Shown: positions 1-64,000 of the stretch, piece by piece
Numbering within the stretch: position 1 is the stretch's first letter
How the letters are laid out: each line of letters starts with the position of its first letter
Virus record (IMG/VR): IMGVR_UViG_3300034071_001431
Location: 32,001 to 96,000 of that record
DNA: 64,000 bases
Direction: 5' to 3' (one strand)
Source: a virus
Lineage: Duplodnaviria > Caudoviricetes
Program-made: the position numbers and the translations under genes
Notes under the pieces: generated by a model
Told to the model about the DNA's origin: nothing
What the model saw: only the letters and a program-made list of their open reading frames with translations
The model's database searches: none

Positions 1-6
1 TATGCA

Positions 7-747
7 TTACTTTCCTCGTTTTAATATTACACCGCGTTCTAATATACCGCGGATATCTTCTTTTACTATGTTAAATCCCATCGCTAAGAGGAAAATTACA
101 CCTGGCCCATTTTTACCAATCCAGCAATCATTGTATCGCAGAGTGTCATCAAATACAACAATGCAATCGTCGGCTAACCAAGGATACAAATAATGCAATT
201 GTTTAAAATGTTCGAGTTGACATTCACTATTTGTTAACGTAAATCCAAACGCTTTATATTGCGCTCGCATTTCCTGCATCATTGAATTATATGTTATCGG
301 GAATGTTACTTCGGCTTGAAATTCCGGTGGTAGATTCTCAAATTTACAAAAATCAGGTGGCCAATCAACTCCTTTAATTATATCATATACCGATTTGTTC
401 CATAACTCAGAATCTATAGTATCATCTGTTCTATTATTATTCCACAGATAATCAAAGTTGTCGAGATACATAATTGATATTTTTTTGTTAATTTGCGGAT
501 ACATATCCCGACACCAGTCGGAACCAATTGCGGTGTGCCATTTAATAGACGAATGTGATATTTTTGTTTGTGCATTGTTTAAAATGTCAACCGAGTGTAA
601 CTCAATGTTATACTTTGCGGCAAGTTCTGCAAAGTATAACGTACTACCTTCACCACGATCACTGCCTATTTCAACTATCACACTGCCAGAATCAATGTTT
701 GTAATACATTCGTGTGTTTTTTTAAATAAAGAACCCATTATTTCCAC
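7..747 (-). CDS. Class I SAM-dependent methyltransferase-like protein
   Basis: VEIGSDRGEGST motif I, later YLDNFD and VFDD motifs. Confidence 0.6.
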   Translation of the reverse strand: MEIMGSLFKKTHECITNIDSGSVIVEIGSDRGEGSTLYFAELAAKYNIELHSVDILNNAQTKISHSSIKWHTAIGSDWCRDMYPQINKKISIMYLDNFDYLWNNNRTDDTIDSELWNKSVYDIIKGVDWPPDFCKFENLPPEFQAEVTFPITYNSMMQEMRAQYKAFGFTLTNSECQLEHFKQLHYLYPWLADDCIVVFDDTLRYNDCWIGKNGPGVIFLLAMGFNIVKEDIRGILERGVILKRGK

Positions 748-788
748 TCCGTTTTTCTAAAATTAGTATGTGCATATATTCTCTTTAA

Positions 789-1394
789 TTATTTTTCAAA
801 TACCATATAAATTCCGCCTTTTTTAAAGGATGCACATTCTATTAGATCCTCGGACCGAAATTTTTTAATTAGCCTATATCCCAAAATATCTAATGCTTTT
901 TCATAATAAAAGTCATTTATTGTTATGCTTAATCCACAATGTTTTTTATGTGCCCAGCGCCATCCTGTAATATTAATAAGCTCTTCTTTGATGGCCACAG
1001 GGCAATTCATATCCCATGTTTCTAACAATATATATTTTGGAGAAATGTTATTAACTATATCTTCGACTATTGCCAATGGCGCATGCGAATGATATAAAAA
1101 ACCAAACAAAACTACAGTATCATAATGTGTATTAGTCCGGCTTAGGAACAAATGTGCATCTTCTTCGTAGATTGTAATATTACCTAAAAACTTTTCTCTA
1201 AGTACATTGCATAAACCGCTATCATATTCAACTACAGAAATATTATTAGTATATTGCAAAAATTGCTCAGTAAATCGACCGTCAAGTGGACCAATTTCTA
1301 AAATTTTTCCTGTAATGAATTCAGTTAACTGTTCAACAATAGTTTTGCAAATAATAGTTTTGCAAATAATTTCATCGGAATTGTTGCTTTTCAT
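789..1394 (-). CDS. Class I SAM-dependent methyltransferase
   Basis: ILEIGPLDG motif I; YDTVVLFGFLYH. Confidence 0.75.
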   Translation of the reverse strand: MKSNNSDEIICKTIICKTIVEQLTEFITGKILEIGPLDGRFTEQFLQYTNNISVVEYDSGLCNVLREKFLGNITIYEEDAHLFLSRTNTHYDTVVLFGFLYHSHAPLAIVEDIVNNISPKYILLETWDMNCPVAIKEELINITGWRWAHKKHCGLSITINDFYYEKALDILGYRLIKKFRSEDLIECASFKKGGIYMVFEK

Positions 1395-1397
1395 TTG

Positions 1398-2855
1398 TTA
1401 TTTCCACTCCGTTTTTTCTACCGCATAAGGATAGTTTGCTTCTGTATAGAATTTCTTTCTGACTGTGAGGTGACGTTTAGCAAACTTACAAGTTGATGTT
1501 ACGTCCCAGATTTGGACAAAATCTTTGTCTTCCGCTTTGCGAATGCCACGCCCGATACTTTGGATGACCCTAACAAAACTCTTACCAGGCTCAATAAGCA
1601 CAAGGTTAAAAACACGAGGAATATTGATACCGACAGCAGCAACCCCATAAGTGGCAACAGCAACAAAGTTGTCACTGGTCGCAAATTCATCATAACTTTC
1701 TTTTCTATCATTTGCTTTTGTTCCTCCCGATACAAACACAGCATCTTTAACTAACTCAACTAATGCTTTGCCTGGAGCGATACGATCAACTAAGACAAGT
1801 GTGTTGCCAGTCAATCGAATACGCTCTATCATTTTACTTATGTAATCAATACGTGCGTCGGTCTCTAATAGATATTTTAACTCGCTTTGATAATCCTTGT
1901 ATTCAACGTGATCGATTAGCTGTACAACGTTCACGTGACAGTTAGCAAGCACACCCTGGTCTTGTAATTCACTTGCGCTTAACCGCCCAATGACGTCGCC
2001 TAATGAACACTTTAATGCCATAAATTCGTACATTTCTTTAGGTATTGTGCCCGTTAATCCCCACCGAATCGGAATGTGTGCCATTACACTAGTAAGTAAA
2101 GTTTTAAGTGCATCTGCTTTAGCCATGTGTACTTCGTCAACCATTACACAAACAACACCTTCCAAAAATTCCATAATGGTAATGTCGGCTTCGTGTGCTT
2201 TGGTATTTTTAAGTAGGATGTTTAGACTTTGCCAGGTACAAATAGTATGAGTGTGTCCAAACTCTTTTCTATCACCAAAGTAAACACCAACGTCTAAGCC
2301 CAAGTTAATGTAGTCTGCTTCTGTTTGTGTTACTAATGATTTGTTTGGTACAATTACTACAGTGCGACCATATTGCTCACAGCTATAGCTTAGTGCCGCA
2401 GTAATTAATGTCTTACCTGCGCCTGTTGCAATTTCTTGTAAGCATTGTGGGTTCTCAAGGAACTTGTTAATAATCTCAATTTGATAATCCCGTAGTACAA
2501 CTGGCTGACCCGCTATTGGATGTTTTGCTGGCCATACTTTATGTGCAAACGTTTGCTCTGTCACTTGTGTAAATGCAAACTGTGTTTGATAGTCACGTAA
2601 ATCTTCTAGCTCAATATCATAACCACGCTCATCAATGTAGGCCAACATGTCGGCCAGCAAGTTAGTGTACGTGCTACCACCCAATTGGAAATATGCTACC
2701 TTGCCATCCCATCGACCAAGACGTACACTTGGTAGATAACGTGCGCCCGGGATTTCATACTTAAACTTATTGGCTAGATATTTGCGCTCTGTAAGTTCAA
2801 GTCCTTCTAACTTACAGTTCACTTCATCTTTAATTATAATTTTACATGTTGCCAT
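1398..2855 (-). CDS. uvsW: UvsW-like SF2 DNA helicase
   Basis: LRDYQ Q-motif, ATGAGKT Walker A, DEVH, QSIGRGIR motif VI; start taken at MATCK. Confidence 0.9.
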   Translation of the reverse strand: MATCKIIIKDEVNCKLEGLELTERKYLANKFKYEIPGARYLPSVRLGRWDGKVAYFQLGGSTYTNLLADMLAYIDERGYDIELEDLRDYQTQFAFTQVTEQTFAHKVWPAKHPIAGQPVVLRDYQIEIINKFLENPQCLQEIATGAGKTLITAALSYSCEQYGRTVVIVPNKSLVTQTEADYINLGLDVGVYFGDRKEFGHTHTICTWQSLNILLKNTKAHEADITIMEFLEGVVCVMVDEVHMAKADALKTLLTSVMAHIPIRWGLTGTIPKEMYEFMALKCSLGDVIGRLSASELQDQGVLANCHVNVVQLIDHVEYKDYQSELKYLLETDARIDYISKMIERIRLTGNTLVLVDRIAPGKALVELVKDAVFVSGGTKANDRKESYDEFATSDNFVAVATYGVAAVGINIPRVFNLVLIEPGKSFVRVIQSIGRGIRKAEDKDFVQIWDVTSTCKFAKRHLTVRKKFYTEANYPYAVEKTEWK

Positions 2856-4887
2856 TAATTTTCCTAATGTTTGCAAATACAAATTTGTATTGCGGGCTTA
2901 AATAATCAATATTATTATCATTTGTTAACTGATTAATAATAGGATGATTTGCTATGCGTAATAAGCCTTGTTGACTATTACTAACTAGTTTACATGCTAT
3001 TGTTATTGATGTCAATTCTATTTCTAATATTACTTGCTCATTATCTGCTATACCTAATTTGATTGCATCTACGTCTGCTATCTCTATTATAGGGTCGGCA
3101 TTTGATTTAATAACTTCATTCATTGTTGTCTTTTGTCTAATCCCACATTGCAATACAAATTTGTAATTTGAGTTTTGTATTCTCTGCTCGGGCAACTTTA
3201 ATGTTGATAACAAAAATGATGGTGCTAAGTCAATTTGATGTGTTTGTTGAGTAGTTGTATTAATATCAACTCTTCCAATATCGTTAAGTTGATTAATCTG
3301 AGTGGTTGTTAATTCAAATGCTGTATCGGAATTGATACTAAGATTATGTCGAAATAATTCCCACCATACTATAGCCAATAAAGGTGTTTGGTAATTTAAT
3401 CCAATGGTATTGCGCAATATATAATAAACTTCAGGAATACGTTTATCAAACATTGCAATCAGATCAGTATAAAACTTAACAGTATCAATTTCTTTATTTT
3501 TAATTTCTGGCAACAAATTTAGTTTTGCTAAAAGTAACTCATATATTTCATTAGTGGATTTTGTATAAGACTTGGTAAGCACAGGGCTGCTTAATTGTAG
3601 CATACCATTTTCGGCATGAAATGCATTCACACATTCGTATCGTTCCAGGAACGTTGGAGTAGGCAATATATAGTCTGCTAGTTTTGCGCTTGCTGTCATA
3701 AAACTATCTAACACAATCACCAGTGGAACTTTTTCTAGTTGTGATTTAAATCTTGTTGCATTAGGCACTCGGTTGACTGGATTTGAATTATCGATTATAA
3801 CACATCCAAAATTTAAATTATCTGTTACCAATGAACCAGAAATAATTCCGTTATGCTGCGGTTTATTAGTTGTAGGAGTTTTCAAATTAGGAAGATAATG
3901 GTCCATGTATGTTAATACAGAATTCATCGACTCCATTGCATTTGGTTTTTGGTAATTACCGGTTAACATATATAACAATATAATTAGGTAATTATTAGCA
4001 AACGGAAACATACTATGGCAAATACCATTACCCGAATCAACTGCAACCGATTCGCTATCTTTTATTGTATTAACTATAGTAGTTAATTGGTGATGTGATA
4101 TATTGCATATAGATAAACAGTCAGCTAAGTTTACTTTAGCAAAATGTTGATTTACTTTATCAAACTTACTAGTATGCGTCGCTATAAATTCAGTGTTAAT
4201 TGCCTTGTCTATTATTAATTTCTTAATAATAGCAGTTAATAACCAGGCGTCTGTGCCGGGCGCAATCTTAGCATGTATATCTGCTATATTGGCTGTTTCA
4301 GTAGTGACCGGGTCTATTACAATAAGTGTCCGTGCAGTATTGTTTTTAATATCATTAAGTATTTTTCTAGCTCGTGGATAATGTTGTGTTACCCAGGGAT
4401 TTTGTCCAATAACAATAAGTGTCTGTGCTTTTTGTTTATTTGGCACGACGCCCGCTTTAAAAAATAATTTTTGAGTTACATAAGTGTATGCTTTCTCAAA
4501 TGATAAAACATTAGTTGCATACTGCACCCCTAACTTTGCCATTAGTTCATAATTATATAGCGTAGTTGCATTATACGATGGACTAAGCGGTGCCATGTAC
4601 AAAATACTATTTAAATGTGGCTTAATATCAATTGCTATTTCATCAATGGCTTGCTCCCACGTGATAGGGATAAATTCATCATTTACTTTTTTCAATGGAC
4701 TAGTAATACGGTCAGGACTAGATTGGAATTCGATTAATTGTTGGGATTTTTCACAGATATAACCTTGACTAACTGGATCATTGAAGTCAGGTGCAACTTT
4801 AATAATACGATTATTTTCAACTGTTACGTTAATGCCACATTCAGCAAGACACAGATGACAAAATGATTTTTTAATTTCAATTGACAC
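2842..4887 (-). CDS. Molybdopterin (Mo-bisPGD family) oxidoreductase with N-terminal 4Fe-4S site
   Basis: CHLCLAECG...ICEK cluster motif; IGQNP, IDPVTTETA, APGTDA, ADYILPTPTFLER. Confidence 0.85.
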   Translation of the reverse strand: MSIEIKKSFCHLCLAECGINVTVENNRIIKVAPDFNDPVSQGYICEKSQQLIEFQSSPDRITSPLKKVNDEFIPITWEQAIDEIAIDIKPHLNSILYMAPLSPSYNATTLYNYELMAKLGVQYATNVLSFEKAYTYVTQKLFFKAGVVPNKQKAQTLIVIGQNPWVTQHYPRARKILNDIKNNTARTLIVIDPVTTETANIADIHAKIAPGTDAWLLTAIIKKLIIDKAINTEFIATHTSKFDKVNQHFAKVNLADCLSICNISHHQLTTIVNTIKDSESVAVDSGNGICHSMFPFANNYLIILLYMLTGNYQKPNAMESMNSVLTYMDHYLPNLKTPTTNKPQHNGIISGSLVTDNLNFGCVIIDNSNPVNRVPNATRFKSQLEKVPLVIVLDSFMTASAKLADYILPTPTFLERYECVNAFHAENGMLQLSSPVLTKSYTKSTNEIYELLLAKLNLLPEIKNKEIDTVKFYTDLIAMFDKRIPEVYYILRNTIGLNYQTPLLAIVWWELFRHNLSINSDTAFELTTTQINQLNDIGRVDINTTTQQTHQIDLAPSFLLSTLKLPEQRIQNSNYKFVLQCGIRQKTTMNEVIKSNADPIIEIADVDAIKLGIADNEQVILEIELTSITIACKLVSNSQQGLLRIANHPIINQLTNDNNIDYLSPQYKFVFANIRKINGNM

Positions 4888-6011
4888 TACTCATTTTCTC
4901 TTAATTTAGTAGTCGTGCAGTACGCAATCTTTTCTGCTCTGTTAAGCCAGTCCATGCGTTTACCACCATACATCATTTCAACCATCGAAATAAGTAGAGG
5001 CACTGGATAATCCCATGTTGGTGGAATCTTGTTTGCATATACTACTTTAACATGATCTATATTGTAATCGCAAGTCTTTGTTTTACCACTATAGTTAAAA
5101 CGGACAACTTCATCATCTTTGAACATACTCAAGTCTATATTAACAGATGTCATTGCTGGGTCATATATGCATATTGGATAACGATTGGTTACTTCTGCAT
5201 ACGCAAATAACATTGATAACGCATCTTCCATCATTGGTAAATGTATATCACGTTTAGAACCAAATATATCTAATAGTGTAGGACGTATTAGCATATCATC
5301 ATATGTGTATCCAAGCACACCAGAATTGTCAATTAGTGCAACTACGTTATCAAACCCAAAGCCACCTAACTTAGCATTAATGTATTCGATTAAACTATCA
5401 GAAGCGTTAGTAATTTCAAAACATGTTTCGTTGCGTATCAATTTGATTTCGTATGGTATTGCTTCACACTCTATAATCAAATTAAACAAGTTTTGTACAA
5501 GTGGGTCAATTTCAAATTGATTTAATTCGCCCCAAGTAACTGCCCAATTTACATTACATTCAGTAATTGCCAAATACCAAACCTTTTCTTCTTGGTCGTA
5601 CTTCATACTACCTTGACTTATATTCCTTGCTTCTTGTATTGCTTTAATCATCGGTAGGTCATATGGAAAGCGTACACCAATACGTTCATCATCTAACCAA
5701 ATTTGTTTGGATCTGTTTATAATGCGCACTGGCTTGCGATAACGTGGATTTTCAATAGGCGTTATATCAATGCTATGTTTAGCAAATTGCTTGCGATATT
5801 TAAGCACAAGACGTACAGCAAGGTCTGCTTGCTTGTCTGTTAGCGCACCGCCCCAATAAGTATGTGCGCTCATGCTCTCTACTATTGTAGTGTCGTAACG
5901 TGCAAGACTTATAGTAGGAACAGCAAAGGGATTACTAATTGTAGATGTATTGGGGTCGTGTCCCCCAAGTAATTCTAAATAGTCTTCAACGAATGTGTAT
6001 GCAATTGTCAT
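4887..6011 (-). CDS. Hypothetical phage protein
   Basis: 374 aa ORF directly behind a sigma70-type promoter. Confidence 0.7.
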   Translation of the reverse strand: MTIAYTFVEDYLELLGGHDPNTSTISNPFAVPTISLARYDTTIVESMSAHTYWGGALTDKQADLAVRLVLKYRKQFAKHSIDITPIENPRYRKPVRIINRSKQIWLDDERIGVRFPYDLPMIKAIQEARNISQGSMKYDQEEKVWYLAITECNVNWAVTWGELNQFEIDPLVQNLFNLIIECEAIPYEIKLIRNETCFEITNASDSLIEYINAKLGGFGFDNVVALIDNSGVLGYTYDDMLIRPTLLDIFGSKRDIHLPMMEDALSMLFAYAEVTNRYPICIYDPAMTSVNIDLSMFKDDEVVRFNYSGKTKTCDYNIDHVKVVYANKIPPTWDYPVPLLISMVEMMYGGKRMDWLNRAEKIAYCTTTKLRENE

Positions 6012-6050
6012 ACTATTAGTATACGCGATTGTTTTAAGTAAATCAACCTA

Positions 6051-6087
6051 AAAAAAAAAGCTCAACGTAATTAAACATTGAGCTTTG
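6051..6087 (-). terminator. Intrinsic terminator
   Basis: AAAGCTCAA/TTGAGCTTT stem followed by a T run on the minus strand. Confidence 0.65.
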
Positions 6088-6127
6088 AGGTCACTGTGTC
6101 AGGAGCATACATGCGACACAGTGAAAG

Positions 6128-6235
6128 CTATATTATAAATATTGCAAGCAAAAACCACCAAGCTGACCAACCGCACCAACCTACCAAGTACGCTGTACCT
6201 GCAAGTATCAATAGTGCGGCTGTGTTCCTGTCCAT
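6128..6235 (-). CDS. 35-aa membrane peptide MDRNTAALLILAGTAYLVGWCGWSAWWFLLAIFII
   Basis: Hand-translated; starts 1 nt after the ATPase stop; very hydrophobic. Confidence 0.55.
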   Translation of the reverse strand: MDRNTAALLILAGTAYLVGWCGWSAWWFLLAIFII

Positions 6236-6236
6236 C

Positions 6237-7259
6237 TTAGTTAGCTTTCATACAAGTTGTTGAAGCAAGTGCCTGCCATTTAAGTGGAAAGCTCTTACGT
6301 AGCTCTGCTACTTTAATTGCCATACGCAAACTCATTTCACGCATTTTGTTTTTGTTTACGTTCAAGAAGTCAATAATCTCATCTTGTGCGCATTGTTCAA
6401 AATCGTAGTCTGCAAACAATACACCAGTATCAGCAATTTGTTTAATACGCAAAATCTTATCACGCATTGTGTCAAGTGTCAAATCTAAGTAGTGACAACG
6501 TGATTGCAATGCTTCTAAGTGATCTTTCATCTTTTGGCTACGTACTTGATCAAATTTCAAGTTTGTAATAAAGATTACACTACCGTGAAATGTAAAGCTA
6601 TTAGGAATGCCTTCATTTTTTAATGCACGGCTTTCAGCTAACCAGCTAATCTTACGATTTTTACCACTGTCCAATGCACCTTTAAGCAAGTTCAAGCACA
6701 CATCATCAAACAAGATGCTATCACAGTCATCAAATACAATTACGCAGTTGCTATCACTAAACTCATACAATGTTTTGTACAAGCCAATAGCTGTTGCACT
6801 ACCTTTAACAATAGTACTTTTTACGCGACGTCCGCTAATTTGATCAAATAGTGCAGAACGTTCAAGTTCTTTTTCTACTGTAAAAGATTTACCAACACCC
6901 GGAGGGCCACTTACAATCATTGCACGGATATCACCGTTCAATGTTGCTTTAGTCATTTCATCTAAGATTTCAAAACGTTCTGCAATTTCAGAAATACGTT
7001 GTTCATCTGTTACAGTTGAAACAACTGCACGTTCTGCTTTGTTTACAACACCTGTGTATTCATCAGCGTGTACAAACTCAAAGTCTGTAACGTTATCTAC
7101 TAACACACGTACCTTATCTTTACCAAACTGTCCTGTACCATCAACAGTAATAAAACCACCTTTAGCACCAACAGTATAATGTTTTACTAACGGAAATACT
7201 TCATTTTCCACTTTAGCGTTTCTGTAAGTACCACTTTTAATTTTAACAAAACCAGTCAT
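6237..7259 (-). CDS. AAA+ family ATPase
   Basis: GPPGVGKS Walker A, IVFDDCD Walker B, FITN sensor, SRC arginine finger. Confidence 0.85.
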   Translation of the reverse strand: MTGFVKIKSGTYRNAKVENEVFPLVKHYTVGAKGGFITVDGTGQFGKDKVRVLVDNVTDFEFVHADEYTGVVNKAERAVVSTVTDEQRISEIAERFEILDEMTKATLNGDIRAMIVSGPPGVGKSFTVEKELERSALFDQISGRRVKSTIVKGSATAIGLYKTLYEFSDSNCVIVFDDCDSILFDDVCLNLLKGALDSGKNRKISWLAESRALKNEGIPNSFTFHGSVIFITNLKFDQVRSQKMKDHLEALQSRCHYLDLTLDTMRDKILRIKQIADTGVLFADYDFEQCAQDEIIDFLNVNKNKMREMSLRMAIKVAELRKSFPLKWQALASTTCMKAN

Positions 7260-7305
7260 TTAATGCTCCTTAAATTGTCTTTTGTTGTTTTCTTATTGTG
7301 TAGCT

Positions 7306-7334
7306 ATTATACAGGCAATTTTCGTTTTTGTCAA
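7306..7334 (-). promoter_or_regulatory. Sigma70-type early promoter
   Basis: TTGACA-17-TATAAT consensus. Confidence 0.85.
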
Positions 7335-7339
7335 CCTCT

Positions 7340-7726
7340 TTATGCTAACTCCTTTAATGCTACATCAAATAGTGTAGCGTAACTGTAAGGTAAACCAAGT
7401 GTAAAACACACGTACTCACCGCCATACATTTTATCTGATTCAGTAAGACCTAAGCCTTCAACAATCCACTTAATAGATTGTTCACGTGAGTTGCTAATTG
7501 ACTCCACTGAAGCAATGTGCTTTTCAAAACTAGCAATTGCTAATTGTTCGCGAGCTTGTTCTTCTTTGTCAGTAACGTCAAGTTCCACAAGCAAGCCATC
7601 CCATATTGACTGTTTAGTTTCATCGTTGCTGTTGACCCACTTAGCCCAAAAGTATTCGCCCGGGCGTGAACCACGTGCATCTTTGTGCAAATCGCTAACT
7701 ACGTTCTCATCAAATGTGTATGTCAT
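7340..7726 (-). CDS. Hypothetical early protein
   Basis: GGAG RBS, own promoter. Confidence 0.75.
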   Translation of the reverse strand: MTYTFDENVVSDLHKDARGSRPGEYFWAKWVNSNDETKQSIWDGLLVELDVTDKEEQAREQLAIASFEKHIASVESISNSREQSIKWIVEGLGLTESDKMYGGEYVCFTLGLPYSYATLFDVALKELA

Positions 7727-7758
7727 CTTGTGCTCCGTTGCTTTAGTGTATAAGTGCT

Positions 7759-7787
7759 ATTATACAGCCATTTTACCAAAAAGTCAA
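7759..7787 (-). promoter_or_regulatory. Sigma70-type early promoter
   Basis: TTGACT-17-TATAAT. Confidence 0.8.
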
Positions 7788-7791
7788 GTGA

Positions 7792-8079
7792 TTAAACGTT
7801 AAGTTCGCGGAAGTCGGAGTATGGGATTGTGTAGTTGTTAGCACGAATAATTGTAACTAACTCTTTTGCCGCTGAGTTCAATAAACGTGCGCGGCCGCGA
7901 ATATTTGCTCCGCTAAGTTCACCGTCACAAGTTAAGTTCTCTGGGCTTAGGTCATTGTCTAAACTATCAAACAGATTTTGACAATCACGTTCTGATAAGT
8001 TATTAACATCATAAGTTGGGTTGTTAAAAATAGAGGCCCAAGCATTTTTTTGTTCGATATACTGTGCTAAGTTTTTCAT
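7792..8079 (-). CDS. Hypothetical early protein
   Basis: AAGGAG RBS; LSPENLTCDGE motif. Confidence 0.75.
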   Translation of the reverse strand: MKNLAQYIEQKNAWASIFNNPTYDVNNLSERDCQNLFDSLDNDLSPENLTCDGELSGANIRGRARLLNSAAKELVTIIRANNYTIPYSDFRELNV

Positions 8080-8093
8080 TTTGTTTCTCCTTA

Positions 8094-8210
8094 TTAGTGA
8101 GCAACAACTACAAATTTATCAGGATCTAGACCGCGTTCAAAACAAAAATCTAACGCATCATCAAAATCTGTAAATTTATATTCTTGAGTTCCAACTGTGA
8201 TATAAAACAT
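8094..8210 (-). CDS. 38-aa hypothetical protein MFYITVGTQEYKF...
   Basis: Hand-translated; AAGGAG RBS after promoter. Confidence 0.65.
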   Translation of the reverse strand: MFYITVGTQEYKFTDFDDALDFCFERGLDPDKFVVVAH

Positions 8211-8242
8211 TTGTTGCTCCTTGTTGTTAGTGTATGTATAGC

Positions 8243-8271
8243 ATTATACGCTCAAAATAATATTTTGTCAA
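8243..8271 (-). promoter_or_regulatory. Sigma70-type early promoter
   Basis: TTGACA-17-TATAAT. Confidence 0.85.
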
Positions 8272-8295
8272 TCGAAATCTAACTTAAATAGTAGT

Positions 8296-8790
8296 ATGAA
8301 TTTCGAATTAATTAAAACTCAATTAACTGAATGGTTAGTGTCATTCGTTGAAAAACCAAACCCTGCATTAAACAATTGGCCGCCTTGTCCGTATGCAAGA
8401 CAAGCTCGCATAAACAATAAAATACTTATAATCGAAAGTAGCATAGAAGATTTAACTAAAGCAGTCAACAAAAGTGTAACTATGTTTGAGCAATATGATG
8501 TTGTGGTGATATGCTTTGACCACACCCTACTCTCTGGTGAAAATTGCCAACAGTTAGCACTAGAATTGAATAATACCATTATGCAAAATGATTATGTTCT
8601 ATTAGAAGATCACCCAGATATTAAAGAATATGTTGCAGGCGTTAATATGAACTTCGGGCAGTGCGGATTATTTGTAATTTCTCCATTGAGCAAATTAACT
8701 GCGGCGTCTGATCAAATTCGTTCTAAGGGATATTACGATACGTGGAGTCAATCAGAGTTAGACGAAGTAGTGACATGGCGCCATAAGTAA
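8296..8790 (+). CDS. Hypothetical protein, DUF1415-like
   Basis: W...CPYAR and DHP motifs reminiscent of DUF1415 (recalled, not searched). Confidence 0.5.
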   Translation: MNFELIKTQLTEWLVSFVEKPNPALNNWPPCPYARQARINNKILIIESSIEDLTKAVNKSVTMFEQYDVVVICFDHTLLSGENCQQLALELNNTIMQNDYVLLEDHPDIKEYVAGVNMNFGQCGLFVISPLSKLTAASDQIRSKGYYDTWSQSELDEVVTWRHK

Positions 8791-8794
8791 TTTA

Positions 8795-9223
8795 ATGAAA
8801 TACGCAAGAATAAATCTGGCAGAAACTAATTATACAACATCAACTAACTGGCAGTATATCCGCAACCCCGATATATCAGAATTAAATCTCATTTATCACA
8901 AGTACTGCGAATATAAAAAGTTCAGTAGCGTTATGCCAATTTTTGATCAACAATATTTAGATAGTAACTCCGACATAATCGGATATCATAATCAAGGCCA
9001 ATTAATAGCATTCAGTTTAGTTAAAAAATATGATGCTAACAATGCTGAAAGTTTACAGTTTGCATGGGACTATGAGAATCCTAAATTGCGATTAGGAATA
9101 GAAAGTTTAAAGAATGAGTGCGCTATATACAAAGCATTAGGATTTACTTACTTGTATGTAGGCGGAGCAGATGAATATAAACAAACTATCTCCGGGTTTG
9201 AATTATTAGGAAAATTAGAATGA
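8795..9223 (+). CDS. GNAT-fold protein resembling the C-terminal domain of aminoacyl-tRNA--protein transferases (Bpt/ATE1)
   Basis: FAWDYENPKLRLGIESLKNECAIYKALGFTYLYVG resembles the ATE_C pattern Y.FYDP....SLG.......A...G..Y.YLG. Confidence 0.6.
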   Translation: MKYARINLAETNYTTSTNWQYIRNPDISELNLIYHKYCEYKKFSSVMPIFDQQYLDSNSDIIGYHNQGQLIAFSLVKKYDANNAESLQFAWDYENPKLRLGIESLKNECAIYKALGFTYLYVGGADEYKQTISGFELLGKLE

Positions 9224-10386
9224 CATATTCAGTTTATCAACATTGGGATCCACTAGAGGTGTGTGCTGTTGGCAAGAGTTATAGTCCAGAATTTTATGCA
9301 TATATTGAAAATCCTAAAATACGAGAAGTATTTGAACGCATTGCTAGAGAGACCGAAGAGGATTATCAGAAATTAATCACTCTATTAGAATCGTTTAATG
9401 TTGAAATAGTTCGCCCCAACGTAAGTGATAATTATTTAGATTACTTAGATCCATTAACTAATAAGATTGCAGCACCACCAATGGAACCAAGAGATTATAG
9501 TATAATGCTCGGTGAAGAATTTTATTTTAGCTTACCAGCATCAGGACAGGAATTGTGGGATCTGCTCAAAGGTGACAGTTGGCCAACAGACTTACCTAGT
9601 CAACACGACTTTGCATTATTAGATGATAATATTAAACTCGAGTTAACACAATTTCATGCAGATATATATTCATTATACCCAACTAAATCACACAATATTA
9701 ATATGTGGAATGAATTATACAATGCAGTGCAACCTCAATTAATTTCCGCTACTAAAGAAGAACATCTGAGAGGAATCAATGCCGCCGAATGTACTCGGAT
9801 AGGAAGAGATATCTATGTAGGAACTAATTATTACGGGCAAGATACAACTAAAAAAATTGCGTGGCTTAATAAGAATAAACCAGAGTATAGATGGCACAGC
9901 GTCGATTCTGGTGGGCACTCGGATGCAACATTTTGTCCAGTAAAACCTGGGTTGATTATTAGTTTGTATGATATTCCTACGTATAAAGATACATTTCCGG
10001 GCTGGGAAGTAGTATATTTGCCCGGGCAAAGTTGGAAGGAAGTAAGGACATTCATTGAGCTTAAAGAAAAAAATAAAGGCAAGTGGTGGGTTCCCGGCGA
10101 AGAACTCAATGATGAGTTCACTGACTATGTAGAAGAATGGCTGGGACATTGGGTTGGGTTTGTAGAAGAAACTGTATTCGATGTAAACATGTTAGTTATC
10201 GATGAACAAAATGTAGTATGCAATAATTATAACAAAGATGTATTTGATGCATTTGAAAGACACGGAATTACCCCGCACATTGTAAATTTCCGTCATAGAT
10301 ATTTTTGGGACGGTGGGTTACATTGTATTACAAGTGATATAAGCCGGCGTGGCACGATGCAAGACTATTTTCCAGAGAGAGGTTAA
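9220..10386 (+). CDS. Amidinotransferase (glycine/inosamine-phosphate amidinotransferase family)
   Basis: WDPLE, PRD, GHSD, FDVNML and C-terminal GGLHC catalytic Cys. Confidence 0.85.
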   Translation: MTYSVYQHWDPLEVCAVGKSYSPEFYAYIENPKIREVFERIARETEEDYQKLITLLESFNVEIVRPNVSDNYLDYLDPLTNKIAAPPMEPRDYSIMLGEEFYFSLPASGQELWDLLKGDSWPTDLPSQHDFALLDDNIKLELTQFHADIYSLYPTKSHNINMWNELYNAVQPQLISATKEEHLRGINAAECTRIGRDIYVGTNYYGQDTTKKIAWLNKNKPEYRWHSVDSGGHSDATFCPVKPGLIISLYDIPTYKDTFPGWEVVYLPGQSWKEVRTFIELKEKNKGKWWVPGEELNDEFTDYVEEWLGHWVGFVEETVFDVNMLVIDEQNVVCNNYNKDVFDAFERHGITPHIVNFRHRYFWDGGLHCITSDISRRGTMQDYFPERG

Positions 10387-10387
10387 G

Positions 10388-10717
10388 ATGGACATTTATC
10401 ATATATGGGCAGACAAAGAAGGCGACATCAGTGATTTAGACTGGGTCAATAATATGAAGGGATTTTTACAACATTTAGTCGACGAGGATAAATTAGTCAG
10501 CTATCGTATTACACGTTGTAAGATGGGTTTCCGCAGTATGGATATTCCAGAGTGGCATATTATGATGGAATTTAAAGATATGGCACAGTTAGATAATGCG
10601 TTTAAACGTGTTGCTCCGTTAGAAGGTGAGTTAGAATCTAAACATAGAAGTTTCAATCAATTCGTTAAGGGCAACATCCAACACGCATTATATCGTGACT
10701 GGCCGGATAATCTATAA
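10388..10717 (+). CDS. Small dimeric alpha-beta-barrel-like protein (DUF6614-like)
   Basis: Start MDIYHIW; EWHIMMEFKDMAQLDNAF pattern. Confidence 0.5.
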   Translation: MDIYHIWADKEGDISDLDWVNNMKGFLQHLVDEDKLVSYRITRCKMGFRSMDIPEWHIMMEFKDMAQLDNAFKRVAPLEGELESKHRSFNQFVKGNIQHALYRDWPDNL

Positions 10718-11458
10718 TTTTTTTGAAGTCTGTATAAATCGTATAATGTTTCCAAAAATATCAAACTTATAGTTGCCCCATGCATTATCATATTCAGCTG
10801 GTCGAGCATGATGGTTATTATGCAGGTGAGCACCAAGTAAAAATATTCCAGCCCATTGATTGTTGGTACTAGTATTATCCTGTGCATTATCTGCAGGACC
10901 CCACTTGTGGCATGCTACGTTTACTAAAAAATTAATCCATAGAGTCGATAATACGTTGACTGCATAATACCAAAGTAATAATGGTGATGCTAATGCTAAT
11001 ATTACAAATACTGCAACTTGAATTTTAAAATAGTGACGATGTTGTTGCACCAACCATGTATCTTTAAATAAATCTTTAACTATACGTGCTGTAAAGTCTA
11101 CGGTATTATGTTGATAAAAAATAGTGCCCCATAGATTAGTATGCGGATTGTGTGGATCTTTGTCTGTATCAGAATATCTATGATGTAATCTGTGTACTCC
11201 AGCAAACGCTACAATACTACCTTCGCCCGCCAGTGTATGTAATACTATTAATACCCGTTGATAGAACTTTGATGTAGCAAAACTGTTATGGCTCCATAGC
11301 CTGTGGGCGCCAACTTCACTTCCTATTCCTTTAGTTACAACACACAGAATAAAAATAATTATTGGAGCTTCCCACCCAATAGTTAAGTAAAAGGGCATGG
11401 TTAGCGCCAATATTGCGCTGACTATAATTAATAGCAAATGTTTAGTTTTATATGACAT
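10712..11458 (-). CDS. Membrane fatty-acid (delta-9-type) desaturase 1
   Basis: His boxes HRLWSH, HRLHH, HNNHH; transmembrane segments. Confidence 0.9.
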   Translation of the reverse strand: MSYKTKHLLLIIVSAILALTMPFYLTIGWEAPIIIFILCVVTKGIGSEVGAHRLWSHNSFATSKFYQRVLIVLHTLAGEGSIVAFAGVHRLHHRYSDTDKDPHNPHTNLWGTIFYQHNTVDFTARIVKDLFKDTWLVQQHRHYFKIQVAVFVILALASPLLLWYYAVNVLSTLWINFLVNVACHKWGPADNAQDNTSTNNQWAGIFLLGAHLHNNHHARPAEYDNAWGNYKFDIFGNIIRFIQTSKKL

Positions 11459-11497
11459 ATAACTAATTATCTGTGATTGGTATTGTGTGAAATATTT

Positions 11498-11656
11498 TTA
11501 CTCGCAGTCAGTACACTCAATTAAGCGTCGAACTATTTCGGCTTCGGTCTTGGTATCAGTTGGTACAAGGGTTAGTGTTTCTCTTTGGTACGCAGATAGT
11601 TGATGTTTAGCAAGTGCCAATACATCATTTGCTAATTGTGCTGTTGTCGTTGACAT
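11498..11656 (-). CDS. Small hypothetical protein
   Basis: Start at MSTTTAQ with AAGGGA RBS. Confidence 0.5.
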   Translation of the reverse strand: MSTTTAQLANDVLALAKHQLSAYQRETLTLVPTDTKTEAEIVRRLIECTDCE

Positions 11657-11714
11657 TGTGTGTCCCTTAGTTAATTTACATGGCAATTTTGTCACCATGT
11701 AAATATTTAGTTGA

Positions 11715-12200
11715 TTATGTAATTAATGCCGCAAGTATAGCGGGGTCAATATCATCAAAGGTGCCACGCTCATTTTCGCTTACAAACTTTGAACTGTGCT
11801 GATACACTTGCTCATTTGGTTCGGGTAGTTGTTCAGTAAGCGCAATCATAAGACGATATGCTTCCCATGCTTCTTTAACACCATCACTTGTAACGTCTGC
11901 TTCTGTTGGGTATAAGTCCATCCAAATGTAATCACGCGGCACTGAGCTTGCACTAATACCGTTAGCACGTGGCTCGAGTACTTTACCGGACTTCCAAAGT
12001 TCAAGTCCAATGCGTTCACATTCTGCTGGGTCTAATCCCATTAAGTAATCACGTCTATGGGTATATTCAGTAATTACATTTTTAACGTGTTCTTCCGTAA
12101 TCATATGTGTACGTGCAATGATGCACATAACATCTTCAAGTTTAACTGTACCGTTAACTAAATCTTTAAGACACCGACCAAAACTAAAACCTATTTTCAT
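11715..12200 (-). CDS. Hypothetical protein
   Basis: 161 aa ORF behind a TTGACA-17-TATACT promoter. Confidence 0.7.
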   Translation of the reverse strand: MKIGFSFGRCLKDLVNGTVKLEDVMCIIARTHMITEEHVKNVITEYTHRRDYLMGLDPAECERIGLELWKSGKVLEPRANGISASSVPRDYIWMDLYPTEADVTSDGVKEAWEAYRLMIALTEQLPEPNEQVYQHSSKFVSENERGTFDDIDPAILAALIT

Positions 12201-12255
12201 ACAGAACCTTTCACTAAAAACATAGTATAACTGAAATTAGTGAAGGTGTCAAGCG

Positions 12256-12765
12256 TTATCTTACAGCGACTTTGTCTCCACTGTAAAACGTGTGTCCGCC
12301 AATGCGATCTATTTTAGCAAGACCCCACTTTGGGCGCACTTTAGCATTATGAAAGTACAATGCTTCAGAGCCAAGTGATTCTAATCTAAGTCCGTCAAGT
12401 AATACCTTACGTGCAATTTCTTGACTGTCCTGCCATGCTTTAGAATATACTCGGCGACCTTTTGCTAACGGGTCACACACCCATGAGAATTGACATATAG
12501 TCTTATCTGCTACTTGAGTTTTTTGATTTACAACCCCGCATATGGTTGATGGGAAATTACCATTATTTGCTCTATTGATTGTTACTTGAGCTACTGCTAC
12601 TTTGCCGTCAAAACTTTCGCTTCCGGCTTCATGGTAAATGTTTTGTGCTAAACAAGTTAATTGTTTTTGTGTTGCAACTGATATTGCTTCTTCTGCGTTG
12701 GCAGTAATTATAACTAATGACATAATGGCCATGAATGCTATTTTTGAGTAGATGAAACTGCTCAT
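12256..12765 (-). CDS. SleB-like cell wall hydrolase
   Basis: CLAQNIYHEA, VAVAQVTINR, CQFSW, ALYFH, IGGHTFY; N-terminal signal. Confidence 0.9.
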   Translation of the reverse strand: MSSFIYSKIAFMAIMSLVIITANAEEAISVATQKQLTCLAQNIYHEAGSESFDGKVAVAQVTINRANNGNFPSTICGVVNQKTQVADKTICQFSWVCDPLAKGRRVYSKAWQDSQEIARKVLLDGLRLESLGSEALYFHNAKVRPKWGLAKIDRIGGHTFYSGDKVAVR

Positions 12766-12815
12766 AGTAGATACCTCCTATTAAGTTATTGCGTGTAATT
12801 CTTACAGACGTGTTA

Positions 12816-13031
12816 TTAAGTTGATGACTTTCTTTGAAATGTTAAAAATTTGCAAGTAGCTGGTTGTTCTTGAATCATCAGTAGATCATAATCACTACAT
12901 CTGGGTTCTACAACTTCTAAACTTGCTGTGTGTCTGTGGCACGTAGTACTTATCTTACACTTTCTTCCTGCACAATAATAACTTAGTGCCGGCGTTGCTT
13001 CTTGCAATGTGGTTTCCTGTGGCTTTCGCAT
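12816..13031 (-). CDS. Small Cys-rich hypothetical protein
   Basis: AAGGAGG RBS. Confidence 0.6.
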   Translation of the reverse strand: MRKPQETTLQEATPALSYYCAGRKCKISTTCHRHTASLEVVEPRCSDYDLLMIQEQPATCKFLTFQRKSST

Positions 13032-13112
13032 AAGAATCCTCCTTGTGTATTATATATAGTCCATGTATTCCCATGGTTTACTATATACTTTACTTTATGC
13101 AGGATAGGATAA

Positions 13113-13934
13113 CTACCACAAATTTAAAATACCCGGCATACGTTTAAGTAGATCGAGTCTATAATGATCCCATATATTATACAATTCTTCACTATCGTAA
13201 TCATTTATTAATACCTTTAAATCCGATAATGCACCAATGTCTGCAATATAAGGCTTATACTTAGCTGGCATAGTTTCATCAGTGTGATGATATGCCAGCA
13301 CCGATAGTCCGGATAATTCTAAATAAGTCGATATTAATCGTTCATTTAAAAATGTAAACATAGGCAATGATTTATCATGCGCATACAAAGCAGAACCCGG
13401 AGCAAATACTTGTTTATGGAATTCAGCATCACTTGCTGCTTCGGTAAATATTCGGCGACTAAATGCCATATAACCATCCCAAAACTCCCTATTTCCTACC
13501 ACATAAGTAGCAAAAACGGTGTGTCTTCTGTCTATTACTAACTCTCGTACGTTAATGTCTTTGTAACCACTTTTAGCCATAAACGAATCTGCTATTTGAC
13601 TTAGATTCGGATGGTAGATATCTCCTTGTTCCCATGGATTTGCAAATAGTGCTTCATTTACTAGAAAAGGATTAAACAAATAAACATCGTATCCGGGATT
13701 TGCTGTAATATAATCTGTTGTTTGCTTTCCGGTCAGGAACATCTTTTCTTTATATCGCCAGCTAACAAATCCCCAATGGTCCAAATCCTGTGCGACAATA
13801 TTTTCATGTTCCTTATCCCATACATACCATTCACACAATTCCGGGCGAAGGTTTGATGTATTGTCATATGCAGTGAATCCTGGATCTAATAATGGTATTT
13901 GGGCAGGATCGTAATATATTTGAAATATTTTCAT
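13113..13934 (-). CDS. Putative glycosyltransferase-like protein
   Basis: KIFQIYY start, GFVSW, ERL motif; lies in a sugar-enzyme operon. Confidence 0.45.
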   Translation of the reverse strand: MKIFQIYYDPAQIPLLDPGFTAYDNTSNLRPELCEWYVWDKEHENIVAQDLDHWGFVSWRYKEKMFLTGKQTTDYITANPGYDVYLFNPFLVNEALFANPWEQGDIYHPNLSQIADSFMAKSGYKDINVRELVIDRRHTVFATYVVGNREFWDGYMAFSRRIFTEAASDAEFHKQVFAPGSALYAHDKSLPMFTFLNERLISTYLELSGLSVLAYHHTDETMPAKYKPYIADIGALSDLKVLINDYDSEELYNIWDHYRLDLLKRMPGILNLW

Positions 13935-14470
13935 TATTTCTTAATTCCCCAAAAATATAAATCTTGTGATGCTGGATTTACGGAATAGTTATGACTTGCA
14001 AATATGTCCGATGCATTAATAATATTATTGAAATCATCTTCGATTAGATTTTTATAATATTCCCAACCTTTTCCAATAGTCAAAGGACTATCTAGAGGAG
14101 AGGTACGAGTGGTACCGTGCTCTGCTCTACCAGTGGTAGCACAGGTCATTACAATTAGTCCGCCTGATTTACATAGTCTAATCATATTTAGAAATGTTTC
14201 GGCCCAATGCGGATTATGCTCAAAACATTCGCATGATATAACAGTATCAAATGTTTCCACGGGTGCATCATACACGTGCCCTTCACATACAATATCGACA
14301 TCTCGACCGGCGCCCACATCTATGCCTGTATAATCGCAGTTATCAAAGAATTGGCGTACTGAACCATTTATATTTAAACTACCAATTTCTAATACCTTAC
14401 TATTAGTAAACTGTTTAGGAAATACTGCACGTATGCTACTTACAAAATATAATTGTTGTGGGTGTGACAT
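13934..14470 (-). CDS. Class I SAM-dependent methyltransferase
   Basis: VLEIGS, FDTVISCECFEH. Confidence 0.85.
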   Translation of the reverse strand: MSHPQQLYFVSSIRAVFPKQFTNSKVLEIGSLNINGSVRQFFDNCDYTGIDVGAGRDVDIVCEGHVYDAPVETFDTVISCECFEHNPHWAETFLNMIRLCKSGGLIVMTCATTGRAEHGTTRTSPLDSPLTIGKGWEYYKNLIEDDFNNIINASDIFASHNYSVNPASQDLYFWGIKK

Positions 14471-15213
14471 TAGTCCATTACTTCCATTCCGTTTGGTGCG
14501 ATGTTACCTCGAAGGCCAACTGTATCAAGTTCGACTAGTTTACTAGGTGGAACGAACTTAGCCATACTATGTTCGATATCAATATATTTTCCTTTGTTAA
14601 ATGTCGCAAACATATTTTGAAGAATATTTTGAAATAGTTGAATAGTGTCCACATACAAACTCGGAGTAAACGACCACAGGCGAGTTTGTAACATTGTTGA
14701 TACTCCGGTGTCTGCGGTTGCAATCCAACTTGGTTGTGCTTTCTTAAACACATATTTGTCTACAGTTGTTTCGTTATCAAACTTAGTAATGTCAAACTTA
14801 TCAGTGACTTGATAACGTCCGCTAAGTTTAAATATACGAGATGAATTTGCAATAATATCCATTATCTCTGCATTGGTTGACATGTATGATAATGCTTTGT
14901 ACATACCAATGCACTCCATTGAATTCTTACCAATATCGTAATTAGTAATATTATTATGGAAATGCTGTATGTCTTTATCATCACTGTTATCAATGTAATA
15001 ATCAACAAGGTCAATCAACTCATTCAGTTCATTGCTCTCGTCTTGTGCAATTGCAGTAGTACTATTGTCGATTAAGATAACAGTACAGCCCGGTATATAT
15101 TGCTTTGCGCTTTTAACAGTATCTAACGTTTGTTGTATGCGTTGTTTAGCATCATAAATGCCATAGTTAGTATGTACTGCTGATGTTACTAAGACGGTAG
15201 GTTTAGTTAGCAT
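14470..15213 (-). CDS. Putative glycosyltransferase-like protein
   Basis: IFKLSGRY and DIEH motifs; operon context. Confidence 0.45.
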   Translation of the reverse strand: MLTKPTVLVTSAVHTNYGIYDAKQRIQQTLDTVKSAKQYIPGCTVILIDNSTTAIAQDESNELNELIDLVDYYIDNSDDKDIQHFHNNITNYDIGKNSMECIGMYKALSYMSTNAEIMDIIANSSRIFKLSGRYQVTDKFDITKFDNETTVDKYVFKKAQPSWIATADTGVSTMLQTRLWSFTPSLYVDTIQLFQNILQNMFATFNKGKYIDIEHSMAKFVPPSKLVELDTVGLRGNIAPNGMEVMD

Positions 15214-16235
15214 CTCAACCATCTCTCATTAGCTAATGTCCATTGTACTACTTCGCCGATACGATCCGATAATGCAACTTTCGGTTCCCATCCAAGTGTA
15301 CGCATATAGTCGCCGCTCAATGCATAACGTAAATCATGCCCCGGACGTGAACTATGGAAGTCTACCATTTCATATTTTAATTCTTTACCTTGTGCTGTTG
15401 CAATTAGTTTAGCAAGTGCTAAATTATCAATTTCTTCTTTACCAACTAAATTAAATTTAGGACATTTTGCATCGCCAAAATCACGTGCTAGTTTACTTGG
15501 GTCTAAGTTTAACAAGAAGTGCATGGCATCAGCTACATCCGCGGCATGAATATAATGTCTACTTCCTGGTATTGTACGTGTGCTATCACTGTGAATAGTA
15601 ATAGAGTCACCATCGTTTACTTTACGTATACACATAGGAATAAACTTCTCAGGATGCTGTCTTTCACCAAACACATTCATAGTATGGGTAATGTAAATTG
15701 GCAGGCCATATGTATTTTCAAATGCAACTGCTAGCTCTTCGCCGCCGGCTTTACTTGCTGAATATGGATTAGTTGAATTATATCTATCACGTTCTTTATA
15801 ATTAACTCCTGCTGGTGCCGGACCAAATACTTCATCAGTTGAGAAATAGATAAAGCGTTCTAAGTTAGGCAATGTACGTGCAAATTGCAATGCGTGACCT
15901 GTACCGACTACGTTATCCATTACAAATTCCATTGGATAATCAATACTGCGATCTACATGCGAACCTGCCGCCAAGTGTAATACAAAGTTTGCATCACCAA
16001 TCTCACGTGCTACCATTGGATTAATTTCTGCACGTAAATCATGAAATACAATCTTAACACGTTTACGTGTTTCTAACGGAAAGTCTTCCATCATATCAGC
16101 TAATCGGTTTAAGTTACCCGAAAAGTCTAAACGATCTAAGCTGACAATGTTCCAGTCGGTATTTTTAAGTAAGTTTTCGATAACATGATGTGCGATGAAT
16201 CCAGCACCACCTGTTACCAGCACGGTTTTTGACAT
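15207..16235 (-). CDS. rmlB: dTDP-glucose 4,6-dehydratase family SDR
   Basis: GGAGFI, HLAAGSHVDRSI, STDEVFG, YSASK, RPGHDLRYA. Confidence 0.9.
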   Translation of the reverse strand: MSKTVLVTGGAGFIAHHVIENLLKNTDWNIVSLDRLDFSGNLNRLADMMEDFPLETRKRVKIVFHDLRAEINPMVAREIGDANFVLHLAAGSHVDRSIDYPMEFVMDNVVGTGHALQFARTLPNLERFIYFSTDEVFGPAPAGVNYKERDRYNSTNPYSASKAGGEELAVAFENTYGLPIYITHTMNVFGERQHPEKFIPMCIRKVNDGDSITIHSDSTRTIPGSRHYIHAADVADAMHFLLNLDPSKLARDFGDAKCPKFNLVGKEEIDNLALAKLIATAQGKELKYEMVDFHSSRPGHDLRYALSGDYMRTLGWEPKVALSDRIGEVVQWTLANERWLRC

Positions 16236-16269
16236 TGAATGTTTCCTTGTTAATTGATACAATATTTAT

Positions 16270-16425
16270 TTACGCTGGTTGTGATACTTTGCCTTCTACG
16301 TATTCACGAATGAACTTAACTGCTTTACGACTTGTATCGAATACAAACTCTTTTGCATCATCTTCTGTATTTAAAATTACAATAAAACCATTTGCTACTT
16401 TTCTAATCTCGATTGATTCAAACAT
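16270..16425 (-). CDS. 51-aa hypothetical protein MFESIEIRKVANGFIV...
   Basis: Hand-translated; GGAG RBS. Confidence 0.65.
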   Translation of the reverse strand: MFESIEIRKVANGFIVILNTEDDAKEFVFDTSRKAVKFIREYVEGKVSQPA

Positions 16426-16515
16426 AGTGTTACTCCGGTTATAATATATTAGTTTAACACTATTTTACAACGTTAGTCAAGAGAATAGGCAAGAAATCTG
16501 CCTATTTTGAGTGAA

Positions 16516-16725
16516 TTACTTAGCTGGTTGTTGCTGACGTGCTTGTCCACCGTTAGCTGGTGTTGAGCGCAATTCAGAGAACTTTTTGTTCTTAGATTCC
16601 ATGTATGATTGCTGAGCACTTACCATTGCATTCAGATAAATCTTACGTTCTGTTTTGTCTAAGATTGTTGCTAATGTTAATTTAACCATCTTACCTAATT
16701 TGAAACTTGCATTTGTTTTAGCCAT
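16516..16725 (-). CDS. Small basic hypothetical protein
   Basis: AAGGAG RBS; followed by terminator-like stem at 16484-16508. Confidence 0.7.
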   Translation of the reverse strand: MAKTNASFKLGKMVKLTLATILDKTERKIYLNAMVSAQQSYMESKNKKFSELRSTPANGGQARQQQPAK

Positions 16726-16737
16726 GTGTATTACTCC

Positions 16738-16977
16738 TTATCGTGATTCAACTTTGAGATTTAGTACAAAATTTTCTACTAACAGTTTAGTGATTGTTGC
16801 TACTATAATTGCTTCGCCGTCTTCAGTTGAAGCGTGTTGCTTATATAGTTCAAATGCTTGACTGCCCACCAGTTGATATATACGGTCTTTATCAAGTGGT
16901 AAGTTTTCCCAATCAATTGCATCGGTTGTTTCTACTTCTTTTGCTAGTTCAATAATTTGTTCAAGTGTGTAGTTCAT
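16738..16977 (-). CDS. Hypothetical protein
   Basis: Start MNYTLEQ 6 nt after a TATACT -10 box. Confidence 0.65.
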   Translation of the reverse strand: MNYTLEQIIELAKEVETTDAIDWENLPLDKDRIYQLVGSQAFELYKQHASTEDGEAIIVATITKLLVENFVLNLKVESR

Positions 16978-17053
16978 ATAATTAGTATATAGCCTCCAGA
17001 AACTAAAGTCAACAAAAATATTCATCAGAATAGAATAATTAGTAAATATAGAT

Positions 17054-17854
17054 ATGTATAAATTATTCAAACTACCAAATCTTTCTAATTATCAACAAAC
17101 TCTACTAGTACAAGCAATTTTATATAGTAGCGTAGCACTGGTGCTGTTATTTGCATTTGATTGGCTACTACTGCTAAAAGGATTACTTGTTGGTTGGGTG
17201 TTTTTTTGTTTTGCTATTTCTATTAGCTTACACAAATATGCAAGTCATCGTTCGTTTGAACCGCGCAACCGCCTTATCAAACTAATTTTATTATGGTTAG
17301 GTAACCAAGCAACCTTAGGAAGTAGCATAGGATTTGCAGCAGGGCACAGACAACATCATATATCAAGCGACACCGACGCAGACCCATTTAGACTAACTGA
17401 TTCATTTATGCATAATTTAAAACTATGGTTCTATTATTTTCCAACTGGTACTATTAGTCCACGACTAATTAAAGATTTGTCTGGTGATAAGGATTATAAG
17501 TTTTTTCACACCCATTATTGGAAAATTTGGGCAGTACTACCTGTTAGCATGTTTTGCCTACTAGGTCCTGTATATTTTGTTTATTTCTTTGCACTTCCGG
17601 TAGTATATGGTTTCTTAGGAATGAGTTATGTTACTGTAGTTGCACACTCAACAACATGGCGCAAATGGTTTAATGGAACTGCTGATTTTGATACAAACGA
17701 TCAAAGTTGGGATGGTAAATTCTTTACTGTGCTATTTGCTGGCGAAGGATATCACCACACACATCATGCAAATCCCAGCGAATACAGTTATAGTATCCCC
17801 GGGAAGCAATTTGATTTTTCAGGCTTTGTAATTAAATATATTAAGAAAGACTAA
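17054..17854 (+). CDS. Membrane fatty-acid desaturase 2
   Basis: HKYASH, HRQHH, GEGYHHTHH. Confidence 0.9.
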   Translation: MYKLFKLPNLSNYQQTLLVQAILYSSVALVLLFAFDWLLLLKGLLVGWVFFCFAISISLHKYASHRSFEPRNRLIKLILLWLGNQATLGSSIGFAAGHRQHHISSDTDADPFRLTDSFMHNLKLWFYYFPTGTISPRLIKDLSGDKDYKFFHTHYWKIWAVLPVSMFCLLGPVYFVYFFALPVVYGFLGMSYVTVVAHSTTWRKWFNGTADFDTNDQSWDGKFFTVLFAGEGYHHTHHANPSEYSYSIPGKQFDFSGFVIKYIKKD

Positions 17855-18675
17855 GTGTAAAACTTCTGTTCGTATTCTTCTTCTTCAGCCTTTGGCACAT
17901 GCCCAATTAGTTTAATCATCCAAAAACCAAAGTCCCAATCTCTTGCAGTAAACTTATTTCTACATGCTGCAGGACGGGCATGATGGTTATTATGATTACC
18001 ATCACCTGGCACAAATACTGATGCTAGTTGACTGTTAAATGTTAAATCATCACTATCAAAGTTAGTATATCCAATTAATTTATGCAACCATGTTTTATGT
18101 GCTAATACAGTAATGTAACTAATTGCAGTAAAGCCGTAGATAACAGGAATAAAGTAAAAATAGCATAATAATTTAATATCAATTAATGCCAATACCACAA
18201 TGTACGCTATTACAATTTTAAAATAGTACTTGTGGAAAAACTTATGCAACGGGTCAACAGTTAAGTCCTTTACTGTACGTGGGCTTATGTGGTATGTTGG
18301 AAAATAATAGAACCAAAGTTTAATTGACCTCCATGCACTTTCGTTAATATTCGGACTATGCGGGTCTTCGGGCTTGTCAGAAAATTTGTGATGTTTACGA
18401 TGAGTTGCGGCCCAACTAATATTACTACCAAGACTTAATATAGTACTACAAAATAGCATAAAGCCTTTAATAGCATCATTCTTTGTTTCAAAACTTCTAT
18501 GACTACTATATTTGTGCAACCCACAACTTGCACCAAGTAAAAATATCAACCAAGAAAATATTAGACTAGGAACTAGCCAGTGCCAATCGAACTGCCATAG
18601 CAGTGTGTAAACAAACCCTCCATATGCAAATGCTTGTAAAAGTTTTGCTTTGGCATCTAAACTAAGTTTAATCAT
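17851..18675 (-). CDS. Membrane fatty-acid desaturase 3
   Basis: HKYSSH, HRKHH, HNNHH. Confidence 0.9.
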   Translation of the reverse strand: MIKLSLDAKAKLLQAFAYGGFVYTLLWQFDWHWLVPSLIFSWLIFLLGASCGLHKYSSHRSFETKNDAIKGFMLFCSTILSLGSNISWAATHRKHHKFSDKPEDPHSPNINESAWRSIKLWFYYFPTYHISPRTVKDLTVDPLHKFFHKYYFKIVIAYIVVLALIDIKLLCYFYFIPVIYGFTAISYITVLAHKTWLHKLIGYTNFDSDDLTFNSQLASVFVPGDGNHNNHHARPAACRNKFTARDWDFGFWMIKLIGHVPKAEEEEYEQKFYT

Positions 18676-18719
18676 ACTATCCCCTATGCTGTTATTTATA
18701 ATACAGGTTGTGTGGCCAT

Positions 18720-18745
18720 AAAAAAAGGCACCGAAGTGCCTTTTT
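18720..18745. terminator. Bidirectional intrinsic terminator
   Basis: AAAAAAGGCAC-CGAA-GTGCCTTTTT. Confidence 0.85.
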
Positions 18746-18756
18746 ATTAGTTCAAA

Positions 18757-19341
18757 TTAGAACTTAACCAAATAACCTAGGTTGTAACCAATAAACTCGC
18801 TAGCGCCATAACTACGATCCACGCCCAATGTCAAAGTTTGATTTTTTGCTAAAGTATAATCTGCACCTAAACGCACAGTATCAGTCTGTTCATTATATGA
18901 ATTATTAAAGCTATCACGGAAACGGTATCCAGCTCTAACTACAAATCCATTTGCCAAATCTAATTTAGCACCAGGTTCTATGCTGTAATAAGAATAGTCA
19001 CTGTTAGTGGTAAATTTATAACCCAAACCGCCACGAGTATATAATGAAATACCGTTAGTTAAACCATAAGCGTAAGTAACTCCAGATTCTAATCTAGTGC
19101 TGCTTACTCCGTCATTATTGTTTAATTTTTCTGTACGAAATTGCTCACCTAAATCGATAGTTAAATTATCAGATAACTTGCGACCAACTGTAAAGTTTAC
19201 ACCTTGACGATTTGTATCTTGGCTGTCGCTGGCTACGGTATCACGGAATGTATATTGTAAATGTACAAAGTTTTTGTTATCTTCTGCAAATGCTTGTGTT
19301 GCTGATACTGCTAATAATAATGCTAATAAAATTTTACTCAT
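18757..19341 (-). CDS. Outer-membrane beta-barrel protein (small porin-like)
   Basis: Signal peptide ending AFA, amphipathic beta strands, C-terminal YLVKF. Confidence 0.8.
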   Translation of the reverse strand: MSKILLALLLAVSATQAFAEDNKNFVHLQYTFRDTVASDSQDTNRQGVNFTVGRKLSDNLTIDLGEQFRTEKLNNNDGVSSTRLESGVTYAYGLTNGISLYTRGGLGYKFTTNSDYSYYSIEPGAKLDLANGFVVRAGYRFRDSFNNSYNEQTDTVRLGADYTLAKNQTLTLGVDRSYGASEFIGYNLGYLVKF

Positions 19342-19450
19342 TGATAATACTCCTTAATTGATACACTATGACTTATAGTATTTGTATAGTGTATATGTAT
19401 TTATCAGTGGTGTCAACCTTTTTGTTGTTTTTTGATACTAGGTGTTGTTT

Positions 19451-19669
19451 TTATGCAACATCAATTAACTTTGCTTGTGTAACTCGCATCATTAATTCAG
19501 TTGTACCTACCTTAATGTGAATTGGACCATTGAATGTTGCTTGCCGAAGAATAGTTAGCGTTGAGCCAACTTTAATACCGAGTGCATTAATTCGACGAGA
19601 AAGTTCCTCGTCGAATGATAATGCTAATACCTTAACGCTTGCACCAACTTCTGCTTGGTCTAATGTCAT
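19451..19669 (-). CDS. feoA: FeoA family SH3-like protein
   Basis: RRINALGIKVG...ATFNGPIHIKV...MR...A pattern. Confidence 0.8.
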   Translation of the reverse strand: MTLDQAEVGASVKVLALSFDEELSRRINALGIKVGSTLTILRQATFNGPIHIKVGTTELMMRVTQAKLIDVA

Positions 19670-20562
19670 ACATCAACATATTTCAATGCAAAGCCAGTTG
19701 CTTGCGTTTCGTATCCAATGTAACCGCGTGGATTACAAACAATACGTGTTTCACCAATGACATAATCATACGGGTCATGTGTATGACCGTGTACCCATAG
19801 CTTAATCTGTGGACGATACGCTATGAAGTCGCCAAGCTCTGTATAGAACCCACCGTTCATAATCCTATCCCCACGGAATCTATCATGACAGCTTTGCATG
19901 CTTGGTGCGTGATGACCTACAACTACGTATTTCTTAGTAGGATCATTTGCAGTAACATGATTAACATAATCAATTGCTTGCTTGTGATCATTCATTGCAT
20001 CAGTTGGGGTAAACTTGCTTGCTTCTTCCTTAAACTTGTATCCAATAACAGTACGTACAGCATTAAAGTCAATACCATCGTCATACAATGGCACTTTACG
20101 TTGCACCATGTTGTTACCGTTATCAATGCACCTAAAGTCATTCATAGCATTTTTAATACCTGCTAGTGTAAGTGGGTCACCGCCGTTCATATCAGTCCAA
20201 ATAGTAGCACCAATAAATGTAATGTCACCAAGTTCCAATGTTTCTTTTTCAAGTATATGAATGTTTTCGAACTCTGCTAACGCACGTTTAAGAATGCCGT
20301 TTGTGTACTTAACATCACCATCATAGTGTTCGTGATTGCCCACTACGTAAATTACTTTAGGGAACGCTTTGCTTACTTGCGCAAAGAATTCCATATAACG
20401 ATCAGCACGTTTACGATTGCTGTACATGTTCTTGTCTGCTAGTTCAATGTCACGAGCAACACAAATATCGCCAGCTAAGATTAGCACGTCAGCATTTTGG
20501 TCATTGGTTAATTCAATGCTACCAAACTCCAAATGTATATCTGATGCTATTGCTAAACGCAT
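19666..20562 (-). CDS. Calcineurin-like metallophosphoesterase
   Basis: SDIH, AGDI, GNHE, HHAP, HGHTH. Confidence 0.9.
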   Translation of the reverse strand: MRLAIASDIHLEFGSIELTNDQNADVLILAGDICVARDIELADKNMYSNRKRADRYMEFFAQVSKAFPKVIYVVGNHEHYDGDVKYTNGILKRALAEFENIHILEKETLELGDITFIGATIWTDMNGGDPLTLAGIKNAMNDFRCIDNGNNMVQRKVPLYDDGIDFNAVRTVIGYKFKEEASKFTPTDAMNDHKQAIDYVNHVTANDPTKKYVVVGHHAPSMQSCHDRFRGDRIMNGGFYTELGDFIAYRPQIKLWVHGHTHDPYDYVIGETRIVCNPRGYIGYETQATGFALKYVDV

Positions 20563-20585
20563 TGCGTTCTCCTTATTAATGTATT

Positions 20586-20614
20586 ATTATACTATGAAAC
20601 GACTGGTTTGTCAA
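20586..20614 (-). promoter_or_regulatory. Sigma70-type promoter
   Basis: TTGACA-17-TATAAT. Confidence 0.85.
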
Positions 20615-20760
20615 TCGTTTATTTGAATTGTTTCTTTGATGACTTCGTATCCGTTGAGCTTGCTATCGGATACTGTCTTGTCTGCTTTTGCTTCGTTTGT
20701 GTACTTAAATGTGTTTGTTACTACACCATCTTCTTTAATTGTTACTACGTACAATATCAT
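20611..20760 (-). CDS. 49-aa hypothetical protein MILYVVTIKEDG...
   Basis: Hand-translated; GGGGGA RBS and TAAATA motif upstream. Confidence 0.55.
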   Translation of the reverse strand: MILYVVTIKEDGVVTNTFKYTNEAKADKTVSDSKLNGYEVIKETIQIND

Positions 20761-20806
20761 AAAACTGTCCCCCAATGTATTATTTAACATTAGAGGACAG
20801 ATTATT

Positions 20807-21277
20807 TTATGCCGCTAATACGTGATGTAACCGGTCGGCTGCGTAACTTGCAGCCCATGCGTTTGGTTTAACCATTGGAATAACATTGCAGGTACCGCGA
20901 ATGTAACCAATTGCTTGTGTTACAACACAGCTTGAACCGTGTATTTCATTCGGGTTAATATCAAGATGGACAGCAACATCTCGCCCTTCTAATACTTCGT
21001 GTAGTTTTAAGTACAGTTCAGAAATTTTGTATACTTCGTTCATTAAACGCATACTTGGGCGGTTGCGTTTTTGATCGTAATCTACTTCAGTTGAGCTTTC
21101 ACCAAAGATTTTACAACCGTGTTTACCATCAATGTGAACTACAATCGCCATTGTGTATTCAGCATGCCATACACCATTCTTACGAAAGCGTGTACTATCG
21201 CCACCAATGTAGATTTTAGTTTCATCACTTTGTGCATTGATAAAATCACGTACTTCATCGAAATTCAGTTTTTTCAT
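20807..21277 (-). CDS. RNase H-like YkuK family protein
   Basis: IYIGGDS, RLMNEV, VHLDIN, KPNAWAASYAAD. Confidence 0.8.
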   Translation of the reverse strand: MKKLNFDEVRDFINAQSDETKIYIGGDSTRFRKNGVWHAEYTMAIVVHIDGKHGCKIFGESSTEVDYDQKRNRPSMRLMNEVYKISELYLKLHEVLEGRDVAVHLDINPNEIHGSSCVVTQAIGYIRGTCNVIPMVKPNAWAASYAADRLHHVLAA

Positions 21278-21287
21278 ATCCTACCCT

Positions 21288-22052
21288 TTATTCTTTTGTT
21301 ATTTTAGCTAATTTAAAAAATTCTAATAATTTTAGTACACCCCAACCAAGATCAACTTCCCACCATTTCATTGATAATTTAGGAGATGAAGGTCTAGCAT
21401 GATGATTTGCATGTAACTCTTCCCCTCCTTGAAAAATTGCCAATGGCCACATATTAAGAGCGCGGCAACGAGGGTCATACCCTTCATTAACATATCCTAT
21501 GCCGCGATGGGTTGCATACAGCGATAACACCGTACCTATAAATGCGTGATATAATATAAAAATTGCAGGAATAATGCCCGCAATACCAAACAATACAAAT
21601 ATAATACTCAGTGAAATTCTATTTCCAAGATATGGCCAACGTCGACATATATTAATATCTACCCAATTAGTGGGATCGGTTACGTCATCTGCATATTTTT
21701 TGATATCAGCAGGGCTAGTAAAAGTAGACGGGCCACCATAATCGGTTAATTGTTTTATTGAATAAAAGTACGGACTGTGTGGGTCATCTTTTGTATCGGC
21801 ATATTGGTGATGTTTTCTGTGTCTAGTTACACTACGTTTCATCCAGCCCGGTGATATCATTTGCCATGTCGTTAACCATAATATAAGACTAGTTAATTGA
21901 ACGATAACCGGATGTAGCACTGCCATTTGATGGGCTTGTACTCTATGCATGTATATTGAGTAAGTTAATCCTTGCAATTGAATTATAATAAATGCCAATA
22001 CAACCGCTCCGTGCCAGCCCGATGTGCCAACTACTCCGAAAATATATGTCAT
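21288..22052 (-). CDS. Membrane fatty-acid desaturase 4 (DesA-like)
   Basis: HRVQAH, HRKHH, GGEELHANHH, WWEVDLGW. Confidence 0.9.
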   Translation of the reverse strand: MTYIFGVVGTSGWHGAVVLAFIIIQLQGLTYSIYMHRVQAHQMAVLHPVIVQLTSLILWLTTWQMISPGWMKRSVTRHRKHHQYADTKDDPHSPYFYSIKQLTDYGGPSTFTSPADIKKYADDVTDPTNWVDINICRRWPYLGNRISLSIIFVLFGIAGIIPAIFILYHAFIGTVLSLYATHRGIGYVNEGYDPRCRALNMWPLAIFQGGEELHANHHARPSSPKLSMKWWEVDLGWGVLKLLEFFKLAKITKE

Positions 22053-22084
22053 ATATTACCCTTTATTGTATTTACTATTAGTAT

Positions 22085-22160
22085 TGGTGCAACCTGTAGG
22101 AATCGAACCTACTTCAACGGTTCTTCAAACCGCCGCTATGACCACATCAGCTAAAGTTGC
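22085..22160 (-). tRNA. tRNA-Phe(GAA)
   Basis: Cloverleaf, anticodon loop TTGAAGA, encoded CCA. Confidence 0.9.
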
Positions 22161-22161
22161 T

Positions 22162-22353
22162 TTAATCTATTACTAGGTTTTGTTCGAGTACTTGCTTGAC
22201 TTTGTGTGCCTCTGCAATAAGCTCAGCAATCTTTTCATCAATGTTAGCATACGTTACGTCACGTACATCAATGCTAACAGTAAACTTAGTATCTAAACAA
22301 AGTTCCTTGTTAGCATTTTTGGATATTTTACCCGAAGGTGATAACTTAATCAT
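22162..22353 (-). CDS. Hypothetical protein
   Basis: AAGGAG RBS. Confidence 0.65.
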   Translation of the reverse strand: MIKLSPSGKISKNANKELCLDTKFTVSIDVRDVTYANIDEKIAELIAEAHKVKQVLEQNLVID

Positions 22354-22364
22354 ATACTACTCCT

Positions 22365-22859
22365 TTACATATTGCTTTTAGTTAAGTGATGTCTATAATC
22401 ATCACGCCAATTGTGTTGCTCGTCTGGGTTATGTGTTAACCCTAACAGCTTCATTAGTTTGTGTTTAACACGTAGGTTAGGACTACGAAACTTTTCAGTA
22501 TCTCTAAAGCCCATCATAACACCAATCTCTACTACTGCACCGCTACGACATAAACCTGCATGACAGTGAACAACAATGTTTATATGCTCAGCTAACGCAC
22601 GTTGTAGCAACTGTAAAATTGCTTCTGCTTGCGCATCGCTAATCAATGGCTCTTCACCGTACTCTGCAACATCGGTATCTTCTGCATCTAAAAACTTAAA
22701 CTGATGCACTTCTTTAAATGCATGCTTTGGTGTTGGAAAAAGAGTAATAGGGTCAACGATTTGAATAAGCATAGAGTTAGCGCCAGCATCAAAGTGCTCG
22801 CCTACTTGTATGTCTTTCATACTAACGTTTTCAATCCATGGTTTAATCATCATATTCAT
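22365..22859 (-). CDS. Protein-tyrosine/dual-specificity phosphatase family protein
   Basis: HCHAGLCRS (CX5R) motif. Confidence 0.85.
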   Translation of the reverse strand: MNMMIKPWIENVSMKDIQVGEHFDAGANSMLIQIVDPITLFPTPKHAFKEVHQFKFLDAEDTDVAEYGEEPLISDAQAEAILQLLQRALAEHINIVVHCHAGLCRSGAVVEIGVMMGFRDTEKFRSPNLRVKHKLMKLLGLTHNPDEQHNWRDDYRHHLTKSNM

Positions 22860-23220
22860 CCTTATAATACTCGGGGTGTTTAGCTCTTACAATAAGATGT
22901 GTGCCCATTGCACTTCCACTGCTAAACTGTGCTCCTACCTTAAACTTTCTTCCGTTAAGTGTAAATGGTATTAATACACTATCGCCATTCCACCAACTAC
23001 GCTGTATACTAATATATCCATCTGCACCTAACTGCTCGCGCAACTTAGCAAACTCTGGGTGGTCAGCCGAACTCGTAGTCGAACATTCGCCCTTACCTTG
23101 TATAATTAAAATAAGTTCTTCTGCTGTGGGTACACGACCATTGCGTGTATACGTGTTCCACTCATCACGAATAGTTACACTTGTTAAGTATTCTGGGTCG
23201 ATTGTAAAGTCCACTACCAT
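22843..23220 (-). CDS. Hypothetical protein
   Basis: Overlapping operon ORF with GAGG RBS. Confidence 0.65.
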   Translation of the reverse strand: MVVDFTIDPEYLTSVTIRDEWNTYTRNGRVPTAEELILIIQGKGECSTTSSADHPEFAKLREQLGADGYISIQRSWWNGDSVLIPFTLNGRKFKVGAQFSSGSAMGTHLIVRAKHPEYYKDEYDD

Positions 23221-23474
23221 ACCTCACTTTTTAATATCTGTAGCATTACTTCTTGCTGTTCTTCTTCGGTTAGCTTTGCTAACTCAGGGCGATCTCTATG
23301 CTTATACCAAATCATATTACCATCAACAGTTAGTGTAACTATAGTATGTGCCTTGTAGACAAGTTGTCCGGGTAGTTGTGTACCGCGATATACCACATAC
23401 TGCCCGACGGTTCTACTACTGAACGCACGGTTCATATCTGCACCAAGTGGCCCCATGTCGCAATAGTATGTCAT
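23214..23474 (-). CDS. Hypothetical protein
   Basis: Overlapping operon ORF. Confidence 0.6.
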   Translation of the reverse strand: MTYYCDMGPLGADMNRAFSSRTVGQYVVYRGTQLPGQLVYKAHTIVTLTVDGNMIWYKHRDRPELAKLTEEEQQEVMLQILKSEVW

Positions 23475-23635
23475 CGTTTCTTTCTAATGTTTCTATTGTA
23501 CACTTCACCGTTTGGAAGTTTACCATCTATTACGCCAGCAACTCCCATCTTTCCTACAATGATAAGTTCTTCTGGCTTAATAGTTTGTAGTGCTTCTTTA
23601 TCTTTAATCCATTGCGGTTTTAATTTAGAAGTCAT
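23471..23635 (-). CDS. Small hypothetical protein
   Basis: Probable start MTSKLKPQW overlapping the upstream stop region. Confidence 0.5.
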   Translation of the reverse strand: MTSKLKPQWIKDKEALQTIKPEELIIVGKMGVAGVIDGKLPNGEVYNRNIRKKR

Positions 23636-23987
23636 ATACTTTTGGTTTTCCATCTGTGTGTAAATAATGCCACAACACTTTCTTATCGAAGTCTGCTCGT
23701 ATAGTCGGGTCACTGCACCATTTTTTAACTATGTCAGCATTACCATAACTATTGTGTGGTGCATGATGTACAATCCATTTGGCAATATTTGCCATTGATG
23801 GACTGTTTGCATGATCTGCTTTAAATGCCGCAGTAAACAGATCACCCTCGAGCATAGCAGTTAAAAAACTACCCGGCTCCATACCATGTACAAAGTATCG
23901 TACCAATGCTTCGTGGGCAGGTTTCGGAATACTATACGTTGTCTGCCAGTCATTGTATTCTAACCAATCTAATTCACTGTGTGCCAT
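23625..23987 (-). CDS. Hypothetical protein
   Basis: Probable start MAHSELDW; PGSFLTAMLEGDL motif. Confidence 0.65.
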   Translation of the reverse strand: MAHSELDWLEYNDWQTTYSIPKPAHEALVRYFVHGMEPGSFLTAMLEGDLFTAAFKADHANSPSMANIAKWIVHHAPHNSYGNADIVKKWCSDPTIRADFDKKVLWHYLHTDGKPKVYDF

Positions 23988-23988
23988 G

Positions 23989-24387
23989 TTACTGCTCTCT
24001 TTTAAAAGAAACTTCCTCTGAATAGTAACCGTTGCTTGAACCATACCATCTGATGTCAACGTACCCTTTGCGAGTTGCTAATTTATAAAATGTCCATGTG
24101 TGTGACCCGTATTCATCTTCTTCTACTTCACCTGCAGATTTAATCAAGTCAAATAAGTTTTGTGCTTCTTCTGCCATTAAGATTTCTTCGCCAACTAAGT
24201 CAGCTAAGTCACCAACGATAGATTCGATTGATACTGATTCACAACAAGATTGTTCGTGATACAAAGTGTATACTTCGCCGTCTGTAGTCACAAACTTCAT
24301 TTCATCGTTGTATTCGTTGACTACTACGCTTGTCAACACTTTACCTTTTAATTCGTTAAATTCTACTTCTTTATAGTTGTAAGACAT
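23989..24387 (-). CDS. Conserved phage hypothetical protein
   Basis: AAGGAGG RBS; HEQSCCE, TWTFY, SNGYYSE motifs. Confidence 0.75.
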   Translation of the reverse strand: MSYNYKEVEFNELKGKVLTSVVVNEYNDEMKFVTTDGEVYTLYHEQSCCESVSIESIVGDLADLVGEEILMAEEAQNLFDLIKSAGEVEEDEYGSHTWTFYKLATRKGYVDIRWYGSSNGYYSEEVSFKREQ

Positions 24388-24413
24388 AATAGCCTCCTTT
24401 TTTAATTAAGTGT

Positions 24414-24442
24414 ATTATACATTCATATTGTTGTTTTGTCAA
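24414..24442 (-). promoter_or_regulatory. Sigma70-type promoter
   Basis: TTGACA-17-TATAAT. Confidence 0.85.
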
Positions 24443-24450
24443 TCGAAATT

Positions 24451-24524
24451 TGGAGCGGCTAGCGAGAATCGAACTCGCGATTAAACTTTGGCAAAGTTTT
24501 AGGTTTCCATTACATCATAGCCGC
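24451..24524 (-). tRNA. tRNA-Gly(GCC)
   Basis: Cloverleaf, loop TTGCCAA, TCCA end. Confidence 0.9.
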
Positions 24525-24533
24525 ATTTTAATC

Positions 24534-24597
24534 TTACTGCTCAGTAACATTTGAACTGATTTAGCCGGTTTTGACGGCAAATGTTACTGAGCAGTAA
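24534..24597. repeat. Perfect 20-bp inverted repeat
   Basis: TTACTGCTCAGTAACATTTG / CAAATGTTACTGAGCAGTAA, 24-nt loop. Confidence 0.9.
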
Positions 24598-24606
24598 CAT
24601 TTTATT

Positions 24607-24684
24607 TGGTGCGCCCGGAGGAAATCGAATCCCCAACCTCATGCTTCGTAGGCATGTGCTCTAATCCAATTGAGCTACGGTCGC
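24607..24684 (-). tRNA. tRNA-Arg(ACG)
   Basis: Cloverleaf, loop CTACGAA, CCA. Confidence 0.9.
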
Positions 24685-24763
24685 ATTAAAACTACTATGC
24701 TAGTATTTTAGAAGTATTATAAGGATAGTTGCCTAAAATACTACTATACTAGCTTTTATGATT

Positions 24764-24833
24764 TGGAGCCCCCGAACGGTATCGAACCGCTTCTTTCGGC
24801 TTCGAAGGCCAAAGTCCGTCCATCGGCGGGGGC
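24764..24833 (-). tRNA. tRNA-Arg(TCG), D-arm truncated
   Basis: 7-bp acceptor, loop CTTCGAA, TTCGATA T loop, CCA; only 70 nt. Confidence 0.7.
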
Positions 24834-24839
24834 ATTGTT

Positions 24840-24916
24840 TGGTAGAGATGGTAGGATTTGAACCTACGGTAGCTTGCGTATGAAGCAAGTGCATTAGGCC
24901 ACTATGCTACATCTCT
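24840..24916 (-). tRNA. tRNA-Met(CAT), probably elongator
   Basis: Cloverleaf, loop TTCATAC, CCA. Confidence 0.8.
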
Positions 24917-24926
24917 ATATCGAAAG

Positions 24927-25003
24927 TGGAGTATGTGACAGGAGTCGAACCTGCATAATACGGGGTTGCAATCCGCAGCTTATCCATTCAGCTACACACA
25001 TAC
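24927..25003 (-). tRNA. tRNA-Cys(GCA)
   Basis: Loop TTGCAAC, U73 discriminator, CCA. Confidence 0.85.
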
Positions 25004-25009
25004 ATTGTT

Positions 25010-25085
25010 TGGCACCCCCTGATGGACTCGAACCACCGAATGACAGGATCAAAACCTGTTGCCTTACCAGCTTGGCGAAGAGGGT
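25010..25085 (-). tRNA. tRNA-Gln(TTG)
   Basis: Loop TTTTGAT, GCCA end. Confidence 0.9.
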
Positions 25086-25236
25086 ATAAGTGATATTTTT
25101 AGAATGAGTTGGGAGTTATCCTCCCCGGATGTCCGTAATCCTAAGTTCGAGGTTGCAACTCCTTAGGGGTCACTAGTAAATTCTAGCTATAGCAGGGTGC
25201 GCATTGTTAAGTGGCGAGCCCGGACAATTCTTTGTT

Positions 25237-25311
25237 TGGTCCGGCGTGAGGGAATCGAACCCCCAACTAGGGAGTAGAAATCCCCTGTTATGTCCATTTA
25301 ACTAACACCGG
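25237..25311 (-). tRNA. tRNA-Arg(TCT)
   Basis: Stem GGGGA/TCCCT, loop TTTCTAC. Confidence 0.85.
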
Positions 25312-25317
25312 AATTAC

Positions 25318-25407
25318 TGGCGGAGAGTCAGGGAGTCGAACCCTGTCAACCGTATAAAGGGTTGTACACCTTAGCAGGGTGGTGCCTTACCGTCCGGCCC
25401 ACTCTCC
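25318..25407 (-). tRNA. tRNA-Ser(GCT)
   Basis: Long variable arm, loop CTGCTAA, GCCA. Confidence 0.9.
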
Positions 25408-25417
25408 AAATGCTATA

Positions 25418-25828
25418 TTACATTGTTACTTTAGGTTTTGCTTGTTTTTTATTATTTTTAAGTATGCCATATACAGCACCGCATAACCATTGCCCTTGTG
25501 CATCATACATCTTGTCACCGCTAATGTCCCAAAAGTATGTATTGGATTCACCGCTTGGATAAGCATTAATTAATGTGCCACGTTGCTTTAATAAGCATTC
25601 TTCAACATCAATAGCAGATACAAATACAAGGTCGGTGTTTACATATTGCATATTGACAAATATACCTGTACTTTTTTTAGTACCTTTTTTGTATTCTTTA
25701 ACCTTTACTGATTCAACATCAGCAATTAAACGTACTCCATCACCCGAATCAGTTACCACTGCCCAATTTTCAGCGTGTGCTGTGATTGTAAACAAAAGTG
25801 CTAACGATAATACTACAGTGCGTAACAT
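25418..25828 (-). CDS. Secreted/periplasmic hypothetical protein inside the tRNA array
   Basis: AAGGA RBS, signal peptide ending AHA, two Cys. Confidence 0.75.
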   Translation of the reverse strand: MLRTVVLSLALLFTITAHAENWAVVTDSGDGVRLIADVESVKVKEYKKGTKKSTGIFVNMQYVNTDLVFVSAIDVEECLLKQRGTLINAYPSGESNTYFWDISGDKMYDAQGQWLCGAVYGILKNNKKQAKPKVTM

Positions 25829-25846
25829 ATTATTCCTTAATAAAAT

Positions 25847-25936
25847 TGGCGGAAGCGGTGAGATTCGAACTCACGGAGCATTTCTGCTCGGCAGTTTTCA
25901 AGACTGCAGCCATAAACCAGACTCGACCACACTTCC
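25847..25936 (-). tRNA. tRNA-Ser(TGA)
   Basis: Long variable arm, loop CTTGAAA. Confidence 0.92.
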
Positions 25937-26081
25937 ATTTAAAATTTATTATAGCAAGTCACCGCCTTATTCGTCAACCGAAGTTGTGATCTTTTCCTTG
26001 CCTGACAGCTTTTTCAACTAGGGTTTTTCAATACTACCTGGATGCTGTTTACCCCAAACACGTAGCGGTACAAAGATTCTT

Positions 26082-26156
26082 TGGTGCATCGAGAAGGTAA
26101 CGATCCTTCCGCCTATCGCTTATCAAGCGAGTGCTCTACCTCTGAGCTACCGATGC
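26082..26156 (-). tRNA. tRNA-Ile(GAT)
   Basis: Loop TTGATAA; atypical T loop ATCGTTA. Confidence 0.85.
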
Positions 26157-26305
26157 ATATAAAAGGTTTTTGAGCGCCTAGCTATCTGTACCGGACAGCC
26201 TTGCTAGATTGTCTCGAATCGGAGAGATCAACATATTTCGCGCAATTCCATAATCCATTGATGCGGACGCTACTTAGGACTCAATCCAACCGTCTATCTC
26301 AAAAC

Positions 26306-26380
26306 TGGCTCCGAAGGGTGGGATCGAACCACCGACCAAAAGATTAACAGTCTTCTGCGCTACCGCTACGCTACTTCGGA
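26306..26380 (-). tRNA. tRNA-Asn(GTT)
   Basis: Loop CTGTTAA, GCCA. Confidence 0.92.
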
Positions 26381-26387
26381 ATTGACT

Positions 26388-26464
26388 TGGTGGAAGATAA
26401 AGGGATCGAACCTTTGACCTTGGCCTTGTAAGGGCCCTGCTCGTACCAGCTGAGCTAATCTTCC
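26388..26464 (-). tRNA. tRNA-Val(TAC)
   Basis: Loop CTTACAA, ACCA. Confidence 0.9.
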
Positions 26465-26471
26465 TATAATA

Positions 26472-26547
26472 TGGTGGAGGTGACAAGGATCGAACTTGCT
26501 ACATCCTGCTTGCAAAGCAGGCGCTCTCCCAAATGAGCTACACCCCC
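26472..26547 (-). tRNA. tRNA-Ala(TGC)
   Basis: G3-U70 pair, loop TTTGCAA. Confidence 0.93.
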
Positions 26548-26844
26548 GTATTTCTTTTCTATAATATATAATGTTCATCTACTTTGTTAGTAGTGGACTG
26601 TACCGCGCAGTCACTTTCTATAATGTTACACGATAGTAATAAGTGTTTTGCTACTTCGCACTACCAAAGCCCAAAACTGAGTAGTTACCCTGTCCAACTG
26701 TTTCCTTATGGGTGCAACAGTAAATAACCTACGCATTTCTCAAGTCGCTCACGTAATAAGCCTTGCAGTAGAGCGTATGCACTGTGCTAGTATGGTCATT
26801 AGCAATATACCCACTTTGATAAAGTAAAAGTGTAACCTGGTGTT

Positions 26845-26918
26845 TGGAGCGGGATATCAGAATCGAACTGATGACAGAAGTTTGGAAAACTCCAGTTTTG
26901 CCATTAAACTAATCCCGC
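26845..26918 (-). tRNA. tRNA-Gly(TCC)
   Basis: Loop TTTCCAA, TCCA. Confidence 0.92.
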
Positions 26919-26922
26919 ATGT

Positions 26923-27007
26923 TGGTGCGAATGGTCGGACTTGAACCGACATGCCCTGCGGCGAGGGATTTTAAGTCCCTTGTGTATACCAATTTCACCA
27001 CACTCGC
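26923..27007 (-). tRNA. tRNA-Leu(TAA)
   Basis: Long variable arm, loop CTTAAAA. Confidence 0.93.
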
Positions 27008-27015
27008 TTTACTAC

Positions 27016-27100
27016 TGGTGCGGCTGGTCAGACTCGAACTGACACGTCTTTCGACACGAGCTTCTAAGACTCGCATGGCTACCAATTACATCACAACCGC
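27016..27100 (-). tRNA. tRNA-Leu(TAG)
   Basis: Long variable arm, loop CTTAGAA. Confidence 0.92.
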
Positions 27101-27538
27101 TTTTTTCTTTCTGCCACCCTTACGATTAAGAGCAATTTTTCTTTTGTGCTCTTCAGTTAGGGTCTTACCTTTATTTGCTTTGCCGCCAGCAGATTTATTA
27201 CCTTTAGCGTTTAATCTACAAGCTTCTTCGTAACCATATTTGGCAACTGTTCTGTCCCAAATTGAATTGCCAGGGCCTTGATCTAATCTATTTTCTTGTG
27301 CTGTACCCCAATATAAATGATTAGGATTACTACACTTTTCGTTATTACAAGCATGACAGATATGTATCTTGTGCCCGCTCGGAATAGTTGTGTTTAGTAT
27401 ATGAGCCATTAAACCTTTACAATAACTAGACAATCCACCTTTTATAGGTCCGCCTCGTTCTATACAGGGTTCTGTTAAAACTAAGTGCTGCTGTCTTGCT
27501 TCTTTAGGCTGTGTAATGTATTCTTCTATTAATAACAT
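27086..27538 (-). mobile_element. Free-standing HNH homing endonuclease with NUMOD3-like tail
   Basis: ICHACNNEKCSNPNHLYWGTAQEN; KGKTLTEEHKRKIA. Confidence 0.8.
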
Positions 27539-27590
27539 TTCGTATCTCCTTATGTTTATTTAGCTAAACACAGTGAAAAACGTTAATTAA

Positions 27591-27617
27591 TGTGTATACC
27601 AATTCCACCAAAGAGGC
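27591..27617 (-). pseudogene. 5' fragment of a tRNA-Leu-like gene
   Basis: GCCTCTTTGGTGGAATTGGTATACACA matches the acceptor 5' strand and D arm of the neighbouring Leu(TAA); no anticodon or T arm follows. Confidence 0.7.
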
Positions 27618-27630
27618 ATTATTGTATTTT

Positions 27631-27706
<76 letters not shown>

Positions 27707-27715
27707 GATAAGATT

Positions 27716-27883
27716 TTATTTAACTAAGCGTGATTCCAATATAGCAATCCTGTTACGGAGTTTTGCTTTATCTTTACCTTTGCTAGCTTTATCCAACAAT
27801 GTATTTAGTTGGGTTAAATTCAAGGGACCTAATTTAGGTTTGCCTGTGCGTGTTTTCATTGAATCTGCTTTTTTAATTGCCAT
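27716..27883 (-). CDS. 55-aa basic hypothetical protein MAIKKADS...
   Basis: AGGGGA RBS; the longer ORF call overlaps tRNA-fMet. Confidence 0.65.
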   Translation of the reverse strand: MAIKKADSMKTRTGKPKLGPLNLTQLNTLLDKASKGKDKAKLRNRIAILESRLVK

Positions 27884-27901
27884 GTTATTCCCCTGTGTAT
27901 T

Positions 27902-27976
27902 TGGTTGCGGAGGACGGATTCGAACCGCCGATCTAAAGGTTATGAGCCTTCCGGGTTGCCACTTCCCCACCCCGCG
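27902..27976 (-). tRNA. Initiator tRNA-fMet(CAT)
   Basis: CGCGGGG start, C1:A72 mismatch, loop CTCATAA. Confidence 0.88.
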
Positions 27977-28152
27977 ATAAAAGTTCTGCGGCCAGTACAG
28001 GCCTGTTATCATGTGCAGAATCATGGCTAATTTCAAAGATGGAGTTTCACCATAGGCATTAACTACCCTTCGGACGGTTTGCTATTCTCTCCTAACCTCG
28101 AATACATAATGTAATAGCTTTCTTCCATGTACTTATTTGTTACTATCTATAC

Positions 28153-28181
28153 AGTGTAGCAGTTTTGATATGTGTTGTCAA
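28153..28181 (-). promoter_or_regulatory. Internal sigma70-type promoter in the tRNA array
   Basis: TTGACA-17-TACACT. Confidence 0.7.
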
Positions 28182-28382
28182 CTACTACTACTTAAATTAA
28201 ATGCTCTGACGGGTGTGCGCGGTAGACTCCAGCATCACTTAATGGACTACATGCCTTTCGCCGCTGGCCACACCCCGCTCTCGGATTGCCACCGCTAGTT
28301 TGGTAAGACTAGAACCACCCTTGGCTATCACACCACTTCTCATCGTGCGGGTCACAATATCCATTGATTAGATGGAACGTCC

Positions 28383-28456
28383 TGGCTCCGGTGGAGGGAA
28401 TCGAACCCCCACTAGTGGTTTTGGAGACCACCGCACTGCCATTATACTACACCGGA
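28383..28456 (-). tRNA. tRNA-Trp(CCA)
   Basis: Loop CTCCAAA, GCCA. Confidence 0.9.
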
Positions 28457-28470
28457 ATATACTTAAAACT

Positions 28471-28548
28471 TGGCGACACTTACGGAATTCGAATCCGTGA
28501 TCTCTACCGTGACAGGGTAGCGCATTAAGCCAGCTATGCTAAAGTGCC
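28471..28548 (-). tRNA. tRNA-Asp(GTC)
   Basis: Loop CTGTCAC, GCCA. Confidence 0.92.
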
Positions 28549-28606
28549 AAAGAACTTCCGAGCCGACTGCAAGCAGTATTCTACGGACGGAAGCCATATT
28601 AAAAGT

Positions 28607-28681
28607 TGGGTTGACTAACCGGGTTCGAACCGGTGATGAAGGAATCACAATCCTTAGTATTACCACTATACTATAGTCAAC
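28607..28681 (-). tRNA. tRNA-His(GTG)
   Basis: G-1:C73, loop TTGTGAT. Confidence 0.9.
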
Positions 28682-28767
28682 ATTGAAACCATACAGAAAC
28701 ACACTGTGGGCGTTGCTATGCAGCATACTAAATCTAGTCTAGTTGCGAACAATGTGTTTTCTTATGG

Positions 28768-28843
28768 TGGTAGGAGAGATGGGGTACGATCCCACAACCT
28801 CGAAATTAAAAGTTTCTTGCTCTGCCAGTTGAGCTACTCTCCC
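28768..28843 (-). tRNA. tRNA-Lys(TTT)
   Basis: Loop CTTTTAA; atypical T loop ATCGTAC. Confidence 0.88.
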
Positions 28844-28955
28844 ATATATGTATAAAGATGTTTAACGTGCCTATCCTTAATCATACATGGGATTAAAGAC
28901 GACACTAAAGTTTACCTCGCTTCATGTGTTGCTCCTATTAAATTTACTACAAAAC

Positions 28956-29041
28956 TGGTGGGCAAGGATGGAATCGAACCAACTCAACCAGGGGTAACAG
29001 ATTTACAGTCTGCTGCGCCTCTCCAACTGCGCCGCTTGCCC
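28956..29041 (-). tRNA. tRNA-Tyr(GTA)
   Basis: Loop CTGTAAA, long variable arm. Confidence 0.9.
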
Positions 29042-29130
29042 ATTGTAATACCATATTGAAGCATACTATAATTCTAAGTTTAACGGCCAGAGTTAACTTG
29101 GCATTAGAAACGGTACAATATGCTTCAATA

Positions 29131-29205
29131 TGGTATCGCGTAGCGGAATCGAACCGCTCCTAGTTGGATGAAAACCAACTGTTCTAACCGATAAACTAAC
29201 GCGAT
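29131..29205 (-). tRNA. tRNA-Glu(TTC)
   Basis: Stem GTTGG/CCAAC, loop TTTTCAT. Confidence 0.88.
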
Positions 29206-29218
29206 ATTGTAAAACTAT

Positions 29219-29234
29219 AAATTGTTAAAGAGCG
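29219..29234 (-). promoter_or_regulatory. rrn-type boxA antitermination element
   Basis: CGCTCTTTAACAATTT matches the proteobacterial rrn boxA (TGCTCTTTAACA). Confidence 0.8.
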
Positions 29235-29256
29235 TATTACTTAACTTCAAGTAGCT

Positions 29257-29284
29257 ATTATACACTCTTTAATTTATTTGTCAA
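29257..29284 (-). promoter_or_regulatory. Stable-RNA-type sigma70 promoter
   Basis: TTGACA-16-TATAAT upstream of boxA and tRNA-Glu. Confidence 0.8.
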
Positions 29285-29287
29285 TCT

Positions 29288-29350
29288 TTATTTTTGTCTT
29301 GCGTAAGATGGAAAGCCGAAGCCTCCAACATCAGTATCATGTTCGTTCAT
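29288..29350 (-). CDS. 20-aa peptide MNEHDTDVGGFGFPSYARQK
   Basis: AAAGGAG RBS 8 nt before ATG. Confidence 0.45.
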   Translation of the reverse strand: MNEHDTDVGGFGFPSYARQK

Positions 29351-29375
29351 GATCGTTTCTCCTTTAGCATTTTAT

Positions 29376-29673
29376 CCGCCTGCAATTAAGTATAAATCAG
29401 CGGTTATAACTTTAATTCCTGTAAGTACTACAGGGCGGGATAGTTATGTTTCCCTACTGCGCTCTAGATTGGGGGCTTCCTTGGATACTACGCCAGTACG
29501 CTATCCTCGTTCTCGTAGGGATTAAACCCCTTCCTGCCACACCTCAGTCCACAGGACTATACTTGCCTGTGTTCAAGTTAAATTGTTCCGCAAGCTCCAT
29601 TGTACGCTTCCCTATCCTAAGCCGGACACAGGCGTCTTGCGCTTCTAATGAGGTCGCAACCCTCTCTAGGCGG
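29376..29673 (-). ncRNA. Candidate ~300-nt structured ncRNA
   Basis: Closing helix CCGCCT/AGGCGG and many internal stems; GC-rich, no credible ORF. Confidence 0.55.
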
Positions 29674-29678
29674 TTTTC

Positions 29679-29756
29679 TGGTCTCTCGTGTAGGATTCGA
29701 ACCTACGTTCTTCTTGCTCCCAAAGCAAGTGCCATACCAGACTAGGCGAACGAGAG
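29679..29756 (-). tRNA. tRNA-Pro(TGG)
   Basis: Loop TTTGGGA, ACCA. Confidence 0.92.
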
Positions 29757-29966
29757 TTAAACGCACTCATATGAATGCGTATAATAAAGTACACTAATTG
29801 CTCTCTTAAGACATAATCCACATTGCGTGGGACCTAGTTGCCGATTAATGTACTTTATTATAACAAGTATTTTCTGTTCACAAAAGAACATGCCATCCAC
29901 TTGTCCGCCCATTTGCCTTTTTAACGTGTGTGCCGCGATCTCGTTTCGCATAACACGTACTGCTTA

Positions 29967-30095
29967 CTACTTAGAAAGTTTCTTTAAAAGATTAACATTT
30001 TCTGTTAATAGTTGGGTTACCCTTTCTAATTTTTGTTCTAATACCACTATCCTTTGTTCTGGAGTCGGCTTTTGAACAGTTTCTTTTTTATCCAT
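29967..30095 (-). CDS. 42-aa coiled-coil-like protein MDKKETVQKPTPEQRIVVLEQKLERVTQLLTENVNLLKKLSK
   Basis: Hand-translated; AAGGAG RBS; first gene after the attenuator. Confidence 0.6.
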   Translation of the reverse strand: MDKKETVQKPTPEQRIVVLEQKLERVTQLLTENVNLLKKLSK

Positions 30096-30113
30096 CTCCG
30101 GCTCCTTAAAAGC

Positions 30114-30143
30114 AAAAAACCCTAGTCTTTCGAGCTAGGGTTT
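30114..30143 (-). terminator. Intrinsic terminator (attenuator 3:4 hairpin)
   Basis: CCCTAG-CTCGAAAGA-CTAGGG-TTTTTT. Confidence 0.85.
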
Positions 30144-30191
30144 AAGTAAAAATTCATTTCTGATATAAAAATAAACGTTAACTTAAACCCT
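30137..30191 (-). promoter_or_regulatory. Antiterminator helix (2:3)
   Basis: AGGGTTTAAGT (30181-30191) is the exact 11-nt complement of ACTTAAACCCT (30137-30147), which overlaps the terminator 5' arm. Confidence 0.75.
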
Positions 30192-30303
30192 CATTATGCG
30201 GTGTGCGATCATTACTGCCTAATGTCTCAATCGCTGACCAATAAGACATCGTGGCAAGTATCTGCACTGGTGATTTCTTAAATTGATTACACGTTTTAAA
30301 CAT
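30178..30303 (-). CDS. 41-aa leader peptide containing all 20 amino acids
   Basis: MFKTCNQFKKSPVQILATMSYWSAIETLGSNDRTPHNEGLS; AAGGAAG RBS. Confidence 0.7.
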   Translation of the reverse strand: MFKTCNQFKKSPVQILATMSYWSAIETLGSNDRTPHNEGLS

Positions 30304-30344
30304 TTTGCTTTCGCTTCCTTTAATTAATTTCTTATTAAGCTGCT

Positions 30345-30373
30345 ATTATATATTCTATTTATACTCTTGTCAA
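30345..30373 (-). promoter_or_regulatory. Composite promoter: sigma70 plus embedded T4-type late motif
   Basis: TTGACA-17-TATAAT with TATAAATA in the spacer (30356-30363). Confidence 0.8.
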
Positions 30374-30397
30374 GTACTTTATCTATTTATTTATCAT

Positions 30398-31132
30398 TTA
30401 TTTTTGAACCGGTGTTATATCCGGTGATTTTTTGAATCTTTGTCTAGTTTTACCGTGCATTGTATAAACACTATTGTCCGGTACATCATCTAATACCAAA
30501 CTACCAATGTATACTATAGCATTATTACCTACAGTGAGCAAGTCTTTTTTTCTACTCGGTATTAATGTACTTCTAACTCCAATGCGAACATTGTTGCCAA
30601 CTTTAACATGTGCTAAAATACTTGCGGCGCCGATAATACTATTGCGCCCTACAGTTGTATCAACTAATCTTGTGTCCCAATCAATTACACTGTAATCACC
30701 TATTACTACATCTGATCCGATACTAGCATTAGACAAAATCATAATACCTTTGCCCAATGTTAAATTACGTTTACTATGAAACCAATGCACATCTTTTGAT
30801 ATTAAGTTTACTACTGTTACACCTGCCTTGTCGAGTAACTCTAACCGTTGACGTCTAAGTGTATCTGCATCAAATTCTTGCCCTAGTGCTTGTTTACCAT
30901 CCCACCAGTTTGCCGGAAAGAAATTGTATTTTGCCCATTTATTGTTAGGTACAAGTAATTCTTCTTCTGACCCTATTACAGGAATACCGCAAATCTCAGT
31001 GGTATTACCCCAATAGTGCTTATCTAGTATTCCGATAATTTTATATCCGCTATGTTTAGCAGTTTCTATTATATCGGCTAGGTTTTGTCTACTACCAACC
31101 AATACTAATTTCTTTTTAAACAAGTTAAACAT
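30398..31132 (-). CDS. NeuD/PglD-like sugar acetyltransferase
   Basis: N-terminal Rossmann-like domain plus hexapeptide repeats. Confidence 0.8.
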   Translation of the reverse strand: MFNLFKKKLVLVGSRQNLADIIETAKHSGYKIIGILDKHYWGNTTEICGIPVIGSEEELLVPNNKWAKYNFFPANWWDGKQALGQEFDADTLRRQRLELLDKAGVTVVNLISKDVHWFHSKRNLTLGKGIMILSNASIGSDVVIGDYSVIDWDTRLVDTTVGRNSIIGAASILAHVKVGNNVRIGVRSTLIPSRKKDLLTVGNNAIVYIGSLVLDDVPDNSVYTMHGKTRQRFKKSPDITPVQK

Positions 31133-31319
31133 CGTTGATTACATCAATTCCTGCTGTATCACCTAATTCACTTACTGCTTCTACTGCGGCTTTTTTCTTT
31201 GGTGCGCCCCAGAAGTTAGTTGTTGCTGTTTCGCTTTGTACACCGCGGGCAATTTGTTTGATTTCCCCACCTGTAGCTAAGAACTCTTGCATTGCTTGTT
31301 GGTATTCTTCGTTTGTCAT
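31125..31319 (-). CDS. Small hypothetical protein
   Basis: AAGGA RBS; FLATGGEIKQI motif. Confidence 0.65.
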   Translation of the reverse strand: MTNEEYQQAMQEFLATGGEIKQIARGVQSETATTNFWGAPKKKAAVEAVSELGDTAGIDVINDV

Positions 31320-31351
31320 ATTGTTCCTTAAGTTTTAATTAGTATAGCAAA

Positions 31352-32245
31352 TTAATTGTCAGCCGTCAACTGATTTTTTATTATATAGTTGTAGAGATAA
31401 TCAGCCCAACGTTCGTGCCCTTCTTCTCGCGGATGCCAACGTTTAAATAACAACGGGTTTACATTCATTAAGTCTCGACGTTCGTTAATCATGTTATACC
31501 ATGTCTCACCAACTTCTGTTTTAAACTTATTAGTTATTAATTCGTTGCGTTCTAAAAATTTTGCAATTGACCAAACTCCCGAACCCTGCATATAACAAGG
31601 ATTTAACGGAATATCAAATAATAAATCAATCCAATGTTTAGGAGTCTGCGTTGGGTGCGATATTATAGAATTAGTAAACGCAGGGCCAGCAATACACCTA
31701 ACTGTAGGATTTTGTTTCAACACCTGATCAATTCTTTGGTAGTGCCAAGTTTCGACATCTTGCAATACATCCATTATTGATTGATTAGCAGTGTCGGCAA
31801 ATGATGTTTTATACTGAGTGATCACTCGAGTTTCGTATTCACCGTCAAGTTCCCTACCATGATCACTAAATCCCAACACTGCTATAATCTTTTTAGTCTG
31901 CGGAACTAGTTGCGGCACTAACTTTTCAAATTCACCAATGACCCAATCCCAACTGCCCCCAGGTAAGGCTATCTGTACCCAATTGGCTCCTAACTTTTGT
32001 GCTAATGAATTACCAAACACCTTAGATATTCTATAGTCAGTATCACCACAGGCCTCTGAGCGTAGCCCATTGGACACTCCAAGTTCATCTCCCCAAGTCC
32101 AACTATCACCAATGGTCAGCAATGTGACATCGGACCCAACATTGCGATTTACAGTTAAATCGACCCAGGCCCAATTGATATCAAATCTAAGATCAAATTC
32201 ATTTACCATGTAGTCAGTCCTTGTGTCCATTGCCATTGAATCCAT
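31352..32245 (-). CDS. SGNH/GDSL-hydrolase-like protein
   Basis: IGDSWTWG block I; HP...GH..WA block V; start uncertain. Confidence 0.7.
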   Translation of the reverse strand: MDSMAMDTRTDYMVNEFDLRFDINWAWVDLTVNRNVGSDVTLLTIGDSWTWGDELGVSNGLRSEACGDTDYRISKVFGNSLAQKLGANWVQIALPGGSWDWVIGEFEKLVPQLVPQTKKIIAVLGFSDHGRELDGEYETRVITQYKTSFADTANQSIMDVLQDVETWHYQRIDQVLKQNPTVRCIAGPAFTNSIISHPTQTPKHWIDLLFDIPLNPCYMQGSGVWSIAKFLERNELITNKFKTEVGETWYNMINERRDLMNVNPLLFKRWHPREEGHERWADYLYNYIIKNQLTADN

Positions 32246-33033
32246 TCGTTGGTGTATTCCTGAAGTTGTTCAATTGAATAATTTCTTAAATTATCCTTTG
32301 GAAAATTTGGTCTAATAACAACAGATATTTCTTCCGAAAGTCTATTAGAATTATCTACCATTGATGCTAACCGACGAGCTAGTAGATAATCAAGCAAGAC
32401 CCAATGATTATTCATTTGAGTTGGCCAATACGTTAACGTATTGTTAAACTTTGACATTTTAACCGAGTTAGTATAATAGAATCTATTACCTATCACATCG
32501 TTTGTAAAAGAGTTAGCCCTATTATAAAAATCACCTATCTGCGGAAATGAAATTATATCACTATCATAGATAGTCCCTATTAGGTATTCAAACTCGTTAC
32601 ACATTACCATTGCATTGTACGTTGTGCTGTGTGGTTTATACAGATCAGGGCGCAATTCCATTACCTGATCGTATACAAAATTATTATCAAATTCGTGGCG
32701 CCGTTTTAAGGTATTAGCAATTTTGGCCAAGTACGATTGATAGTAAAATGTAATATCATGCCTAGGTAATACAGCCTGATTAATTATTTTATAATTTATT
32801 AAATTTCTATCTACGAATTTAGAAGTAATCTCAGCAGGATCTACTTTGCGTGTTGAACTAATCGAATGTTCCTCTGGCCACCAAAAATCTCGAGTATCTG
32901 CCCATGTAGCAAAATAGTAATCAACCTGAAGTGCGTTATCTTCAGCAAAAGCAAAGATATAGTCTGATGCTCGGTTCCAGGATCTTAGTTCACCACATAT
33001 TAGGACTGCTAGTTTTTTAATCTTCGCCGACAT
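32203..33033 (-). CDS. Hypothetical protein, glycosyltransferase-like
   Basis: LAVLICGELR start, YD.....RPD motif. Confidence 0.5.
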   Translation of the reverse strand: MSAKIKKLAVLICGELRSWNRASDYIFAFAEDNALQVDYYFATWADTRDFWWPEEHSISSTRKVDPAEITSKFVDRNLINYKIINQAVLPRHDITFYYQSYLAKIANTLKRRHEFDNNFVYDQVMELRPDLYKPHSTTYNAMVMCNEFEYLIGTIYDSDIISFPQIGDFYNRANSFTNDVIGNRFYYTNSVKMSKFNNTLTYWPTQMNNHWVLLDYLLARRLASMVDNSNRLSEEISVVIRPNFPKDNLRNYSIEQLQEYTNEWIQWQWTQGLTTW

Positions 33034-33424
33034 AAAATTCGTATCCTAAACGATTAATTAAAAATATTATTTTTTCTGCTAATAACAATTGTGTATCATT
33101 GTCTACTTCTTTAAAATTCAGACGAGTAAAATTTACTTTGTATAAACTACCCAATACAGAAAAGACATGTGGCTTACAATAAAAGGAATCTGTATAATCA
33201 TCTGATATATAATACACCCCATTGTGGTGTAATTGTTTAACAAAAATACTATCATAATTTATAATAGGTGTATTCACTAGCAAGCACACTAGCTTCACAG
33301 GTAATTGGTCAAATAGGATTTTTTCATCCATTTGAAGTGCTAGGTCAGCTAGTTGTTTGCTTGGTGATTCCTTATCCGACTCTAACAGTGCCATCCCTGT
33401 ATCAGTTAGTAATGCTAATTTCAT
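33017..33424 (-). CDS. Hypothetical protein
   Basis: Overlapping operon ORF. Confidence 0.55.
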   Translation of the reverse strand: MKLALLTDTGMALLESDKESPSKQLADLALQMDEKILFDQLPVKLVCLLVNTPIINYDSIFVKQLHHNGVYYISDDYTDSFYCKPHVFSVLGSLYKVNFTRLNFKEVDNDTQLLLAEKIIFLINRLGYEFYVGED

Positions 33425-34419
33425 ATATGATCACCTAAATCATTACTATTTCGTTCTAAATTGATTGCTATTGCACTTGGAGCAGGATTAGTAGTAGCAT
33501 AATCATTTATTAATATCCGTTGAGAATGGTGTAGGCCTGCTAGTAATCTAAAATTACTAAATCCAATATTTTTCAACATCTGGTCTATTGCATTATAAAA
33601 TTTTTGCGGGCGAGCAGTTACAAAAATAAGTTCGACACCTTGTCCTTGTAATTCTAAAAGTTTATTACATGTTTCAGTTAATATCTCGGGTGCATCTATA
33701 TAATATGGCGGAAAGAATTCTGATTGGTTTTTAATTATTACACCATCTATATCACAAAATATAGTTTTAAAGTTGCGATTGTATTTAACAAACTTAGTTA
33801 AATTACCCAAATCAACATAATTAGTAACAGTAACAGGCATAAAGTTTTCAGCAGATAACATTTGATTTATTACATGCGAGATGTATACTTCGTGGTCAAC
33901 TGGAATTAACTGTACTGCATCAACAAACTGTTTACTACTTAAAAAGCCATATCCTCCTACACAGGCAATGTCACTGATGCGATTTTTTTCAGCAATATTA
34001 GTAACACAATCATTTTTTATATGCACATAGCTTGACATTGGGTCAGTTTGATTATCTTTAACGCATATAAAATTACCGCAAGGTAATGTGGTATTAAACA
34101 AGCTATCACAATCTTTAATGAATATAGCACGATCTGTGATATTACGTATAGCTGCAACAGCTGAATGTGCAGGGCCATTACTAGGGTTATCTAATACAGT
34201 GATTGACATATTATTGTATATATTACTAAGTGTAGCAGATACATTAAATTTTTCATCGTGCTCACGTAAAATTACAACATGGATGTAGTCAATCTGTGCG
34301 ACATATAAATCAATAACATGCTCAATCATGAATCTACCATCATACATAGTTAACCAATATTTTGGTCTATTAGTAGCATATCTAAGGCTTTTGCCTGCGG
34401 CTAGTAATACTAAATCCAT
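33421..34419 (-). CDS. Nucleotidyltransferase/GT-A domain fused to a HAD phosphatase
   Basis: LAAGKSLRY...PK, DCD; C-terminal CDIDGV, VTAR, IND. Confidence 0.8.
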   Translation of the reverse strand: MDLVLLAAGKSLRYATNRPKYWLTMYDGRFMIEHVIDLYVAQIDYIHVVILREHDEKFNVSATLSNIYNNMSITVLDNPSNGPAHSAVAAIRNITDRAIFIKDCDSLFNTTLPCGNFICVKDNQTDPMSSYVHIKNDCVTNIAEKNRISDIACVGGYGFLSSKQFVDAVQLIPVDHEVYISHVINQMLSAENFMPVTVTNYVDLGNLTKFVKYNRNFKTIFCDIDGVIIKNQSEFFPPYYIDAPEILTETCNKLLELQGQGVELIFVTARPQKFYNAIDQMLKNIGFSNFRLLAGLHHSQRILINDYATTNPAPSAIAINLERNSNDLGDHI

Positions 34420-35162
34420 AATTGATTTATCTGCATAATTAAAAAATTGCGGTCTTTCATTGATGTACAATACGGAATCACACGAAGTAACATAAAAATT
34501 AATAAAAAATTATTACTAGTATACGAATTTATATCTTTTACAGCGGAATTAATATAGTTGATCTTATCAGCCACATCACTGTGTATAGTTACGTTCCGTG
34601 TAAACCACAGACATTCAGTATCTTGTCTTATTTTAGCAGAATCAAATGCTACTGAATTAAGGTTAGTATGATTAGCATCAATAAGATAAAAATTGTCGTT
34701 CCAATAGATTATATTTTCAAGTGTTAAGTCACCGTGATATATGCCACATGGCACGTGTGTTGGTAGTTGGTCGTATAATTCGTGTAATTTAAATAAAAGC
34801 CCCGGAAGTTTGCACCGTTCTAATTGCTCAAACTTTTCTTGGATATGTAACCTAATATCTGTTACTATAGATTGTTTTTCAAATGTATGTAATATAGTTG
34901 ACAAAAACTCAATTAATTTATGTATGTCTTTGTCTTGTTGTATATAATCCGCCATACTAAGACCATCTAAATAACGCATTACTACCCGAGTAGGGCTAAT
35001 AAAATAATAGTCAGGGATTTTAATTTGCAATTTAGCAAGTGTTTGTAATACGGCGTAATCTAAGTCGAGTTGCGACCCATTGCTTTTAATTATAACTGGA
35101 ACATTATTATTAACTGTTAATTCTAATTTACATCCGGAATTACCTGTTAGTTGAATTGCCAT
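34410..35162 (-). CDS. APH/choline-kinase-like phosphotransferase
   Basis: GNSG loop, HGDLTLENI, LID; start moved to MAIQL to avoid the tRNA. Confidence 0.8.
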   Translation of the reverse strand: MAIQLTGNSGCKLELTVNNNVPVIIKSNGSQLDLDYAVLQTLAKLQIKIPDYYFISPTRVVMRYLDGLSMADYIQQDKDIHKLIEFLSTILHTFEKQSIVTDIRLHIQEKFEQLERCKLPGLLFKLHELYDQLPTHVPCGIYHGDLTLENIIYWNDNFYLIDANHTNLNSVAFDSAKIRQDTECLWFTRNVTIHSDVADKINYINSAVKDINSYTSNNFLLIFMLLRVIPYCTSMKDRNFLIMQINQLWI

Positions 35163-35180
35163 TTTTTTACCTGAAATGTT

Positions 35181-35257
35181 TGGTGGGCCTTGATGGACTT
35201 GAACCATCGACCAATGGATTATGAGTCCACTGCTCTGACCAACTGAGCTAAAGGCCC
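35181..35257 (-). tRNA. tRNA-Ile2(CAT), lysidine type
   Basis: GGGCCTTTAGCTCAG start typical of Ile2, loop CTCATAA. Confidence 0.8.
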
Positions 35258-35267
35258 TGCTAACTTA

Positions 35268-35534
35268 TTACCTGCTGGTTTTACCAACTTTATCTAAGTA
35301 TTCTTTACCGTACTTACCTGCTTCTACGTCAAGCAATGCTTGTACAACAGGAAGGTTTGCATACTTAGGTTGTGCTGTGGTTGATCCTGCATTACGTGAT
35401 GCTATTACACGACTTTTTGCAATTTCGTGGCCACGTACACTTGCAGCTAATATTAAATTAAATCGGTTACCGTCAAATGCGGCATCGCAATTATCAATAT
35501 TGTATTGTTCAACTGATGCTATTTTGTTTGCCAT
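35268..35534 (-). CDS. rpoZ: RNA polymerase omega subunit homologue
   Basis: GNRFNLILAASVRGHEI and PVVQALLDVEAGK match the omega pattern NRF.L...A..RA / P...AL.EI..G. Confidence 0.75.
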   Translation of the reverse strand: MANKIASVEQYNIDNCDAAFDGNRFNLILAASVRGHEIAKSRVIASRNAGSTTAQPKYANLPVVQALLDVEAGKYGKEYLDKVGKTSR

Positions 35535-35589
35535 GATATACCCTAAGTTGTTATTTAAAGTACTATTGTAACACGGAATTACCTAGATG

Positions 35590-36888
35590 TCAACGTCTTT
35601 CTCGCCTATGTTCGGATATTTGTGAACCCGGACGAGTAGCACGGTCAATAACTGTTGCAGGAGTAGATACTGCGCCAGTTGGTCTAATCCCGGTAGTCGG
35701 GGTGGTCCCATCTATTTGTTTACGTATTGCATCAGCAGTTGCTTTAGCGGCTTTCTTTTCTGCGGTTGCGGCTTTTTTAGCTGTTGCGGCTGCGGCATTA
35801 GCACCAAACGTAGTTGGAATTATTTCCATTTGTGGATATGGTAAACGTACATCAGCAATACTAGTTATGTATGCTGTGCCGGCATGTAAACGTAATGTAC
35901 TGTCTGCTAATTCTTCAGCATCTTTAAAATAAACAGTGTTGATCGGTTCAGTTGTTAAATTAATGTATAACACACCTTCGTCATCTTTCTTACTCATGTA
36001 GTAGTTGAAACTAGCTTTAGCATACGCTTGCATTGCAACACCAGTACTGCCCGATGCAATTGCATCTGCTATAGAATCAATCGAAGATTTATCTGATGTC
36101 GTCCCGCCAAATATCATAGCAATAACTTGTTTACACATAGCAACAAAGTCTGTATTGTCACTTAATTGTTGCGCTATATCGCAGGCTGCCGCAATACTTA
36201 ACCCACTCTTTGGTAGTATTGTTTTAATCTCAGGGTTATTAGCAACATAAGCATTTAAATCACGAGCCGCACGTTCAAAACCTTCTGCTGGACGTACTTC
36301 TTGGTCAGTGAAACGACCTGCACCGCCATCTGTAGTTTTTGCTTCAATCTTGCGGCCATTAATTAATAAATCGCCTTTATCTGGCTTGTTAATATTTTTA
36401 CTTAATACACTTAATCCAAACTCGCCCTTGCCTTGGCCTAATGCTTGTATACGCATAACATCATTAACTAGTTCACTGATAGCAGGGTTAGTAGAATAAC
36501 TTGCAATAATATCGGAAAAGTTGTTTGAACCTTTACTTAATAGTTTATCACGGTTAACAAGTTTGTCTTCGCGCCACAGTGAAAATAGTTCATCACGTTG
36601 GGCTGGTGTTACATCCATACTTACTATGTATCGTGCCAGCATTTTTTGTGCCGCAGTAACAGTTGGGTCGTTGATACGAGCAAGCTCGCCATTAATCATA
36701 CCAACTCGTCCACCTGCATTAACATGAGTTAGTAATTCTTCAATTTCACGTAATGCTCGTGCAGTTACGCTATCGTCTGGCAGATCTTTAATCTTGCCAG
36801 CGATAACTGATTTCATTGCTTCTAACTCGTCTGTGTTTGGCAGAGCAGTTTCAAATAAGGGTGTAATGAGGTCTATAAATTTGCGCAT
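35590..36888 (-). CDS. Late protein with putative PD-(D/E)XK nuclease motif
   Basis: GKGE...GDLLINGRKIEAK; TAAATA motif just upstream. Confidence 0.5.
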   Translation of the reverse strand: MRKFIDLITPLFETALPNTDELEAMKSVIAGKIKDLPDDSVTARALREIEELLTHVNAGGRVGMINGELARINDPTVTAAQKMLARYIVSMDVTPAQRDELFSLWREDKLVNRDKLLSKGSNNFSDIIASYSTNPAISELVNDVMRIQALGQGKGEFGLSVLSKNINKPDKGDLLINGRKIEAKTTDGGAGRFTDQEVRPAEGFERAARDLNAYVANNPEIKTILPKSGLSIAAACDIAQQLSDNTDFVAMCKQVIAMIFGGTTSDKSSIDSIADAIASGSTGVAMQAYAKASFNYYMSKKDDEGVLYINLTTEPINTVYFKDAEELADSTLRLHAGTAYITSIADVRLPYPQMEIIPTTFGANAAAATAKKAATAEKKAAKATADAIRKQIDGTTPTTGIRPTGAVSTPATVIDRATRPGSQISEHRRERR

Positions 36889-36895
36889 AATGTAT

Positions 36896-37660
36896 TTATT
36901 CTTTACGTTCTATATCATCTTCAACACAGATATCGCCGTATTGTATTTCAATTATGCGAACGGGTCTGTCGTATGGGTTAGCAAGTTGATGCCATTGTTC
37001 TTCTGGTATGCGATGAGTTGAATGTTTAGGTAGATGTGGATTTTGTAGAGCAGTTGGATAAACAATGCTATATTCACTAACAGTTGCTTCGCCATCTGCA
37101 ATAAACCATAACTCAGCTCTATTGTAATGTTTCTGCATACTTAGGCGCTTGCCCGGATTGATGGTTAATTCTTTCACTTTTAGGCCCGGAACGTCATGTA
37201 ATACACGATAATAGCCCCATTCTCGTTCAGTTTTAGGCGCTTTCCACTCATCTAATATCCAACTGCTACTATTGAGCTTATTCTTGCCGCCGACTCCAAA
37301 TGCAAACGCAACATCTGCGCATTTCATTTCGGGAATGTTATGCTCTGTTCTATCGCCGCCGTTAGCAAATACTATCTCACTGTTTGGGTACATTAGTTTA
37401 ACGTTATTGATTGCTTCAATTGCTGTGTTATCATTATCATCAAACAATATACAATGGTCAACCATCTTTAAGTTTTCAATAATAGCAATACGTTCAGTAC
37501 TTGGCATAAATGCCCTGCCCTTCTTGCGAGCTATCCATGCATCACTGTTTACTCCAACAACAAGTATATGTCCAAGTGCTTTAGCGGCTTTAAAGTAAGC
37601 AATGTGTCCGCTGTGTAAAGGATCAAATCCCCCTGACACTAGCACAACTCTATTAATCAT
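36896..37660 (-). CDS. Cytidylyltransferase fused to a mannose-6-phosphate-isomerase-type cupin
   Basis: GGFDPLHSGH, NGGDR; WGYY, LSMQKHYNRAELW, EDDIER. Confidence 0.88.
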   Translation of the reverse strand: MINRVVLVSGGFDPLHSGHIAYFKAAKALGHILVVGVNSDAWIARKKGRAFMPSTERIAIIENLKMVDHCILFDDNDNTAIEAINNVKLMYPNSEIVFANGGDRTEHNIPEMKCADVAFAFGVGGKNKLNSSSWILDEWKAPKTEREWGYYRVLHDVPGLKVKELTINPGKRLSMQKHYNRAELWFIADGEATVSEYSIVYPTALQNPHLPKHSTHRIPEEQWHQLANPYDRPVRIIEIQYGDICVEDDIERKE

Positions 37661-38549
37661 AATTTTTCTTAGGTGGACGCATTACGCCAACCGGTTTTGC
37701 TATTGTAGTTTCTACACTTGTTGGTTTCGCTTGCTTTACCGTAGTTTTTTTGGCTTGTTTTTTAGTATTAACTACACCGGCATCATTATGCACAGCTTCT
37801 GCAGGAATTACTGTCTGTTGGCTTACGTAGTCAACAAAATAGTTTTCTTTATCCAACCATGGATATAAAATATCCTCTTGGCGCAAATAACCATATGAAG
37901 TAATTGAATTGATCACAGTCTGATTCAATAATCCACTATCAATTAAATCAAGCCACGACGTTGTATCTGCATCCTTTGGTGCAACATCTGATTTGTATAC
38001 AGCAATATGAATCCATGGATCATTAAATTCTTTAAGCATATATGCATCTTTACAATCAAAGCCATTTACTGCAAGCATATAAATTAAACTAGTCGGAGTA
38101 AAGTTATGAAAACATCCGCTATGTGTCCGACTATAATATCTATTATCGGCAACTCCGGAATGTTGTGGTATGCTTAATACTAGCATAGCATCGACATTCA
38201 TTTGCTCATTCCATACTTTTAATGTTTCGATTGGGTTAGTGCTATATTGCAAACTATCGTGTGCCCACATTAAATCAGCTTGTACAGGTATGCAACGTGT
38301 ATTAAAATCCTTTTCAGTTTTTTGTATGTTAATGAGATCCGGAACTTGAGCTAACTTAGCCGGGTCACGATCAACAGCAAAACAATTATAATTGTGCGGA
38401 ACTGGTGGATCATCTCGTGTTTCTAATGTTGCCCACCATGTAATATCTTCGCCGGTGCCACAGCCCATGTCTACAATTGTGTGTAAACTATCGAGAAAGC
38501 TATCGTATTCTCTGAGTTGATTTAATACCCTAAGTGCATGTCTAGCCAT
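37653..38549 (-). CDS. SAM-dependent methyltransferase
   Basis: VDMGCGTG motif. Confidence 0.7.
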   Translation of the reverse strand: MARHALRVLNQLREYDSFLDSLHTIVDMGCGTGEDITWWATLETRDDPPVPHNYNCFAVDRDPAKLAQVPDLINIQKTEKDFNTRCIPVQADLMWAHDSLQYSTNPIETLKVWNEQMNVDAMLVLSIPQHSGVADNRYYSRTHSGCFHNFTPTSLIYMLAVNGFDCKDAYMLKEFNDPWIHIAVYKSDVAPKDADTTSWLDLIDSGLLNQTVINSITSYGYLRQEDILYPWLDKENYFVDYVSQQTVIPAEAVHNDAGVVNTKKQAKKTTVKQAKPTSVETTIAKPVGVMRPPKKNYD

Positions 38550-38808
38550 TTTTTAAAATCCTAAAAATAAAGTCTCTGCTGAAGTTAGTGTATGCTTCTA
38601 TAAATTTTGTTGTATACTCTGCTTCAACTTCTGTATTATTCTGCAACCTTGCATAGCGCAATTCTTGTGAATATGCCATAAGTTGCCCTTTGCGACGCAT
38701 ATAATCTAATATGTCGATGTCGTCAGTTGGAGTAATATGAGAGGAACAATATTTCATTTCTTCCCATTGCTCTAATAATTCGTCTACTGGATTAATTGAC
38801 TGTTGCAT
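38542..38808 (-). CDS. Hypothetical protein
   Basis: Probable start MQQSINP with GGA RBS. Confidence 0.55.
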   Translation of the reverse strand: MQQSINPVDELLEQWEEMKYCSSHITPTDDIDILDYMRRKGQLMAYSQELRYARLQNNTEVEAEYTTKFIEAYTNFSRDFIFRILKNG

Positions 38809-39247
38809 CTTCCATTCCTGCTGTACGCAGTCTAACAATATGTCCGATCATGTATGATTTTGCTTCTAGCCCTTTCATGATGCCGAGCCACTTGTTGCGC
38901 AATAGTGCGACTTCGTTGATAATAGTTTCCATATCAATTACTTCGCTTTCACCATCGACATACTTTTCAGCATCGCGAGAAGTTAACGCACGTGCGTAGC
39001 TTTCGAGATACTTTTTGTAATGGTCTTGGCGGATTTTGCGAAGTTTGATGTTGAGAAAGTTAAGCACCGCTTCAATCTCTTGTAACTGATTAAAGCGTTG
39101 CTCTGTAACTCCTGGCAATGATGCTAACCCTTTTTCAATATTGCCGTATACCTTAACTTCACGTTTTGCTTGATCTAATTCAGTGTTATAGTAATCAATG
39201 AAGTCAGGTAAGTTGCCAATATTTTGTACTACTTTGTTATACCACAT
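38792..39247 (-). CDS. uvsY: UvsY-like recombination mediator
   Basis: Helical 151 aa, EKYVDGE motif, next to uvsX. Confidence 0.7.
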   Translation of the reverse strand: MWYNKVVQNIGNLPDFIDYYNTELDQAKREVKVYGNIEKGLASLPGVTEQRFNQLQEIEAVLNFLNIKLRKIRQDHYKKYLESYARALTSRDAEKYVDGESEVIDMETIINEVALLRNKWLGIMKGLEAKSYMIGHIVRLRTAGMEDATVN

Positions 39248-39249
39248 AT

Positions 39250-39480
39250 TTACTCGTCGTCGTAGTCGTTTTCGGGTTCAGCTTCTTCGCCTAAGTATTC
39301 TTCAACTGCTCGTCGCAGATACGCATCAGTACCGCCAAACTTCTTCAGATCTGCTTCTGTAATGCTGTGGTCTGCTACAACATTAATAACATGATCTGCT
39401 ACTGCTTGTCTGTCTTTTTGTGATACATACTCTTTAACTGTAAGCCACATTTCACTTAAGATTTCTACATCAATGCTCAT
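39250..39480 (-). CDS. Hypothetical protein
   Basis: Operon ORF between uvsX and uvsY. Confidence 0.7.
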   Translation of the reverse strand: MSIDVEILSEMWLTVKEYVSQKDRQAVADHVINVVADHSITEADLKKFGGTDAYLRRAVEEYLGEEAEPENDYDDE

Positions 39481-40548
39481 TTATGCTTCTTCCTCTTCAT
39501 CAGTTGTTGTATCAGTACTTAGCGTAACTGCAACCTTGCCGAAATCATTCATAACTTTGTCTAAACAACCATCTTCGTTATGTTCCCAGGCTTTACGGAA
39601 TTGTTTGATTTCTTCACCGGCACTTGTAGTGAATTTAAGTCTGTTGCCATCTTTAACCAACATACCAGCTTTTTCAGCTAAGTCAGTTAATCCACTGTAC
39701 GGGCTCATACCAGTATCATATGGAATTTCGACTTGCACTGACTCAAATGGTTTAGCATAACGTGTTTTCATAATCTTACAAGCCGCACGTATACCATTAA
39801 CTGTTGTAGTCTTATTACCATCGGCGTCTGTTTTAAGTTTAAGTTTACGCATAGCTACAACAATACTCGAAGCGTAGATAAAGCCTTGACCGCCACTGAT
39901 TTTATCATCTGGGTCAAACATATCTTGTGAAGCGTATGTATGGTTTGTACAAATTAACCCTACGTTGTAACTACCAAACATGTTTACGCAGTTACGTACA
40001 AGTGATGTAAGTGCTTTAGGTTTACGACCCATATCACCTTTCATTTCACCTGCTTCAAACTGGTTTACGTCTGTTGGAGTTAATAACATACCGAGCGAGT
40101 CAACTACAAATAACACTTTTGGTCTGCCATCTTCTGGGAGAGTTTTGTATTCTTTCATGAATTCACTAATTGTTTTAGCAACGTCATCAATCATACACAT
40201 GCTTAGTTTAAGCAATTTACCTTCATCTGTGTCCACACCAAGTGCTTTAAGCCAGTTTTCATCTAATGCATTTTCACTATCCACAAGTACTACATAGATA
40301 CCTTGATCTTGTGCATTTTTGATAACGTTGCCCGAACAGATGTATGATTTACCTGCGCCAGATTCACCAGCGAATACTGTTACTTTACCCAGTGGGATAC
40401 CTTTGTTGAAATCACTACTGATTAGATAGTTAAGTGCATAGTTGCCTGTACTAATCCAATCCGTTGGGTCATTGAACCCAAATCCTAACCCGTCGATAGA
40501 CTTAGTTAAGGTCTTTCTAAATTTACTTACGTCAAATGGTTTTGCCAT
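39481..40548 (-). CDS. uvsX: UvsX/RecA-like recombinase
   Basis: AGESGAGKS, DSENA, VVDSLG, TNH, SGG, YASS. Confidence 0.93.
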   Translation of the reverse strand: MAKPFDVSKFRKTLTKSIDGLGFGFNDPTDWISTGNYALNYLISSDFNKGIPLGKVTVFAGESGAGKSYICSGNVIKNAQDQGIYVVLVDSENALDENWLKALGVDTDEGKLLKLSMCMIDDVAKTISEFMKEYKTLPEDGRPKVLFVVDSLGMLLTPTDVNQFEAGEMKGDMGRKPKALTSLVRNCVNMFGSYNVGLICTNHTYASQDMFDPDDKISGGQGFIYASSIVVAMRKLKLKTDADGNKTTTVNGIRAACKIMKTRYAKPFESVQVEIPYDTGMSPYSGLTDLAEKAGMLVKDGNRLKFTTSAGEEIKQFRKAWEHNEDGCLDKVMNDFGKVAVTLSTDTTTDEEEEA

Positions 40549-40562
40549 GATGTTTTCCTTGT

Positions 40563-41444
40563 TTATTGTAATACAATGGATGCTTTGTTATTTTCTTTAG
40601 AATTTCTATACAATATTTCTCTATACAACGATAAATTTTTGTTTAAATCTAAGATATTGCCAATCGGTATTTCATTGCCTATTGGAGGTATATTATGCTT
40701 CTTACACCATTCCAAAAATTCATTGCTAAATGGAATAGTCTGCGGCTTGGCTAAATTTATATTAAATGAAAATTCCAACTTTTCAAAGTTATAATGATCT
40801 GTATATATTAATTCATTATCAAAATTTACAAACTTATCGTAATATTTTCTACCTAAATAGGTATATCCAAAATTAAAATTAGTAACACCGTTATTAGTTA
40901 TTATACTATCTTTAAACGGATTGTCAAATATAGCCCACTTAGCCGGCGAGTCAAATGATAGATAGTCATAATTGAATGTATTTTCTAAAGAATGTACTGC
41001 TAAATTAATAGCTTCGTATGTCTCAATAAAGTCCAATTTTGTTAGTACTTCTGCAATTTTTACTATTCGAATTTCATCGGGATACATATGATGTAATCGA
41101 TTGCCAATTTTAGCTGTTTCTATATTATCCGAAAATCGTAATTTATCAATATCTAATTCAATATTTTGAGAAATTACCCAATCAGCATGTACCCTATTCA
41201 GATAGTCCTGATCTAGATATGCAGCTGGCACTAAATTAATTTCAACCGGAGTTACATTTAATAATGGCAATAGTTCATTAACTTTACTAATGTTAGTATG
41301 TAGCGCACCTACCCGCTGTTCTACTACACTAGATAGTTTGTGATTATTTAAAAATTGATTTTCGTTATCGGTATTGATTTTCGTTACAAAATAATCAAAC
41401 AGATTTTGATTCGCAGTAACTTCGAACGGTATACTATCACCCGA
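40563..41444 (-). CDS. Hypothetical AT-rich protein (ORF open to 41474; start uncertain)
   Basis: 303 aa ORF with TTG start and AAGGA RBS. Confidence 0.55.
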   Translation of the reverse strand, partial: SGDSIPFEVTANQNLFDYFVTKINTDNENQFLNNHKLSSVVEQRVGALHTNISKVNELLPLLNVTPVEINLVPAAYLDQDYLNRVHADWVISQNIELDIDKLRFSDNIETAKIGNRLHHMYPDEIRIVKIAEVLTKLDFIETYEAINLAVHSLENTFNYDYLSFDSPAKWAIFDNPFKDSIITNNGVTNFNFGYTYLGRKYYDKFVNFDNELIYTDHYNFEKLEFSFNINLAKPQTIPFSNEFLEWCKKHNIPPIGNEIPIGNILDLNKNLSLYREILYRNSKENNKASIVLQ

Positions 41445-41526
41445 CGAAGCAAACACTAATTGAAATTTAGTCAAAATTATCCTTTAATCGAATTGGGGGC
41501 ATTGCGCCCCCATTATACATTAACTA

Positions 41527-42588
41527 CTAAGCTGTCTTTTGACGATTGCGAATCATTGCTAAAATGTCTTCAGCACGTTGTCCACCGCTTGCTGGAGTAG
41601 TAACTGGTGCTGTTGGAGCACTAACTGCTACTTCATCTGCTTCAAATGGAACGTCTGTTGCTACTGCACCACTGTTAGGTGCTACATAGCCTTGACCAGA
41701 ACTTTGTGCTGGAATGCTTTCAACGTGTTCAGAAACAACTGCGCGATCTGCTGGTTGTGCAGCTACATCAGTAGTAGTTGCCGGAGCATTTGCAGTGTAT
41801 GAACCGCGTGGTTTAAAGTACGCACCCCATTTTTCTTCATCATATGGTTGTCCATCAACTGATGCTTCGAACATTTCCTTCATGATTTTAAGCTCTGCTT
41901 CATTTGGGCGTTTAGGCAAGAAGTCAGCAAGGTTATACAAACCATGTTTCTCAATTGCTTCAGCTTCGTCTACAGTTAATGCAGATTCTTTACGTGACCA
42001 TTTTGAAGTACTGTAGTCAGCATAACCACCTTTACTTGTCTTAGTAGCAGTAAAGTCCAAACCACCTGCGTAGTCTGTTGGCAAGTTTTCTAACTCCGGA
42101 TCCATCAATGCTGATTTAACCAAGTTGAAAATTTGTGGGCTAATGATGAAACGACGGATTGGATTTTCCGGAGTCTTATCATCTTTCAATGGATTCTCAC
42201 GTACAAAACCTTGGAATAAGTATGATTTCTTTTTCCAGTACTTACGACCCATTTCTTCTAATGAAGCGTCTTTAAACCATGTACGCACTTCTGCTAAGAT
42301 TGGGCATGATTCGCCCCACATTTCAACGCATGGTACTTGTACTGTTGTTTTTTTACTGTCTGTTTGGCCTTTGATGCCAGCGAACTCTAAGTTGATCATA
42401 TTACGTTCAACCCAGAAGAATGTATTTTTTGGATCTGCATCTGGTAAGAAACGGATACGTGCTGTAGCACCTTCGTCAATGTTCCAGTGTGCGTAGATTG
42501 CGTTGTCGCCGCCGCCTTGTGATTTGCCTGAACTACGTGTGTCTTGCGCTTGTAACTTTGCTCTGATTTCTGCTAATGATGTTGCCAT
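41527..42588 (-). CDS. gp32: gp32-like single-stranded DNA-binding protein
   Basis: IRFLP, C.....CPI, KTSKGGYADYSTSKW; adjacent to uvsX. Confidence 0.88.
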   Translation of the reverse strand: MATSLAEIRAKLQAQDTRSSGKSQGGGDNAIYAHWNIDEGATARIRFLPDADPKNTFFWVERNMINLEFAGIKGQTDSKKTTVQVPCVEMWGESCPILAEVRTWFKDASLEEMGRKYWKKKSYLFQGFVRENPLKDDKTPENPIRRFIISPQIFNLVKSALMDPELENLPTDYAGGLDFTATKTSKGGYADYSTSKWSRKESALTVDEAEAIEKHGLYNLADFLPKRPNEAELKIMKEMFEASVDGQPYDEEKWGAYFKPRGSYTANAPATTTDVAAQPADRAVVSEHVESIPAQSSGQGYVAPNSGAVATDVPFEADEVAVSAPTAPVTTPASGGQRAEDILAMIRNRQKTA

Positions 42589-42703
42589 GATATGTATTAC
42601 TCCTGTTGTTTTAAGTTGGTCTTAATATAAGTAACTTCCCGCTACCTACAATAGTATTTATCACCTATACAATAATAATACGTTATATTGATAGCAGAGT
42701 CAA

Positions 42704-42731
42704 TAAAAAAGGCACTAAAAAGTGCCCTTTT
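42704..42731. terminator. Intrinsic terminator
   Basis: AAAAAAGGCACT-AAAA-AGTGCCCTTTT. Confidence 0.75.
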
Positions 42732-42748
42732 GGTAAAACTGCTTATTA

Positions 42749-44833
42749 CTATTTTATACCTGCTATTTTGCGCATTTGTGCAATTTCTTCGTTAAATTGT
42801 TTGTTGTATGCTGTTAAGTCGCCTTCGTCATCGCCTTTAGCCATTGCTTTCATTTGGCTTGGCATGATTTTAACTTTGTCTAATGTGCTTAAATCTTTTG
42901 CACCCATACGTTTCATTTTTTCATCTTTGTTTACGTAGTCATCACCAATTGATTCATCAGTTGGCTCTGGCATTGTTTCTGGTTCGTAGTGATTTTCCCA
43001 ATCGCCATCCATTGCTTGTTGTTTAGTGTGATTGTATTTTTCTAAAAATTCTTGATCTGTTAAGTCGCTAACATCAATGTCCATATCAGACATTTTGCTT
43101 TCATCCATTTCACTGTTCTTAGTTGGCCATTCTGCCCATTGTGGCAAATCTTCATCTCTATCTTGGTCAAACTGCATATCGCTACCATCATCTTGATCTG
43201 GCTCGTCGCGGTCACGTTCAAATTCTATTTCATCTTGGTTATTGTTTTTATATTTGTCATAGGCTGCTAAGGCATCACCTTCTAATTCATTTATCTGTCC
43301 TTCGTCAGTGCCGCCTAAGTTATTAATAACTTCTTTAACCCATGCGCTAACATCACTGCTACCAATTTCTTCAACGTTACCTACCCAATCAGCAACATCT
43401 TTAGTTGCATTTGTAATTGCTTCTGGGCCGTACTGTGATAGTAAATCTAAGTGTTGATTCATAATACGACGAATAATTGCTGATTGTACTGCATCACTGC
43501 TATCACTTTCTCCATCATCATAACCTTCATCTACTGTTTGATCAGCTGTATCTTCATCGCCAATTACAGACATAATTCGTTGATAAATTGTTGGATTGTT
43601 TTCTTGTACCCAATCCATAACTACATCACGTGCATCAGCTTCTGAATCTTCATCTGCTAAGTCACCTAATTTATCAAACAATACATCATCACCGATTAAA
43701 TTATATAATGCATTAATTGCATTGATTGCATCAACTCCTACCGGAAGTGGTTCCATTAGCAATTCAGTCAATTCAGAAACTTGTTCTTCAGTGTCTGGTG
43801 TAGCCCATGTGCCTTCACTTACTGTGTTAGCCCAGTTTTCAAATTGTTGTGCGAAGTTATTAGATTTTTTCATATTATATGCCTTTTGTACAATTGGTAG
43901 TGCTTCTTCCATTCTATCATTAAATGATCGTTTAACAAAGCGTTCACGCAATGCATCAACATCAAATTCATCCATTAAAACATCATCTGCTACAAAACTT
44001 TCTTTGCAAGCAGCGTATCCTTTACGTCCACCCATTTTTTTAAGTGTATTGTTTAGCAAGCCGTGGTATTCAAATGCGGCTTCTGCCATTGATTGTGTTT
44101 CAGCATCTTCAAATGTTCTACGCACCATTGCTGATTTAAACGGGCGTAGTTTACCACATTCTTCTGCTATCTTAGTAATATGTTGCCCAAAGTCATCACC
44201 AGCTTCACCACCTTGTGATACGTGTTGTGCCATTGCACGTGCGTATTTTAAGTTGTTGTGCGGTAGTTTAATACGTGCGCCATCTGCTGTTTCGATGAAT
44301 AGAGCTTTAATTTTACGACTACGTGCGCCACGTTGCTCTGGGTCTACTTTATCGCTGTGACGTACAATAATCTTTACATCGCCGTCTTGCTCGTAACTGC
44401 TACGACTTGTACCATGTAATCTGCTTTCGCCAATTACTTCATCTTTAGTGTACGTACTGTCTGAGTTGCTTACTTGTTGTAAGTCACGGTGTTTTAGTGT
44501 ACTACGTGTAATATCACGTGGCTCAAAGCTCAATAGATTACGTTTAGCAAACTCACGTAGCTCTCTTAAGAAACCATACCATTTTGCTTTCTCTTCGTCA
44601 TCTAAATCACTGCTGATGTTTTTACTAAAGTATACTTTAAGTGAATTTTCGTCAATGACACTAATTGTTATGTTGCCGTGACTGTTACCATCGACTGTAT
44701 AATCAAAGTTGAAGAACCGTGCATCTTCTGGCTTTTGTGTTGCTTTAGCGTTTTCGTCGCCTAAAGTAACATCATCAAACCTGTCGCGGATTTTTTCAAA
44801 TAGTGCATCAGATATCTTGTTTATTTCGCGCAT
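42749..44833 (-). CDS. Large acidic late protein, possibly head-associated
   Basis: Follows terminase; TAAATA upstream; acidic C-terminal half. Confidence 0.6.
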   Translation of the reverse strand: MREINKISDALFEKIRDRFDDVTLGDENAKATQKPEDARFFNFDYTVDGNSHGNITISVIDENSLKVYFSKNISSDLDDEEKAKWYGFLRELREFAKRNLLSFEPRDITRSTLKHRDLQQVSNSDSTYTKDEVIGESRLHGTSRSSYEQDGDVKIIVRHSDKVDPEQRGARSRKIKALFIETADGARIKLPHNNLKYARAMAQHVSQGGEAGDDFGQHITKIAEECGKLRPFKSAMVRRTFEDAETQSMAEAAFEYHGLLNNTLKKMGGRKGYAACKESFVADDVLMDEFDVDALRERFVKRSFNDRMEEALPIVQKAYNMKKSNNFAQQFENWANTVSEGTWATPDTEEQVSELTELLMEPLPVGVDAINAINALYNLIGDDVLFDKLGDLADEDSEADARDVVMDWVQENNPTIYQRIMSVIGDEDTADQTVDEGYDDGESDSSDAVQSAIIRRIMNQHLDLLSQYGPEAITNATKDVADWVGNVEEIGSSDVSAWVKEVINNLGGTDEGQINELEGDALAAYDKYKNNNQDEIEFERDRDEPDQDDGSDMQFDQDRDEDLPQWAEWPTKNSEMDESKMSDMDIDVSDLTDQEFLEKYNHTKQQAMDGDWENHYEPETMPEPTDESIGDDYVNKDEKMKRMGAKDLSTLDKVKIMPSQMKAMAKGDDEGDLTAYNKQFNEEIAQMRKIAGIK

Positions 44834-44876
44834 TTTTTTATTCTCATAGTATTATTTATGCTAATAGCCATCTAAT

Positions 44877-46445
44877 CTAATATGCAACACTAATAAATGG
44901 CATAGGCTCGATGAAATCATCCAGTGTATCACGCATTGCATTATCAAGTGTTGCATCATACGTTTGCAATAGCATTGCCATGCGCACTATTAACACTAAG
45001 CTCATTACTAAGTCATCTGTTTCGCCGGGTTTGGCAGCAAAACTAGAGCCACTAGCAACAAATGTCTTTAATTCAGATATTAAGTTCTTACTAGCAATGG
45101 TCATACGCTTAGTTTCTATTAGATTTTTTAACTTAGAACAAGCTGATATTTTGCTTTTGTTTGTAGTATTAAATCCTTTACGATAGCGTCTGCCAGAGCC
45201 CATACTCTTAGGCTCATTTAAGAATGTTCCTTTGATGTTTTCTTCGCCCATTTCTGCTACTGTTATTAGTGCCGCTTCACCAATTGTATTGTTTTCCATA
45301 CTATAGTATATATTGTTCACTGGCACTGTTTCTGCTAGGTAACGTGTGATTTCTCTAAGTATACCAATCTGTTGCTGTATTGGTGTGCGATTGTGTTGCC
45401 ATTCGCCTACCTGTATAAAGCTAGGCAATTCAAATATTTGTATTGCAGCTGGGTCACCACCTGTACCCAAACTTGGGTCTAATGCAACCATATATGTATT
45501 TGCTGGGCTTGGCTTTTTGTACCAACGTATCTGGCCCTGTCGTTCAATTGGGTCAATACCAGACATTTCAATTAGGTGGCCTGGGTTAATTAATGTTTCA
45601 TCCCAGATAATAAATTCACAATCCATTTCACGACGGAAACGTTCGTCACCTAATTGACTACGCTGTTCTGCGGCCCATTTATCATCTCTATCCGGATGTT
45701 CGCGCCAGAAGCTACGGAATGATTTAAACCCATTAACTCCTAATTCAGTGGCATTGCCAAATTCGTCGATGCATTTGTTGGCTCCTTTCCATAAGGTAGC
45801 AAATTGGTCTTCATCTGAATTAGGTGTTGATGTGATAATACATTTACCACCTGTTGCTAGTGTAGGACTAATAGAAGTCCAGAATTCACGGCCAATGGTA
45901 CTGCGCACAAACGCAAACTCATCGCAATATAATAATGAAATAGACATACCCCGGCCGGTATTTTCTGTTGTAGTCGATGAGTTGATTCTACTGCCGTTTT
46001 CAAAGTCTATACTACCTTTGTTGTAGCTTGTAGCACCAGCACGTATAAAGTCAGGACACAACTCGTATGCATAACGTATACGAGCCATAATTTCTTGTGA
46101 ACCTGTGTATTTGTGTGCGGCAATTAGGATAGTACTATCTGGTACAAACATAGCGTACCATAGCAAGTAGCCGGCGGCAGATGTTGATTTGCCTGTTTGT
46201 CGCGGCATTAATGATATGCTAAAACGATAGTTGTGATATGTTTCAATTAAACGTTTTTGATAATCAAATGGTTGGTACAACATACGACCTTTAGTAGGAT
46301 GCTGTATGTAAAAGTAATTACTCATAAAGTATTCTGGCCCAGTAATAGGGTCAGCACAACGAGCAAATTCTAAAATTTGTTCTTCGGTAAAGGTTTCTGT
46401 TTGGTGCGCACGTTTTACAAGTACGCCTTCAAGTGATTTAGCCAT
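44877..46445 (-). CDS. gp17: Terminase large subunit
   Basis: PRQTGKST, YCDEFAF, TSTPN, DPSLGTGGD, DDLVMS. Confidence 0.95.
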   Translation of the reverse strand: MAKSLEGVLVKRAHQTETFTEEQILEFARCADPITGPEYFMSNYFYIQHPTKGRMLYQPFDYQKRLIETYHNYRFSISLMPRQTGKSTSAAGYLLWYAMFVPDSTILIAAHKYTGSQEIMARIRYAYELCPDFIRAGATSYNKGSIDFENGSRINSSTTTENTGRGMSISLLYCDEFAFVRSTIGREFWTSISPTLATGGKCIITSTPNSDEDQFATLWKGANKCIDEFGNATELGVNGFKSFRSFWREHPDRDDKWAAEQRSQLGDERFRREMDCEFIIWDETLINPGHLIEMSGIDPIERQGQIRWYKKPSPANTYMVALDPSLGTGGDPAAIQIFELPSFIQVGEWQHNRTPIQQQIGILREITRYLAETVPVNNIYYSMENNTIGEAALITVAEMGEENIKGTFLNEPKSMGSGRRYRKGFNTTNKSKISACSKLKNLIETKRMTIASKNLISELKTFVASGSSFAAKPGETDDLVMSLVLIVRMAMLLQTYDATLDNAMRDTLDDFIEPMPFISVAY

Positions 46446-46449
46446 ACTA

Positions 46450-46632
46450 TTACTTATCTTGTGATGGAGTTGTATTAATATTGTGTGCTGTTATAAAATT
46501 AGACAGTGTCATTGGTTGATTTACATCTGTTACGCTTGTGATTGTATATGCTGGGTCGTTTACATCAAGTATCGCATCAGGTATCAAAGCCTCTGTGTAA
46601 TCTTGTGCTCTAATGCGATATTGTTTGATCAT
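46450..46632 (-). CDS. Small hypothetical protein
   Basis: TAATG coupling with the upstream gene. Confidence 0.55.
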   Translation of the reverse strand: MIKQYRIRAQDYTEALIPDAILDVNDPAYTITSVTDVNQPMTLSNFITAHNINTTPSQDK

Positions 46633-47018
46633 TAGTTCTTTGGCTTGTTACGCTTTGCACCAGCATTGTGCGGAACTGAACTGTTTTTATGCACATCATC
46701 ATCTTCTTTACTTTTATGATCTTTTTCAGTTTCTTCGTATTCGCTATCTACGGTTTTCATAGCAGATTTCATCATGCCGTGTTCTGCTTCTGTATATGGG
46801 CGAGCAAGGTTAAACTTCTCAACCCAACTTGATTGGTCCATTTCAACTGGTTTACCAGAACCATCTGACATTGCAGCTGCCATCATGACACGATTTAAAT
46901 TGTAAGTACGATCGTACCCACCTTTGTCACGGAATTTCCACTCACCTGTATTTGAGTTTTTAGCATTATCGGGTATTGCACCAGCATGCCCTTCAGTGAT
47001 TATTTCATTAATTTTCAC
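46632..47018 (-). CDS. Putative internal head protein
   Basis: MKINEIITE N-terminus resembles a T4 capsid targeting sequence. Confidence 0.55.
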   Translation of the reverse strand: MKINEIITEGHAGAIPDNAKNSNTGEWKFRDKGGYDRTYNLNRVMMAAAMSDGSGKPVEMDQSSWVEKFNLARPYTEAEHGMMKSAMKTVDSEYEETEKDHKSKEDDDVHKNSSVPHNAGAKRNKPKN

Positions 47019-47362
47019 TAGTGTCTACCTGTTAGTGTAGCTATTTGTTTACGCAATTGAGTTAATTCATTATCAAGTGTATCGAGTTTGTGACTGTTTG
47101 CATCAATTGCCATATCTTCGCTGTTATTTTCAATTTCTAATTGGTCAATATCTGCTTCTTCTGCATCATTTTCTGCACCAAGTGTTTTAATATCGGCCAT
47201 ACTATGTTTGTTTGATCTACGTACTAATGTAGCCAATGCACTAAGATCATCACCTTGTGCCTGCGGATATCTTGCTTTAGCAATAGTTAGCATATTTTGT
47301 GTTTCTGGGTCAACTTGACTACGTTCAGTCAGTTGCTCGATATATTCACGTAATGTTTTCAT
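47018..47362 (-). CDS. Putative internal head protein
   Basis: Start MKTLREYIEQLTE. Confidence 0.55.
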   Translation of the reverse strand: MKTLREYIEQLTERSQVDPETQNMLTIAKARYPQAQGDDLSALATLVRRSNKHSMADIKTLGAENDAEEADIDQLEIENNSEDMAIDANSHKLDTLDNELTQLRKQIATLTGRH

Positions 47363-47363
47363 T

Positions 47364-47729
47364 TTAGTATTCGCCGTCTTCTTCATCGCTAGCATTGTCT
47401 ACTAATGTTTCACGCATTGAATATACTGAACCCATTTGATGGCTATCACTAATCCATGCTTGTAACCATGGGCGAGTGTATGCTCTAACAACTCTACCTA
47501 ACTGTTCAGAATGCTCAAGTTCTCTACAGATGTTACCAGCTTGTTCCAATGCTTCTTCGAGTTGATCTAATAACTCATTGAGATGATAGTTGTCATCTTC
47601 TTCGTTAAGTTGTAGATTAACTTCTTCTGGCGGTGCAGGAAGTTGTTCATCAGCTGGTACAGTAGGATTGTTGAAGTAATTACTACTTTCAACAATCATT
47701 GCATATTTTTTTAATAAGTCTGAACTCAT
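47364..47729 (-). CDS. Hypothetical late protein
   Basis: ATGA overlap; N-terminal IVES. Confidence 0.6.
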   Translation of the reverse strand: MSSDLLKKYAMIVESSNYFNNPTVPADEQLPAPPEEVNLQLNEEDDNYHLNELLDQLEEALEQAGNICRELEHSEQLGRVVRAYTRPWLQAWISDSHQMGSVYSMRETLVDNASDEEDGEY

Positions 47730-49336
47730 TTCAACAGTCCTTTTAACATACCTGTGTATTTGTTCCAGCTTGTATCTTTTTTAGATTCAGCAACTGCCAT
47801 TGGGTTGTCGCCTGGTTGTGTAATTTTATAAGCACGTTTAGCACCGTGTAAGTCATTACCGCTTGGAATAGCAGCACCGATACTAGCAGTTTGTTCACGT
47901 GGACTATTTACATATTCTGGGTCACGTTCTTCATCAACTTCAACTTCCATTGCGCCATCGCATGGTTCTTCACTTTGTGCAACTGCAATCATTGGCATCC
48001 CAGATAATTTACGGATTAAATTAAGTGCATCTTCTTCGCCACTTGCTGTAACGTTTACGTTAATATCTTCTTTAACTGTATATTTTTTACCAGCAACTTC
48101 AAAGTCTTTAATACCAGATGCTTTAGCGGCTGCTAATGCACCACTAAATTCATTGCCTTCTTCCATTTCTGTTTCATCTATCTCAAATCTATCAGCCATG
48201 CCGTGTAAACTATCGTGTGCCGCTATATTTACTAAATCGCCGTGTTCGTTATCTAATTGTTCTAACTCACGCTCTGATAGTGGTGTACCATCTGTAAATT
48301 CTGCGTATGTTATATAAGCATCAGAGAAATCTGGCATATCTTGCAGGTTAACCCCATCAACTTCGATACTATCAACATTTACATCTTGGCCGTTAATTGA
48401 AACTGCATTGTCTGCTTCAATTACAAGCGGTGGTAGCTCTGGTGGTGCAGGTGGAAAATTATCTGCAGCAGGGGCAATTGGTGGTACAGTATTAACGGCT
48501 GGTTTTGGCAATCCAGCAAGTTTAGAAATTTCATCTAACTCTTGTGTTGCTTTACCCAATTCTTCTTCGTCTAATTCTTTTTTATAGTGATTCCATGCAT
48601 CTGGATTAGTATAGATTGGGTGATTGCGTACTGATGCGCTTTCTTTAACTAGTTTAGCTTTTGGAGCTTTGCTTAATTTAGCGGCTGAGTTTTTAACTGT
48701 ATCGCCAAAAGCCAAACCTTCTTCTACTCGACCCGGAAGTGCCTTTTCATATATATCAACTACAGGTTTAGAAGCTGTTACATTTGCTCCACGTCCAGCT
48801 GTCTTACCTTTGCCCGCTTCACCTTTACCAGCAATATGACGACTTGCTGTTGAGATTGGGTTTTTAGCATTACCTGCTGGTAATTGTTTCACTTGGCCGC
48901 CTTTCTTTTTAAAGTCCGACATAGCACCATCGTATTCGTCTTGGCTATATTCATTTAATGATTCATCTAAAACTTCTTCTTCATCTTTATCTAAGATAGC
49001 AGTTTTTTTGCTTTTGAAGTCGTCTTCGTCATCTGATTTTTGTTTGCTTCCGCCGTATTTGTCACCTTTAACTTCACGTGATTTTTTACTGTCAGCTTTC
49101 TTATCGCCCCACCAGTCGCCGGCTTCTTTTTCTGCTTTCTTGTCGGCAATGTCATCGGCTTTGCTTTCTTTAAAAGTTTTATACTTTGCTTCTAAAGCCT
49201 TAACTGCTTCTGTGATACTACCACGTGCTTCCACGCTTTCGTATACTGTAGTAGGTTGTGTGTCTGGTGTCAAGGCGGCAGTATCGGTGATTCCTTTTAA
49301 CTTGCCTAAGATGTTATAGATGTTATTGTTGCTCAT
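47726..49336 (-). CDS. Low-complexity charged late protein (scaffold/internal-head-like)
   Basis: Many (L/I/V)xE sites, K/D/E-rich. Confidence 0.55.
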   Translation of the reverse strand: MSNNNIYNILGKLKGITDTAALTPDTQPTTVYESVEARGSITEAVKALEAKYKTFKESKADDIADKKAEKEAGDWWGDKKADSKKSREVKGDKYGGSKQKSDDEDDFKSKKTAILDKDEEEVLDESLNEYSQDEYDGAMSDFKKKGGQVKQLPAGNAKNPISTASRHIAGKGEAGKGKTAGRGANVTASKPVVDIYEKALPGRVEEGLAFGDTVKNSAAKLSKAPKAKLVKESASVRNHPIYTNPDAWNHYKKELDEEELGKATQELDEISKLAGLPKPAVNTVPPIAPAADNFPPAPPELPPLVIEADNAVSINGQDVNVDSIEVDGVNLQDMPDFSDAYITYAEFTDGTPLSERELEQLDNEHGDLVNIAAHDSLHGMADRFEIDETEMEEGNEFSGALAAAKASGIKDFEVAGKKYTVKEDINVNVTASGEEDALNLIRKLSGMPMIAVAQSEEPCDGAMEVEVDEERDPEYVNSPREQTASIGAAIPSGNDLHGAKRAYKITQPGDNPMAVAESKKDTSWNKYTGMLKGLLK

Positions 49337-49340
49337 TTTA

Positions 49341-49946
49341 TTATTTTCCTTTAGATGGGCTTGGTAATTTAGTTGCTACTGAGCCCACTGGGCTTTTTGT
49401 TCCTTGTGGTAAATCATTTGTTGTTTTACCATCTGCTGATTCTTTACCAGCAATTTCAAACTTAACTTTGTTTAATTCTTTAAGAAAACTACCTTGACTA
49501 TACGCTTTACTAGCTTCAGCTGCCGATGGGCAATCTGCTTCGTATGGTTTATCAAGTACTGCTTCACCTTTTTTGAATTCACGTATTTCGCTTTCACCTG
49601 TTGCGTTCCAACGCCATACTTCTTCTGGATGATTTTTAGGAACAACTACAATATTGCTAGGCGGAATTGCTCCACGTTCTGATACAATAGCACGTAATTG
49701 CGCATCGTTTACTGGATATTTAAGCACTGCATCCATTAAGTATAACTGGCAGTTAACCAAAGCCGGAAAATCAATATCATTGGCTTTAATTGGTAAACGT
49801 TTTGGTTTACTTAAACTTTCTAAGCCGTAAGCATCAAGTGCTGATTTTAATCTATCCAATGATTCCGCTGGATCGATGTTAGCAATCTTAATTACAAACT
49901 CGTATGTTTTTTGGCTTTCAGTTAAATGTTGCAAAAAATTCTTCAT
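49341..49946 (-). CDS. Conserved late protein
   Basis: MKNFLQHLTES start; TAAATA and AAGGA upstream. Confidence 0.65.
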   Translation of the reverse strand: MKNFLQHLTESQKTYEFVIKIANIDPAESLDRLKSALDAYGLESLSKPKRLPIKANDIDFPALVNCQLYLMDAVLKYPVNDAQLRAIVSERGAIPPSNIVVVPKNHPEEVWRWNATGESEIREFKKGEAVLDKPYEADCPSAAEASKAYSQGSFLKELNKVKFEIAGKESADGKTTNDLPQGTKSPVGSVATKLPSPSKGK

Positions 49947-49988
49947 AGTTTTATATATCCTTACAGTTATTTATTCAAAATTGCTGTT

Positions 49989-50483
49989 TTAATCTGGCTT
50001 GCTTTTACCAAGTATCTGTGCTAATAGTGCATTTCTATCAAGTACTACGCCGCCATTGCCATCTATAGCACCAAGTATTTTGTCACCATCTGTTTTAGTC
50101 GCAGATTGATCTAACTTCATTTTCTTAAGTTGTAAATCAATTGTACGTATTTTTCTATCAATCTTAGCTTGCTTTGCTGTAATTGCGTGACCTAATAATG
50201 TGCCAGCTGTTTGCAGTATTGTTCCACTAAAACGTGCTTCAACGTTCATACCCAAGTCCATTAAGTCATTAAACTTTTCAGTTGCTAATTTAGCAAGTTC
50301 ATCTAACTCATTGTCTGTAGTATCAAGGTCGTTAACGTGTGGCAGTGCGGCATCTATCTTATCAATGGTAAGATCCATTTCCACGAGCATAGCTCTGTTT
50401 TCTTCGATTGTTGTGTTTGCGTCTTCTACTGTGGGTTCTTCGGTAGGAGCAAGGTTAAATAATTCTTGTAGTTTTTGTGTCAT
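49989..50483 (-). CDS. Possible terminase small subunit
   Basis: Helical 164 aa protein in the packaging/head module; gp16-like size; no diagnostic motif. Confidence 0.4.
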   Translation of the reverse strand: MTQKLQELFNLAPTEEPTVEDANTTIEENRAMLVEMDLTIDKIDAALPHVNDLDTTDNELDELAKLATEKFNDLMDLGMNVEARFSGTILQTAGTLLGHAITAKQAKIDRKIRTIDLQLKKMKLDQSATKTDGDKILGAIDGNGGVVLDRNALLAQILGKSKPD

Positions 50484-50501
50484 AGTAAACTATTTAGTAG
50501 T

Positions 50502-50933
50502 TTAACGTTTAACGTTTTTAAAAATATCAAATTCCGATACTACTCTAAAACGCATACCGTGTGCTTTAGCCCATTGATCTGCCATTGCCCACTTAGCCAT
50601 GTTGATTGCTACAGATAGTTTGTCGCGATAGCTTTTAGCCGCTTCCATTGTTGTTTCTTTACTAGGTTTGATTTCAATGAGTTCTGTGTGACGTTGCTGA
50701 TTTGCATCTAAGTAGACTACAAGAAAGTCCGGAATATATACCGTGTTCTTGCCAGTTACTGGGTTGCGATACGGAATAGTAATTGCTTCACTTGCCCAGT
50801 TGATTATAGATGGGTTGTTATCGCAAAATGACATAAAGGTAAACTCCCAACTTGATCTGTATGTTGGTAAACGTTTACCAATATATTTCTCAGGATTAGT
50901 TATTTGATATTTGCCGTTTGCGTATTTTGCCAT
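50502..50933 (-). CDS. gp4: Head completion nuclease (T4 gp4-like, TnsA fold)
   Basis: NPEKY, YRSSWE, WASE, IPY, YIPDF, IEIKP. Confidence 0.9.
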   Translation of the reverse strand: MAKYANGKYQITNPEKYIGKRLPTYRSSWEFTFMSFCDNNPSIINWASEAITIPYRNPVTGKNTVYIPDFLVVYLDANQQRHTELIEIKPSKETTMEAAKSYRDKLSVAINMAKWAMADQWAKAHGMRFRVVSEFDIFKNVKR

Positions 50934-51571
50934 TATGGAAGTATAGCACGTGCTATATATTTGTTTAGTTGCGGACTATTACTAAGCCCAAGTAAACTAG
51001 TGTTTACTCTATTTAAATTTAATAATAATGTTAAATATGCATTGAGTTCGTTTTGTTCTTGTGTGTACGATACTACAAAATAATTATATAATACTGTATC
51101 TTTATTTAATACTACTCGATCTGCTTTATAGTTAACTACTGCCACTAATTTAGAATTGCCGCCAACTGTTGGTTGTAGTTGATAAAATATATTTTGTATC
51201 GGAAGGTAAAATAATTGTCCAAAATTATAATCATTCTTATTAAGAATTAATTCCTGATATGTAGTATATGTAGAATTAATTAATATACTATCTATTGGTT
51301 CTTTATGTTCAATTATGCCGCCTTTTTTAAGAGTACGTAATTCATCAATGAATGACATTATGTCGATTCCTTGACTTGTTGCAGTATACAAAACCGATGC
51401 CGCTAAAGTTCTCCCACTATCCTTATTCCCGGTGATAGATTGAAAAAATCCAATCAACGAATCATCAATATTCTGATTAACATTTATACCAGGATTAAAA
51501 AAATTATTAAAATATTGTGTGGTGTTATCATTTACGTTGATACTAGGAGGTAAATTTCCATTTATTGTCAT
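50933..51571 (-). CDS. Hypothetical structural-module protein
   Basis: Operon context. Confidence 0.6.
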   Translation of the reverse strand: MTINGNLPPSINVNDNTTQYFNNFFNPGINVNQNIDDSLIGFFQSITGNKDSGRTLAASVLYTATSQGIDIMSFIDELRTLKKGGIIEHKEPIDSILINSTYTTYQELILNKNDYNFGQLFYLPIQNIFYQLQPTVGGNSKLVAVVNYKADRVVLNKDTVLYNYFVVSYTQEQNELNAYLTLLLNLNRVNTSLLGLSNSPQLNKYIARAILP

Positions 51572-51580
51572 ATAGGTCCT

Positions 51581-52678
51581 TTATATGATTGTACGAGAGT
51601 TAGTACTTGGTACTTGATTGCTTTGTGAATTCATATTATTGAATATCCCTGTTGTTGGTTTAATAAGGCCCGGTATTGAATTTGCAGCTTTTGATAACCC
51701 ATCAGCAATAGCACCTTGTGTAGGAACAAAAACTGTACTTTGTGTATTTTGTCCTCTAAGTATATTCATTGCAGTTTGTTTAAGTTCAGCTGATGCGGCT
51801 GATTTTAAATTCATGTTTTTAGCATTATTACCAACTCGTAATGCTGTTAATGCTGCGGCACCAAAGTTACCGCTTTGTAAATTAGTTAGGACATCGCCTG
51901 CGCCTTCTATTAGCCCACCCGGTCCCATTATACTCTGAGTACCACCACCTGCGGCAGTTAATGGACTTGGTACATTATCATAATGAGTACGTTGAAAGCC
52001 CATTACCTTACCTTGGTTAACTGACCCACTATCATATTGTACTGCTTCGTAATTTATAGTCATCGAATGTTCAAGAGTATTGTATTCCCCTTGGGTGTGC
52101 TGTCCGTGTGCAAAGTTAATGATAGTTGGGCGTATCAACGTATAACTACTAAAGCGTTTCTGATGTAGACTATAAATTCGAATTGCATTAATATAATTCG
52201 GAGTGTTACCAGCTTCGGTTGAGTTTTTTGGACTGTAACCCCAAGATTCAGATGCTCGTTTTTGATATTTGTGCATCATATTAAATTGTTGTTCTGTTTG
52301 ATCTGCATCTCTAAAATAATATTTGTAATAATTCTGCCAGAAGCCGCGAACAACATCGGCACTATCATCATGAAATGTTAATGTCAACGGATCATAGTTA
52401 ATACGTTCTTGAACTATGTTTTTTCTATTATATGCATTTAAAATTTTGTTTTGAATTGTAAACTTAGGTAGCGAAGCAGTTTTTGCCATTAGCCCAATTT
52501 CAGTTGGGTCGCCTTGTGCTACAGTTGAATTAACATCAATGAATACATGAAATAGTGCACCGGACTTCGGTCCGAGTCTATATAAACTATCAACAAAGGT
52601 TCGTGCGGCATGTTGCTGATCACGTAAATCAGGTCCTGTTGCTAGATCTGTAAAGAATTGGTTAATAAAGCCAGCCAT
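51581..52678 (-). CDS. Tail-tube-like / baseplate junction protein
   Basis: ASLPKF, YDPLTLTFHDD tail-tube fold motifs. Confidence 0.7.
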   Translation of the reverse strand: MAGFINQFFTDLATGPDLRDQQHAARTFVDSLYRLGPKSGALFHVFIDVNSTVAQGDPTEIGLMAKTASLPKFTIQNKILNAYNRKNIVQERINYDPLTLTFHDDSADVVRGFWQNYYKYYFRDADQTEQQFNMMHKYQKRASESWGYSPKNSTEAGNTPNYINAIRIYSLHQKRFSSYTLIRPTIINFAHGQHTQGEYNTLEHSMTINYEAVQYDSGSVNQGKVMGFQRTHYDNVPSPLTAAGGGTQSIMGPGGLIEGAGDVLTNLQSGNFGAAALTALRVGNNAKNMNLKSAASAELKQTAMNILRGQNTQSTVFVPTQGAIADGLSKAANSIPGLIKPTTGIFNNMNSQSNQVPSTNSRTII

Positions 52679-52760
52679 ATATGCTATCCATTTATATTAT
52701 TTATCGCCAAAAAAAAGCCCGGAAATTACCGAGCTTTTAAGTTGTTTCATTTACTAGCTA

Positions 52761-53396
52761 TTAACCAGTAATTGCACCTACGCCACCTGTTGATTTAACA
52801 AATGCTTGGCCTACTGCTGTGCCAACACCTGTACCAGTCGGAGTTTGTAATGCATTATCATAACGGATAGTTAAGCTAATAGTCATCGGATCATTTGATG
52901 AATAATCTGCGTTACCATAATCGACTGATGTTAAGAAGCAACCATACATTTCCCATGTTTCTAATGTAGTTGGCTCGCTTGCACCATTCCCGCCATCTAA
53001 TACTTCGAAGCGTGTAAGGAATTTATAATCAATACCGGTAGCTGCACTAGATTGTTCCATAAAGTCAAATTGTTTTTGTAATTGCTCACCAACACGTTTA
53101 CTAGTCTCTCCACCTGCATCATCACGTAGTTGACAATTAACTGTTTCCCACGTTGGTTTGCCTGCATAATATACACGACTGTTGTAAATTGGTATTTCAA
53201 TCGGGTCAAATGTTAAAGTCGGACGTTTAAAATCCATAACTTGTTTAGTTAACTCAGTTGATGGTTGGCTAACACCAAAATTTTCAAAAGTTACACGGAA
53301 GCGGAACTTTAATTTCGGCATCAATAGACCTTGTGCAGATGCACTTTGGTTTGTTGATAATGGTACTGTAAATTTATTTAATGATGATGTTGCCAT
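52761..53396 (-). CDS. gp19: Tail tube protein
   Basis: Follows sheath; YYAGKPTWE, WEMYGCF, LTIRYDNA. Confidence 0.85.
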   Translation of the reverse strand: MATSSLNKFTVPLSTNQSASAQGLLMPKLKFRFRVTFENFGVSQPSTELTKQVMDFKRPTLTFDPIEIPIYNSRVYYAGKPTWETVNCQLRDDAGGETSKRVGEQLQKQFDFMEQSSAATGIDYKFLTRFEVLDGGNGASEPTTLETWEMYGCFLTSVDYGNADYSSNDPMTISLTIRYDNALQTPTGTGVGTAVGQAFVKSTGGVGAITG

Positions 53397-53472
53397 CTTA
53401 TTATTCCTTTTATATATTTATCTTTTTATACACGAGTTAATGGTAGGGGTTAACTACCATTAACAGAGTATA

Positions 53473-56400
53473 TTAAAGTCCTGCTGCGATTCCGCCTGTA
53501 CCTTTTAATCTTACTGGAATGTAAATAAATTCAATTGCTTTAACTGGCTCAATTGCAATATCAATGTACAATTCGTTACGATCAATACGATCTGGTGTGT
53601 TGTTTGAAGTATCACAAACTACCAAGTAATCGTAGATACCACGTTTAGCAACAATATCATTCAATACCGCTTCAAATGCACCTTTAACTTGATTACGTGT
53701 AATTGTGTCATTTGGTTCAAATATGAACGGACGAGCAACTTTATCAAGTACTAATCGTAAGTAACATACTAGGCGTGAAACATTAACTCGGTCCATTGCA
53801 CTAGTCATCGAAGCACGAGTTTTTTGGCCATATGCAACTAAACCAACTCCTGGCAATACTGTTAATGGGTTAACACGATTTGTATATAATACATCACGTA
53901 AACCTACAGTAACACCAATGCTCTTAAATGTACTACCATCAGCTAAATCAACATAACCAATTGAACTTACATTGTCAAGTACACCGCGACGTACACCAGC
54001 TGGTGCAAACCATGGATAACTTTGATTGTCACTACGTATATATGTACGTAACATTGCATGTGAAGCTGGAACAACTACGCTATTACCATCTAAGTTTGTA
54101 GCATAACCACTTGGGTAGTAAACACCCAAATATTCACTTGTACTTACAAGACCATCTGTACCATTATCAATTGCAAAATTAGCATTACTTGCCCATGTTG
54201 TAATTGCAGTTGAACTTGAATTTAATGTTAGTGGACTATCACCGATAATAAATGCAGTTGATTTGCGATCGTTGTTTAAAGTAATCATGTTTTGAATTAA
54301 TTCTGGATAACCAGGACAAACGATTAAGTTAAACTCAACTTGTTCTTCACGTAAGTTTACGCTAGTTTCAATTGCAGATTTAAGTGCCTCAACTACAGTA
54401 TTACGTTGTGCTTTGTGTCCAAAGTATGGTACACCAGTTCCAGAATTAATTCCGCTATGGCTTATCCATGCTGCAGGAGTAAAATTTTGGCCGATGCCGT
54501 TTATGTCAGTTAAGTAATTTGATTCAAATCGTTTTACATTGTATCCACTACGACGTGTGTTAAACAATAATGTCCCACGTGCATATAGTCTGTAATCCGG
54601 TGCATCTGAGTCTAAGAAACTAACAAGTGCCATATCTGCAATACTCGGTAATGAGTCAACTATTGGATCAACTGCGGCATTTGCCCATCGTGCATCGGCA
54701 AATACTACACCATCAGTACTAACTTGATCTGTATTATCTAATAATTCCCATGTAGCACCTGTGTAACGACGAATCAATGGATAATTTTCTAAATCACTTG
54801 TATCAATCCACAAATCACCTGCTACTACCGCAGTTGTTCCATTGCTTTGTGTAGTTGGTTGACTAGCAGATAATATTGGTCCATTAACATCAGTTGCTAC
54901 TAAATTGTAACCACGTGCATCATTGCTAACAGTTCTATAACCTTTCCAGTTAGTACCATCATTGATCATAATATCTACATCAAGTGGATTATTATAATAC
55001 CACAATGTGCCATCAGCTGGATTGCTATAAGGTGCAGTATCTGAGAAAGTAAATACTAACGGAGCCCACGGACTAGCTAACCATTTAGTTGACGAAACAT
55101 AGTATACATTTGTTGGGCAAGTTGCCTGGCTTGAGCCAACTAGACCTAATGTAGTTAACGGACTGCCAGTTAATGCTGTAAATTCAATTACACCACCAGC
55201 TAAATGACTAATGCTAACGGCGCCACTGGATTCAACAGTAGCTACAATGTTTGGTATATTTTTAGATAAAATGTCTGCTACAAATGATGATGCTGTTGTA
55301 CCTGACAATTCAACTGTAACAGGAGTTTTAGCATCAGAGCCCGGAATAGATACCGCTAGGCTAAATGTATTATGTGCAGTTAATGCAGGAGGATTTGATA
55401 TACCTGTTATTTTTACTAAACCAGCAACTTGTTTTTCGTATGCTGTAAATGTAGCTGTATTATTTCCTGCTGTGTCATATTTAACGTACAATGTTCCTGC
55501 AGCAATGCCTGCACCACCACCTGTTGAATCTAAACCATAGATTGCAGTAAAATCATTATTATATAATGGTGCAGCTACTTGACTAAAGCCGACAGCTGTA
55601 GAACTGTAGCGTTTAAATGCCCATGATGCGCCATTGCCTGTTGCTGTTGTTTTAATCCATACACTACCACTTGGGCGTGTATTCGGTGCATCACTTACTC
55701 TCCATGCTGGAACATTACGATAATCACTAAATTGTACTGTTGGAGCTAATAGAGTACGTGTTATTTCTACTCCTGCCCATAATCCCAGGATTGCAGCAAG
55801 ATCAGGAGATCCTGCATCAATTTTAAGTTTACCGTCTACTGTAGAACCATTACTTTTTGCTAATCCGTTAACACGTAATTCAATGTGTCCAGCAACATTA
55901 ACTGTTGCTACTACACCAGGAATTGCGGCAGAATTAATTTGAGTTGCAACATCATCAATAAGAAGACCCGAACCGCCTAGTGTTACTGTTATCGAATTGA
56001 TAGTTAATTGTTGTCCAGCTGATACAGACGGATTCGCTTCGCTACCAACAATTGCAGGATGAGCAAGCATCCATTCATCACTACCAACCAATGTCCAAAC
56101 ATTGTCATAACGTTTGAAATATACAGGACTCGACGGATTAGCTGAGTTAACTGCATATTGCCCGATAGCACCAAACGAACTAATTGGTGCACCAGAATTT
56201 ACGCCGCCTACCAAGTATGCTGTGCTAGTAATCGATGCTGTACTTTGTCTAGTAAAACTAGCACCGTTAACAAACTCGTGTAATCCTAAGTTAGTATATG
56301 TTTGATCAAGCCAGTAAATACCATCTGATGGTGTTCCTGTTGGGCGAATGCTTGTACCTATAAGTTGATTCAAATCAACATCGGCACGTTGTACATAAAC

Positions 56401-56718
56401 TCTATTAGCTACGCCTAATGCGCTGTACGCTGCAAGTAAACCGTATTCATTTAATTCATGTGCATGGATTGGATTGCCTTGTGCATCTTGTTGGAATACT
56501 GGATAACCAAATGTGCTAATTAATTCACGTTGGCTAGTAATAGTAAGTAATTTATCAGCATTTGCAGCTGTTGTTCCAAGTGCAGTAGTACTGCTCGGAG
56601 TTAATTTATCTTGTGCTGTTGCAAGAAGAATGTAAGGTATAGTTCCAGCGGCAGTCGGAGTGTATTGACTTTCGTCTATTACGCTAACTGATACGCCTGG
56701 TGATAGTAATGCGGCCAT
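53473..56718 (-). CDS. gp18: Tail sheath protein
   Basis: LSPGVSV start, PWFAPAG.RRG, DRVNVSRL, FEPND, IEPVKAIEFIY. Confidence 0.95.
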   Translation of the reverse strand: MAALLSPGVSVSVIDESQYTPTAAGTIPYILLATAQDKLTPSSTTALGTTAANADKLLTITSQRELISTFGYPVFQQDAQGNPIHAHELNEYGLLAAYSALGVANRVYVQRADVDLNQLIGTSIRPTGTPSDGIYWLDQTYTNLGLHEFVNGASFTRQSTASITSTAYLVGGVNSGAPISSFGAIGQYAVNSANPSSPVYFKRYDNVWTLVGSDEWMLAHPAIVGSEANPSVSAGQQLTINSITVTLGGSGLLIDDVATQINSAAIPGVVATVNVAGHIELRVNGLAKSNGSTVDGKLKIDAGSPDLAAILGLWAGVEITRTLLAPTVQFSDYRNVPAWRVSDAPNTRPSGSVWIKTTATGNGASWAFKRYSSTAVGFSQVAAPLYNNDFTAIYGLDSTGGGAGIAAGTLYVKYDTAGNNTATFTAYEKQVAGLVKITGISNPPALTAHNTFSLAVSIPGSDAKTPVTVELSGTTASSFVADILSKNIPNIVATVESSGAVSISHLAGGVIEFTALTGSPLTTLGLVGSSQATCPTNVYYVSSTKWLASPWAPLVFTFSDTAPYSNPADGTLWYYNNPLDVDIMINDGTNWKGYRTVSNDARGYNLVATDVNGPILSASQPTTQSNGTTAVVAGDLWIDTSDLENYPLIRRYTGATWELLDNTDQVSTDGVVFADARWANAAVDPIVDSLPSIADMALVSFLDSDAPDYRLYARGTLLFNTRRSGYNVKRFESNYLTDINGIGQNFTPAAWISHSGINSGTGVPYFGHKAQRNTVVEALKSAIETSVNLREEQVEFNLIVCPGYPELIQNMITLNNDRKSTAFIIGDSPLTLNSSSTAITTWASNANFAIDNGTDGLVSTSEYLGVYYPSGYATNLDGNSVVVPASHAMLRTYIRSDNQSYPWFAPAGVRRGVLDNVSSIGYVDLADGSTFKSIGVTVGLRDVLYTNRVNPLTVLPGVGLVAYGQKTRASMTSAMDRVNVSRLVCYLRLVLDKVARPFIFEPNDTITRNQVKGAFEAVLNDIVAKRGIYDYLVVCDTSNNTPDRIDRNELYIDIAIEPVKAIEFIYIPVRLKGTGGIAAGL

Positions 56719-56833
56719 AGTATAGTATCCTTTTATTATATAATACTTTAAAATATTTATCAGTATTTTCAAAATATAGTCTGTTAAGGAGCCTTTGGCA
56801 AAGGTTTTAGTGCTGCGGTATGCTAAATACAGT

Positions 56834-57184
56834 ATGGAACACCGTCCTCTATGTCAAAGTTGTACTAGAAATCTATCTGCTGTCAATTATAAGCGAGATG
56901 GAGTCACTCATTACCGGACTCGTTGTAGTGGGTGTATCAGAAAAAATAGAAAATTAACTCCACAAAAACCAACTTGGGTACTTGCTGGATATAAGAAAAA
57001 GCCACACTGTGAGAAATGTGGCTTTAAGGCAAAGTATAAAGAACAACTTAGTGTATACTATGTCGATGGTAACTTAAAAAATAATGCATTACTTAATTTA
57101 CGAACAGTATGCGCTAATTGTCAAATTGCTATTGTTAAAGAAGGGCTAGGCTGGACTCAAGGCGATCTCGTTCCGGATTTCTGA
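56834..57184 (+). CDS. Zn-finger / degenerate HNH-like protein
   Basis: Four CxxC pairs; VDGNLKNN...NLRTVCANC. Confidence 0.7.
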   Translation: MEHRPLCQSCTRNLSAVNYKRDGVTHYRTRCSGCIRKNRKLTPQKPTWVLAGYKKKPHCEKCGFKAKYKEQLSVYYVDGNLKNNALLNLRTVCANCQIAIVKEGLGWTQGDLVPDF

Positions 57185-57811
57185 TATAATTAACGCTTCG
57201 GTGTTAGCATATAAGTCATCTATAGTACCATCATTGGTAACAGTAACATCAAACTTAGTACCAATCCACGCATACTCACTTGGATGTATGCCTAGCTTTT
57301 CTAACTCGCCTTTACCTAATGCCCAGCCAATACGTTTCATACCAGCATTAACATCTTTAGCAGAATTGTACCATACAGGTTCAGTGCCACGTTTAACACG
57401 TACTGTTTTGCCGCCCATATTCTTAATCATTTTGAGTTCATTTGGAAAGCGGCAATCTGAGATTACAATGTCTTCATTTGTTTTACGTAATTTGTTTTCG
57501 AGACTTGCTATCCATATATCAGTGTGAAATCCATGTCGACATACTTCTGTGCCCCAGTTTTGCAATACCCAACGTGGAGTTAGTTTTGGCATCTTTAAGC
57601 GTTTAGCCCACCATGGGTCTACTTTTTCGCGCCAAGCTCTGCCTTCTGCGCTTCGCCCTTCTAGTAATTCTCTATCCCACCCAAAGACTGTAGCAACTGC
57701 ATCTTTAAGTGTGCCAGCAAAGCTCTCTCGCTTAAAGCCGTGTTCTGCTACTAAGTAATCTGCGATTGTGTCTTTACCTGAACCGATGAAGCCTGTCACT
57801 GATATAATCAT
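57146..57811 (-). CDS. gp1: Deoxynucleoside monophosphate kinase
   Basis: GFIGSGKDT, PRWVLQNWGTE, SDCRFPNE, HPSE. Confidence 0.92.
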   Translation of the reverse strand: MIISVTGFIGSGKDTIADYLVAEHGFKRESFAGTLKDAVATVFGWDRELLEGRSAEGRAWREKVDPWWAKRLKMPKLTPRWVLQNWGTEVCRHGFHTDIWIASLENKLRKTNEDIVISDCRFPNELKMIKNMGGKTVRVKRGTEPVWYNSAKDVNAGMKRIGWALGKGELEKLGIHPSEYAWIGTKFDVTVTNDGTIDDLYANTEALIISEIRNEIALSPA

Positions 57812-57834
57812 ACTATTCCTTTCGTATATAGTAT

Positions 57835-57863
57835 ATTATACTTTTATTTCAGACAGGTGTCAA
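57835..57863 (-). promoter_or_regulatory. Sigma70-type promoter
   Basis: TTGACA-17-TATAAT. Confidence 0.85.
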
Positions 57864-57871
57864 TTATTGAT

Positions 57872-58756
57872 TTAGCCGGTCACCCACGTAAGCGGAGACC
57901 CGCCGTCGGCATAAGTTGATATTTCAGCATCAAGTTTATCTAGCAATGCCTGTCCTTCTGCTTTAAGTGCTGCACCATTTAAACTGCCACCGCCTTGTGG
58001 ACCAGCAATAGTAGCAAATTTCTCACGTGCTTGACCTATACTCATCATCACCAATGCATAAGCATAGTCTTGTATCCACGGATATACCTGCGGATCGTTT
58101 AACAACATATTATCAGGTTTAACATTGTATACCCATAACGCAACACTTTCTACCGCAGTAGAGTTTGGTCCTTGCCAAGGTTGTTTGCGCAATACTGTTA
58201 ATTTTTTAGTTGCTTTGTTGAACGTAAAGTTCATGTAGCCACCAAACATAGTCATTGCTAGCTCTTGGTATTGTGTAAACAATTCGTAGTTAGCAAGTCC
58301 ACCTACTCGTCCTGCCACTAACATATAAGTGTTTAAATATCCACTTGCAAATGGTTCAAATTGGCTGGCTGTTGTGCCTGTTACACTACCGATACCACGA
58401 CGAAATATTTTTCTAACATCCATAATCTCACGTGGTAATATGTATTCTTGTGTTTCTGGTTGTAAATCTAAGAACGCATAGCTTTCTTCTACTGCGTTTG
58501 AACTGCGTTGACGATAACGTACAAATGCTTGTTTAATGCCCATGTCGTAATGTTCTTTGTCTGCTTCGACATCAACAATCTGATCACCCAAACGTAAACG
58601 AATATAATCAACAATGTCATTACGTTGCTGTGCTTCTGGTAGCAATAGTGATGCATCAAATGCAATATGCCCAGCACCTGTACCAGTAACTGGATTATAT
58701 AAACTGTCTGTAGTTAGACTAAGGTTGGGTGTTAACCCTGTAGTTGCTGTTGCCAT
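57872..58756 (-). CDS. gp13: Neck protein (T4 gp13-like)
   Basis: YIRLRLG...VDVE, WIQDYA, KF....GPQGG.SLNG. Confidence 0.8.
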   Translation of the reverse strand: MATATTGLTPNLSLTTDSLYNPVTGTGAGHIAFDASLLLPEAQQRNDIVDYIRLRLGDQIVDVEADKEHYDMGIKQAFVRYRQRSSNAVEESYAFLDLQPETQEYILPREIMDVRKIFRRGIGSVTGTTASQFEPFASGYLNTYMLVAGRVGGLANYELFTQYQELAMTMFGGYMNFTFNKATKKLTVLRKQPWQGPNSTAVESVALWVYNVKPDNMLLNDPQVYPWIQDYAYALVMMSIGQAREKFATIAGPQGGGSLNGAALKAEGQALLDKLDAEISTYADGGSPLTWVTG

Positions 58757-58820
58757 ATGAAATCGTCCTGTTTCGTATATTTAGCACTTACAGGACGACT
58801 TTGGTTTGATAATTGTAAAT

Positions 58821-59999
58821 TTAAGCAACCTTTAATAATACCTGATTAGCGTTTATTCTACCATTTGCTTTAATTTCAACTGCTTTGATATCTTTAATAA
58901 ATGTGCGCAACGCTACTTTATTCGCAGATAAAAATTCTTTGAGCTGTATATCTGGTTTTCTTAATGTTTTGCCTGTTGATTTACTTTCATCATACCCGAT
59001 GATTGATGTTCCTTTAACTCCTAATGCGCCGCCTTGATCTTCGGCAATATATACATATAATTTGCGTGTTTTTGTATCATATACCCAGAGAGTTTGAGCC
59101 CCGACTATGTCAACTGGATTAACAGATACTAAGCGTAAAGTCTTTTCTTCTTTAAGATATTTTAGTTTAGCAACTAACTTCTCTTTAGCAGGTGGCTTAC
59201 GTACTGTTACTTTCTTAGTTGCTTTCTTAACTTGACCGTAGCTAGTTAAGTCTGCAATTAGTTTTGTGTAAAATGCATCAAAGCGTTTATAGTCTGCCGC
59301 TTTGTAATGCGCATAGCCTTCATTCAGTTGCTCATCTTTACCAGCACGTGCTTCGTTCATTTCGTCTTGATGTTTTTCAAATACTGCCGCAATTCTACTT
59401 AACATACCTTGTGGGACGTTTTTACCTGTTAAGTAATCGTATGCTTTTGGGTCTACTGTTTTGCCTTCAATAAGTGCATCTTCAAGTTCTTCAAAGTGCA
59501 AGATGTGTGTTTTAAGTATTTCGTTAAGTCGATCTTGAATTGTTACTTTAACTACAACTGGTGCTGTTGGGTCAACAACTTCTACTTCATCAACTAAGTT
59601 ATCAACTACTTTCTTAATCGAACTAACTAGATATGCAACGTGTTTTTCATGCAGTGGCATGCCCTGTTTATGTGCTTTAGCTAATGCGCAAGGTGTAAGT
59701 GGTAGTAAGCTATCAGATGCTTTAGCAAATTTATCAATGGTAGCTTTATCAAATTTATGTGCTACATCAGCTTGCTGACGTGCCCATTCAACTAAGTACT
59801 TCTTAAGTTCTTTGGTTGTGTAGAAATAATTGTAATAACGTAAACTAATACGCATGTGATGGTCAAATTCTTCATCTGTAAACTCTAACGCACGTACCGG
59901 ATCCCATACTGGCTCCGAACCAACACTCTTCTCATCTGCGAAGATTGGGTCACGTGTTACTTTAGCTTTTTTCTTCATACCATCAATTTTAATAGCCAT
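58821..59999 (-). CDS. Conserved hypothetical early protein
   Basis: AAGGAAG RBS; promoter 60032-60060. Confidence 0.75.
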   Translation of the reverse strand: MAIKIDGMKKKAKVTRDPIFADEKSVGSEPVWDPVRALEFTDEEFDHHMRISLRYYNYFYTTKELKKYLVEWARQQADVAHKFDKATIDKFAKASDSLLPLTPCALAKAHKQGMPLHEKHVAYLVSSIKKVVDNLVDEVEVVDPTAPVVVKVTIQDRLNEILKTHILHFEELEDALIEGKTVDPKAYDYLTGKNVPQGMLSRIAAVFEKHQDEMNEARAGKDEQLNEGYAHYKAADYKRFDAFYTKLIADLTSYGQVKKATKKVTVRKPPAKEKLVAKLKYLKEEKTLRLVSVNPVDIVGAQTLWVYDTKTRKLYVYIAEDQGGALGVKGTSIIGYDESKSTGKTLRKPDIQLKEFLSANKVALRTFIKDIKAVEIKANGRINANQVLLKVA

Positions 60000-60031
60000 T
60001 TGTTCTTCCTTGTTAACAGTTTATATATAGC

Positions 60032-60060
60032 ATTATACAGCCATTTTCTTCATTTGTCAA
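60032..60060 (-). promoter_or_regulatory. Sigma70-type promoter
   Basis: TTGACA-17-TATAAT. Confidence 0.85.
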
Positions 60061-60062
60061 GC

Positions 60063-60329
60063 TCAACCTGCCAATAATACTGCAAAAGTTAAGTTGCGTT
60101 CATAATCGGCAATATATTCATTTATCTTATCTAAAAGTTCTTTATGTTTTCTTGTTTGCTTTTGTTGCCGTCTGCACTCTATCTCTTCAATACTTAGTGC
60201 TTTAATCATGCCGCCTATATTATCACTCATTTGGCGTAGCTCGCCGCCAAACTTCTTAATTTTGTGTACAGGTGCTTCCAACGCAGTCTGCATAGCGGGC
60301 CAATCCAAACTTGTTTGTAATTCACTCAT
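60063..60329 (-). CDS. Hypothetical protein
   Basis: ATG 6 nt after TATACT of a TTGACA-17-TATACT promoter. Confidence 0.65.
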   Translation of the reverse strand: MSELQTSLDWPAMQTALEAPVHKIKKFGGELRQMSDNIGGMIKALSIEEIECRRQQKQTRKHKELLDKINEYIADYERNLTFAVLLAG

Positions 60330-60398
60330 AAGGCTAGTATAACATCTATTTGTTGCTATGTCAATCTAAGCTAAATATTAGATATACAGGACTACGCA

Positions 60399-61010
60399 AT
60401 GCCAAGTGAGTTTTTAATTAACAAATATAGCAAATGGTATTTTAATATCATAGAATCTGCACGTGTGCAAGAAACAGCAGAGTATACAGAAAAACATCAT
60501 ATTATTCCTAAATCACTTGGCGGTAGTAATACAAAAGATAATTTAGTTAAACTTACAGCACGGCAACATTTTATTTGTCATTGGTTACTTACTAAAATGG
60601 TAATTACTACTAAACACCAATATCAAATGTGGAATGCATTTAGCTGTATGCTGTATCGCGCACGACCAGGGCAACAACGACATAAAATATCCAGTCATAT
60701 TTTTGCAATTATTAAATCCGAAGGTTCAAAAATTAAAAGTTTAACTTTTTCAGGTGAAAATAATCCTATGTACGGAATGAAAGGAATATTAAATCCAAAT
60801 TTTGGAAAAAAACAATCACCAGAACATATAGAAAAATTACGCCAATCTAGAATAGGTAAAATACGTACCGATGATGCTAAGAGAAAACAAGGTGACACAA
60901 CTCGCGGTCGTAAACAATCACCAGAACATATAGCCAACAGGGTTGCTAAACAAATAGCAACGGTAAAAGCAAATAAATTAGCTAAACTATTAGCCACCGG
61001 AGTAATATAA
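60399..61010 (+). mobile_element. HNH homing endonuclease with NUMOD3 repeats
   Basis: EKHHIIPKSLGGSNTKDNLVKLTARQHFICH; NPMYG, KQSPEHI twice. Confidence 0.88.
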
Positions 61011-62551
61011 TGCCTCGTCTTTCGATGTACCGCCCTAATAAGGGTAATGATTATAAATTCTTCGACCGTCGAATCAGTGAGATGTTTACTGTTGGCGGCG
61101 TTGATATTAATATTCATAAGTATCTCGGTCCTCTTGAGCAAGGTACAAGTATCACTACATCCGCGGCGCAAACTGCACCAGGAACAGAATTAGTATTTGC
61201 AAACACATCAGCAATAACAAGAGGTATGTTTGTTGCTGGTACTAATATTCCAGCTAATACTACTGTTATTGCAAAAACAAGCACAACCGTTACGCTATCG
61301 GCAAGCACTACTGCTATTGTTGGGTCAGGGGCCACTGTTTCTGTCTATACTGATGCAACACAGCCGAGTTATGCTAACGAAAGTGTGAAAAATATACAAG
61401 ACCTATTATTCCTAGAGAATAGAGATCGTAAGTATGATACTAGTGTTTATACTTTACGCAGTGTGTATCGTATGAATGACAACGATTTTGATTTAAGTCA
61501 GTTTGGGTTGTTCTTAACTGGTGATACTATGTTTATGGTTTTTCACTTAAACGACATGGTCGAGAACTTAGGTCGTAAGATTATGGTAGGCGATGTAATG
61601 GAACTACCACACTTAAAAGACTTTTATCCGTTAGACGATGATTTACCCAGTGCGCTAAAACGTTATTACGTTGTGCAAGATGCTACACGTGCGGCAGAAG
61701 GATTTAGTCAGACTTGGTATCCACACCTGTGGCGAGTTAAAGTTGCTCCATTGGTAGATAGTCAAGAATATAAAGACATTACACAAAATATCAGTAGTGG
61801 TGATGCTAACAATACGCCAATCGGTGATTTGTTAAGTACTTACAACAAATACACCGCAGTTAACGATGCTATTATTGCACGTGCTGAAGCCGAAGTTCCG
61901 ATGAGTGGATACGATACTAGTACCATTTATACATTACCTGTAGATACAAACAATTTACCAAATGTAGCAGTTACTTCTACTGCTAAGGTCGAAGGATACT
62001 TAACAAGCACAGGATTGCCGCCAAATGGATTACCAGTTAGTGCAGGTATTGCATTTCCTGCGGCGCCGACAGTCGGTGATTACTATTTACGTTTAGACTA
62101 TGTTCCAAATAGATTGTTCCGCTACGATGCTAAACGTTGGATTAAAATTGAGGATGCAGTGCGTACAAACTTAACTCCTGGAATAGATAATACCACTCAA
62201 CGTAGTGGGTTTGTTAATAATATAAACGCTACATATAGTGGTAGTTTAGGCTGGGACGCAATACGTGTTGCTACTCCTTATACTCCGGCTGCTAATGTAA
62301 CTACAATATCATTTAATATGTCAACTAAGACAGTTGTAACGAAAATTGCGTATGTTAGCACACATGGCGTAAAAACTACACTAAATGGCACACATATTAC
62401 CAATACAGTAGCAAATACTGCCGGAAATGTGTCATTTACGCTCACAAATACACTATCTAGTAACGACATGTTAGAATACACGGTTTACAGTAAAGTAACA
62501 CCGGAACGTCAGGGTTTATCTGACATACTTTCACCTTTGGCGGATAATTAA
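61010..62551 (+). CDS. Head closure/neck protein (gp14-like) with insertions
   Basis: DLLFLENRDRKY, LSQFGLF, VGDVMELP; precedes the gp15-like gene. Confidence 0.6.
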   Translation: MPRLSMYRPNKGNDYKFFDRRISEMFTVGGVDINIHKYLGPLEQGTSITTSAAQTAPGTELVFANTSAITRGMFVAGTNIPANTTVIAKTSTTVTLSASTTAIVGSGATVSVYTDATQPSYANESVKNIQDLLFLENRDRKYDTSVYTLRSVYRMNDNDFDLSQFGLFLTGDTMFMVFHLNDMVENLGRKIMVGDVMELPHLKDFYPLDDDLPSALKRYYVVQDATRAAEGFSQTWYPHLWRVKVAPLVDSQEYKDITQNISSGDANNTPIGDLLSTYNKYTAVNDAIIARAEAEVPMSGYDTSTIYTLPVDTNNLPNVAVTSTAKVEGYLTSTGLPPNGLPVSAGIAFPAAPTVGDYYLRLDYVPNRLFRYDAKRWIKIEDAVRTNLTPGIDNTTQRSGFVNNINATYSGSLGWDAIRVATPYTPAANVTTISFNMSTKTVVTKIAYVSTHGVKTTLNGTHITNTVANTAGNVSFTLTNTLSSNDMLEYTVYSKVTPERQGLSDILSPLADN

Positions 62552-63951
62552 TGAGCAGTCAATTCTTTTACGATGCACAAATCGAACGTTTTGTAATACA
62601 ATTCATTAGAATAATGAGTGGGTACGAAGTTGAGTTCGGGCAAGATCGCACAGGCAACAAAACTCTACAACGTGTGCCAATTTACTATGCAGATAGTAGT
62701 AAACAGGTTGCAGCTATTTTAGCAAATAATAGTGAGAACACTATGCAAACTGTTCCAGCAATGGCTACATACATTAGTGGGCTAACATACGATAGAGATC
62801 GTATGCAAAATCCAACGTATGTTAATAAATTGAATATACGTCAACGTAAATATGATGCCGATACAGATACTTACGAGCAAACACAAGGTAATGCATTTAC
62901 AGTTGAGCGCATAATGCCTGTTCCTTATACATTAGAATTGAAGTTAGATATATGGACTAGCAACACAAAACAAAAATTACAATTAGTTGAACAGATATTA
63001 CCATTGTTTAACCCAGGATTAGAAATACAAAGTACCGATAATTATATTGACTGGACAAGTTTAAGTGTCGTTTATTTAGATAGTCCAAACTGGTCTAGCC
63101 GATCAATACCAGTTGGTACAGAAAACCCAATTGATGTTGCTACGTTAACATTTAAAATGCCAATTTGGATTAGTCCGCCGGCTAAAGTTAAGAAGCTCGG
63201 GGTTATCCAAAAAATTATTGCAAGCATACATGATGCGCAAGGTGATTTGAATTCTGCCGCTTATACTGAAGCCAATTTAATGGGCACACGTATGTATTAT
63301 ACTCCTATGGATTATGGTGTATTACTAATTGGCAATACTCTTACATTGCTTAAAATACAAGATATAGAAACATTAAGAGAGCCTACATTAACTACACCAA
63401 CTAAAATTGGTACCCGTGATAATTGGCACAATTTAGTTAATGTGTACGGTGCGTTAGTTGATGGCATTAGTCAGATTAGATTAATGTCGAACGACGAAGT
63501 TACTGAGATTGTTGGTACAGTTAGCTACCACCCAACTGATGATAGTATGTTAATATTCAATGCAGATATTGATACATATCCTGCAAATACATTAGATCCA
63601 ATTGATGCTATTATTGACCCACGTAAGAATACTGCTGTAGCATTAGCACAAGGTGCAGTTAACGGTACACGTTATCTTATATTAAATGCAATCGGTAGCA
63701 GTGCAAATAGTGCGCTAGATGGCCCGGGTGCGTGGCGCGGTTCAGATAATGCAGATTTAATAGCAGGTGCAAACGATATTATCGAATTTAATGGCACACA
63801 TTGGACTATAGTGTTTGACAGTTCAGCAGCAACTGTGTTACAATATGTAAGTAATCTCAATACTGGAACGCAATACAAATGGAATCTCAATCAGTGGGTG
63901 AAAAGCTTCGAGGGCGAGTACAAAAACGGTCTGTGGACTCTAGTGCTATAG
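62551..63951 (+). CDS. gp15: Tail sheath stabiliser/terminator (gp15-like)
   Basis: FFYD.QI, VPIYY, PVPYTL, EQILPLFNP. Confidence 0.8.
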   Translation: MSSQFFYDAQIERFVIQFIRIMSGYEVEFGQDRTGNKTLQRVPIYYADSSKQVAAILANNSENTMQTVPAMATYISGLTYDRDRMQNPTYVNKLNIRQRKYDADTDTYEQTQGNAFTVERIMPVPYTLELKLDIWTSNTKQKLQLVEQILPLFNPGLEIQSTDNYIDWTSLSVVYLDSPNWSSRSIPVGTENPIDVATLTFKMPIWISPPAKVKKLGVIQKIIASIHDAQGDLNSAAYTEANLMGTRMYYTPMDYGVLLIGNTLTLLKIQDIETLREPTLTTPTKIGTRDNWHNLVNVYGALVDGISQIRLMSNDEVTEIVGTVSYHPTDDSMLIFNADIDTYPANTLDPIDAIIDPRKNTAVALAQGAVNGTRYLILNAIGSSANSALDGPGAWRGSDNADLIAGANDIIEFNGTHWTIVFDSSAATVLQYVSNLNTGTQYKWNLNQWVKSFEGEYKNGLWTLVL

Positions 63952-64000
63952 AAGGGGTTGGCACGTTCATTTATTGTGTAACTACACATCGATATCTTTT
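63933..64000 (+). CDS. Start of a further ORF, truncated by the window end
   Basis: GTG start overlapping the gp15-like gene end; open to the window edge. Confidence 0.4.
   Translation, partial: MDSSAIEGVGTFIYCVTTHRYL

What the first reader, a model, noticed from the sequence alone, without database searches (positions are those of the whole stretch)
30114..30373. Pan-amino-acid leader-peptide attenuator at the head of a phage tRNA array
SEEN (minus strand): a TTGACA-17-TATAAT promoter, an AAGGAAG RBS, then a 41-codon ORF (30178-30303, below the ORF-track cutoff), MFKTCNQFKKSPVQILATMSYWSAIETLGSNDRTPHNEGLS. It contains all 20 amino acids and 30 different codons, and samples alternative codons: AAA/AAG, CAA/CAG, ATA/ATT, CTT/TTA, TCA/TCT/AGT, CCA/CCG, GCC/GCG, ACA/ACG, GGC/GGT. 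Its last 11 sense nucleotides (AGGGTTTAAGT) are the exact complement of ACTTAAACCCT about 33 nt downstream, which overlaps the 5' arm of an intrinsic terminator (CCCTAG-CTCGAAAGA-CTAGGG-TTTTTT). Downstream lie a 42-aa ORF and the 25-tRNA array. KNOWN: trp/his/thr attenuators use this logic, but sense one or two amino acids through codon runs. INFERENCE: a ribosome reaching the stop masks the antiterminator, so transcription terminates. Stalling at any codon (starvation, or tRNA cleavage by a host anticodon nuclease) frees it and allows read-through. That would be a general tRNA-shortage sensor inducing replacement tRNAs. CAVEATS: internal promoters at 29257 and 28153 could drive most tRNAs independently, and stalls at the last codons (e.g. 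His36) may still mask the antiterminator.
Basis: partly seen in the sequence, partly recalled or inferred. Interest (0 to 1): 0.95.

Follow-up and report, generated by a model that had tools for sequence, protein, structure and literature searches.

The report
Translation-sensing switch before phage tRNA genes
A giant lake phage and its relatives put a tiny translated test gene, wired to a switchable transcription stop, in front of their block of tRNA genes, so the phage probably makes more of these RNAs when ribosomes fall behind.

Summary
I found homologous leaders on about 35 further phage or metagenome contigs, plus 9 divergent peptides. In them the promoter hexamers, ribosome-binding site, start codon and reading frame are kept. 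All 5 clean indels inside the frame are multiples of three, against 2 of 18 outside it. Both the terminator and the competing antiterminator hairpin show compensatory base changes. The element always heads a structured RNA, then tRNA-Pro, then the array. I read it as a ribosome-dependent (leader-peptide) transcription attenuator whose untranslated default is read-through.

The all-amino-acid claim is only partly upheld. Of 30 family peptides, 20 have all 20 residues and 10 have 19: nine lack Cys and one lacks Phe. That is more complete than an ancestry-aware null predicts. However, some lone residues lie where a stall could not be sensed. One Cys-less leader sits in a phage that has a tRNA-Cys gene. 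Internal promoters also bypass the switch.

My searches found no published account. Earlier notes of this scan report the same family, and a wider class of such leaders, on other DNA.

The parts
30345..30373 (-). Sigma-70-type promoter (TTGACA, 17 nt, TATAAT) preceded by an A/T-rich block.
   Evidence: It matches 12 of 12 consensus positions. Both hexamers are kept in all aligned relatives while the spacer sequence varies. It is one of 11 perfect sites in the 114-kb record, all on this strand.
30304..30338 (-). 5' leader with the ribosome-binding site AAGGAAG (30314-30320), 10 nt before the ATG.
   Evidence: Read directly from the sequence. The AGGAA core and a 10-12 nt gap to the ATG are kept in close and divergent relatives.
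30178..30303 (-). Leader ORF of 41 codons plus a TAA stop.
   Evidence: Listed. Homologues of 39-50 codons occur on relatives. All 5 clean indels within the ORF are multiples of three, against 2 of 18 outside it. There is no PHROGs family match.
30221..30258 (-). Block of 38 nt that is nearly invariant at the nucleotide level. Its centre (30226-30243) is unchanged even in divergent relatives.
   Evidence: Among 20 distinct leaders aligned the block shows one synonymous change, two single-codon replacements and one 3-nt insertion. The free third positions allowed by the search patterns never varied in the divergent loci. The reason is only partly explained.
30200..30239 (-). Conserved hairpin inside the ORF (30239-30230 pairs with 30209-30200). 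Candidate RNA-polymerase pause hairpin.
   Evidence: This pairing is predicted in the divergent loci L070 and L107. The same two arms are present in the window by my reading. No covariation is available because both arms are invariant. The function is inferred.
30137..30191 (-). Antiterminator hairpin. Its 5' strand is the last 11 sense bases, the stop codon and the bases after it. Its 3' strand ends inside the terminator's 5' arm.
   Evidence: Predicted by folding. 92.9% of 340 cells are paired, and 6 of 20 pairs changed on both sides. No shuffle of 500 reached the observed paired share, pairs or cells changed on both sides, or covariation score; the count of further pair types was reached by 473 of 500. 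RNAalifold predicts this helix unaided. Each tail type binds its own partner best.
30114..30142 (-). Intrinsic terminator: an 8-bp stem plus 2 inner pairs with a GAAA loop, then six T.
   Evidence: Folding energy is -12.5 kcal/mol. Across 11 distinct variants, 100% of 86 cells are paired and 3 of 8 pairs changed on both sides. The loops differ freely.
29967..30095 (-). 42-codon ORF with its own AAGGAG site, directly after the terminator. Present in only some relatives.
   Evidence: It is absent from the loci in which the structured RNA follows the terminator directly.
29757..29962 (-). Conserved structured RNA between the switch and tRNA-Pro. It is the first product common to all relatives.
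   Evidence: The alignments show helices with compensatory and G-U changes (my reading). It has no Rfam match at E up to 1 and occurs once in the record. It co-occurs with the leader in 19 of 20 viral loci found by anchoring on it; the 20th, L038, is cut inside the leader.
29679..29756 (-). tRNA-Pro (TGG), the first tRNA after the switch.
   Evidence: tRNA-Pro is the first tRNA ARAGORN called after the leader in 11 of the 15 leader-bearing loci scanned. Two others start with different tRNAs (L023 and L028 with tRNA-Asp, L027 with tRNA-Met), and L014's held stretch has no tRNA downstream. In L003 an 83-nt tRNA-Met call precedes tRNA-Pro.
29257..29284 (-). Internal perfect promoter (16-nt spacer) that can drive tRNA-Glu and later genes without the switch.
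   Evidence: L022 likewise has internal perfect promoters at 2120, 4574 and 5989.

Best explanation
This is a ribosome-dependent (leader-peptide) transcription attenuator at the head of the phage's tRNA region.

HOW IT WORKS
1. A strong host-type promoter starts an RNA whose short ORF is translated.
2. The end of that ORF, its stop codon and the following bases form the 5' strand of a long hairpin. The 3' strand of that hairpin contains the C-run of the terminator's 5' arm.
3. If no ribosome occupies the ORF's end when RNA polymerase makes the terminator, the long hairpin holds that arm. The terminator cannot form, and transcription runs on into the structured RNA, tRNA-Pro and the array.
4. 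If a ribosome has reached the end of the ORF, it has melted the hairpin's 5' strand. The terminator then forms and the RNA ends at about 30114.

WHAT IT READS
Nothing pairs with the ORF's end to pre-empt the antiterminator, so the untranslated default is read-through. The switch therefore reports how fast, or whether, ribosomes get through the leader. Output falls when decoding is efficient and rises when it is slow or blocked.

SHOWN VERSUS INFERRED
- Shown by sequence and comparison: the anatomy, the frame constraint, and both helices with covariation.
- Inferred: actual translation, the kinetics, the pause hairpin, and the direction and size of the response.
For: - Anatomy in the window.
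- Relatives were found independently by a neighbouring protein, by the peptide and by DNA patterns.
- Promoter hexamers, ribosome-binding site and start codon are conserved while the spacer, the N-terminal codons and the loops vary.
- All 5 clean indels in the ORF are multiples of three, against 2 of 18 outside it. By my own arithmetic this gives a Fisher P of about 6e-4.
- Antiterminator: the long hairpin is predicted in 20 of 20 distinct leaders. In 19 of 20 it includes the G-run paired with the terminator's C-run.
- Antiterminator covariation: 92.9% of cells paired, and 6 of 20 pairs changed on both sides. One pair shows the series G-C (6 sequences), G-U (6), A-U (5). No shuffle of 500 reached the observed paired share, both-side changes or covariation score. 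Slid controls pair 25-65%.
- RNAalifold chooses this helix unaided.
- Duplex energies are -17 to -26 kcal/mol for cognate pairs (mean -21.7) and -9 to -17 between the three tail types.
- Terminator: 11 variants all fold at -9.1 to -14.6 kcal/mol. 100% of 86 cells are paired and 3 of 8 pairs changed on both sides.
- One base shared by both helices changed A to G in L107 and L042. Its antiterminator partner changed T to C, while its terminator partner stayed T, giving G-U.
- The leader precedes the array in every leader-bearing locus that holds DNA downstream. tRNA-Pro is the first tRNA in 11 of 15.
Against: - There is no direct evidence of translation or of condition-dependent termination.
- In the window's type, the minimum-energy fold of the whole leader contains the terminator plus a shortened antiterminator. 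Exclusion therefore rests on kinetics there: the antiterminator covers only 6 of the 8 bases of the terminator arm.
- In the two long-tailed relatives (L012, L024) the stop codon lies about 22 nt past the pairing segment. A terminating ribosome would no longer cover that segment.
- Internal perfect promoters mean most tRNAs can be made without the switch.
- The ribosome-binding site sits 10-12 nt from the ATG, which is longer than optimal.
- The RNA-library contigs that bridge the terminator also run on upstream of the promoter, so they show neither a start nor an end.
Confidence: 0.72

Rival explanations
1. The leader's composition is itself selected to contain (nearly) every amino acid. Shortage or cleavage of any one tRNA then stalls the ribosome and induces the array, making it a general tRNA-supply gauge. 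This extends the best explanation rather than replacing it.
For: - 20 of 30 family peptides have all 20 residue types and 10 of 30 have 19. None has fewer.
- Among 13 clusters at 29-71% identity, 13 have 19 or more types, where 2.0-3.9 are expected. Seven are complete, where 0.3-0.84 are expected (this null assumes independence).
- Under a null that keeps each peptide's retained consensus residues, the 13 peptides lack 6 types in total. The simulated mean is 23.0 (genome composition) or 18.3 (the family's own free-position composition), with P at most 5e-5.
- In 28 of 29 cases where a peptide lacks a residue at the family's usual column, the same residue occurs elsewhere, against 19.4 expected.
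- His sits at four different columns and Cys at nine.
- The arrays encode tRNAs for all 20 amino acids.
Against: - Cys is absent from 9 of 30 peptides and Phe from 1.
- The phage behind L018, which has a Cys-less leader, carries a tRNA-Cys gene 99% identical to the window's.
- The window's only His (codon 36) lies within about 5 codons of the pairing segment. So does the only Cys of L013 and L012. A stall there should mask that segment and give termination (geometry read).
- Arg-TCT and Gly-TCC have no codon in the window's leader.
- The leader's codon rarity is unremarkable, at the 13.6th percentile.
- The statistics treat related sequences as independent, and some 'compensations' are alignment offsets.
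- 18 residue types sit in conserved columns that may be kept for other reasons.
Confidence: 0.45
2. The conserved middle of the peptide (the invariant Tyr-Trp, Ile-Glu and nearby Asp-Arg-x-Pro columns) is a nascent-chain sensor. It would stall the ribosome in the exit tunnel in response to some ligand or state, as TnaC, SecM or Erm leaders do (named from recall). That programmed stall, not general decoding speed, would set the switch.
For: Five columns are invariant and several more nearly so across peptides that are otherwise 29-71% identical. The variable parts are the N-terminus, which would already be outside the tunnel, and the tail, whose sequence is dictated by RNA pairing.
Against: - The same stretch is frozen at synonymous positions too. 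That points to an RNA- or DNA-level constraint rather than a purely peptide one.
- No known arrest motif was matched by any tool.
- A stall near the Pro codon would cover the pairing segment and favour termination.
Confidence: 0.1
3. This is an ordinary small gene with its own terminator. The long hairpin around the stop codon only stabilises the 3' end, and nothing is regulated.
For: A 41-aa ORF with a promoter, a ribosome-binding site and a terminator is a complete gene. In the window's type both hairpins can coexist in the minimum-energy fold if the long one loses 5 base pairs.
Against: - In all three tail types, which encode different residues, a G-run is placed so that the hairpin reaches into the terminator's C-run.
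- In the commonest type it covers the whole 5' arm, and the minimum-energy fold lacks the terminator (L015).
- The peptide's N-terminus and tail drift freely.
- The unit always sits directly before untranslated RNA genes that have no promoter of their own in between.
Confidence: 0.07
4. This is an untranslated RNA switch. The invariant core would bind a ligand, a protein or a tRNA, in the manner of a riboswitch or a T-box, and the open frame would be incidental.
For: The core is invariant at the nucleotide level, including positions that are unpaired in the predicted hairpins.
Against: - Frame-preserving indels occur in 5 of 5 cases.
- The start codon and ribosome-binding site are conserved, and 30 variants contain no stop codon.
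- No Rfam family, T-box included, matches the leader at E up to 1.
Confidence: 0.05

Closest known systems
Leader-peptide attenuators of enterobacterial amino-acid operons (trpL, hisL, pheL; multivalent thrL and ilvL). Named from established knowledge; the papers were seen only as search listings.
   Same: A promoter-proximal short ORF, an intrinsic terminator before the regulated genes, and an alternative hairpin that takes the terminator's 5' arm. The position of the translating ribosome decides which fold forms. A ribosome that finishes the ORF gives termination.
   Different: - There is no run of codons for one or two amino acids. Instead the residue set is near-complete, with 30 different codons.
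- No segment pairs with the ORF's end to pre-empt the antiterminator, so the untranslated default is read-through rather than termination.
- The leader is longer, at 39-50 codons.
- The regulated products are tRNAs and a structured RNA, not biosynthetic enzymes.
- It is carried by a virus.
Leaders that sense general ribosome progress: drug-induced stalling leaders of macrolide-resistance operons (PMC4335068, seen as a listing) and the pyrBI coupling attenuator (recalled).
   Same: The signal is how far the ribosome has travelled relative to RNA polymerase, not the supply of one named amino acid.
   Different: Those respond to an antibiotic or to UTP-dependent polymerase pausing. In pyrBI a close-following ribosome prevents termination, which is the opposite sign to the one proposed here.
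The long tRNA-gene array (trn operon) of Anabaena sp. PCC 7120 (PMC8421152 and PMC10272220; abstracts read).
   Same: A horizontally mobile array of about 23-26 tRNA genes is kept low and induced when the translation machinery is impaired. The logic of spare tRNAs on demand matches.
   Different: Control there is by a protein repressor, TrcR (abstract), in a cell. The words 'attenuat', 'leader peptide' and 'terminator' do not occur in PMC8421152. Here the proposed sensor is a cis-acting translated leader in a phage.
T-box riboswitches.
   Same: An antiterminator-versus-terminator choice that reports tRNA status.
   Different: A T-box binds one uncharged tRNA directly and is not translated. No Rfam match was found in the leader at E up to 1, and this element carries a frame-constrained ORF.
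Earlier notes of this scan on other DNA: the same leader family in other phage genomes, and 'codon-matched' leaders before other phages' tRNA blocks.
   Same: Same architecture and same proposed logic. Four notes share sequence words with this window.
   Different: These are unchecked AI notes on other genomes. I did not test their claims about leaders whose amino acids match the tRNA block that follows.

Membership tests
Leader-peptide (ribosome-mediated) transcription attenuator | A short ORF with a ribosome-binding site and start codon close to the promoter, kept open by selection. | tested here: met
   The frame is kept in 30 variants. All 5 ORF indels are multiples of three, against 2 of 18 outside.
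Leader-peptide (ribosome-mediated) transcription attenuator | An intrinsic terminator between the leader ORF and the regulated genes. | tested here: met
   A hairpin followed by 5-6 T in all 19 sequences folded. 100% of 86 cells are paired and 3 of 8 pairs are compensatory.
Leader-peptide (ribosome-mediated) transcription attenuator | An alternative (antiterminator) helix that uses the terminator's 5' arm and whose other strand lies in or at the end of the ORF. | tested here: met
   The overlap always includes the C-run of the terminator arm.
Leader-peptide (ribosome-mediated) transcription attenuator | Read-through responds to ribosome stalling or translation of the leader. | not testable with these tools
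   This needs reporters, Term-seq or a cell-free system. The RNA-library contigs cannot show ends.
Leader-peptide (ribosome-mediated) transcription attenuator | Clustered regulatory codons for the amino acid(s) whose pathway is controlled. | tested here: not met
   There are no codon runs: 30 different codons in 41, and all 20 residue types. This is the main departure from the classical family.
Leader-peptide (ribosome-mediated) transcription attenuator | An upstream segment (the 1:2 pairing) that captures the antiterminator's 5' strand when the leader is not translated and that doubles as a pause hairpin. | tested here: inconclusive
   Conserved hairpins exist inside the ORF. None pairs with the ORF's end, and there is no covariation because the arms are invariant.
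T-box riboswitch | A match to the T-box covariance model (stem I, specifier, T-box sequence). | tested here: not met
   No Rfam match other than tRNAs (plus weak opposite-strand matches lying on tRNA genes) in 21500-36000 at E up to 1.
Regulatory nascent (arrest) peptides | Site-specific ribosome arrest caused by the nascent chain. | not testable with these tools
   Only conservation of the peptide core is seen. Its synonymous sites are frozen as well.

The most novel reading that the evidence does not exclude
The leader is a general gauge of aminoacyl-tRNA supply. Its peptide carries no function of its own and is kept by selection only to hold (nearly) every amino acid. Depletion or cleavage of almost any tRNA, whether by starvation, host shut-off or an anticodon nuclease, would then delay the ribosome and switch on the phage's own replacement tRNAs and an accompanying structured RNA. 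This would make it a self-correcting feedback loop for a viral translation kit.
Probability: 0.45. Interest if true: 0.92.

Novelty: new variant of a known kind. Interest (0 to 1): 0.8.

Why it matters
Why phages carry tRNA genes, and when they use them, is an old question. Recent work ties phage tRNAs to escape from host defences that cut tRNAs (PMC10264068 and PMC11555353, seen as listings and abstract starts). How such arrays are regulated is largely unknown.

A translated leader wired to a terminator in front of the array would mean the phage measures decoding performance directly and adjusts its tRNA output. That would be trp-operon logic turned on the translation apparatus itself.

The element is short, uses host-type signals, and has natural variants with compensatory changes. 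The idea is therefore directly testable with reporters or a cell-free system. It also offers a possible compact part for sensing translation stress.

Tried and rejected
SEARCHES THAT GAVE NOTHING
- BLAST of the region and of the upstream acetyltransferase against the phage collection found no match. The tail sheath only places the record among distant jumbo phages at about 40% identity.
- PHROGs gave nothing for the leader peptides. Pfam was used only for neighbouring genes.
- Rfam gave nothing in the leader or in the downstream element.

COMPARISONS THAT DID NOT HELP
- More distant relatives of the acetyltransferase (L004-L007) have no tRNAs beside it, so that route gave no distant leaders.
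- The idea that TTGTTATAAT inside the downstream element is an extended -10 promoter is rejected. L070 reads CATAAT there without the TG, and both arms of the helices through it covary.
- The strong hairpin first seen in the core is rejected as a family-wide element, because the divergent loci cannot form it.
- Codon rarity of the leader is not significant: mean RSCU 1.28 against 1.44 +/- 0.15, the 13.6th percentile.
- I tested whether Cys-less leaders go with arrays that lack tRNA-Cys. Only 1 of 5 records matched, and it was a Cys-less one (L018's record). The positive control (L022's record) did not match, so misses mean nothing.

RNA LIBRARIES
- Only assembled contigs were available.
- Contigs from two studies bridge the terminator: X2 record 8 (2033 nt, depth 79) and X1 record 6 (502 nt). 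Both run on upstream of the promoter, so they show neither transcript starts nor ends. The material could even be DNA.
- Stretches without cover (for example 30364-30424) are not evidence.

ROWS DROPPED
- P0008 (4352 aa) and P0018 (492 aa), as long repetitive proteins.
- All loci whose ORF around the motif was unrelated to the family.
- L032 and L037 from the structure work, because the held DNA ends before the terminator.
- The two long-tailed sequences (L012, L024) from alignment A6, because their tail length differs.
- L014's terminator was mis-picked and redone.

Supplementary files of papers were not opened.
Full report
WHAT IS IN THE WINDOW. All features lie on the minus strand. A perfect TTGACA, 17 nt, TATAAT promoter sits at 30373-30345. 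It is followed by AAGGAAG (30320-30314) and an ATG at 30303. A 41-codon ORF ends with TAA at 30180-30178. The last 11 sense bases (30191-30181) are the exact complement of 30147-30137. That stretch overlaps the 5' arm of a hairpin (30142-30118) followed by six T. The peptide has all 20 amino acids and 30 different codons. Downstream lie a 42-codon ORF, about 200 nt of non-coding sequence, tRNA-Pro, and then 23 more tRNA genes to 24451, plus tRNA-Phe at 22085.

HOW UNUSUAL IS THE COMPOSITION. A 41-residue peptide drawn from this genome's composition is complete with P = 0.0043. Among sliding windows of the long ORFs, 105 of 27,801 are complete. Of 286 ORFs of 35-50 aa in the 114-kb record, 2 are complete, and the other overlaps tRNA-Trp. 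In one genome the property is therefore only notable because the ORF had been singled out for other reasons.

WHAT THE GENOME IS. The window is part of a 114,034-base viral record judged about one third complete. Its tail sheath is about 40% identical to those of jumbo phages such as PA5oct and Atu_ph07. Neither the region nor the neighbouring hexapeptide acetyltransferase matches any deposited phage.

RELATIVES. I found relatives by four routes.
- The acetyltransferase gave L003.
- The peptide gave L009-L013 and proteins P0001-P0007.
- A degenerate DNA pattern for the core gave 24 viral loci.
- An anchor in the downstream element gave 20 loci. Nineteen were already known and the 20th, L038, is cut inside the leader.

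Excluding two copies of the window's own record, this gives 32 entries and 22 distinct sequences. Some loci are the same contig fetched twice.

Two further searches reached divergent members.
- A profile search of 1.84 billion representative proteins gave 12 hits. Nine were new short peptides of 39-55 aa. I dropped two long repetitive proteins.
Seven of these proved to be divergent family members: L070, L077, L126, L042, L043, L090 and L107.

THE ORF IS CONSTRAINED AS A READING FRAME. The promoter hexamers, the AGGAA ribosome-binding core and the ATG are kept. The promoter spacer, the N-terminal codons and the loops vary. In the 20-sequence alignment, the five clean gap runs inside the ORF have lengths 3, 3, 3, 3 and 6. 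A sixth run of 8 lies where the long-tailed type's ORF runs on. Of 18 gap runs outside the ORF, only 2 are multiples of three. By my own arithmetic this gives P of about 6e-4. None of 30 variants has an internal stop. This is the pattern expected of a leader that must be translated but whose product is largely free to change.

TWO COMPETING HELICES, BOTH WITH COVARIATION.
- Folding. The leader without the terminator's 3' arm folds into a long hairpin from the ORF's end to the terminator's 5' arm, with the stop codon inside its 5' strand. The hairpin appears in 20 of 20 distinct leaders. In 19 of 20 it includes the G-run paired to the terminator's C-run. L020 is the exception.
- Three tail types. 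There are three kinds of ORF tail, encoding different residues, and each is complementary to its own downstream partner. Cognate duplexes score -17 to -26 kcal/mol (mean -21.7) and between-type duplexes -9 to -17. The permutation P there is inflated by relatedness.
- Antiterminator counts. On a 17-sequence alignment (A6), 92.9% of 340 cells are paired. Six of 20 pairs changed on both sides, including a G-C, G-U, A-U series with 6, 6 and 5 sequences. None of 500 shuffles reached the observed paired share, both-side changes or covariation score. The count of further pair types was reached by 473 of 500. Slid controls pair 25-65%.
- Independent prediction. RNAalifold predicts this helix unaided, even with the terminator included.
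- Terminator counts. Eleven distinct terminator variants fold at -9.1 to -14.6 kcal/mol. All 86 cells are paired, and 3 of 8 pairs changed on both sides.
- A shared base. One base belonging to both helices changed A to G in L107 and L042. Its antiterminator partner changed with it, and its terminator partner gives G-U.
- Extent of overlap. In the commonest type the antiterminator covers the whole 5' arm, and the minimum-energy fold of the full leader lacks the terminator (L015). In the window's type it covers 6 of 8 bases, and the minimum-energy fold has the terminator plus a shortened antiterminator. There the choice must be kinetic.

WHAT THE SWITCH CONTROLS.
- In the loci with enough DNA, the leader is followed by a conserved structured RNA and then the array. 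tRNA-Pro is the first tRNA in 11 of the 15 leader-bearing loci scanned, and some arrays are very compact, with 20 tRNAs in 2.8 kb in L022.
- The 42-codon ORF is present in only some relatives.
- The structured RNA has helices with compensatory and G-U changes (my reading). It has no Rfam match and occurs once in the record.
- Internal perfect promoters exist in the window (29284; also 28181 at 10 of 12 and 25977 at 11 of 12) and in L022 (2120, 4574, 5989).
- The switch's exclusive products are therefore the structured RNA and the first one to four tRNAs. It can only add to the output of the later ones.
- L022 has two perfect promoters in tandem before the leader. L012 and L013 show a second promoter-like site upstream (my reading).

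THE FROZEN CORE. A 38-nt block (30258-30221) is almost invariant at the nucleotide level in 20 distinct leaders. Its central 18 nt keep the same synonymous choices even in divergent loci, although the search patterns left those positions free. A hairpin (30239-30230 with 30209-30200) can form in all members and may be a pause site that lets the ribosome catch up. It explains only part of the invariance. This remains unexplained.

IS NEAR-COMPLETENESS SELECTED?

For:
- Of 30 family peptides, 20 are complete and 10 have 19 types. Nine lack Cys, one lacks Phe, and none has fewer than 19. L043 and L090 are cut by contig ends, and P0010 was trimmed to the common start.
- Among 13 cluster representatives (29-71% identity), all 13 have at least 19 types, against 2.0-3.9 expected. 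Seven are complete, against 0.3-0.84 expected. This holds five invariant residues fixed and assumes independence.
- A null that keeps each peptide's retained consensus residues and randomises the rest predicts 23.0 or 18.3 missing types in total. Six are observed. The simulation reached this in 0 and 1 of 20,000 runs.
- In 28 of 29 cases a residue lost from its usual column is present elsewhere, against 19.4 expected. Some of these are alignment offsets.
- For seven clear rare-residue cases that I picked by eye, my hand calculation gives P of about 0.04.

Against:
- Cys is often missing.
- L018's phage has a Cys-less leader but a tRNA-Cys gene.
- The window's only His, and the only Cys of L013 and L012, lie within a few codons of the pairing segment, so a stall there should look like completed translation.
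- Two tRNA species have no codon in the leader.
- The sequences are related, so the P values are optimistic.

I put this reading at about 0.45.

EXPRESSION. RNA-library contigs from two studies cover the leader and bridge the terminator. They also run on upstream of the promoter, so they show no starts or ends.

MECHANISM. Shown: the anatomy, the frame constraint, and both helices. Inferred: the rest of the following sequence.
1. RNA polymerase starts at about 30338 and may pause after the conserved hairpin.
2. A ribosome translates the leader.
3. If the ribosome is at or near the stop codon when the terminator's arms emerge, the antiterminator's 5' strand is inside the ribosome, the terminator forms, and the RNA ends at about 30114.
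4. If the ribosome is late or absent, the antiterminator forms first and transcription continues.

Because nothing competes for the ORF's end, failure of translation gives read-through. This suits a device meant to restore decoding capacity.

COMPARISON WITH WHAT IS KNOWN. The element works like the leader-peptide attenuators of amino-acid operons. It fails one of their defining features (codon runs), is inconclusive on another (the 1:2 pairing), and controls RNA genes. In logic, the nearest thing in print is the Anabaena tRNA array induced by translational stress. That array is controlled by the repressor TrcR (abstracts).

WHAT IS IN PRINT. Full-text searches found no paper describing a leader-peptide attenuator before tRNA genes. 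The searches combined leader peptide, attenuation or attenuator, tRNA genes or arrays, phage, and 'all 20 amino acids'. The words are absent from PMC10264068 and PMC8421152. Subscription journals are not covered by this library.

EARLIER NOTES OF THIS SCAN. Earlier notes report the same family and a wider class of such leaders on other genomes. I list them but did not test them, and they did not move my scores.

VERDICT. This is a real, conserved, ribosome-dependent attenuator at the head of a phage tRNA region (confidence about 0.72). It is a new variant of a known kind. The all-amino-acid gauge is an attractive reading with moderate statistical support and several contrary details.

Noticed in passing
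window 29757-29962 (minus strand); also L012 3215-3410, L070 about 2050-2290, L107: A structured RNA of about 200 nt sits between the switch and tRNA-Pro in all relatives. It has several helices with compensatory changes, a hairpin with a conserved U-rich loop, a long AU-rich stem enclosing a variable insert, and a final small hairpin. It has no Rfam match and its function is unknown.
   Followed up: partly
L042 and L107, variable insert of the structured RNA (shown): In these two divergent relatives the insert within the long stem carries a hairpin that reads like a tRNA T-arm. The window's insert does not.
   Followed up: no
L003 7378-7460; L012 about 3415-3500: An odd 83-nt tRNA-like gene, called tRNA-Met (CAT) by ARAGORN in L003, sits between the structured RNA and tRNA-Pro in some relatives. 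It is absent from the window.
   Followed up: no
whole 114-kb record (window coordinates -30460 to 60060): Eleven perfect TTGACA, 16-18 nt, TATAAT promoters lie on the minus strand and none on the plus strand. This suggests heavy reliance on host RNA polymerase for this gene block.
   Followed up: no
L022 1082-1182; L012 2850-2960; L013 940-1050: L022 has two perfect promoters in tandem about 70 nt apart before the leader. L012 and L013 show a similar second promoter-like site upstream in the sequences (my reading). The window has only one.
   Followed up: no
window 30398-31132: A hexapeptide-repeat acetyltransferase gene lies between the upstream tRNA-Met region and the leader in the window. 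In L003 it lies between a tRNA-Met/tRNA-Arg pair and the leader. In L009 it is missing and the leader promoter follows the upstream small ORF directly. It is an insertion or deletion at this spot.
   Followed up: partly
window 27086-27538: A 150-aa ORF with weak HNH / His-Me endonuclease matches sits inside the tRNA array. Homing endonucleases are known in other phages' tRNA regions (a passage of PMC8421152 seen).
   Followed up: no
window 21288-22052 and 22365-22859: Fatty-acid-desaturase-like and dual-specificity-phosphatase-like ORFs lie just beyond the array (the phosphatase match is below Pfam's cut-off).
   Followed up: no
window about 28309-28431 (minus strand): This is the only other ORF of 35-50 aa in the record with all 20 amino acids. 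It overlaps tRNA-Trp and a GC-rich structured stretch, and is probably not a gene.
   Followed up: no
loci (for example L040, L050): Two unrelated small-ORF families in other viral contigs share the six-residue motif of the leader core. This looks like coincidence.
   Followed up: no
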